From contig NIVC01003616.1 in NCBI GenBank assembly GCA_002269645.1, forward strand, positions 1 to 64,000: a DNA stretch of 64,000 nt, given 5' to 3'. Origin of the DNA: Macrostomum lignano. Taxonomy: Eukaryota. Shown in pieces: positions 1 through 64,000 of this stretch. The translations under genes and the position numbers were made by a program. Under the pieces are notes generated by a model, which worked only from the letters and a program-made list of their open reading frames with translations, searched no databases and was not told where the DNA came from. Position 1 is the stretch's first letter. Every line of letters starts with the position of its first letter.

Positions 1-100
1 GAGTTAAGTGTCTTTCTCAAGGACACAAACTCCTCCTAGTAGGCCCCAACCTTTTGGTTGTAACTTGTAAGTCCGACGCTCTAACAGGCTGAAACCCCTT
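1..100 (-). mobile_element. Probable tRNA-derived SINE fragment (head plus start of conserved core), continuing off the left edge
   Basis: The reverse complement reads GGGGTTTCAGCCTGTTAGAGCGTCGGACTTACAAG...AAAAGGTTGGGG, a degenerate tRNA-like head. It is followed by TTGTGTCCTTGAGAAAGACACTTAAC, which resembles the TGTGTCCTTGGGCAAGACACTTAAC-type central domain of CORE/V/Meta-like SINEs. Pattern recognition only. Confidence 0.45.
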
Positions 101-1216
101 TGACTTGTTCAACTGCTTAAAGTAGTAGAAATAAAAGTATATACGAGTAGAAGTATATTTCACTCCATTTTGCTAGCGATTTCGTTTAAATGTTTGAAAT
201 CGAATCGCGAACAAATTTGTCTATATCTAAATCTATTCATATTTATAAAAAGCCTTGGATTCAATTTCCATGGTAAAATTTGTTGGTTGAAGTTTGTTTA
301 TGCGAAATTATATACTGGTTCAGACATTGCCATAATAGGTCAATTTTTGATGGAGAGGAATAATTATCATCATAACTCTTCCGGTTTTGAGCATGAAATT
401 TCAGTACAACTAAATATAGCTAGTTTTAACCTATCCTCCAACGCCGTCTTAACTAAAAAGGACTTCATTGCGGACGTTATTATCATACAGATTTGTGAAT
501 ATTTGCGCGTAAGATAGACTTTGTGAACGTTATGCTGTTATATTCTTCCTTTTATCAAATTAACTCTTTTCCTGTTCGATTGCGTAGCCAGGAAAGGGCA
601 TGTTGTATGTAGTGTATGTTTCCTTTAGTTAGACTGCCTGTATAAAAGCAATTTAGTTGTGCGGCGTGCTGTGCTGTGTGCTGTGCCTTTGCCCTCTAGC
701 TGCGCAGCCAGTATAAAAAAGACCATATGGCCGTAGGGTTTGGTCAAATGCGTTTCTTAATTTAAGTGGCTTACTTTATAGTTCAGTTTTGAGGGTCGGT
801 CCGCGTCTACGGTCGAGGCATAAATGTACATTCATTGCCCGGCCCCCTCCCTGTGCGTACATTTATCTCAACCGCTCTTTCGGCCCAACCCCCACCCAGT
901 GCGGAATGGAAAGGAACTCTGCGTACATTGGCTCCCCCATGGGGCAGGCTTGTACGTTCCCGCAAAGAGGAAGGGTTTTATGACTATCCAAAAGGCAAGC
1001 CTCAATAGACGAAAGCGACACAGCAGACCCCCGCCTCGCCTCTCCTTTCCCCCTTCAGTCAGTCAGTCGGCCTGAACTGCAATTATCGCGGCTTGTCAGC
1101 TGGGCCTTGTCCGTTCATTTAACTCAAACTTATTTGAACCCATAAAATAGTTTGAGTCTTGAAAATTGCTCTCTAATTGCTGTTAAATACTAGGTAATTA
1201 AATGTAAAATCGGACT

Positions 1217-4200
1217 ATGACCAAGCTTGACGTCTTCGAATTCAAATTAGAGAATCCCGGCCGGCCTATTCTAACTGGCGGCGTTGTACGCGGCGAATTG
1301 CTGCTTCGATTAAAGAAAGACGTCGACATAGCCAGAATAATGGTGCACCTGTTTGGCGGCGGTCAAGTTTGAATTCCAAGACGGCCAGGGCGCGACGGGT
1401 TCTAGGTCAACTACTGTGTGCGAAGATAACGAGACCTATATTCGATTGGCGCAGATTGTCTACGCCAAGGTTAGTAATGATTATTATAGTAATAATAATT
1501 AAATATCCTTAAGGAACAGGCAGTTCTTACTTCTTAGCTTCAATCAATTTTCTGGCTCTAATGCTGGTACAGGAGTGTAGTATTGACTAGAATGGTTTGT
1601 CTGGAATCTGGATATATCGTGTAGCTGAACTAAACCAATGCCCCATCTGCCTCTGGGTACTTTGTTTCATAGCGGCATAGCTTAGCTTATGTCGTGTCGC
1701 AACCAGCTTTCACTTTGGGATCCTGAGTGAATTTGAAGTTTGAACCCTTGTCGCTTGATGGCTAGTTGATGCCTATTTGGTACCCGTACCTGGTTCTTTC
1801 CCAGCTCGATGCCATTTAATTTAAGTTCCGCATTTTTGTAATTCTTATTTTATTTCTGTTACTCAATCCCGGCTTTAGTTTAGGGATCTCCTTAACTTCC
1901 CTAATCCCTTCAGGTATGATTGAAGGAAAGCTTAGGAAAGATTAGTTAAAGAGATGATTGAAGGATTAGTGAAGTTAAGGTATTATTGAAGGGATTAAGG
2001 AAATTAAGGTGATTGATGGATTAGGGAAGTTAAGTAGCTGCCTGAGGGGATTATGTAAGTTAAGTAGCTGCCTGAGGGGATTAGAGAAGTTAAATAGCTG
2101 CCTGAGGGGATTAGGGAAGTTAAGTAGCTGCCTGAGGGGATTAGGGAAGTTAAGTAGCTGCCTGAAGGGGATTAGGGAAGTTAAGTAGCTGCCTGAGGGG
2201 ATTAGGGAAGTTAAGTAGCTGCCTGAAGGGGATTAGGGAAGTTAAGTAGCTGCCTGAGGGGATTAAGGAAGTTAAGTAGCTGCCTGAGGGGATTAGGGAA
2301 GTTAAGTAGCTGCCTGAGGGGATTAAGGAAGTTAAGTAGCTGCCTGAGGGGATTAGGGAAGTTAATGAAATGCCTGAGGGGATTAGGGAAGTTAAGTAGC
2401 TGCCTGAGGGGATTAGGGAAGTTAAGTAGCTGCCTGAGGGGATTAGGGAAGTTAAGTAGCTGCCTGAAGGGGATTAGGGAAGTTAAGTAGCTGCCTGAGG
2501 GGATTAAGGAAGTTAAGTAGCTGCCTGAGGGGATTAGGGAAGTTAAGTAGCTGCCTGAGGGGATTAAGGAAGTTAAGTAGCTGCCTGAGGGGATTAGGGA
2601 AGTTAAGTAGCTGCCTGAGGGGATTAGGAAGTTAAGTAGCTGCCTGAGGGGATTAAGGAAGTTAAGTAGCTGCCTGAGGGGATTAGGGAAGTTAAGAAGA
2701 TGTTTGAGGGGATTAGGGAAGTTAATGAAATGCCTGAGGGGATTAGGGAAGTTAAGTAGCTGCCTGAGGGATTAAGGAAGTTAAGTAGCTGCCTGAGGGG
2801 ATTAGGGAAGTTAAGTAGCTGCCTGAGGGATTAGGGAATTTAAGTAGCTGCCTGAGGGGATTAGGGAAGTTAAGTAGCTGCCTGAGGGATTAAGGAAGTT
2901 AAGTAGCTGCCTGAGGGGATTAGGGAAGTTAAGTAGCTGCCTGAGGGATTAGGGAAGTTAAGTAGCTGCCTGAGGGGATTAAGGAAGTTAAGTAGCTGCC
3001 TGAGGGGATTAAGGAAGTTAAGTAGCTGCCTGAGGGATTAGGGAAGTTAAGAAGATGTTGAGGGGATTAGGGAAGTTAATGAAATGCCTGAGGGGATTAG
3101 GGAAGTTAAGTAGCTGCCTGAGGGGATTAAGGAAGTTAAGTAGCTGCCTGAGGGGATTAGGGAAGTTAAGTAGCTGCCTGAGGGGATTAGGAAGTTAAGT
3201 AGCTGCCTGAGGGATTAGGGAAGTTAAGTAGCTGCCTGAGGGGATTAAGGAAGTTAAGTAGCTGCCTGAGGGATTAGGGAAGTTAAGTAGCTGCCTGAGG
3301 GGATTAGGGAAGTTAAGTAGCTGCCTGAGGGGATTAAGGAAGTTAAGTAGCTGCCTGAGGGGATTAGGGAAGTTAAGTAGCTGCCTGAGGGGATTAGGGA
3401 AGTTAAGTAGCTGCCTGAAGGGGATTAGGGAAGTTAAGTAGCTGCCTGAGGGGATTAAGGAAGTTAAGTAGCTGCCTGAGGGGATTAGGGAAGTTAAGTA
3501 GCTGCCTGAGGGGATTAGGGAAGTTAAGTAGCTGCCTGAGGGGATTAAGGAAGTTAAGTAGCTGCCTGAGGGGATTAGGGAAGTTAAGTAGCTGCCTGAG
3601 GGGATTAGGGAAGTTAAGTAGCTGCCTGAGAGGATTAGGGAAGTTAAGTAGCTGCCTGAGGGGATTAGGGAAGTTAAGTAGCTGCCTGAGAGGATTAGGG
3701 AAGTTAAGTAGCTGCCTGAGGGGATTAGGGAAGTTAAGTAGCTGCCTGAGAGGATTAGGGAAGTTAAGTAGCTGCCTGAGGGGATTAAGGAAGTTAAGAA
3801 GATGTTTGAGGGGATTAGGGAAGTTAATGAAATGCCTGAAGGGATTAGGAATTCGTGAGGCAACCTACCTAACTGCCAACCCAAACCCAACCCGCCACCT
3901 GCAGTCGAACCCGTCAGCCAAAAAAATTTCTCGCAACGAACTCTACAAGTGCCCGTTCGAATTTCACCTGCCAGCTGATCTGCCCAGCTCGTTCATGACC
4001 GTGGTGTACTACAAGCTGACCGCCTTCCTAGACTGCGGCGGAAAAAGTCACGAGGTCACCTTACCGCTGGTTGTTATTAACGATCTAGATCTTAATAAGT
4101 ACTCTGGAAGGTTACACCTGGCCGAACCAATCGATGCCTGGTCGCCAAGTCGCTCCAAATTGGACACCGGCCTAGTAACCGCTCGATTAGTTGCCACTAA

Positions 4201-6146
4201 GAGAGGCTACGGTTTCGGGAGACTATTGTCTTGCAAATCGAAATTTATAACAACTCCAAGGCTAAATTGGAGAATTTGAACGCCTGTCTGGTGCAGAAGG
4301 GCATTCTGAAAGTAAGTTTACTCAAAAAAACATTTTTTGTAACATAATTTAACAAAATTGAGCATTCCCCAGAAGATTGTCTTGTCAGAAGATAGTCCTT
4401 GAAGAAGAAGATTGCCTGCCTGATAGTCCCTGAAGAAGATTGTCGTCCTGATGAAGAAGATTGCCTGATGTCCCTAAAAAAAGAAGATTGTTTTCCTTAT
4501 AGTCCTTAAAGAAAATTGTCTTCCCGATAGTCCCTAAAAAAAGAAGATTGGTTTCCTTATAGTCCTTAAAGAAAATTGTCTTCCCGATAGTCCCTTAAGA
4601 AGAAGATTGTCTGCCTGATAGTCCCTGAAGAAGAAGATTGTCTGCCTGATAGTCCCTGAAGAAGAAGATTGTCTGCCTGATAGTCCCTGAAGAAGAAGAT
4701 TGTCTGCCTGATAGTCCCTGAAGAAGAAGATTGTCTGCCTGATAGTCCCTGATGAATAAATTATGAATATTGTTTTCATTCCTAGTCAAGAGTATTAAAA
4801 AAAGACACGATTGTCTTCTAGTCTTTCCCTGGTCGCGCAGCTTCTATCATTGGATCCCTTTCGCTTCTTCCCCAGGCATACAGCAACAGCGGCGCCCAGT
4901 TCCGTCGAGTGCAGCGGCTGCTGGTGAAACACGTGAGCCTGGGCAAACTGCGCCAGGGTGAACGACTCACGCCTGAGGATATTCGAATCCAGGTGCCCTG
5001 GGTTGTCACCAGCGATATGGACAAGTTTACTAAGCTGATCGAGATCGAATACTATGTTCAGGTGGGTAAACTTTTGGAATGGGGTATGGGGGAATTGCGG
5101 CACCCACTGAACCATGAGATTGATGGGGAATTGCGGCACACACTGAACCATGAGATTGATGGGGAATTGCAGCTCCCAGTGAACCATGAGATTGATGGGG
5201 AATTGCGGCACCCACTGAACCATGAGATTGATGGGGAATTGCGGCACACACTGAACCATGAGATTGATGGGGAATTGCGGCTCCCAGTGAACCATGAGAT
5301 TGATGGGGAATTGCAGCTCCCACTGAACCATGAGATTGATGGGGAATTGCGGCACCCACTGAACCATGAGATTGATGGGGAATTGCGGCACCCACTGAAC
5401 CATGAGATTGATGGGGAATTGCAGCTCCCAGTGAACCATTAGATTGATGGGGAATTGCGGCACTCACTGAACCATGAGATTGAAGGGGAATTGTTGCTCC
5501 CAGTGAACCATGAGATTGATGGGGAATTGCGGCACCCACCGAACCATGAGATTGATGGGGAATTGCGGCACTCACTGAACAATGAGATTGATGGTGAATT
5601 GCGGCACACACTGAACCATGAGATTGAAGGGGAATTGTTGCTCCCAGTGAACCATGAGATTGATAGGGAATTGCGGCACACGAGATTGATGGGGAATTGC
5701 GGCTCCCAGTAATTCTCACCTAAACGGGGAATCGCTCCGCCTCCCCCTCGCAGATCACCAGCAGCACGCAGATGCTGTCGGCAGTCACCGGCCAGCCGCT
5801 ATCGCAGGTGGTTTGCATCGGACCAGACTACCGGAAGTCCGAGTTAGTCAGCGTACTGTTAGAGGAACAAATCGCTATCGGAGTTCGAGCGCTCCGGGAG
5901 CCTAACGGAGTTGGCGCTGTCGGCTTGCAGACGCAACAGTCGCAGCAGACGAGCTCGTCTCTCTACCCAAGCTTGTCTACTACACCGTCGGCTCCACCGC
6001 CTGACAGCTCGGATTTGGCGATGTTCACCATGGTGCCGACGGCGCCGCCTAGCTACGACGAGGCGCTGACGCATCAGAAAGCGCCGATTGAAGAGGCCGC
6101 CGGAGCTAGCAGCAGCGGGAACGGCGGTGATGTGGCTGAAGATTGA
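1217..6146 (+). CDS. Alpha-arrestin (ARRDC/TXNIP family), ~412 aa if corrected; two 1-bp frameshifts as given (pseudogene or assembly error)
   Basis: Exons 1217-1469, 3905-4311, 4876-5061 and 5754-6146, all joined by phase-0 GT-AG introns. Motifs: V.GE..LRL, CPFEFHLPADLPSSF, KRGYGFGETIVLQIEIYNNS (after correction), IEIEYYVQ, and a C-terminal PPSY (PY motif). There is an extra T at 1368-1370 and a missing G at 4217-4219. Confidence 0.85.
1960..3850. repeat. 30-bp minisatellite GAGGGGATTAGGGAAGTTAAGTAGCTGCCT filling arrestin intron 1
   Basis: About 60 near-identical tandem units with 29-31 bp variants; degenerate at the 5' edge. Confidence 0.97.
4370..4752. repeat. ~31-bp minisatellite GAAGAAGAAGATTGTCTGCCTGATAGTCCCT, arrestin intron 2
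   Basis: Tandem units directly visible. Confidence 0.93.
5085..5710. repeat. 36-bp minisatellite GATGGGGAATTGCGGCACCCACTGAACCATGAGATT, arrestin intron 3
   Basis: About 17 tandem units with no unique spacers. Confidence 0.96.
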
Positions 6147-7770
6147 TTGCTTGATTAATTTTTTATTAAACTATTGATGCGTTAACTGAATTATCAGTTG
6201 ATTAACTGATGTGTTGATTGACTTATATGTTGATTAATTTATCAGTTGATTGATTGATGAGTTGATTGATTGATGAGTTGATTGATTGATGAGTTGATTG
6301 ATTGATGAGTTGATTGATTGATGAGTTGATTGATTGGTGAGTTGATTGATTGATGAGTTTATTGATTGATGAGTTGATTGATTGATGAGTTGATTGATTG
6401 ATGAGTTGATTGATTGATGAGTTGATTGATTGATGAGTTGATTGATTGATGAGTTGATTGATTGGTGAGTTGATTGATTGATGAGTTTATTGATTGATGA
6501 GTTGATTGATTGATGAGTTGATTGATTGATGAGTTGATTGATTGATGAGTTGATTGATTGATGAGTTGATTGATTGATCAGTTGATTGATTGATCAGTTG
6601 ATTGATTGATCAGTTGATTGATTGATCAGTTGATTGATTGATCAGTTGATTGATTGATGAGTTGATTGATTGATCAGTTGATTGATTGATGAGTTGATTG
6701 ATTGATGAGTTGATTAATTAATCAGCTGATTGATTGATGAGTTGATTGATTGATCAGTTGATTGATTGATCAGTTGATTGATTGATGAGTTAATTGATTG
6801 ATCAGTTGATTGATCGATCAGTTGATTGATTGATCAGTTGATTGATTGATGAGTTGATTGATTGATCAGTTGATTGATTGATCAGTTGATTGATTGATCA
6901 GTTGATTGATTGATCAGTTGATTGATTGATCAGTTGATTGATTGATGAGTTGACTGATTGATCAGTTGATTGATTGATCAGTTGATTGATTGATGAGTTA
7001 ATTGATTGATCAGTTGATTGATCGATCAGTTGATTGATTGATGAGTTGATTGATTGATGAGTTGATTGATTGATCAGTTGATTGATTGATCAGTTGATTG
7101 ATTGATCAGTTGATTGATTGATCAGTTGATTGATTGATCAGTTGATTGATTGATGAGTTGATTGATTGATGAGTTGATTGATTGATCAGTTGATTAATTA
7201 ATCAGCTGATTGATTGATGAGTTGACTGATTGATCAGTTGATTGATTGATGAGTTGATTGATTGATGAGTTGATTGATTGATGAGTTGATTGATTGATCA
7301 GTTGATTGATTGATGAGTTGATTGAATGATGAGTTGATTGATTGATGAGTTGATTGATTGATGAGTTTATTGATTGATCAGTTGATTAATTAATCAGCTG
7401 ATTGATTGATGAGTTGACTGATTGATCAGTTGATTGATTGATCAGTTGATTGATTGATGAGTTGATTGATTGATCAGTTGATTGATTGATCAGTTGATTG
7501 ATTGATGAGTTGATTGATTGATCAGTTGATTGATTGATGAGTTGATTGATTAATGAGTTGACTGATTGATCAGTTAATTGATCGATCAGTTGATTGATTG
7601 ATGTGTTGATTGATTGAGGGTTTGATTGATTGATGAGTTGACTGATTGATGTGTTGATTGATCGATCAGTTGATTGATTGATTGATGTGTTGATTGATTG
7701 ATGTGTTGATTGATTTTTGAGTTGATTGATTGATGTGTTGATTGATGGATATGCTGATTGATTGATTTTT
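6140..7770. repeat. (GATT)-derived 15-bp repeat TTGATTGATTGATGAG/CAG directly downstream of the arrestin stop
   Basis: About 1.6 kb array; GAG variant dominant on the left, CAG variant in the middle. Confidence 0.96.
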
Positions 7771-8561
7771 CTTAAAATATTGATATTTTGAATGAGTGCT
7801 CTTTTGATTAATTCGGTCGTGGATAAACTGAATTGATTTTCTAATGTTTAATAATTCGTTCTTGGATATAAATAACTCAATGAAGTTTTTATGAAAGAAG
7901 TTATCTATCAGTTATTAATTCATGTTACATTGGTTGATTGATTGATTTGTTTGATAAATTGATTGATGATAAAACCAAACCGGTCAAGTGATTTTGCTTT
8001 TCCCCGCTTACTGCTTGCGTCTACTAATCGCTGATAATTTAAAATGTACTTTTAGCGAGTAAACTTCTGGAGAAACTATTACACAGATGCCTCGTCAGCT
8101 AATTAGTTACGCCTGAATAGCCGTAATTCTTGGGAATTTGTCTAAAAATCTGTAGTTGATTTAACCTGACTTTATATCTCTGCAGATCTTCCAGCTTGTA
8201 TTGCAAAGCTGTCTTTACAAGCGATCTATAAATTTAAAGTTGTCAATTTATTCTGCGCTAAAATTGCTTCTATAGTGGATTTTTAATAGTAGCAATTTCG
8301 AAAATCGTATGCCTCGCTTCTACATAAATTTTATCCTTTAAAATCTGTTCTGGCCGTCTCTGTCGATTGGTAAATGTCAGAATAGATAAATTGTGCCATG
8401 CCCTGTAAGTAATACTATGCTACTGTAAGTAGCGCTGGTATATTACCAATCGGGTAATTCTTTGTCTCATTCAACTTTTTAATTGATATTAGTATTTTTT
8501 GTTGTAGTTATTTAATTTTCGTTCTTTTGTACCTACTATGTGGCGCAAATTATGCTTAATA

Positions 8562-9035
8562 TTTTTGGTGTCAGATGGCGCCAGACTAGTGTCAACAATT
8601 TGTGTCAGATGGCGCTAGATTAGTGTCAACTATTTGTGTCAGATGGCGCCAGATTAGTGTCAACTATTTGTGTCGATGGTGCCTGATTAGCGTCAACTAT
8701 TTTTGTGTCAGATGGCGCCTGATTAGTGTCAACTATTTGTGTCAGATGGCGCTAAGTTAGTGTCAACTATTTGTGTCAGATGGCGCTAAGTTAGTGGCAA
8801 CTATTTGTGTCAGATGGCGCTAAGTTAGTGTCAACTATTTGTGTCAGATGGCGCTAAGTTAGTGGCAACTATTTGTGTCAGATGGCGCTAAGTTAGTGGC
8901 AACTATTTGTGTCAGATGGCGCTAAGTTAGTGGCAACTATTTGTGTCAGATGGCGCTAAGTTAGTGGCAACTATTTGTGTCAGATGGCGCTAAGTTAGTG
9001 TCAACTATTTGTGTCAGATGGCGCAAAATTAGTGT
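8562..9035. repeat. 34-bp minisatellite TTTGTGTCAGATGGCGCTAAGTTAGTGTCAACTA (14 units)
   Basis: 14 GATGG cores counted at 34-bp spacing. Confidence 0.95.
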
Positions 9036-10527
9036 CAGTGAGCTTTAGGCAAGGTGGTGTCATATATCTGCAGTGTACTACGGGTTTCAATGCTTGTAAT
9101 GAATTAAATGTTAAATTGAACTGCAGTTCATGAATATTTTATTCGCTTTCAATGCTAAACTGACATACGCGATGCCCGCTACGCATACGTAAGTAGTATA
9201 TACTGCAAGTGCTTGGTTTTTTCATTTCGGTTTTTTTAACGCGTTCGTTAAACTTGGGTTTCTAATTGTCCATTATTTAACTATGAATATGAATTATGAT
9301 TGCACCTTCGAATTTGCAATTTGGATTTTTATTATTTTTGCGTAATTACACACCTGTACGAATGCGGCTTGAAAGCGATGCTATTTTGTACTACTATAAC
9401 TATTACTAAAGTACTGGTGTACTTTTGGAAGAGTTCAAATAAAAAGCTTCACCTTGCTGAGCGCAATCTTATTTAGCTATTTAATATGCATGTAAATTTG
9501 TAGCTTCAAATTATAAGTACAACGATAAGTTTTCATTACATCGTGTGCGCGTATTCCTTTTTCATGAATTTGGAAGTTGGGCCATAGAGGTTAATCTTAC
9601 AGTTCAAGGGCTTTGGTTTAGCATTAGTTAGCCGTAAGCTGCATGTATGCTACTTCAATGGGTCGTCTTTTATCAACTTGTCTGCAAGTTCTAATTGCTA
9701 ATTGCTTTTAGGCAAAGTTATTTAATTTTATTAATGCGAGTAAAAGACGTTTCATTTTTGCTTTTATACATGGCCTCTATATAAACGGATGTCTTCTATT
9801 TTCTTACTAGACTTCGTACGATTACAAAATTAATGGTATATTTACCGCCAGAGTGGCAAAGGCCAGCCTTTTGGAACATGAAAATAATGTGCCGAAGCGA
9901 GAGTGCAATACGAAATATTTAGTTAGTTGTATATGGATGGGACGCATTTATTTCAAAGAAAAAAACAATTCGTGTTTAGCAAATTGCCGCGAGAACCTTT
10001 AGGTTAAGTCCCAGCAATTGCTTGGAGAAAAAATGCAGCAAACGATTATCGAGTGTTTTGAGTACAGTTTTGGGCAGATGAATATATACCGCTAGAAATA
10101 AGCGCGGCTCCGGACAGTGGTAATGTTACATGCAAATATACGCAAGACCGTCTTTCTGTGCGAATGCGTCGCGAAATAAAAATTTTTTGCTGCTACCGGA
10201 AGGTCAAATAAGTTGCCTGCCGAGGATTATTACCTGCGAGTTGGGCTAAGAATTTACTCGTCGATATTAAAAAATTGGGGAAAATGCACGAGCAAGGTCG
10301 GGGTTCAATGAACATTATTAGGCTATTGCATACAAGCAATGCCATTGGGGTGGGCAAATATCGGAGACGCGGATGGGAAGTCAAACTGGGCGGTTATAGA
10401 AAGTTTGTAGTCGGAGAGCGGCGAGCTGGTCAACCATTGCGCATGCAATACTTCCATTTAAGTCTGCAGTCACCGGGTGTTTGAGAGTCGGCTTTCGAGT
10501 TGACCGGGGGGAGAGTGCCGCAGTTGC

Positions 10528-10938
10528 TTAGCAGCCTGGGTACATTGATTGCATCTGGGCGCACTGGCGTTGTCGCGACTGGCACATCATGGCGATCATC
10601 TGGTCGTCCTTGCGGTCCATCAGCTCCGCGCAGCGCTGCTTCCAGCACCTGGCCTGTTCGCGCCAGCGGCAAGCCTCGATCTTCCATTGCCTGGTGGACT
10701 CTCGACAGCGCATCGCCTCCGCCCGCCATTTGGCCAGCGCGTCGCGGGTTTTGCAGTATTCGCACTTCATTATGTTGGCCTGCTGGCGCCAATGGAAAGC
10801 TGTGCGAGTCATTTCGCAGAGCTGCTTCTGCAGTTTGACGGCCTCGGCGCGCCACTTTTCCCGGCTCCGCTTCCACCGGTGGATGCAGTCCTTCCAATTC
10901 GCGTCGCACCAATTGGGCGCGCAGCCATTGATGTTCAT
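10528..10938 (-). CDS. Orphan 136-aa Trp-heptad, Cys-rich predicted coiled-coil protein
   Basis: GC-rich ATG-TAA ORF. Trp or another hydrophobic residue recurs every 7 residues (W15, 22, 29, 50, 71, 85, 92, 99). A plausible 5'UTR intron spans 11156-10982 (CCA|GTAAGC ... CTTTTAG), with TATA-like GATAAAAG at 11288-11281. No recognised homologue. Confidence 0.65.
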   Translation of the reverse strand: MNINGCAPNWCDANWKDCIHRWKRSREKWRAEAVKLQKQLCEMTRTAFHWRQQANIMKCEYCKTRDALAKWRAEAMRCRESTRQWKIEACRWREQARCWKQRCAELMDRKDDQMIAMMCQSRQRQCAQMQSMYPGC

Positions 10939-11280
10939 TACTTCTTTGACGAACTCGCAGTCAAACTCGCATTAACGGTCGCTAAAAGCTGTTTAGCAGA
11001 TCTTTTTTGCTCCCCTGGAATGAGCGAGCTGTTGCCGATCGATGGGTTGGGTAAAAGTCGTTGCTGCGCTGCGAGCGGGCCGCTTTAGCCCGCTCCCTAG
11101 ACTGAGCCTCGGGGTTTCAGCCATAGACATGTTTTTAGCGTGCAGTCCTGGCTTACTGGTTGGGGCGAAGATCGAAGCCGAATACGCTATGGGTGTCAGT
11201 CCCGATCGTCTCAGATAGCAAGCTTTAAAGCAACTCTAAGAATTTGGCAGCGAACGGCTGTCTGGTAACTTTCGTTTGTA

Positions 11281-11309
11281 CTTTTATCAAAATACTCTGA
11301 TGGGGCGGG
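11281..11309 (-). promoter_or_regulatory. Candidate core promoter of the Trp-heptad gene (TATA-like GATAAAAG plus GC box)
   Basis: GATAAAAG at 11288-11281 on the minus strand and GGGGCGGG at 11302-11309, upstream of an ATG-free putative 5'UTR exon ending at donor 11156. Confidence 0.3.
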
Positions 11310-11499
11310 ACATCACCACTGCGTTTATGTTAGCTGACAGACTGTCTGATGTGACTCAGACTTTTTATTGATATTTGAGGCCGGATTAATTCATGTACAG
11401 TGCGTTTTGGATTTATAATAATTTCTGCCTATAAATCTCGTTATTAATTCTAGGAAATATATATAAATATTCTTTCTACACGTCTGTCTCTGAATTCTA

Positions 11500-12095
11500 T
11501 AGACTGTGATGGTCTGTGATTGACTGTGATGGACTGTGACGATGGACTGTGATGGACTGTGATAGACTGTGACGACGGACTGTGATAGACTGTGATGGAT
11601 TGTGATGGACTGTGATGGATTGTGATAGACTGTGATGGATTGTGATAGACTGTGGTAGACTGTGATAGACTGTGATGGACTGTGATGGACTGTGATGGAC
11701 TTTGATGGACTGTGATGGACTGTGATAGACTGTGATGGACTGTGGTAGACTGTGACGGACTGTGATGGACTGTGTTGGACTGTGATAGACTGTGATGGAC
11801 TGTGATGGACTGTGATGGACTGCGGTAGATTGTGACGGACTGTGATGGACTGTATTAATAGTCTGTGACGAACTGGTGATGGACTGGAGATGGACTGTGA
11901 TGGACTGTGATAGACTGTGATGGACTGTGGTAGACTGTGACGGACTGTGATGGACTGTGTTGGACTGTGATAGACTGTGATGGACTGTGATGGACTGTGA
12001 TGGACTGCGGTAGATTGTGACGGACTGTGATGGACTGTGATATACTGTGATGCACTGTGACGAACTGGTGATGGACTGATGGTGGATTGTGATGG
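11500..12095. repeat. 10-bp repeat (GACTGTGATG/A)n
   Basis: About 60 units; source of the His/Ser/Gln pseudo-ORFs. Confidence 0.95.
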
Positions 12096-14523
12096 AGAGT
12101 GCGGCTTGCTGCCGTACACAGGCTAACGATCGCATGCACGAATTGACACCCCTTGGAAGCGCAGCGCGTGGATTGACCTGCATGGTGTGCTCGCGGCTGG
12201 TCCACGGTTTTGTCCAGCCGGTAGCCAAATGGATGATCTGATAGCAGCGGCAGCCTATTATAGAGTCGGTACATGCGCATCCACCGCAAAATTATTTAAT
12301 ATACGCAGAGGTACATGTACTGCATCTGCATGCATGAACTGATGCGCCACGCCTACTGACTGAGTTAAATACATTACTACGCATGCTTCTCGGCCCCTGG
12401 GCAGATCGAGTGTTTTTGGCCTGGTGCAGGTATTAAAAGGTACCGAGCAGACTGTGCCTGCAAGACACACCTGCACGACGCACAATGAGTGCTCTACCGT
12501 TCCGATTGAATTTTGTCAACTTCGCCTCAGCTAGTAGCTATAAATGTACATGTACCATAAATACGACCGTATAGCTTTAGATTGTGTTTGACAGGCCTGC
12601 AATCCTATGGATAATTCTCGATTTCCTACACATGGTGTTCCTTTCGAACACATGCATTAAATGTCGTAAACAGTTAAAATGCAACAACTCTATGATAGAC
12701 CTACATGTACATGTACGCGAGAGCAAATAAAGGGGCCTTGAGCCAAGCAATTATTTGCGCCATGAAATTGAATTCAGTAGCACTACAGTTTTTGGCCTCC
12801 TTCAGTGCGACAAGCTGCACGTATGTGGCCTACTGTTCGATCATTGTTGGCCATATACATGTACATTGTAGCTAACGACACATACATGCACATGTATTAC
12901 ACATAGTCGTAAATGTACATGCGTGTATATTCTATATACTCCGATTCACTCCGCTCTGTTGCTAGCTATTGAGTTATAGGCATAAACGTATGTACAACCA
13001 TACCTCTATTAACATTTATGTATATTACTACACACGCAATTGTCCATATGCAACTGCAGACAACGTACATACATAGCTGTATGTTTTAGAGCTGAAATCG
13101 ATCATAAAAAGATAATTTTAATTTTCTCGTAATAAACTTTCTGATCGATCGAAATTTATTCACACTGCAACAACATGTGGCTTTCATGATAAATGTATTG
13201 TTCAAGGACCACTGCAAAGTTACCGATTGTACAAGTACAGCCGCGTAAAATGTTTCGTCAGACAGCTAGTATAGTGATGAGTTTCAATTGAACAAAGCGC
13301 AGACAAGAGTTGCAGTTAATTTTGATATTGAGGTTCAAACGGCATTTTATAATATTTTTTAATTCTAGCCTTCGCCGGTCGTGGACACAGCTGCATGATA
13401 TGAGATCGGCAATGCAATGCGATATTTTGAGCTGGAGTTGGATTGAGCATCAGAGTATGTAATTTTTTATCAGCATTATTTTTATGTTGCATTATTTTTG
13501 CGTTTTCTGAATTTTAAGTAAATAATTTCATGGGCTCCACGAAGCATTTTTCAATTAAACATGCAATAAGAGATACAGTACTTTGTTATACTACTAACTC
13601 TGTTTCTTGTAAAAAAGCTCGAGCTCACATTGCAGATTGATGTTGATTCGATCGATAAAATGTAACTTAAGCGATAAAGTGTCGACAACAACACGAACAT
13701 GTATAACTGTATTTAATTTAACAATGCTGATGTTATCCGCTTTGTTATTTACTCGCGTTTTTAGACCTACTTGTTAGCCTTATAAATCGTAGGGCTACGT
13801 TGCAGTATGTTTTGCGACTCTAGATTTATTTGTTTGGGCGTAGGCCTCGACTTTATCGAGGATTTGAGCCTAAGCCTAACTTTTTCTACATGTTAATAAG
13901 CCTTAGTAGGGCTTTCCATATGCCTAATATGGAAAATGCTATTTACACAGAAGTTTCTAGAATGAAATTTTTATATTAGGCCTAATACAGTACAGAAAGT
14001 TAGCAAAGGTCAATACAAGGTCACTACAAAGTACAATGACTAATTCAGTAATAGGAGTTTTGGTAACAGCCACTTTGACTTTGGTAACAAGTGAGAATAA
14101 CAGCTGTATCAATTAAAATGCTCAAAAAATCTCAAGAAAGTTTCAAAGAAAGAATAATAAAAATAATTAAGATTAATCTATTATGTATTATATCATATTA
14201 TATAATATATAGCCTAGGCCCTATATTATAATTTTGATTTCTGGCAATCTAGGTAGGCCTATGCCAACTGCCAAAGTACTTTTGCTAAATTCTCTTTGTT
14301 TTCAAATTTTCCTCAAGGAAAGTTAATGTGTGAGTATAAACAAAGGCCTTCTTGAACTTTAAGTACATAAAATACCTCCAATTTTCCATTTTTTTTGAAA
14401 ATTTTGTTAGAGTCTTAAACTAAAGGCTATCCAAAATGATAATAAAGAAAAAAATCTGCAAAAAATTACCCTCAAAAGTAACAGGAGGTTGATTTGTACA
14501 TCTCTTATATAACTAGTGTTAAT

Positions 14524-17500
14524 TAGGGGTAGGACGTGATCACGATCGTGATCACGATATCGTGAATTCACGACCTTTTTCAGTGTCGTGAATTCACGAG
14601 TCGTGAAACATTTTTCACGTGCGTGATCGTGATTGTGGGTTTCTTTCAGCTTCAGATGTTACTATGTTTATACTTTTCAGTTCCCCAAACCACAATCGTG
14701 TACAGTCCTAAATGTAGACTTACTTGGTTTTTGTTTTTCTTTTCAAATACAACGAATGTGTTTTAACACAAAACTTACAGAATAGAGTTTTCAGTTTACT
14801 TTACTTAGTTCAGAAAGTTCGAAGTTAAAGTGGATTTTCGAAGTTCAAAGCTTACTGCCTTATTCTTTTCAATCTTTTGTTTATTTTGTAAAATGTAAAA
14901 TTAAAACTGAAAAGCACTGAATGAAAATATAAATTGTATATATGTATGACTGTATATAAATTTCACTACATGATAGTACATGACATGTACAGACAAGTGT
15001 TTGTTAACTTGCTTAGCTGCCTACAGAACTGAAAACAGTGAAAAGTGAAAAACAGAAAAGCTTATCAGTGTATGAATATGAAGTATAAAAGAGTACATGT
15101 AGGTTTACTACTTTACTTTTACGTTCTACACATATAGTGTTATTACAATGACTAATTTAAGTCTAATCTATACTATACTAGCTACATGCAAAAAATCATA
15201 CTACAGAGTCTACAGACTACAGAGTACACAGCTACACACTATAGCAACAGTTATCTATTCCTTATCGATAAACTTTTTCTTGTAGCTCCAACTCTACTTG
15301 TTCTATAGTCTTTGATTATTTATTTTCTCTATCATTATCTTGTCTCTCTGATCTCAATCTTCAAAAAAGTAAAACTAATCACTAATCAGCAATAACAGCA
15401 ATGAATTGAATGGACCCTGCTCATTTCTCTATGGGTCAAACTTCCGAACATTATAGTTAATAAAAACAAGCTTTTCAACGGTTTCGCCAAGCAGGCGACG
15501 TCGTTTCGGCTCGTAGATGTTTCCAACGTTGCTGAAGATACGCTCACTTGGAACACTGGTAGGTGGTGGTCCCAGAAATTTCCGAACAAGTGCTGACATT
15601 GCAGTTGATGGAGTCTTGTCTCTCCAGAACTTCATTGGGTCTTCCTCAAATGGAAGTCGAGGCTCTGATAGGTAGGCTGCCATTTCACGAGCCAACTTGT
15701 CCATAGCATTGCCTCTGTTTGAAACTGGCAGTAGCGTTCCGGCCCTAGACAGGTCACGCAGAGTTGCAGCTGCAGCACTAGAAGTAGAAGACTTCTCGAA
15801 CAGGGCTGACATAGATAGCTGCTGAGGCTGAGACTCAGTTTGTCTAAAAAGGTGAAATTAAAAGTTAAAAGTTAAAACAAAGAGAACTTTGATATATTAG
15901 TTATAAAATTTATAACTTACAGATGTAGCAAATGTAATTTATAATTTAATTTTTTTGTTACATGTACATGTACATTGAATTATGAAATAGAGGAAATACT
16001 CACGGCTCAGTTTCGATAGATACATCGGAGAGGTCCTCGTCTATGGCTGTATCGCCATCAACAGTAGGAAGAGAAGTTTCACGCAAAATTTCATTCATTG
16101 CTTTTACGAGCTCAGCCTTAGCAAAGTTGCGCTGCTCTTCATCGAAAAAATCTAGCCGGAAGCGTGGGTCTAACATCGTAGCAACAATGTGGTGGTGACT
16201 CTTTTTTTCGTCAGAGAAGCGTTGAGTCAACCCTTTCACCAGGTCGTCTCGAAGGTACGTGATGCCAAAGCAGTCTACCTGCTGCAGATGCTCCAGCGAC
16301 ACTTTCACCATCGGCAAGATACACGAGATGCTGGCAGTTTCCCTGCTGACTTCTAGCGTAAAAACCTCAAAAATCTCAAGAAGTTTGACAGCTTTCTTTG
16401 AAACATCTGACTCATTGTCCGTCAGGATTTCAATTGGTCGGTGTCTGGTGCGATAGACACTAAACGCTTCCTCTTGCTCGTTGATTCGGCGTAACATGGC
16501 TAGTGTTGAATTCCAGCGTGTGTCTACATCTTGCACGAGGCTGTGTGTTGGTAGCTTCAGCTGGAGCTGCAGTGTTTTGAGGTTTGCTTGAGCGGTTACA
16601 GAGTGGTGGAAGTGGCCAACAATGCTCCGTGCTTTGTCAAGTATTGTCTTCAGTCCTCGATGACCGGAGATGGAATCCTTAACAACAAGGTTCAGCTTGT
16701 GGGCAGCACAATGGGCAGATGGTACTTTCAGAAGTTCTCCTGCAAGCTTCATGTTGCTGGCCCCATCACGCAGGAGGAGGCTGACTTGCTCTAAGCCAAT
16801 GCCCCACTCACCAAGGGTTGTCGAAAAAACGGCCGAGATGTTAAGCCCAGTATGGGCATCAGTGAATGGCTTTACGCACAGTAAAAGCTGCTTACGCTCA
16901 AAATCTGGCGTGATAGAATGGATTGTGAAGGACATGAGTGCCAACTGGCCGTCACTCCACAAGTCACACGTGAAACCGAAATCTCGCAGTCTGTCTATTT
17001 CGTCCTGGACCTGCAATTTAATTTCTTCATAGAGAGTCTCTAGCTTGTCATGATAAAATCGAGTGCTCTTCAATCGATATTGCGGACATGCTTCTTTCAA
17101 CAGATCGCGAAAGCCTTCACCTTCTACCACAGAGAATGGCTGTGAATCCAACACAATAAAGCGGAGAATTTTTCGATCAATTGCAACCGAACGAGGGTGC
17201 GAATCCGACCATTCTTGAGCATTTGCTTGAGCAAACATTGTGCTCAACTTCTGCTGCTTCAATGGTTGTGGTCTTTGGCTTTGCACGATCTGCCTCAGTG
17301 TTTAGGAGCTCTTTGAATTGAATTGGATGGCAGGATTCTATGTGTCTTCGCATGCTGCCTGTTGATCCTGTGTTTCGTAGAACCTCCTTCTTACAAGCTA
17401 GGCAAGCAGCAGAATTCTCTTTTCCTTCAACGTCTTTAAAGTACAACCACACAGCACTGCCTCTTCCTCGAGGTTGCTGGGTTGGCTTATCAACAGAGGC

Positions 17501-18725
17501 CATTGCAAATGAATGGCTGAAATTGTTTGATTTGTAAATTGTAAATTGTAATGTAATATTGTGTAATTGCCTATTTTAATTTGCTAGGTAGAAAAGCAAA
17601 GAAAAAACAAGTATTATATTATTTTAAATTAAAATATTTATTTATATTTTAAATAAAATATTGCATAGTATAGCAGTATAGTGTAAATGTAAAGTCACTA
17701 CAGACTTTAAAGTCAAATAGGCTAGAAAAAAATATTTTTAGACTAACCATATAGATTAGAAATATACTACTATGCATCAGGCAATCAGGCATACATATTC
17801 AATATACCAGTGTACCACATGATAGTACTAGTACATAATAGTTAATACTATATTGAATATTGAATATTATTCATTATTCAATTCAATTCAAGAAGAAAAA
17901 GTATTTAATATTTGTGTTTGACTATTATTATTACTATTAACAAATGACAATAACAATAGCAAATAACAATTTAATTTAGCATATCCATCAAGTATATTTG
18001 CTACTTAGTACTTAGACTTAGTCAACCTTAATTTTTAATTTACAGCAATTTATTTTAGTAAAAAAATACTATGCTTATATATTAAAAATTATTAGTTATA
18101 AATTATAATTACTAAATAACTATTAGACAATCATATTATAAAATTATGCTCTAGTATCTACTATCTATCTGTATAGTATCTAATCTATTTATACATTATT
18201 ATAGCATAAAAATAATAAGAAGAAAGAAAAACTCAAATATGCAAATTCATGATCAAAATGAAATGAAATTTTTTTTTAACTATTTATTTAATACTAAATT
18301 CTAAAATAGTAATAGTAGCAAATACTACTTTTAAATTAAAAATTTAAAAATAAAAATACTAAATAGTTACAGCTTTCAGCTTAGTTTGAGCTTTGAGAAA
18401 GCCAAAAAGCAACACAAATGTCTAAGAAGTAAGAACTTCTTACTTCTCAGCCAGACTCTGAGTTCCTTCTCAACCAGAGAAGAAAGCCAGATGGGCAGAT
18501 GCAGATGGTATAAGCTGATGGTATAGAAGCACTTAAAAATAGAATCAAACACATTAACTGATAGAAAAATTCAAATTTGAAGAAAAAAAAACAAAATTTG
18601 AACGGAAATTTTTTACTTTTAATTTTTCACAAACCAATCACGATCACGATCACGATCACGGCAAAGCTGAAATTATTCACGACTACTCACGCCCGACCCA
18701 AAAATTTTTGCTCGTCCGACCTCTA
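14524..18725 (-). mobile_element. Full-length hAT DNA transposon (4202 bp)
   Basis: 8-bp TSD GTGTTAAT at 14516-14523 and 18726-18733. TIRs TAGGGGTAGGACG and TAGAGGTCGGACG match at 11/13. Dense CGTGA/TCACG subterminal motifs occur at both ends, and a transposase lies inside. Confidence 0.95.
15429..17503 (-). CDS. hAT transposase (BED finger, DDE core, hATC dimerisation domain) with one frameshift near 17290
   Basis: BED finger SAVWLYF..C..C..GSTGSMRRHIESCH; core motifs FTCDLWS, LRDGASNM, CAAH, DTRWNS, LDPRF. Phase-2 intron at 16003-15844; exon 15843-15429 contains DPMKFW and TSVPSERIFS. The BED and core segments are in different frames with no room for an intron. Confidence 0.92.
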
Positions 18726-19214
18726 GTGTTAATTTGAACCAAGCAGTTTTGGAGAATTGTGTGTTTGAAAGTTGAACTTTTTTAGAATCATAACTTTCTA
18801 ATGTAAATATTTTCTAAAATTTGATAAATTTATTCTAAAAAAACATTTAGAACATTTGAGTTTAATCTCTGAAAAAAAAGTGCCTATTCTAATTTTTCTT
18901 CACTCAATTTGTTATAGTGGAGCGGAAGTGCCACATCAGTTTATTGTTTTTAAAAAATGCTGACTCACAGTTTGCCATCCGCCTCTCACCACCCGCTTTT
19001 TGATTCGCTGTCATTCATTGTTGATTAGTAAAGTATATTCTAGTGGTATATTCTTTACTTGTTTACCTATACTAATTTCTACTAATCTGAATTGTCTCCA
19101 TTCCAAAGGTAACTGCAGCTGCTAATATCAATTAGTTTTAATAGGATTATAATTTTTTCTCCATGGTTGTGTTTTTGATAACTTGTTGAATTTTTAAGCT
19201 TCATTTCAATTTCC

Positions 19215-19700
19215 CCCCTAGGACCTCCTCTCGGTCTCCGAATTTATCTACCTAATCTTCAATAGACCTCCATGCCTCTATTGAAGTTTAGGTATGTAAA
19301 CTATCCCCATGAAGATTCTCCCCACCCTAAAATCCCACATTCTCTATGCCACAGTTGTTGACAATTGTTAGCTCCCCCCCTCCCCGAGACCCCCCTCAGT
19401 CTCCAAATTTATCTACCTAATCTTCAATAGACCTCTATGCCTCTATTGAAGTTTAGGTACATAAAATAAATCCCCATGAAGATTCTCCCCACCCTAACAC
19501 CCCCATTCCTCATGCCTCAGTTGTTGGTAGTTGTCAGCTCCCTCCCCCTTGAGACTTGCCCTCCCCCTAAGACTTGCTTCCTACCCCCTCAGTCTCTGAA
19601 TTTATCTACCTAATCTTCAATAGACCTCTATACTTCTATTGAAGTTTAGGTATATAAAATCAATCCCCATGAAGATTTTCCCCACCCTAAAACCCCCAAT
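19215..19700. repeat. Three 165-193-bp tandem units, each with an 18-bp hairpin
   Basis: TACCTAATCTTCAATAGA...TCTATTGAAGTTTAGGTA at about 19249, 19414 and 19607. Confidence 0.85.
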
Positions 19701-19977
19701 TTCCTATATCCCGGTGGTTGGCTTTAGCCTTTAAGCTACAAAAAAATGAAGCTCAAATTTAAAATCAGCACCATCAAAAACCCATATAGAGACTAAATTA
19801 TGATCCTATTGAAACTACATTTTTTATCTTTTATTTTATCTACCTAAAGTTCAAGAAGCCCTAAAAAATCATAGGCTAATATATATAGTTTTAGTTGTTT
19901 AACTAGGAAAGGCCAAGAAGATTAAACTATACTTGGCAATAAAAAATTTAAAATTCAAATGCTTAGGGCTTAGGCCC

Positions 19978-20508
19978 CTAGGTTGCAGATCATGTAATAG
20001 TGTATGCCGGAACAAGAATCCTAGCTTATCTAAATGTATGCCAGTGTATGCCAAAAACAAAAAAATTTCCTAAAATGTATGCCAAAAATTCCTCCTAAAA
20101 AAGGTCATTCGGTTTTCATAAGTAGAGTTTTAAAAAAAGGCTTTTATACAAAAAGTCTTTTTAAAATATTACAAATATTTTCATTTTAAACAAAGTTAAA
20201 TTATACCTACAGAAATAATAATGCAAAATTGATGTTTGTAGCAATAATTTACACTAATTTTATTTATTATTAATTTTAAAGAAGCAAAAAGTTTATCATT
20301 GACCTTCTAGACTATACAAATTTTCCTTTATGGTAAAAACATTAATTTACATTACAACTTTCATGCATGGCATGAATTTATTCACCAAAATTTGTATGCC
20401 AAAAAGTATACGTGGTTGTGTACACCAGTTGTGTATGCCAAAGACTTAGGGTTGCCATTTTGTATACCAGAAAGGTTCTGGCGTACATGCATACCATCCA
20501 CAACCTGG
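19978..20508. mobile_element. Non-autonomous hAT-like element (MITE), 531 bp
   Basis: 8-bp TSD TTAGGCCC at 19970-19977 and 20509-20516. TIRs CTAGGTTGCAGAT and CCAGGTTGTGGAT match at 10/13. Repeated GTATGCCA subterminal motifs. Confidence 0.75.
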
Positions 20509-21549
20509 TTAGGCCCTAAAGGCTAAACTAATAGTTGGTACCAAAGTAGTTTGTTACTAAATTGGCTAGGCCTATTAGGGGCCTACTGAAATGGTCACTT
20601 TATTGAGTTTGCAATGTTCATTCCACTGGATGAAGCACTATTGATAGGTGCACTACAAAGGATTGCCTTACGCAGCTTGAATTCATCAGTAATTGCATGA
20701 ATTGTCAGGTTGACTATGGACCATTTCTTTGCATTGATGTCTATTTATTACTTGTATATGCAACTATGCCAACCCATTTAATATAATTCTAACAGATAAC
20801 CAGACTGCTCATTCCATATAAGCACAGTCGTAACATGACAGGCTATTTTTACTTGTAAAATGAAATCTAATAATAGAATATACTAAACCAGTATTTTAAA
20901 TGGAAGATTATTTTGTCTAGAATATATTTATGAGTTTCATATAGATATCATCATTAGTATAGATGCTATTAAACCTTAAATGACACTTATGGTCGTAACG
21001 ACAGGATTTTTGACATATAGAAACTAAAAGGTAAAAGTCTTATAACATTATTCATTTTTGAAATTTTGCAATACATTTTTAAAATTTGACTAAGAACATC
21101 TTTAGAAATTATACTCTTTTATTAGAATATATAAACTCAAAAGGCAACAAAGATACAAAAGAAAAGGCAGCCTTATGGTCGTAACATCATGGTCGTAACA
21201 TATTTTTTTCTGTCAATTCAGTAACTTTGAGGTACTAATACATTAAAAATATAATAGATTATTTGGTCACCAATGCTTTTATCTGATGATGCAAGTACTA
21301 TACTTTTATCTATAGTTTGTTTCAACCTTCAAAAGCTTTCTATTTGTTTTTAAAGGTACAAAATCTTAATGATGTCTTTTGCTTCAAAAAATGCCCAAAT
21401 TTTTACAAAAATGACTTTTGCCAATTGATAACATACTAATCCAACATTTTACCATTCCTTTATTCTTAGATTGTATATATTGCACATAAAAACATTTGGT
21501 AAAAAAATTGGCTAATAAGGCAATGGCAAGCAAAAATATTGACTTATTT

Positions 21550-21768
21550 CTATTTTCCAAATATGTCTATCTTATATGGAATGAGCCAGACCTCTTCATA
21601 AATGGTGGGTACAATGACTTTTGCAAAATGCTTGTAGGACTGGATCTTGTAGTTTTTGAAGAATTTCAAAAGAGCAGAAAAGCTAAGATTTTCAACACAT
21701 GTGAATGGTAGATGATCTACCACCAACATCTTACCTGTTTTGGGTATAAAGATAAATGTAACAAACAT
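21550..21768 (-). pseudogene. Decayed hAT transposase fragment
   Basis: MLVVDHLPFTCVENLSFSALLKFFKNYKIQSYKHFAKVIVPTIYEEV matches the D.PFs.VE..gF..ll...Y.ipsr..f...ip.lY..v segment, also seen in the intact transposase (LDSQPFSVVEGEGFRDLL). Confidence 0.65.
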
Positions 21769-22948
21769 TCCTTAGCTATACTATGCAATACATTGTTTCT
21801 TGTATTGCAGTTTATAAAATATAAATAGTTCAAGATAAGAATCAGCTTTTCCATGCTTTTGCAATTGTTTTAGAACATTTTTATATCTATGAAGTAGCTA
21901 TTGCATGGTATGCAGAATGTACAAAGCTTAGCTTGTATAAACTATATGTACATATAGATATCAAAATAGTTACTAACTTAGTAACTAAGTTAGTATCACT
22001 TACTAATCAATTTAGTTAATTCCATGGCTTTTGGATGCAAGGCATCCCAGGCAACTGTTTTTTTATGTGTCTGCTTAATGGTAAGCTGCTTTAGTCATTC
22101 TTTTTTTCTCAGTAAGCAAAGAAGCTCAGGCCTTCTTGTAACTCTTTAGCAGCATGCTTTCTTTGCAACTTATCAAGATCTGCTTCTTCTTAAGTGTCAT
22201 GCAGTTTAGATAATGATTTTTGAGATGCAGGAACATCCTACTATTAGATGGTTTGTAAGGATATTTTCCTTTTGATACTTTTTTCCATATTCTTTGTATT
22301 CCACAATGAGTAAGTTGGAAAACAATTTAAAATAGTCATGGATTGGAGCCTTTACTTTTGGCATTATAATGCAAAAATCAAGAGGCTGAAAAGGCTTCAA
22401 GGAGTTGAAAAAAAATATTACTTTATTGATAGACTGGTTTATATGCTCAAATAGGGCTATTTTATAATTTCTAACAGAACTCTAGTCATTGGTCAAATAA
22501 TTAAGCCTATAATATCCTTTAGTTGCAAGTATCCTATTATCTTGACAGTGTTACGTGCTATCTACATGTATTTTTTAATACATATATATACTATACCAGC
22601 CCACCTGACCAAATGGTCAAACCCATAGCCAATAGTAGAGCTTGGCATTGATGTAGTTGTCATAACTTAGTCTAGCAATTGGGCACGTAGTTAAAAAGCT
22701 GATTCTATTCAATTTAATCCACAGTGGACTTACTAATAAGTCTGTTTTGCTGAACAAAAGATACACATTACTACTTACTCCCTATCATTTATTTAACACA
22801 ATCAGTGGGAAACAAATCAGTTAAATATTTTTTAGAAAAATCATTGATCAAAATTCCAACTTCCAAAATTTGTCCAAAATTGAAATTCAGGGAAAAAAGT
22901 CAAAATCAAAATAACACAAAAAAGTTAAAAACCATAATTGTATCATGT

Positions 22949-23148
22949 CAGTTCAAACCAGGGACTACTCAAACACCGGGACGGAAAACTAAGATTTTTT
23001 TACGAGGCTGGTCTATCACCAGCAGTAGAAAATAACCATAGACAACAAAGTAACACAGCATCTCTCTAATGAAAATAATTGCCAGCCAGCCTCGTAAAAA
23101 AATTTTAGTTTCCCGTCCCAGTGTTTGAGTAGTCCCTGGTTCAAACTA
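22949..23148. mobile_element. Fold-back element / MITE with ~62-bp inverted arms
   Basis: CAGTTCAAACCAGGGACTACTCAAACACCGGGACGGAAAACTAAG... pairs with ...TTAGTTTCCCGTCCCAGTGTTTGAGTAGTCCCTGGTTCAAACTA. No TSD found. Confidence 0.7.
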
Positions 23149-24753
23149 AGTAAAGTAATTTTTTTTAAATTAATGATGATCAAAACCTTGATCTTATCCT
23201 AACCATTAAGATTCCATTTCAAACCTACATTGTTCTTAACTAGCCTTTCTAAAACTTTCAGACTTGTAGTTCATCTTTTCCCTCAAAAAGTCAACATAAG
23301 ATAGGGATAAGAAGGATAAAAGCAAAAAAAGAAAGGGAAAAGGTAGAATAAAAGTTTAGGGGGCAGGATGCAATCATAAATGTGCAACTGCTGGCTGACT
23401 TAGCCGATCTGGCCACTATAAATTGTGGTGGATCAGGGGTAAGTTGCAAAAATGCCCATCTAAAAATAGACATAGTACTAATTAGATGATAAGGCATTTG
23501 ACCTTATTCAGAGTCATAGTTACTTTTGCTGTTTATCCAAAATTGTGGTAGGCCCTTATTTTTGCTCTAGGGTTTTTTTACAAGTAAGTCACATTTTTGG
23601 TCACAAAGTAAGTTGCATGGCTAATGTAAATCAGGGGGGGGGTTGCATATGTATAGATACAGTGCTAGATCATTGAGGGCTTTGGAAGCTAGATTTGAAT
23701 GCTTCAAAGGCTAGATCTAGCCCTGGGGCTAGAGGTTGCTAATCTTTGCTCTACTACCTCATTTAGGATACTGTACTTTTGCTAAGAAAATTCTAGCATA
23801 TAAAATTAGAAGCCTTCTTAGGCTTAAGACAATACTTTGTTGGTTGGCATATGGCATATGCAATATTGATAGTGCAATGTGTAATTGCATTTCAATAGTG
23901 CAACATAGTAATGTGGTATAGCACAATATTCAGTGTACTAATGTAGTGCAACAAAAAATGTATAAGCCTATTTAAATTAATAATTTGTTACCTGCTTTTC
24001 AAACGTATATTTTAAATTTTCTAAAATTTATTCTTTTTTTATATATGCATTACAATACTTTAATTTAAGAAAACATTAACAATCTTTGAATAAAGAACCA
24101 TGACAGATGTCTCCTTTTCCTCATACTAGATACCTACCCCTGTATGCTATGCACTCTTTATACTCTCTCCTTAGTTATTAATATAAGTAGTCTAACTAAT
24201 AAAAATAACTGATTTAGTATAGTAATAAACAATATACAAAGGTATCATTGCAACTATAATATTTTCTACAAGCCTTATCATTGCAACTACTTTAGTAGTC
24301 TTATTTGCACAATTATTATTTTCAAAAATTATACTTACTTAGCAATTTTGATAGGCCTATCCTGGGTCTAACTTCAAGATAGGGGCCTACCAAATATAAA
24401 CCTAAAATGCAATTAACATCAGTTGTAATGTAAAAATTTAAATAATATACAATTTTAAGTTATGTATTTAATTTTTATCTATATAAAATAACTTTTGCTA
24501 ATTTTTTACTGGTTTCCAACACCGAGTTGCAAATGGAAGTTTTTAGTTGCAGTTTTGGTTGTTGCATAAAGTAAAATTCAAGATCTGAAACAGGATCCCA
24601 ATTCAATTTTTTGACCCGACCTCTGGTGAAATTCTGATCACACAAAAAAGTTATACCCATCCAAGCTCTAAATTTGGTTTTTAAAACACTTGCATGACAG
24701 ACTTGCTGAACAGATAAGCAAAGTCAAGTGCCCCAGAGACAATACAAGGCAGA

Positions 24754-27253
24754 ATGCCGAAGCACAAGAAAAAGGACAGACAGTCATTGGCTGGTCGGCG
24801 CAGCTTGGCGCCTGGCCAAGGAGGCGACGCCGGTGGTGCAGCGGCGGGAGCTCCAGATCTCGACGACGAGGACACGGATGGGATGAGCGTGGCCAGCATT
24901 GCCGGCTCCGATGTGCCCGCGCAGGACGATGCGGCCGAGGGAGCCGATGCGGAAACTGTTGGCGATGAGGAACGACTCATCGATATGGTTGAGCGGCTGG
25001 GCGAGAAACGGGCTGAGTCCAGGATTAAAACTCTTACAGGTGCGACTGGCTGCCTGCCGCCTGCTCAGAGTGATGATGCTTCTAAATCCTCAGTAGCTGG
25101 GCCAGCCTCCCAGCTCTTCAGTTGTTGGACCAGCCTCCCAGATCCTCAGTTGCTTGGCCAGACTCCCAGAGTGTCAGTTGCTGTGCCAGCCTCCCAGATC
25201 CTCAGTTGCTGGGTCAGCCTCCCAGAGTGTCAGTTGCTGGGCCACCATCCTCCCAGATCCTCAGTTGCTAAGCCAGTCTCCCAGATCCTCAGTTGCTTGG
25301 CCAGCCTCCCAGATCCCCAGTTGCTTGGCCAGCCTCCCAGATCCCCAGTACACTACTGGTTGAACTCCGCCATCAACAGTCCTTATCCCCTACTCAACCC
25401 CTGCAGCCATGGTGTCGCTGCTCCGCTGCAGCGTGTTACACCTGCCGCCCACCTGGAGCCACCTGTTCACCCTCACCAGCGGCCTGGAGCGATGCGCCCG
25501 CAAAGGCCAAGGCATCGAACGGGTGCTGGCCATCGACGCATTCAGCCTGCTGTGCCTTCAGCTGGACGCCGACGAGCTGACCCAGGACATGGCGGAGTTC
25601 AAGCAGCTGCTGTTGAACATTCTCACCGATAAGAGCGGCGCCGAGCTTCGCGTCCGAGCGGCCGCCTGCAGCGCCCTGGCTCTTGGCACTTTTGTTAGCC
25701 CGCAGACTGACAGCGGCCGGTTAAGCGAGATGTTGGCCAATTTCGAAGCGATTTTCTCCGCTTCCGGTCATAAAGGCGACGGCAGTGTGCCAGTTCATTC
25801 TTCGGAAGTTTGCGACCTGCACGAGTCCGCTATTGACGCCTGGTGCCTGCTGTTCACCTTCGCCGGGCAGGACCTGGTGCGAGCGGCTCTGCAAAAGCAG
25901 ATGCGTAAATTCACTGAGATTCTGGAGAGCGGCGATGTCGATTTGCGAATTCTGGCTGGTCAAGCCATCGCTCTTATCTATGAGGGCGCCTGGGACACTC
26001 AGGTTAGCTGGCACTCGCTTCCTTTGTCCCCCATTCGTGTCTTCCCTCCTCATGTCTTCCCCCTTCATGTCTTCCTCTGTTTCATGTCTTCTTCCCTTCC
26101 ATGTCTTCCTCCCTTCCATGTCTTCCTCCCTTCCATGTCTTCCTCCCTTCATGTCTTCCTCCCTTCCATGTCTTCCCCCCTTCCATGTCTTCCTCCCTTC
26201 ATGTCTTCCCCCTTCCATGTCTTCCTCCCTTCATGTCTTCCTCCCTTCCATGTCTTCCCCCCTTCCATGTCTTCCTCCCTTCCATGTCTTCCTCCCTTCA
26301 TGTCTTCCTCCCTTCCATGTCTTCCTCCCTTCCATGTCTTCCTCCCTTCCATGTCTTCCTCCCTTCCATGTCTTCCTCCCTTCCATGTCTTCCTCCCTTC
26401 ATGTCTTCCTCCCTTCCATGTCTTCCTCCCTTCCATGTCTTCCTCCCTTCCTTCCATGTCTTCCTCCCTTCATGTCTTCCTCCCTTCCATGTCTTCCTCC
26501 CTTCATGTCTTCCTCCCTTCCATGTCTTCCTCCCTTCATGTCTTCCTCCCTTCCATGTCTTCCTCCCTTCCTTCCATGTCTTCCTCCCTTCCATGTCTTC
26601 CTCCCTTCCATGTCTTCCTCCCTTCCATGTCTTCCTGAATGTCTTCCTCCCTTCCATGTCTTCCTCCTTTCATGTCTTTCTCCCTTCATCTCATTCACCC
26701 TTAATCTCTTGTTATTTTCACCACCTCTGCCGCACTGTTTCTGTCATTAAAAATCGCCTGTCTGTCAATTTAAATTCCCATTCAGGGCGAAGGGTTCCGG
26801 CCGCCGCGCCTGCCGGACCTCAAAGAGACAGTCCATCAGTTGTCAATCGACGGCGCCAAAAGTCGCGCCAAAGTTGACCGGCGCCGCCAGCGCGCCAATT
26901 TCCGGGACATATTCGCTTACATCACTACTGGCGAGTTCAGCAACCAGGAGGTGAAGCTCGGACAGTCTGGCGAGGTGCTCATTCTGGACGACTGGACCGC
27001 GAAGATCCGGTATCATTTCTTTAGCCAAGTTCTGCAACAGGGCACCAACACTCATATGGAGCAGAATAGTTTTGTTCGCCAGGTGTTCGGTCTGGGGCCG
27101 CCAGTGCTCAAGGTACCCAGCGGCGGACCTGGCGGCGGCCGAATGTCGAAAACTGAGCGACGCTGCCTGCTGCAGGCGAATGAGAAATTTCTCAAACAGA
27201 ATCGCAACGCCCAACGGACTAAGCGGCAATTGCGACTGAGCGAGAGCCAGTAG
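24754..27253 (+). CDS. IFRD1: Interferon-related developmental regulator (IFRD1/2 family), 449 aa
   Basis: Exons 24754-25039, 25407-26002 and 26786-27253 (intron phases 1 and 0, GT-AG). Motifs TLTSGLERCARKG, LLCLQL, DLRILAGQAIALIYE, and AKVDRRRQRANFRDI. Length fits the family. Confidence 0.92.
25085..25348 (+). repeat. 28-bp minisatellite GCCAGCCTCCCAGATCCTCAGTTGCTGG (copy 1), IFRD intron 1
   Basis: About 9 degenerate units; same family as 56205-56850 and 57820-58605. Confidence 0.9.
26035..26690. repeat. 17-bp pyrimidine-rich minisatellite CCTTCCATGTCTTCCTC, IFRD intron 2
   Basis: Tandem units; no AG on the sense strand. Confidence 0.95.
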
Positions 27254-29511
27254 TAGTGGCTTGAACTAATTAACCTGGCTATTGGTAATTTTATTTGGTT
27301 TTACTAAAACATTATTCTCCATTTTATTAGCTTCCCAACCTCTGCTGACGGCCTTTCCGTTAATTTAATAAATAGTCTAATCTTTGTTTGCAACTCTGCC
27401 GAGACTCATTCGACCATATTAGTTAATTAGGATAGAACTGTCAGCTTGAAATTTGTTCGCTTATTCTACTACTGTCTTCAGCAAGTAGCATGATAAGAAT
27501 GCGTACTGTATTAAAATTATTATTATATCCAGTGCCCTAACTATTTATTTTTCAAGTCTTGAACAGAAAGCTTTTGTCTGCAATTTTTCGAACAGACATA
27601 ATTAATCGTTAATCGAGGCTTGATAATTTCTCAAATATTTAATTTTGTTTTGCTGTTGTGCGCTGCCGGCAGGATTCAAGCGATTTAATGAAATAAATTA
27701 TTGCACTGTCATTCTGTCTAAAGAAACTACTTTGATAGCGGGGGATCGTAAAGAACTGTAAGTTTAAACTAGACAATGCAGTAAATATTTGTTATTTTGT
27801 TATCAAGTGTTATGATTGATTTTTATTAAAGTACATTGCAAACAGAAGAGAATTTATTGGTAAATAAAGTTAGTCGTTTTAGTAGTAAACAAAGAAGAGA
27901 AAAAGCATAATAAAAGTAGTTATAACGTAAATATAAAATATTTTATTAAGCATTTTAATACGGAATTTCGCGTGCAATGCATGTGACAAGCCAGAAAAAT
28001 GAACAAAAAAATATGTTACGCGGGTATTTTGGACGAACAGAAATTTAAATGGTACCGTAGTAATCAGTAAATTTTCAAGTGCCGGACAATTACAGGTGCA
28101 CAGTTACAGAAGCCAAAATGAAACACTATGTCAACAGCAATATAGCAAAATTATGCATATGATTATATTATTAAAGTTTTTATATTAATATTAAAGTTTT
28201 TTTGCTTGACAACAGAAAACGCGAATGGACAAGCAAAGCAAAGCAGTGTCGGAGGTAGCTCTTCCATATCGGTGAAAGGAGAGAAACTGAGCTTAGAAAT
28301 ATGCAATAATGCATACGAATAATCTAGATATGATTGCTTTGCAAACTAATAAATCTGTGTGTTGATAGCCAGTTAATATAAAATAGTAAACTAAGTAAAC
28401 ACCTATAAGATATTATTATCACAGACAACATACGCGTTTGCTAAATAAAGAATGTTTCATAAAAACCTGTCATCAAAGGACAAAAAAGTGCCGATAGGCA
28501 AGGTGTAAAAATATGATTATTAGAACATCAAAAAATAATATGCGCGCATTAGAAGAAATGTGATCCGACAGAGGAGATTGTACTACAAATATGAGTAGAT
28601 ATGAAATTATGGAAACTGTATTCGAATAGACTAGATGTATTTTAAAAGCTGCTCGATGGATTGATACGATCCATCTACTCGTACTGATCAGGAATTCTTC
28701 TATCCTGAAAGCTCAACTCCTAGCTGGGCTAAAAGTGGGAAAACAATTCCCGAATTCGAAGACTTCCTGGCCAGCAAACAACTGCCCCCCCCCCCCTATA
28801 AAAACAGAATCGTAAAACTGCACTAAAAACAGACTTATAGCGGAAAATTTTCGTGACTGAATAAAATGCTAGACATTTTAACAACAAAGCCTCCTCATCG
28901 AAATCGTTAACAAGAATTGGAATTCAATGGAATAAGCGAAAATAAACTATAAAGTAAAACAAAACTCGAATGTGTGATTGCAATTGAAGCTCAAGCAAAA
29001 GACAAATATTATAATAATGTTGACTCGCATCGATGCTAAAGGGAATAAAGTTAAAACATTAAAATAAATAAACAAAACAAGCAAAACATTAATAAACAAT
29101 TGTTTAACCAAGTGCTTTTCTATAAAAATTCAGTTTCAGATTTTTATACATAACTTATAGATGTAAAAGTGGCAGACAGAGGAAATCAAAGTGAAAATTT
29201 AGGAATATATAATTAGATAATGCGATGCTTATTAATAATTAATTGACAGCGAGCATGTGTAAACTGAATCAATAATCCCCTCAGTTACAATATACATATA
29301 ACTTAAAAACTATATTTCTTAATCATTGGTAAACTAGAAAAGTAAAACCTCTGTATCTCTTGTAGTTGCTAAGGATAATAATTATATTATAATTATGAGC
29401 CAAATAAACTAATATAGTGAAGTTTTTGCTTTTATAGCCGAATTAAAATGATTCAACCAACATTGCCATGCAGATAGGCTGTTTCTCAGTGCCATTGCCG
29501 CTGCCATACTA

Positions 29512-44158
<14,647 letters not shown>

Positions 44159-45476
44159 TTTAGAGAACAATATTTGGCTGAGAAGTGATCCAGATGCTGA
44201 AAAACTAGTTTGAATTAATTTTTAAAACTCTCTAATTGCTAATTATCTCAAAACAAACTGAATAGGAATGTTTATTGCACAATATATTTGGAGAAATGGA
44301 ATACTGTCAACAAGATGCAAATTTCTGAATGCGCAAATTGAAGCTGCAATTCATAATAATATTTTTAATTAGCTCGTGTTATCTTAGTTTCTCTTACAAG
44401 CAATCTAGTGATCAAGAAAAAATTATTAAATGAATTATGCAGCAAGACGAAACATATTAATGCAAAAATAATGCTTAAATACATAACATTTGTTATAAAT
44501 AATAATGTTTAAATTGGGAAAGTGCCAGAGTCGCGAGCTGCGACTCTTCCACAATCTATTTCTGACATATAATTACTTTCAGTGCATGACTTTTCCAGGG
44601 TACAGTCTATCGTATCAGTCGTATCGTAATTTTATCGTAACTAAACCTATTATTAAACTAGGCCTACTAGTCCTAGGCTTCAGCATCTGTTTAAGACCAT
44701 GGCACTATCTCTAGACTCTAGCTAGGCGGCTAGGCCTAGCTTAGTTTCTAGAGTTATAGGCTAGGCTAGCAGGCCTACCTTAAGTTGGACCTGATGAATT
44801 TTTATTGAGTAAAATTGTAGAATTTAGCATTGTAGGCATGTACATTGTAGCATTCTAGTGGGCCTAGGACTAGGTATTGTACGCCCTAATCATCCTAGAT
44901 TCCTCATTCCTAAGCCCATAGCCTATGGCCCTAGGCCTGGCGCCTAGGCCTATGCTATGCAATTGTCAAGTGTAGGCCCTAGTGACTATATATATAGTAT
45001 ATATCATATGTATATACTAGGATTAGGATATAGTGCAATATAATAAGATAGTATAAGATTAGATAAGTCTATGGTGCAAGAAAAAGAACATCTAATACAA
45101 ATACAAATTACAATAGGGTTTTAATAATTAAACCTTGTTTAAAAAAGGCTTTTAACTAGACTTAGAGTTGTCTTCAATAAATATAGTTAAGGAATTTAGT
45201 AAAGGTCTTAAAACTTATCAATTATACATATATAAAAGATGAAATTTAGAAAAAAATTAGTATATGGATATTGTAACAACTAAATAATAAACTAGAAAAG
45301 AAAAAAACTTTGTTTTTGTTCCTAAAATTTTTTTACATTATATTGATTTGGCTTGTCATTGGGATAATAGCAAACTATAATCTTTTTCATAAAAAAGTTT
45401 TTTTAACTGTGTCAAAATAGGTACATTAGTAAATTTTAGAAAAAATGGTAAGTTCCAACATTGGCATAGTCATTGT

Positions 45477-45773
45477 CATACATGCGCAACCTCCAAAATT
45501 CGGTCGGCCATGCGACTTAGTTTTAACAAAAATGCGACGTAGTTTTTGGCCAAAAATGCGACTTAGATGTAAAAAACCCTAAAGCAAAATTAACGCAACT
45601 TTGGGTAAACGGTAGGAGTAACTATGACTGTATTATTAGGTCAAAATGCCTCGTCAGCTACTTAGTACTACTACTTGGTTATTTTTTCGGGTGGGCATTT
45701 TTGCGACTTCCTTGGTTGGCCGCCAAATCGGTCGGCCGGACCGGCCGACTCGGCCGACTGTTGCGCATGTATG
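45477..45773. mobile_element. 297-bp MITE (hAT- or P-like) between the divergent CaMKI and RPL4 starts
   Basis: Perfect 14-bp TIR CATACATGCGCAAC; 8-bp TSD GTCATTGT at 45469-45476 and 45774-45781; TCGGCC/TGCGAC subterminal motifs. Confidence 0.9.
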
Positions 45774-46418
45774 GTCATTGTAAAATACAAATTCAAAGTA
45801 AATTCTTTAAATTGAAATCAGGCATATGACAGCTTCAAGTAAAAAAGGACCATGCTTAAGGATCTAATGGCTAGGCTATCTGTTAAGATTCAAACATTAC
45901 ACACAATATATAGGCTACAACAATTTAAGATCATTAACCTATTAGTGCAAGGCTCAGCCCCTGGCCCCCCTGCCATTTACCTCAATGGCCAGATAGAGAA
46001 CCTAGCACATGATTTTAAACCAGAGAAGAGGAGAGATTGGAGAGAAGAGAGATTGAAGAAAGGAGTTAAGGGAATAATGGAGAAGAAAGGAGACAAGAGG
46101 ATAGATGAAATCAAAGAAGGCAGAAGAGCAAAGAGATAGGAGAGAAGAGATAATAAAGGAAAAGATATAAGAGAGGAGATAAGAAATTAGAGAAAAGATT
46201 GCTTTTGTGGAATTTCAAAGGACCCGAGGGCCAGATGGAGTCTCACCGACCTGAGCTTGCCAACCCCAAGTGTTATTAGATGCATTATTCCCTTACCTGA
46301 GCTTTGATTGTTTGCAAAAAATGACTCAAATAAATTTCATTTGGTTCAGGATTTGTTGATATGCTCTATTTTTTAGCCAACTTATTTTTTTTTCATGCAT
46401 GCAGCACAGCCGACAGTC

Positions 46419-49400
46419 ATGACTTCGAGACCAATTGTTACAGTGCAAGCTGCTAAAGAAGGCGAAAAATCTGGCGCCTCACTGGCTCTGCCATCAGTGT
46501 TTCGCGCTCCAATTAGGCCAGACATTCTCAACTTTGTGCACGATCAGATGCGCAAGAACACTCGCCAGCCGTACGCTGTGCACGTCAAGGCTGGGCATCA
46601 GGTACGAACTTTTACCTGTATCTAGGAGATGTTTACTAATCCGTGTCTGTCTGTGATAAGGTAATGGGTCAGTTGAATGTGCTTTCTTTCTGGCTGGGAG
46701 AATTTTAGCAGTGAACTTTCTTTCTAGATGCTAGTACTGATGACAGTGCATTAAAATCAAAGTTAGGCATGCCATTTGATGCAAATACTTCAAGTTTTTA
46801 GTCCATGGCTTAGTGGCATGATAGATGGGGTTACAAATAGTAACATAAATAAATAGGTTTACATAATAGATGACGTAGATAATTGATGCATACATGATAG
46901 ATGAGGTAGATAATTGATGCATACATGATAGATTGATAGTTAAAGTAGATAATTGATGCATACATGGTAGATTGATAGATAAAGTAGATAATTGATGCAC
47001 ACATGATAAATGAGGTAGATAATTGATGCACACATGATAGATGAGGTAGATAATTGATGCACACATGATAGATGAGGTAGATAATTGATGCACACATGAT
47101 AGATGAGGTAGATAATTGATGCACACATGATAGAATGAGGTAGATAATTGATGCACACATGATAGATGAGGTAGATAATTGATGCACACATGATAAATGA
47201 GGTAGATAATTGATGCACACATGATAGATGAGGTAGATAATTGATGCATACATGATAGATGAGGTAGATAATTGATGCACACATGATAGATGAGGTAGAT
47301 AATTGATGCACACATGATAGATGAGGTAGATAATTGATGCACACATGATAGATGAGGTAGATAATTGATGCACACATGATAAATGAGGTAGATAATTGAT
47401 GCATACATGATAAATGAGGTAGATAATTGATGCATACATGATAAATGAGGTAGATGATTGATACTCTGAGTCTGAAACTGTTCATAAAAATTGGACATCT
47501 GTGGAGATGCCACATGGCATTCGCGTAGATCACCGGCACCCAAAGAATCCCAGCTATGCACCATGACTCACCGACTGACAATCGCACGCTCACTCCCACG
47601 CACACTGCCGCAGGTGTCCGCCGAGTCCTGGGGCACCGGCCGGGCAGTGGCTCGTATTCCGCGCGTCCGCGGCGGCGGCACCAGCCGCTCAGGTCAGGGC
47701 GCCTTCGGCAACATGTGCCGCGGCGGTCGGATGTTCGCGCCAACTAAGACTTGGCGAAAGTGGCACCGGCGGATCAATGTTCAGCAGCGTCGGTTTGCTG
47801 TGGCATCAGCCATTGCTGCCACTGGTGTTACTAGTCTGGTGATGGCGAGAGGTGAGTCGACCTGGTTGCAGACCGTTCTAAGAGATTCTCATTAAGTAAA
47901 ATATTAGAGGCTAGGGTTGTTAGGGTCTAGTTAGTTAGGGGCAGGGGGGCTGTGAGAAGACATTGCCACGTTCATTACTGCCTATTCCGCCGACTCCCCT
48001 AAACAGGCAGTCATTCGCATTGGCCAATACTCGCACAGGAGTGTACAGCGGCCCTAACTTTATTTAGTGTTAATTACACGAGCAGAGCCAAGCTGAGATC
48101 CCAATTTAGACTCGAATTAATATGACTGCACTTGTAGTCGAGCCTGGGCCACTGGCACATAACAGCAGTTTAGAGGTTTGAGTTCAGCTATTAGGGTAGT
48201 TTTAAGATCATCTAAAACAGTTTTGAGCTAATATTAAGGTAGTTTTGATGCCCAGTTATTAGGATAGTTTTGAGGTCAGTTGCCAGGGTAGTTTTAAGGT
48301 CAGTTGTTAGGGTAGTTTTGAGGTCAGTTGTTAGGGTAGTTTTAAGGTCAGTTGTTAGGGTAGTTTTGAGGTCAGTTGTTAGGGTAGTTTTGAAGTCAGT
48401 TGTTAGGGCAGTTTTGAGGTCAGTTGTTAGGGAATTTTTGAAGTCAGTTGTTAGAGCAGTTTTGAGGTCAGTTATTGGGGTAGTTTTGAGGTCAGTTGTT
48501 AGGGTAGTTTTGAGATCAGTTGTTAGGGCAGTTTTGAGCTCAGTTGTTGGGGTAGTTTTGAGGTCAGTTGTTAGGGTAGTTTTGAGGTCAGTTGTTAGGG
48601 CATTTTTGAGCTCAGTTGTTGGGGTAGTTTTGAGGTCAGTTGTTAGGGTAGTTTTGAGGTCAGTTGTTAGGGCATTTTTGAGCTCAGTTGTTAGGGTAGT
48701 TTTGAGGTCAGTTGTAGGGTAGTTTTAAGATCAGTTTTAAGGGCAGTTTTGAGGTGGTCAGTTAGGTAGTTTTGAGCTCAGTTAGAGTCATATTTTGTGC
48801 TAAGGTGTCGGTAGACCTTTAGCCGCAGCTCCCCTCCCCGGCCGGCAGGTCATCGCATCGAGAAGATCAGCGAGGTGCCCCTAGTAGTGAGCGACTCGGT
48901 CCAGGACCTGAAGAAGACTAAGGAGGCCGTCGCATTTCTAAAGCGCGTGAAGGCCTGGCCTGACATTCAGAAAGTGTACGCCAGCCAGCGCTTCCGAGCC
49001 GGCAGAGGTAAAATGCGCAATCGAGCTCGGATTCAGAAGCGCGGTCCGCTAGTGATCTATGCCAAGGACAATGGACTCTGTCGGGCGTTTCGCAACATCC
49101 CCGGCGTCACTTTGATCTGCGTTAGCCGGTTAAACCTGTTGAAACTGGCCCCTGGCGGTCACCTGGGCCGATTTGTGATCTGGTCTGAGTCGGCCTTCCG
49201 TCAGTTGGATCAGATCTACGCCAAGTCTAAATTGCCGGACAATAAGATGGCTAGCACAGATCTGACTGGTATTCTGCGCTCGGACGAGGTTAAAGCCGCT
49301 GTCAGGCCTAGGCAGGCTCGGCAAGCTCGGGCTGTGCTCAAAAAGAATCCTTTGAAGAATGTGAACGTTATGGCTAAGTTGAATCCCTACGCGCTGGTGT

Positions 49401-50160
49401 TAAAAAGGAAGGCTATTCTGGCTCAGCGGAAAGCTCTGGCTAAGAAGCGAAAGGTGAGATTGAGATATCATTATGGTATTTTATTATTCTCTGGGCATTT
49501 TTAAGGCAATTATCAGGTGGCTTCATAGGCGATTCTCAGGTAGTTTCAGGGGCGATTCACAAATAGTTTCATAGGCGATCCTCAGGTAGTTTCAGAGGCG
49601 ATTCTCGGGTAGTTTCAGAGGCGAATGCGATTCTCAGGTAGTTTCAGAGGCGAATGCGATTCTCAGGTAGTTTCAGAAGTGATTCTCAGATAGTTTCAGA
49701 AGTGATTGTCAGGTAGTTTCAGAAGTGATTCTCAGGTAGTTTCAGAGGCGATTCTCAGGTAGTTTCAGAGGCGATTCTCAGGTAGTTTCAGAGGCAATTC
49801 TCAGGTAGTTTCAGAAGTGATTCTCAGATAGTTTCAGAAGTGATTCTCAGGTAGTTTCAGAAGTGATTCTCAGGTAGTTTCAGAAGTGATTCTCAGGTAC
49901 TTTCAGAGGCGATTCTCAGGTAGTTTCAGAGGCGATTCTCAGGTAGTTTCAGAGGCGATTCTCAGGTAGTTTCAGAAGTGATTCTCAGGTAGTTGCCACG
50001 CATTTTTGTATTTTACTATGCACACAGTAATATTACATTACTCTATTGTAAACTTCAGGCGGACGCACCGGCCAGCAGCCAGAAGCAGCAGCAGAAAAAG
50101 CAGCCGGCAGCAAAGAAAGCCAAGCAAGCTGCTGTCAAAGGCAAAGCTGTCAAGAAGTGA
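46419..50160 (+). CDS. RPL4: 60S ribosomal protein L4 (uL4), 375 aa
   Basis: Exons 46419-46601, 47614-47851, 48849-49453 and 50059-50160. Motifs [72 protein letters not shown], and a Lys/Ala tail. Confidence 0.98.
46860..47462. repeat. 31-bp minisatellite GATAGATGAGGTAGATAATTGATGCACACAT, RPL4 intron 1
   Basis: About 19 units. Confidence 0.95.
48170..48785. repeat. 24-bp minisatellite TAGTTTTGAGGTCAGTTGTTAGGG, RPL4 intron 2
   Basis: About 25 units. Confidence 0.95.
49510..49995. repeat. 23-bp minisatellite GATTCTCAGGTAGTTTCAGA(GGC/AGT), RPL4 intron 3
   Basis: About 20 units. Confidence 0.95.
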
Positions 50161-51049
50161 AATTTGCCCTGCAGTTTATCAGTAACTCTCATCGGATCTG
50201 AGCAGTGAATTTTGGACTTCCAAAATGAATTATAGCTGGTCGCAATAATTAAAGGAATTTGTGGAGAGCCAAGCTTCTTAAATAAGCTCTTAAGTGTTGG
50301 ATTGAAAATTTTTGGCTTTATCATTGTTTCTTATTGAGTTTTTTTCATTGCTGAAAACTTAAAAAAGCAAGAATTCAAAGTTGAATAATTATGTTAGACA
50401 ACATTAAAATAAAAAAGCTTCATTATTTAGCTGAATTATTATAATTATATTTATGCATAGTCCAGCATCAACAACAATTCATAAATTTTACAAAATTGCA
50501 GCATTGAATAAATCCGATTGGTGCGGAAATTGCACATTGCAGCATACAACAGTTCTTCATAAGTATATCATATAATCCGCATATACTACTCAGGCTATTT
50601 GTAAGCGAGGCGTGCCATAATTGCACAGTTTTATTTGCTGCAAAAATGGCAAAGCGTGACTAGACTATGCACTAACAAAATCATATTTGCTCAGATTTCT
50701 TTGTAATTAAGCTTGAAAAGCTGACAGATGGCAGAAGAGGGGTTTAATAGTAGCTACGTCTTATAAATATACAGATAATCGAAGCAAGACAAGCATCCAA
50801 GTGTCTATAATAGCGGCTGAATACTTTGATTAAATGATTGTTAAACTTGCTAATTTACAATAGCGACATAACAACGATAAACGAAAATTTAATTTAAATG
50901 ACTATACTATACTGATCGATTAGATTTAAATACAAAAAAACGAATAAGCTATTAAGTCCAATGCGTAATCTGAATAGCGGTAATGAAGACTGCTCACACG
51001 TGCAATGATGGCAAGTCAGTCACTGAATGATAGGGGTGGCAGGTCACTG

Positions 51050-51222
51050 CAGGACAGGGGTGGCAGGTCACTGCAGGACAGGGGGTGGTAGGTCACTGAA
51101 GGACAGGGGGTGGCAGGTCACTGAAGGACAGGGGGTGGCAGGTCACTGAAGGACAGGGGTGGCAGGTCACTGAAGGACAGGGGGTGGCAGGTCACTGAAG
51201 GACAGGGGGTGGCAGGTCACAA
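51050..51222. repeat. 25-bp minisatellite GGGGGTGGCAGGTCACTGAAGGACA, just downstream of the WDR37 stop
   Basis: About 7 units. Confidence 0.9.
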
Positions 51223-51282
51223 TTGTTTCAAAAGCTACAAAGCTCGGCAGTGGCGAAAGCTGCATCGCCGATACATCGGCGC

Positions 51283-54200
51283 TCACATCTCCACGGATCC
51301 TGCCGTCCCGGGCCCGACGCCGCCTCCACCACCACCACCACCACCACCGCCGCCGCCGCCGCCGCCGCCAGTGCCGACCCCACCGCCCAGGCCAGCCTGG
51401 TGCAGAAACGCCGGCGTCACCTTCCAGGCGAGAATCTGGCAGTCGAAGCCGGCCGTAAACAAATTGAATCGGTGCGAATCTTCGCCCCAGCAGGCGGCGC
51501 TGGCCAGCCGGAGGTGGCCGCACTTGCCGTCCTGGCGGGGCAGCCGGCCGAGTAGACGGCCGCCGCCGAGGTCGCCGACGCCTCCGGCGGACACTCCGGT
51601 AGCGGCGGCAGCGGCAACGGCAGACGCGGCGCCGGCAGATGCGGGGGCGTTGGCGGCGGCTGCAACGGCGCCGGCGACTCCAACATTGGCAGCGCTGCTC
51701 TGGCCACCGCCGCCTCCGCCGATGCTGGCACCGACACCAGCTGGCGCCAACAGATTGCCGACGCCGCCGCCGCTGCCGCTACCGCCGCTTCCACCGGCCG
51801 AAACGTTGACGCTAGTGGAGGACGCGACACCGATGGAGGTGCCGATGCCTCCGCCGCCGCCGCCGCCGCCGCTGCCGCCGAGGTGGCACAGCTGAACGTG
51901 CCGATTGTCAAGAGGCAGAGCGGCAATGCTGGGATAGTAGGGATGCACGGCCAGCCTGTTGACCGCAGCGTCCAGCCTGATGGTGGTGAGGGCGGTGGAC
52001 AGCTTGCGCATGTCCCACAGGCGCAGCATTCTGTCCGAGCCGCCGCTAACGATTCGCTCCGGACCGGCGAATGCGGCGCAGGTGACGGCGCCAGAGTGAG
52101 CGCGGTGCAGGTGCAAATCCACCTGAGGCAATGGACAGATTTATCATCGATACATATCGGCTCCCATCATACATAGATTTTTTAAAATTAGCCAAAAATG
52201 GAATTTGGGTGACAGAACTGGAATCTAGGTGACAAAAGTGGAATCTATGTGAAAGAAGTGGAATCTATGTGACAAAATCAGAATCTATGTGACAAAAGTG
52301 GAATCTATGTGACACAAGTGGAATCTATGTGACAAGTGGAATCTATGTGAAAAAAGTGGAATCTATGTGAAAAAAGTGGAATCTATATGACAAAAGCAGA
52401 ATCTATGTGACAAAAGTAGAATCTATGTGACACAAGTGGAATCTATGTGACAAAAGCAGAATCTATGTGACAAAAGTAGAATCTATATGACACAAGTGGA
52501 ATCTATGTGACAAAATCAGAATCTATGTGACAAAAGCAGAATCTATGTGACAAAAGTGGATTCTATGTGACACAAGTGGAATCTATGTGACACAAGTGGA
52601 ATCTATGTGACACAAGTGGAATCTATGTGAAAAAAGTGGAATCTATGTGACAAAAGCAGAATCTATGTGACAAAAGTGGAATCTATGTGACACAAGTGGA
52701 ATCCATGTGACAAAAGTGGAATCTATGTGACACAAGTGGAATCCATGTGACAAAATCAGAATCTATGTGACAAAAGTGGAATCTATGTGACAAAAGTGGA
52801 ATCTATGTGACACAAGTGGAATCTATGTGACAAAATCAGAATCTATGTGACAAAAGCAGAATCTATGTGACAAAAGTGGAATCTATGTGACACAAGTGGA
52901 ATCTATGTGACACAAGTGGAATCTATGTGAAAAAAAGTGGAATCTATGTGAAAAAGTGGAATCTATGTGACAAAAGTGGAATCTATGTGACAAAAGTGGA
53001 ATCTATGTGACACAAGTGGAATCTATGTGACAAAATCAGAATCTATGTGAAAAAAGTGGAATCTATGTGACAAAAGTGGAATCTATGTGACACAAGTGGA
53101 ATCTATGTGACACAAGTGGAATCTATGTGACAAAAGCGGAATCTGTCACAAAAGTGGAATCTATGTGACAAAAGCGGAATCTGTCACAAAAGTGGAATCT
53201 ATGTGACAAAAGTGGAATTTAGGAAACAGAAAAGAAACTTAGGTGACAAAACTAGGATTTAGGTGACAAGTGGAACTCGCTCACTCACCGGCTCTCCCAT
53301 ATTGAGGTCCCAAAGGCCGAAGTAGCCATCTTTGCTGCTAGTCAGAGCCAGCCGCCTACCGGGATGACAGGCCACCCCGGTGATGATGTCCTCGTGGCCC
53401 TCGTAGATGCGAATCAGTTTGCCAGTCTCGGCGCTCCACAGGGCCATGGGGCAGACCCGATCCCAGGAGCCCGTCACCACCTCGCAGCCGGAGATGAAAT
53501 CTGCACCGATCACGGGCGCCGTGTGGTGGCCTGGGCGGGCGGGAGGAGCAGAGAGATGGCTAATCAATCAATCAATCAACCAATCAATACTCTAATCAAT
53601 CAATCAATCAATCCACCAATTAATCAATACTCTAATCAATCAATCAATAAATCCACCAATCAGTCAATACTCTAATCAATCAATCAATCAATCAATAAAT
53701 CCACCAATCAATCAATACTCTAATCAATCAATCAATCCATCAATCAATCAATCCAATACTCTAATCAATTAATTAATCAATCAATCAATCAATCAATACT
53801 CTAATCAATCAATAAATCAATCAATCCACCAATCAATACTCTAATCAATCAATCAATCAATCAATCAATCCACCAATCAATACTCTAATAAATCAATCAA
53901 TCGATCACTCAATCAATCAATTCCTAGAATCATATAAGCAATCAATATAAACTGTCAAGGAACAAAAGCATTCCAATTTAGACACGCCGCCAGCCCTCGC
54001 TCACCGGACAGCACCAGAGCCGGCTCGCTAATCACTTTGCAGGGCTCGGAGCCGCCAACAGAGGCGGAAGCGGAAGCGGGCAAATCGTGGCTGGGCAGCC
54101 GGATCAGGTGGGCCGCCGTATCGCCAGAAGCCGTCAATAGAATATCAGACGAAGGATGAAACCGAACGGAATTAACCGAGCCGGCGTGGCCCCGATACTC

Positions 54201-55987
54201 GATCAGACAGCAGCTGTCCCGATCGTTGCACAGCCAGACTCTCGCGGTGCCGTCAGCCGAGCAGCTGGCCACGAGATTCCTTCGCGGGAAAGCCGACAGG
54301 CCCCAGACGCCGTCCGTGTGACCCAGCAGCCTGGTGACAAACTGGCAGTGCTGCGAGGGCAATACAGGGCGCAGACTGGACACGATTCTATTGGTCTGCT
54401 GCTTGTACTGAGCTTTGATTCTTTGGTAGATTGCATTCTGCTGCTGTTGTTGCTGCTGATGGGGCTGCTGCTGATGCTGCTGAGTGGCGGTCAATTTTCT
54501 GTTGGCCGACTCTCCGGCCAATTCGTTGCCGTCTGGCTGGTCCGCCTGCTGCTTGTCGAGTCGGCTCAACTGCTGGCGCACCTGCGGATTGATGATGGGG
54601 GATTAGCACAGTTTAACTATGTAGTTTTATCTGTATAAAATACCTTGAAGCAGCAATGGTCATAAACCTGCTTTTGTGTCATACCCGTAACTGTACCTAC
54701 TACTTTTGAGCAACTAGAACACACCTTGTACCAGTCCGAACACGCCTGTGCCAGTCCAGACACACCAGTGCCAGTCCCAGACATACCAGTGCCAGTCCCA
54801 GACACCTGAGCCAGTCAAGACACACCAGTGCCAGTCCCAGACACACCTGTGCCAGTCCGAACACACCTGTGCCAGTCCGAACAAACCTGTGCCAGTCCAG
54901 ACACACCTGTGCCAGTCCCAGACACACCTGTGCCAGTCCGAACACACCTGTGCCAGTCCGAACACACCTGTGCCAGTCCCAGACACACCTGAGCCAGTCC
55001 AGACACACCTGAGCCAGTCCAGACACACCTGTGCCAGTCCCAGACACACCTGAGCCAGTCCAGACACACCTGAGCCAGTCCAGACACACCTGAGCCAGTC
55101 CAGACACACCTGAGCCAGTCAAGACACACCTGTGCCAGTCAAGACACACCTGTGCCAGTCAAGACACACCTGTGCCAGTCAAGACACACCTGTGCAGTCC
55201 AGACACACCTGTGCCAGTCAAGACACACCTGAGCCAGTCCAGACACACCTGTGCCAGTCAAGACACACCTGAGCCAGTCCAGACACACATGAGCCAGTCC
55301 AGACACACCTGTGCCAGTCCAGACACACTTGTGCCAGTCCAGACACACATGAGCCAGTCCAGACACACCTGTGCCAGTCCAAAAACACCTTTGCCAGTCC
55401 AGACATACCTGTGCCAGTCAAGACACACCTGTGCAGTCCAGACACACCTGTGCCAGTCAAGACACACCTGAGCCAGTCCAGACACACCTGTGCCAGTCAA
55501 GACACACCTGAGCCAGTCCAGACACACATGAGCCAGTCCAGACACACCTGTGCCAGTCCGAACACACCTGTGCCAGTCCAGACATACCTGTGCCAGTCCA
55601 GACACACCTACGCCAGTCCAGACACACCTGCTCCAGTCCAGACGCACCTGTTCCAGTCCCAGACACACCTGTGCCAGTCTAAACACACCTGAGCCACACC
55701 TGTGCCAGACACCTGTAACGCACCTGCCTCCGAATCTCTTTCTCAATTTCGGTCTCCAGCTGGCCCATTATCTTGTGAAATTTCACTCGAAACTCCGGCG
55801 TGAGGCCGCCCATTTCGCCGGCTCCGCTGCCTCCGCCACCGCCGCCGCTCCTGACGCCGGAAGCGCCGCCAGAAGAATCCAGACCGGAAGTCAGCCGTTT
55901 CCGATCCAACAGTTGATGCTGCGGCACCGCAGCCCTGTGACCGTAGCCGCCGCCGCCCCCTCCGCCGCTGCTCTCTTCGCTGGACAT
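51283..55987 (-). CDS. WDR37: WD repeat-containing protein 37, 640 aa
   Basis: Exons 55987-55724, 54581-54005, 53530-53289 and 52122-51283, with consistent phases. WDR37-like segments: N-terminal coil (PEFRVKFHKIMGQLETEI), KAQYKQQTNRIVSS, GHTDGVW, SADGTARVW, GHAGSVNSVRFHPS, TASGD, TGSWDR, TSSKD, LPLDNRHV, RLPR..GH, and NLFTAGFD. Confidence 0.93.
52200..53250. repeat. 20-bp minisatellite GAATCTATGTGACAAAAGTG, WDR37 intron 3
   Basis: About 50 units. Confidence 0.96.
53560..53930. repeat. (ATCA)n microsatellite with TACTCTA interruptions, WDR37 intron 2
   Basis: Directly visible. Confidence 0.93.
54720..55720. repeat. 20-21-bp minisatellite GCCAGTCCAGACACACCTGT, WDR37 intron 1
   Basis: About 48 units; starts right at the donor site. 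Confidence 0.96.
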
Positions 55988-56204
55988 CTACAGGCGATGG
56001 CCAACCGTGCCTCAATGTCACCCGTGTTAACACAATATGCCCAGATGCTGGACGAGCGCGTCAGAATCTTTTAATAGTTGTGACTCAGTTAGTGAATTCT
56101 TTCAAAATATAGAAGCTGAAAGTGTAAATAGCGAATTTTTAATAATTATACCATTATAATATTGTAAAACCATTCTAAAGGCTGACTTTATTTTAGTTCA
56201 CTAG

Positions 56205-56850
56205 AATTCAAAAGTGGGCCTCCGATTGTCAGTTGCTGGGCCACAATCCTCCCAGATCCTCAGTTGCTGGGCCAGCCTCCCAGATCCTCAGTTGCTGGGC
56301 CAGCCTCCCAAATCCTCAGCTGCTGGGCCAGCCTCCCAGATCCTCAGTTGCAGGGCCAGCCTCCCAGATACTCAGTTGCTGGGCCAGCCTCCCAGATCCT
56401 CAGTTGCTGGGCCAGCCTCCCAGATCCTCAGTTGCTGGGCCAGCCTCCCAAATCCTCAGCTGCTGGGCCAGCCTCCCAGATCCTCAGTTGCTGGGCCAGC
56501 CTCCCAGATCCTCAGTTGCTGGGCCAGCCTCCCAGATCCTCAGCTGCTGGGCCACCAGCCTCCCAGATCCTCAGTTGCTGGGCCAGCCTCCCAGATCCTC
56601 AGTTGCTGGGCCAGCCTCCCAGATCCTCAGCTGCTGGGCCACCAGCCTCCCAGATCCTCAGTTGCTGGGCCAGCCTCCCAGATACTCAGTTGCTGGGCCA
56701 GCCTCCCAGATCCTCAGTTTCTGGGCCAGCCTCCCAGATACTCAGTTGCTGGGCCAGCCTCCCAGATCCTCAGTTGCTGGGCTAGCCTCCCAGATCCTCA
56801 GTTGCTGTTTCAGCCTTCCAGATCCTCAGTTGCTAGGCCAGCCTCCTAGT
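56205..56850 (+). repeat. 28-bp minisatellite (copy 2), between the acyl-CoA dehydrogenase stop and the WDR37 start
   Basis: About 23 homogeneous units of GCCAGCCTCCCAGATCCTCAGTTGCTGG. Confidence 0.96.
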
Positions 56851-57418
56851 TGCTAAGCGAACGCTACCCTTTGTATCAAATTAAAACTTTAGGTGCTGAC
56901 AAAATTTTAATCCTAACCTTAATCCTTACTCAGATTTCTTTGATTTCTAAGAAATGGACAGTGCTTAATAATTGACACAGTTAAAATTCGATTTGATTAC
57001 GGAAACATCTTTATTCACAAATTAGAAAAGTTAAGCTTACATTTATCACAATATACTAATAAGTAGTAGCATATTCACTTTTAAAGCACCAGGCATTTAA
57101 ATCACCCAAAGCATATCTATACGCGCATGCAAGATTGCAGGTACACACTCTTAAAAATGATTAAAAAATTGACACGATAGTTTAAAGGAATTAGAACGGT
57201 TAGATTCTACTGCACATGATTTCAAAACTATTAGAGATAAGAATAAATTACAAAAAACGAAATTTGTCAGAAAAATCCAATTTACTACTAACAAATTACG
57301 TCACTCAGTAGAAGCATCGAACATTATGGGAAAAGTTTCTAAAAAATTGAGAAAAAATACAATATTTATTCGCCTAATAGTACTCAATAATAACCGTAAG
57401 CTACTTACTGATTCTTCA

Positions 57419-58977
57419 TCATTTCTTCGGCGGCTTAGGCAGAGTGCGCATGTACTTGCAAATGATTGACAGCATCACTTCGTCAGCGCCAGCCCCGATA
57501 GACAGCAGTCGACCGTCGCGATAGAATCGGCTAACTCGAACCTCGTCAGTGAAGCCCATGCCGCCCCAGTACTGCAGGCAGCTGTCCGTCACTTCGCGTA
57601 CAAGCCGGCCAGCTTTGAGTTTGGCCATAGAGGCCAGCATAGTGACGTCATTGCCGGCAACGTACTTGGCCGTGGCTCGATAAACCATTGAGCGAAGAAG
57701 CTCAACTTCTGTGAGCAGTTCGGCCAGACGAAAATGAACAGTTTGAAAGTCGAGCAGAGACTGGCCGAAGGCTTTGCGCTGACGGGCGTATTCAGCAGTT
57801 TCCTGGAGTTTATGATGTGGATTAACTGAGGATCTGGGAGGCTGGACCAGCAACTGACACACTGGAAGTCTGGCCCAGTAACTGACTGAGGATCTGGGAG
57901 GCTGGCCCAGTAACTGACTGAGGATCTGGGAGGCTGGCCCAGTAACTGACTGAGGATCTGGGAGGCTGGCCCAGTAACTGACTGAGGATCTGGGAGGCTG
58001 GCCCAGTAACTGACTGAGGATCTGGGAGGCTGGCCCAGTAACTGACTGAGGATCTGGGAGGCTGGCCCAGTAACTGACTGAGGATCTGGGAGGCTGGCCC
58101 AGTAACTGACTGAGGATCTGGGAGGCTGGCCCAGTAACTGACTGAGGATCTGGGAGGCTGGCCCAGCAACTGGAGATCTGGCAGGCTGGCCCAGCAACTC
58201 GGGATCTGGGAGGCTGGCTCGGAAACTGGGGATCTGGGAGGCTGGCCCAGCAACTGGAGATCTGGCAGGCTGGCCCAGCAACTGGAGATCTGGCAGGCTG
58301 GCCCAGCAACTCAGGATCTGGGAGGCTGGCTCGGAAACTGGGGATCTGGGAGGCTGGCCCAGTAACTGACACTCTGGGAGGCTGGCCCAGTAACTGACAC
58401 TCTGGGAGGCTGGCCCAGCAACTGACACTCTGGGAGGCTGGCCCAGTAACTGAGGCTCTGGGAGGCTGGCCCAGCAACTGAAAATCTAAGTGCCTGGCCC
58501 AGCAACTGAGGATCTGGGGGGCTGGCCCAGCAACTGAGGATCTGGGGGGCTGGCCCAGCAACTGAGGATTTGGCAGGCTGGCCCAGCAACTGGGGATCTG
58601 GCAGGTGTGATGACTATCAATAGCTTTGAATTTCGCACCTGAATTATAAGCTCCAGGCCCAGCAGGTTAGCAGCTGCCCCAAACAGTCGCTCCTCCTGAA
58701 ACTGCAGCATCTGGTAAATGAATCCCTGACCAGGCTCGCCAATAAGGTAGCTGGCTGGTACTCGGACATTTTCGAAGAATAACTGAGCAGTGTCCGAGCT
58801 GTGCATACCGATTTTGCGGATCTTGCGAGCGCGTTGAACACCGGGCAAGTCTAGCGGCAGGCAGATTAGGGATTTGGACAGATAGGGATCTTTCACCGAC
58901 GCCTCGGTGTTGGCTAGAAGGCACATCCAGTCCGCCTGCATACCGCTGGTGATCCACATCTTGCTGCCGTTGATAAC
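57419..58977 (-). CDS. Acyl-CoA dehydrogenase, last two exons (5' exons presumably beyond the window)
   Basis: Exon 58977-58639 (VINGSKMWITSGMQADW, KIGMHSSDTAQLFFENVRVP, QFQEERL) and exon 57802-57419 (RQRKAFG, SMAKL, CLQYWGGMGF, YRDGRLLSIGAGADEVM), joined by a phase-0 GT-AG intron. Confidence 0.93.
57820..58605 (-). repeat. 28-bp minisatellite (copy 3, inverted relative to copy 2), last acyl-CoA dehydrogenase intron
   Basis: The plus strand reads CTGAGGATCTGGGAGGCTGGCCCAG(C/T)AA, including a 32-bp variant block. Confidence 0.96.
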
Positions 58978-59139
58978 CTGATTGACAGCGATTTAAGAGG
59001 ATTTTTAAGAAGGATTTCAAGGCATTCCAAAGCGGTCTTATTAGTTAAGCACTATTAATTTATATTAGAATTTCTGCAGTTCCAAGATTAGTTAATATTG
59101 TGTTTTACATAAAGTAATGATTCTGAATGCCTATCAAAT

Positions 59140-64000
<4,861 letters not shown>

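What the first reader, a model, noticed from the sequence alone, without database searches (positions are those of the whole stretch)
10528..11309. Orphan gene for a tryptophan-heptad, cysteine-rich coiled-coil protein
Seen: a 136-aa ORF reading as near-perfect heptads: WKDCIHR WKRSREK WRAEAVK LQKQLCE MTRTAFH WRQQANI MKCEYCK TRDALAK WRAEAMR CRESTRQ WKIEACR WREQARC WKQRCAE L. Trp occupies one core position and Ala often the other (consensus W[RK]x[EQ]Ax[RK]). It has 9 Trp and 13 Cys, is basic, and has no signal peptide. An internal 42-aa duplication is visible (WRAEAVK/WRAEAMR, WRQQANI/WREQARC). The pattern is at protein level, not a DNA repeat, implying selection. A 175-bp GT-AG 5'UTR intron and a TATA-like box support a real gene. 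Established: Trp-filled cores are rare in natural coiled coils and favour higher-order bundles, as in designed Trp-zipper pentamers. Inference: a new disulfide-crosslinkable filament or structural protein, for example in sperm or rhabdites.
Basis: partly seen in the sequence, partly recalled or inferred. Interest (0 to 1): 0.75.

Follow-up and report, generated by a model that had tools for sequence, protein, structure and literature searches.

The report
Flatworm tryptophan-zipper coiled-coil gene family
This is a real, selectively maintained gene of the flatworm Macrostomum lignano for a small basic protein that is almost entirely one long helix with tryptophan at every seventh core position. 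It is one of five related genes found only in this species, it is unusual for a coiled coil, and its cellular role is still unknown.

Summary
Window 10528-10938 (-) encodes a 136-aa protein with 9 Trp and 13 Cys and pI 9.5. Eight Trp lie in one heptad register. The window is M. lignano contig NIVC01003616.1.

The gene is not a lone orphan. Identical copies sit at three syntenic loci, and four further paralogue groups (47-63% identity) sit elsewhere in the genome. Nothing matches outside M. lignano in 5.8 billion or 1.84 billion proteins.

All ten paralogue comparisons show purifying selection (pN 0.26-0.38, pS 0.58-0.76). The eight core Trp are invariant. Conservation is highest at heptad positions d, e, a and g. 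The register is a=Ala, d=Trp, e=Arg/Lys, g=Glu/Gln.

AlphaFold2 gives one helix over residues 15-132 (pLDDT 89.6). No Pfam family passes threshold. The nearest analogues, by design and not by homology, are the acetylcholinesterase WAT tetramerisation helix and the phage T7 tail-fibre coiled coil.

The best reading is a parallel, in-register oligomeric rod, possibly disulfide-locked through a conserved core Cys. Only about five Cys positions recur across the family.

The GT-AG 5'UTR intron is present in the sequence but cannot be tested here. Tissue, oligomer number and function are unresolved. Rhabdites are unlikely because there is no signal peptide.

The parts
10528..10938 (-). Single-exon CDS of 136 aa plus stop: the W-heptad coiled-coil protein (paralogue group A)
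   Evidence: ORF; composition. The identical protein is encoded at three M. lignano loci. Against paralogue B, pN is 0.27-0.30 and pS 0.70.
10612..10896 (-). Heptad coiled-coil domain, residues 15-109. Register is a=Ala/Leu, d=Trp/Leu/Met, e=Arg/Lys, g=Glu/Gln.
   Evidence: Register composition over five paralogues. AF2 helix 15-132 here and 27-121 in paralogue E. Conservation is highest at d, e, a and g.
10849..10899 (-). Nearly invariant basic N-terminal block NWKDCIHRWKRSREKWR (residues 14-30), the first Trp triplet
   Evidence: Column identity is 0.94-0.97 and mean net charge is +3.8 over two heptads. Invariant columns are listed.
10591..10644 (-). Conserved C-terminal block W99-K-x-x-C103-x-E-L-M-D-x-K-D-D-Q-x-I-A (residues 99-116). 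It holds the invariant core Cys103 (position a) and an acidic heptad.
   Evidence: Heptad 106-112 has mean charge -1.4.
10982..11156 (-). Candidate 175-nt GT-AG intron in the 5'UTR (GTAAGC...TTTTAG). Alternatively, the acceptor could be a spliced-leader trans-splice site.
   Evidence: Sequence; site scan. Paralogue D has a similar donor, motif and acceptor arrangement. There is no RNA evidence. 38.8% of M. lignano genes are trans-spliced (PMC5730564).
11121..11128 (-). GTCTATGG motif, shared by the proximal upstream regions of all five paralogue groups. It lies inside the candidate intron.
11281..11288 (-). TATA-like GATAAAAG, 350 nt upstream of the ATG
   Evidence: This is a sequence match only.
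10961..10972 (-). Three-codon upstream ORF (ATG CGA GTT TGA) in the leader. Its ATG overlaps the TAA (10974-10972) that closes the main frame upstream.
   Evidence: Read; ATG at -34.
9947..9952 (-). First canonical AATAAA after the stop codon, 576 nt downstream; candidate poly(A) signal
   Evidence: This is a sequence match only.

Best explanation
The ORF is a genuine, transcribed, single-exon-CDS gene of Macrostomum lignano. It belongs to a small family of five paralogue groups seen only in this species.

The product is a 16.6-kDa basic protein that is essentially one long alpha-helix. About 13.5 unbroken heptads (residues 15-109) place Ala or another small residue at position a and Trp at position d. 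Arg/Lys sits at e and Glu/Gln at g.

Inferred: it works as an oligomerisation rod about 14 nm long. It would form a parallel, in-register homo- or hetero-oligomer with its paralogues, most likely of three or more strands. Small Ala layers would alternate with large Trp layers in the core, and g-e' salt bridges would flank them.

In such an arrangement the invariant core Cys103 (position a), and Cys78 (position d) in three paralogues, would face each other and could lock the chains covalently.

More speculatively, the nearly invariant basic N-terminal block and the conserved acidic C-terminal block are the functional ends. They may be docking or head-to-tail overlap sites.

Shown: the gene is real, it is under selection, it is helical, the register holds, and the family exists. 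Inferred: orientation, strand number, disulfides, end-to-end assembly and cellular role.
For: Coding and selected:
- In all 10 pairwise paralogue comparisons pN is 0.26-0.38 and pS is 0.58-0.76, which is saturated.
- A against B gives dN/dS 0.18.
- The three A copies differ only at synonymous sites.
- GC3 is 0.71-0.87 against flank GC of 0.43-0.51 in all five groups.

Transcribed (indirect): the paralogues carry BOX15_Mlig gene names, and the Mlig_3_7 annotation was built from RNA-seq and transcript assemblies (PMC5730564).

Coiled coil:
- The eight d-position Trp are invariant in five paralogues (d = W 40/40 at those sites).
- Mean conservation by register is d 0.85, e 0.87, a 0.77, g 0.75, c 0.72, f 0.63, b 0.55.
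- AF2 gives a single helix over 15-132 with pLDDT 89.6, and over 27-121 in the most divergent paralogue.

Parallel orientation: in-register g-e' pairs are 2-3 attractive and 0 repulsive. Fully overlapped antiparallel pairing gives 4-8 repulsive and 0-2 attractive.

Three or more strands: the only solved-structure profile hit is the coiled-coil part of the T7 tail fibre gp17. It has the same design of aromatic, Arg/Lys, any residue, Glu, Ala. That this fibre is a trimer is from my own knowledge. The WAT helix with heptad Trp is tetrameric (PMC8518539).

Conserved ends.
Against: - No multimer model or experiment was available, so strand number and orientation are inference only.
- Steric matching of one Trp with one Ala per layer would favour an antiparallel arrangement.
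- The protein has net charge +14, which disfavours homo-oligomers unless an anionic partner or surface takes part.
- An invariant Arg sits at a core a position (R26).
- It has no signal peptide, so disulfides need a specialised oxidising context.
- AF2 predicts long helices readily, and the alignment had only five sequences.
- Expression of this particular copy was not seen directly.
Confidence: 0.6

Rival explanations
1. WAT-like sheath. Several helices wrap their Trp ladder around a proline-rich polyproline-II partner, as the four acetylcholinesterase WAT helices wrap the PRAD peptide. Nearby Cys would form disulfides to the partner.
For: Pfam AChE_tetra (PF08674) gives sub-threshold hits in 3 of 5 paralogues, each with two stretches that match the two Trp triplets. 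The best is 19.1 bits, E 0.0011. The best PDB hit for paralogue B's C-terminal triplet is 1VZJ chain A, matching E..RQWKAE..RW......WK in 11 of 25 positions, E 0.054. The small Ala at position a could leave room for a central ligand. WAT/PRAD biology is described in PMC8518539 and 10.1101/431288.
Against: All hits fall below Pfam's gathering score of 25 bits, and the window protein itself gives no hit. Any W-x6-W-x6-W string will score against this 35-position model. WAT is a C-terminal tail of secreted enzymes, whereas this is a free-standing protein with no signal peptide. The Cys position differs. No proline-rich partner was identified.
Confidence: 0.1
2. Antiparallel, Alacoil-like dimer or four-helix bundle. 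Each core layer would pair one Trp with one Ala (steric matching).
For: My own knowledge of residue volumes: Ala plus Trp per mixed layer comes close to two Leu.
Against: Fully overlapped antiparallel pairing puts the basic e positions against each other, giving 4-8 repulsive and 0-2 attractive pairs. Invariant core Cys103 would not meet its partner.
Confidence: 0.2
3. One reading: a disulfide-cross-linked cytoskeletal filament or hard structural protein of a Macrostomum-specific organelle such as a sperm part, the stylet or rhabdites.
For: In this paralogue most Cys lie at outward-facing b, c and f positions. The rod ends are more conserved than the middle, and by my recollection intermediate-filament rods show the same pattern. 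The ends also carry opposite charge. The family is restricted to the lineage.
Against: Surface Cys are mostly not conserved: the other paralogues have 6-9 Cys. No expression data could be retrieved. None of the family appears in the complete table of in-situ-annotated transcripts held for PMC7336406. There is no signal peptide, so rhabdites are unlikely. No Pfam filament hit.
Confidence: 0.2
4. Nuclear or nucleic-acid-binding basic zipper. The invariant basic N-terminal block (KRSREK) would act as a nuclear-import or DNA/RNA-binding segment followed by a dimerisation zipper, as in bZIP proteins.
For: The N-terminal block is the most conserved and most basic segment. Overall pI is 9.1-10.4 in four paralogues. 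Trp flanked by Arg/Lys could stack on bases (inference).
Against: No bZIP or other DNA-binding Pfam hit even at E<=10. The Trp heptad runs straight through the basic block, so that block is itself core-forming. Paralogue E has pI 7.15.
Confidence: 0.1
5. Chance ORF, non-coding transcript or transposon-borne ORF.
For: GC-rich DNA gives long ORFs on both strands here. A hAT transposon lies 3.6 kb away in this copy. Some family loci carry a premature stop or a frameshift.
Against: pN is far below pS in every comparison. Similarity between paralogue loci stops at the CDS. Copy numbers of 1-4 fit the known polyploidy, and the three A loci are syntenic. The hAT insertion is absent from the other two A loci.
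Confidence: 0.02

Closest known systems
Acetylcholinesterase/butyrylcholinesterase WAT (tryptophan amphiphilic tetramerisation) helix, Pfam PF08674, PDB 1VZJ
   Same: It is an amphipathic helix with Trp every seventh residue. It shares the local string RQWKAE..RW......WK with paralogue B, has a Cys nearby, and drives oligomerisation.
   Different: WAT has three Trp in about 35-40 residues at the C-terminus of a secreted enzyme, and it needs a proline-rich partner. Here there are eight in-register Trp over about 95 residues in a free-standing protein with no signal peptide and Ala at the second core position. Scores are below the family threshold, and the window protein does not hit.
Phage T7 tail-fibre protein gp17, coiled-coil shaft (PDB 7BOZ/7EY7 sequences)
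   Same: It has the same heptad design: aromatic at d, Arg/Lys at e, Glu at g and Ala at a. An example is QFRNEAETFRNQAEGFKNE...QWRDETKGFRDEAKRFKN.
   Different: It is mostly Phe rather than Trp, has no Cys, and is part of a 553-aa viral fibre. E is 0.054, so this is analogy or convergence, not homology. A tblastn search of phage genomes found nothing significant.
Designed tryptophan-zipper pentamer (PDB 1T8Z, Liu et al. 2004, cited in PMC4619341)
   Same: Trp in the core of a heptad coiled coil.
   Different: As I recall, that design has Trp at both a and d positions and is synthetic. Here Trp is at d only, alternating with Ala. No sequence match was found in the PDB.
Intermediate-filament / trichocyte-keratin rods
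   Same: A coiled-coil rod whose two ends are the most conserved parts, with Cys available for cross-links (the comparison is from my own knowledge).
   Different: IF rods are about 310 residues with linkers and head and tail domains. There is no Pfam Filament hit. Here the rod is about 95 residues.
Mlig-sperm1 family (flatworm-specific testis genes of M. lignano, PMC5816591)
   Same: Lineage-restricted, multi-copy M. lignano genes with no Pfam domain.
   Different: Mlig-sperm1 has planarian homologues and a domain with a beta sheet and several helices. The present family has no hit outside M. lignano and is all-helical.

Membership tests
Heptad coiled coil (structural class) | Unbroken 3-4 hydrophobic heptad register over several heptads | tested here: met
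   13-14 heptads. The d positions read WWWLMWMTWCWWWL and the a positions IRALAAYLATAACK.
Heptad coiled coil (structural class) | Core (a, d) and flanking (e, g) positions more conserved than outward-facing b, c and f | tested here: met
   d 0.85, e 0.87, a 0.77 and g 0.75, against c 0.72, f 0.63 and b 0.55. Position c falls only just below g.
Heptad coiled coil (structural class) | Long uninterrupted alpha-helix | tested here: met
   AF2 helix 15-132, pLDDT 89.6. Helix 27-121 in paralogue E.
Heptad coiled coil (structural class) | Forms an oligomer | not testable with these tools
   No multimer prediction or experiment was available.
AChE_tetra / WAT domain (PF08674) | Score at or above Pfam's gathering threshold (25 bits) | tested here: not met
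   Best score is 19.1 bits (P0006), then 11.6 and 8.5. There is no hit for the window protein.
AChE_tetra / WAT domain (PF08674) | Three or more Trp at seven-residue spacing on an amphipathic helix | tested here: met
   Two such triplets, at W15/22/29 and W85/92/99.
AChE_tetra / WAT domain (PF08674) | C-terminal appendage of a secreted alpha/beta-hydrolase | tested here: not met
   The protein is a free-standing 136 aa with no catalytic domain and no signal peptide.
AChE_tetra / WAT domain (PF08674) | Assembles around a proline-rich PPII peptide | not testable with these tools
   No partner was identified.
Trp-zipper pentamer (designed, 1T8Z) | Trp at both a and d core positions | tested here: not met
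   Position a is Ala in 26 of 85 cells and never Trp. Trp is at d only. The defining feature is from my own recollection of the design.
bZIP transcription factors | Match to the bZIP basic-region/zipper profile | tested here: not met
   No bZIP family is listed at E<=10 for any paralogue.
Intermediate filament proteins | Match to the Filament rod profile, with a rod of about 310 residues | tested here: not met
   No Filament hit. The rod here is about 95 residues.
Transposable-element ORF | Conserved flanks or terminal repeats, high copy number, transposase or retroelement domains | tested here: not met
   Similarity between paralogue loci is confined to the CDS. There are 1-4 copies per group and the A loci are syntenic. 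No Pfam domain.

The most novel reading that the evidence does not exclude
A natural, long tryptophan ladder that does not simply zip onto itself. Several of these helices (homo- or hetero-oligomers of the five paralogues) would form a sheath around a proline-rich polyproline-II partner. That would be a greatly extended, free-standing version of the cholinesterase WAT/PRAD assembly. Conserved Cys would lock it, and the basic head and acidic tail blocks would join units end to end into a Macrostomum-specific fibre.
Probability: 0.08. Interest if true: 0.75.

Novelty: new variant of a known kind. Interest (0 to 1): 0.45.

Why it matters
Natural coiled coils almost never use Trp as the regular core residue. 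Here evolution has kept eight in-register Trp, alternating with Ala, across five paralogues whose synonymous sites are saturated.

No other protein among 1.84 billion cluster representatives resembles it.

If the oligomer state and partner were solved, this would give a natural test of size-alternating (Ala/Trp) core packing. It could also yield a new self-assembling, intrinsically fluorescent, disulfide-lockable building block.

For flatworm biology it is an uncharacterised, lineage-restricted family in a model that supports RNAi and transgenesis, so its function is directly testable.

It remains a curiosity, not a solved mechanism, because its tissue and role are unknown.

Tried and rejected
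1. Homologue searches. A single sequence and two profiles were run against 5.8 billion proteins. An exhaustive phmmer ran against 1.84 billion representatives. Only M. lignano paralogues were found.
2. Pfam on all members. Nothing passed threshold; hits were generic coiled-coil noise plus sub-threshold WAT.
3. PDB by sequence. Only T7 gp17 and 1VZJ appeared, both at E about 0.05. The designed TIM-barrel hits come from summed repeats and were discarded.
4. Foldseek of the model against the PDB gave 0 hits, as expected for a single long helix.
5. tblastn against 50,697 phage genomes gave nothing meaningful.
6. Testing the intron by comparing paralogue upstream regions failed. Those regions cannot be aligned between groups, and the three A copies are too similar to be informative.
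7. Testing constraint among the A copies: CDS divergence is 0.2-0.5% against 0-2.1% in the flanks, so there is no power.
8. Expression look-ups of the paralogue gene names in five papers' supplements and in full text gave no hits. The relevant full tables exist (PMC7336406 Additional files 10 and 13; PMC5816591 Table S2) but are truncated in the held copies.
9. RFX X-box and bZIP readings of the motifs were checked by eye and dropped.
10. The internal 42-aa duplication is not significant.

Full report
WHERE THE WINDOW COMES FROM. An exact-protein look-up places the ORF on Macrostomum lignano assembly GCA_002269645.1, contig NIVC01003616.1. Record coordinates equal window coordinates. Locus L001 is the exact reverse complement of window 528-20938.

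THE OBSERVATION. ORF 10528-10938 (-) encodes 136 aa.
- It has 9 Trp and 13 Cys, with K+R 29 against D+E 15, and pI 9.5.
- Trp lie at residues 10, 15, 22, 29, 50, 71, 85, 92 and 99. Eight of the nine share one heptad register, which has a chance probability of about 1e-5.
- GC3 is 0.82 in a window of 41% GC.
- The pattern is not a DNA repeat.
- The proposed 42-aa duplication is only a weak peak, 25% identity against 13-21% at other heptad shifts.
- The GTAAGC (11156) and TTTTAG (10982) sites and the GATAAAAG box (11288-11281) exist as described.
- An in-frame TAA at 10974-10972 lies between the acceptor and the ATG. The ATG at 10938 is therefore the start, and any intron is in the 5'UTR.

NOT A SINGLETON. 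The identical protein is encoded at three loci (L001-L003), which differ only by synonymous changes.
- These loci are syntenic copies, with 95-98% identity over kilobases. IFRD and arrestin genes are called as neighbours at L002 and L003, but neither was called in the window's copy. This fits the known hidden polyploidy of this species.
- The window's copy alone carries a 4.2-kb hAT transposon insertion, at window positions of about 14525-18722.
- Four further paralogue groups exist:
  - B: P0002, 143 aa, four loci.
  - C: P0003/P0005, 118/150 aa.
  - D: P0004/P0006, 70/149 aa.
  - E: P0007, 156 aa.
- They are 47-63% identical to the window protein and sit in unrelated genomic contexts.
- The two C loci that were fetched (L008, L009) carry a premature TAG. 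The one D locus that was fetched (L011) carries a 1-nt frameshift. The full-length C and D proteins (P0005, P0006) come from other loci that were not fetched.
- No protein outside M. lignano matches. This holds for three searches of 5.8 billion sequences and for an exhaustive phmmer of 1.84 billion cluster representatives.
- Transcriptomes of other Macrostomum species do not appear to be in these databases. 'Species-restricted' therefore means 'not seen in any other sequenced flatworm genome'.

IS IT A REAL GENE?
- All ten pairwise comparisons between the five groups give pN 0.26-0.38 against pS 0.58-0.76. A against B gives dN/dS of about 0.18. Synonymous sites are saturated while the protein is held.
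- Similarity between paralogue loci stops at the CDS boundaries, which argues against a mobile element.
- The paralogues carry BOX15_Mlig gene names. The Mlig_3_7 annotation was built solely from RNA-seq and transcript assemblies (PMC5730564). Transcription is therefore implied, though I did not see reads.

WHAT THE PROTEIN IS.
- Register. Taking Trp as position d, the composition over five paralogues is as follows:
  - a = Ala (26/85), then Leu.
  - d = Trp (40/85, all eight sites invariant), then Leu or Met.
  - e = Arg/Lys (47/85).
  - g = Gln/Glu (40/85).
- Conservation by register is d 0.85, e 0.87, a 0.77, g 0.75, c 0.72, f 0.63 and b 0.55. The core and flanking positions lead and b and f trail, as expected for a helix-helix interface, though c is close behind g.
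- AlphaFold2 predicts a single helix over residues 15-132 (pLDDT 89.6). For the most divergent paralogue it predicts a 95-residue helix covering all Trp heptads plus a short C-terminal helix.
- The heptad pattern fades after about residue 109.
- The two ends are the best-conserved parts. The first is the basic block NWKDCIHRWKRSREKWR (column identity 0.94-0.97, net +3.8). The second is the block W-K-x-x-C-x-ELMDxKDDQxIA, which contains an acidic heptad. The middle is most variable, at 0.57-0.63.
- Of the 13 Cys, only about five positions recur across the family: near residue 6, C18, C78 in 3/5, C103, and C126 in 4/5. The other paralogues have 6-9 Cys.
- C103 is at a core a position and C78 at a core d position.

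HOW IT PROBABLY WORKS (inference). A g=Glu/Gln, e=Arg/Lys pattern gives 2-3 attractive and no repulsive g-e' pairs for a parallel in-register oligomer. A fully overlapped antiparallel pairing gives 4-8 repulsive pairs.
- Parallel chains would bring the invariant Cys103 residues together, allowing an interchain disulfide.
- Alternating Ala and Trp layers are seen in the one profile hit among solved structures, the coiled-coil part of the T7 tail fibre gp17. It has the same design of aromatic, Arg/Lys, any residue, Glu, Ala (E 0.054). From my own knowledge that fibre is a trimer.
- I therefore favour a parallel rod of three or more strands, roughly 14 nm long, possibly mixing paralogues because all core positions coincide.
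- The oppositely charged conserved ends suggest docking or head-to-tail overlap.
- None of this is shown.
- The counter-argument is steric. One Trp plus one Ala per layer would suit an antiparallel pair.

COMPARISON WITH KNOWN FAMILIES.
- No Pfam family reaches threshold.
- The most interesting sub-threshold signal is PF08674, the cholinesterase WAT (tryptophan amphiphilic tetramerisation) domain. Scores are 19.1, 11.6 and 8.5 bits in paralogues D, B and E against a cut-off of 25, with two matched stretches each. There is no hit for the window protein.
- PDB 1VZJ chain A is the top hit for paralogue B's C-terminal Trp triplet. ELVRQWKAEAIRWREQAREWKRRCC aligns with [25 protein letters not shown] at E 0.054.
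- WAT helices assemble four at a time around an antiparallel polyproline-II peptide and are disulfide-linked (PMC8518539; 10.1101/431288).
- Any W-x6-W-x6-W string will score against that short model, so I treat this as analogy and as a testable lead, not as membership.
- bZIP and intermediate-filament profiles do not match.

THE INTRON AND PROMOTER.
- Upstream regions of the five groups cannot be aligned.
- All five carry the 8-mer GTCTATGG, in either orientation, 144-365 nt upstream of the ATG.
- In groups A and D it reads GTCTATGGCT[GA]AAA. It sits 26-28 nt downstream of a GTAAG donor-like site, and a T-rich AG acceptor lies about 20-45 nt before the ATG.
- This gives modest support to an ancestral 5'UTR intron in A and D. 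Groups B and E lack a comparable donor.
If it is a promoter element, the transcript may start downstream of it, and the 'intron' would not exist.
- The acceptor could also be a spliced-leader site, since 38.8% of M. lignano genes are trans-spliced.
- Only RNA reads can settle this.

FUNCTION AND TISSUE.
- I could not obtain expression data. The gene names are absent from the main text of all held papers and from the stored parts of five papers' supplements.
- The full positional and germline tables exist but are truncated in the held copies.
- None of the family is in the complete list of in-situ-characterised transcripts (file 16 of PMC7336406).
- The lack of a signal peptide argues against rhabdites. 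Sperm, stylet or any other intracellular structure, or a non-structural scaffold role, remain open.

VERDICT. It is a lineage-restricted five-member family encoding an unusual Ala(a)/Trp(d) coiled coil. That makes it a new variant of a known structural kind. It is of moderate interest to structural and flatworm biologists, and its function is unresolved.

Noticed in passing
window 11121-11128 (-); L004 9749 and 9841; L008 9636 and 9656; L010 9857; L011 9855: The 8-mer GTCTATGG, in either orientation, lies 144-365 nt upstream of the start codon in all five paralogue groups. Their upstream regions are otherwise unalignable. It may be a shared cis-regulatory element. The window has 5 copies against about 2 expected by chance.
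   Followed up: partly
window ~14525-18722 (transposase ORF 16000-17286, - strand): A hAT-family transposon (Dimer_Tnp_hAT, 549-aa gene model) is inserted in this copy of the locus only. It is absent from the two syntenic copies L002 and L003, so it is a recent insertion.
   Followed up: partly
window 33119-40552: A 7.4-kb (TATC)n microsatellite of about 1,865 copies with no G on the + strand (GC skew -1.0). It gives a spurious 2,540-aa ORF.
   Followed up: no
whole window, e.g. 2018-3849, 5089-5679, 6173-7766, 8568-9037, 11502-12096, 26043-26687, 41159-41726, 46861-47462, 52193-53218, 54719-55696, 59164-60406: The window is packed with more than 20 different minisatellite arrays (periods 10-36 bp, 0.3-1.8 kb each). 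One, (GACTGTGATG)n, abuts the gene's upstream region and produces long spurious ORFs at 11391-12289.
   Followed up: no
L008/L009 10355-10357; L011 ~10200: Some copies of paralogue groups C and D are disabled. The two C loci fetched carry a GAG-to-TAG nonsense change with the frame intact beyond it. The D locus fetched carries a 1-nt frameshift. This could be decay of redundant copies after genome duplication, or a long-read assembly error in the frameshift case.
   Followed up: partly
window 56229-56846 (+) and 57824-58605; also 25086-25349: The same 28-bp minisatellite unit (TCAGTTGCTGGGCCAGCCTCCCAGATCC) occurs in opposite orientations in two nearby arrays. A related 56/115-bp array lies 30 kb away.
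   Followed up: no
window 10961-10972 (-): A three-codon upstream ORF (ATG CGA GTT TGA) lies in the leader, 34 nt before the main ATG.
   Followed up: no
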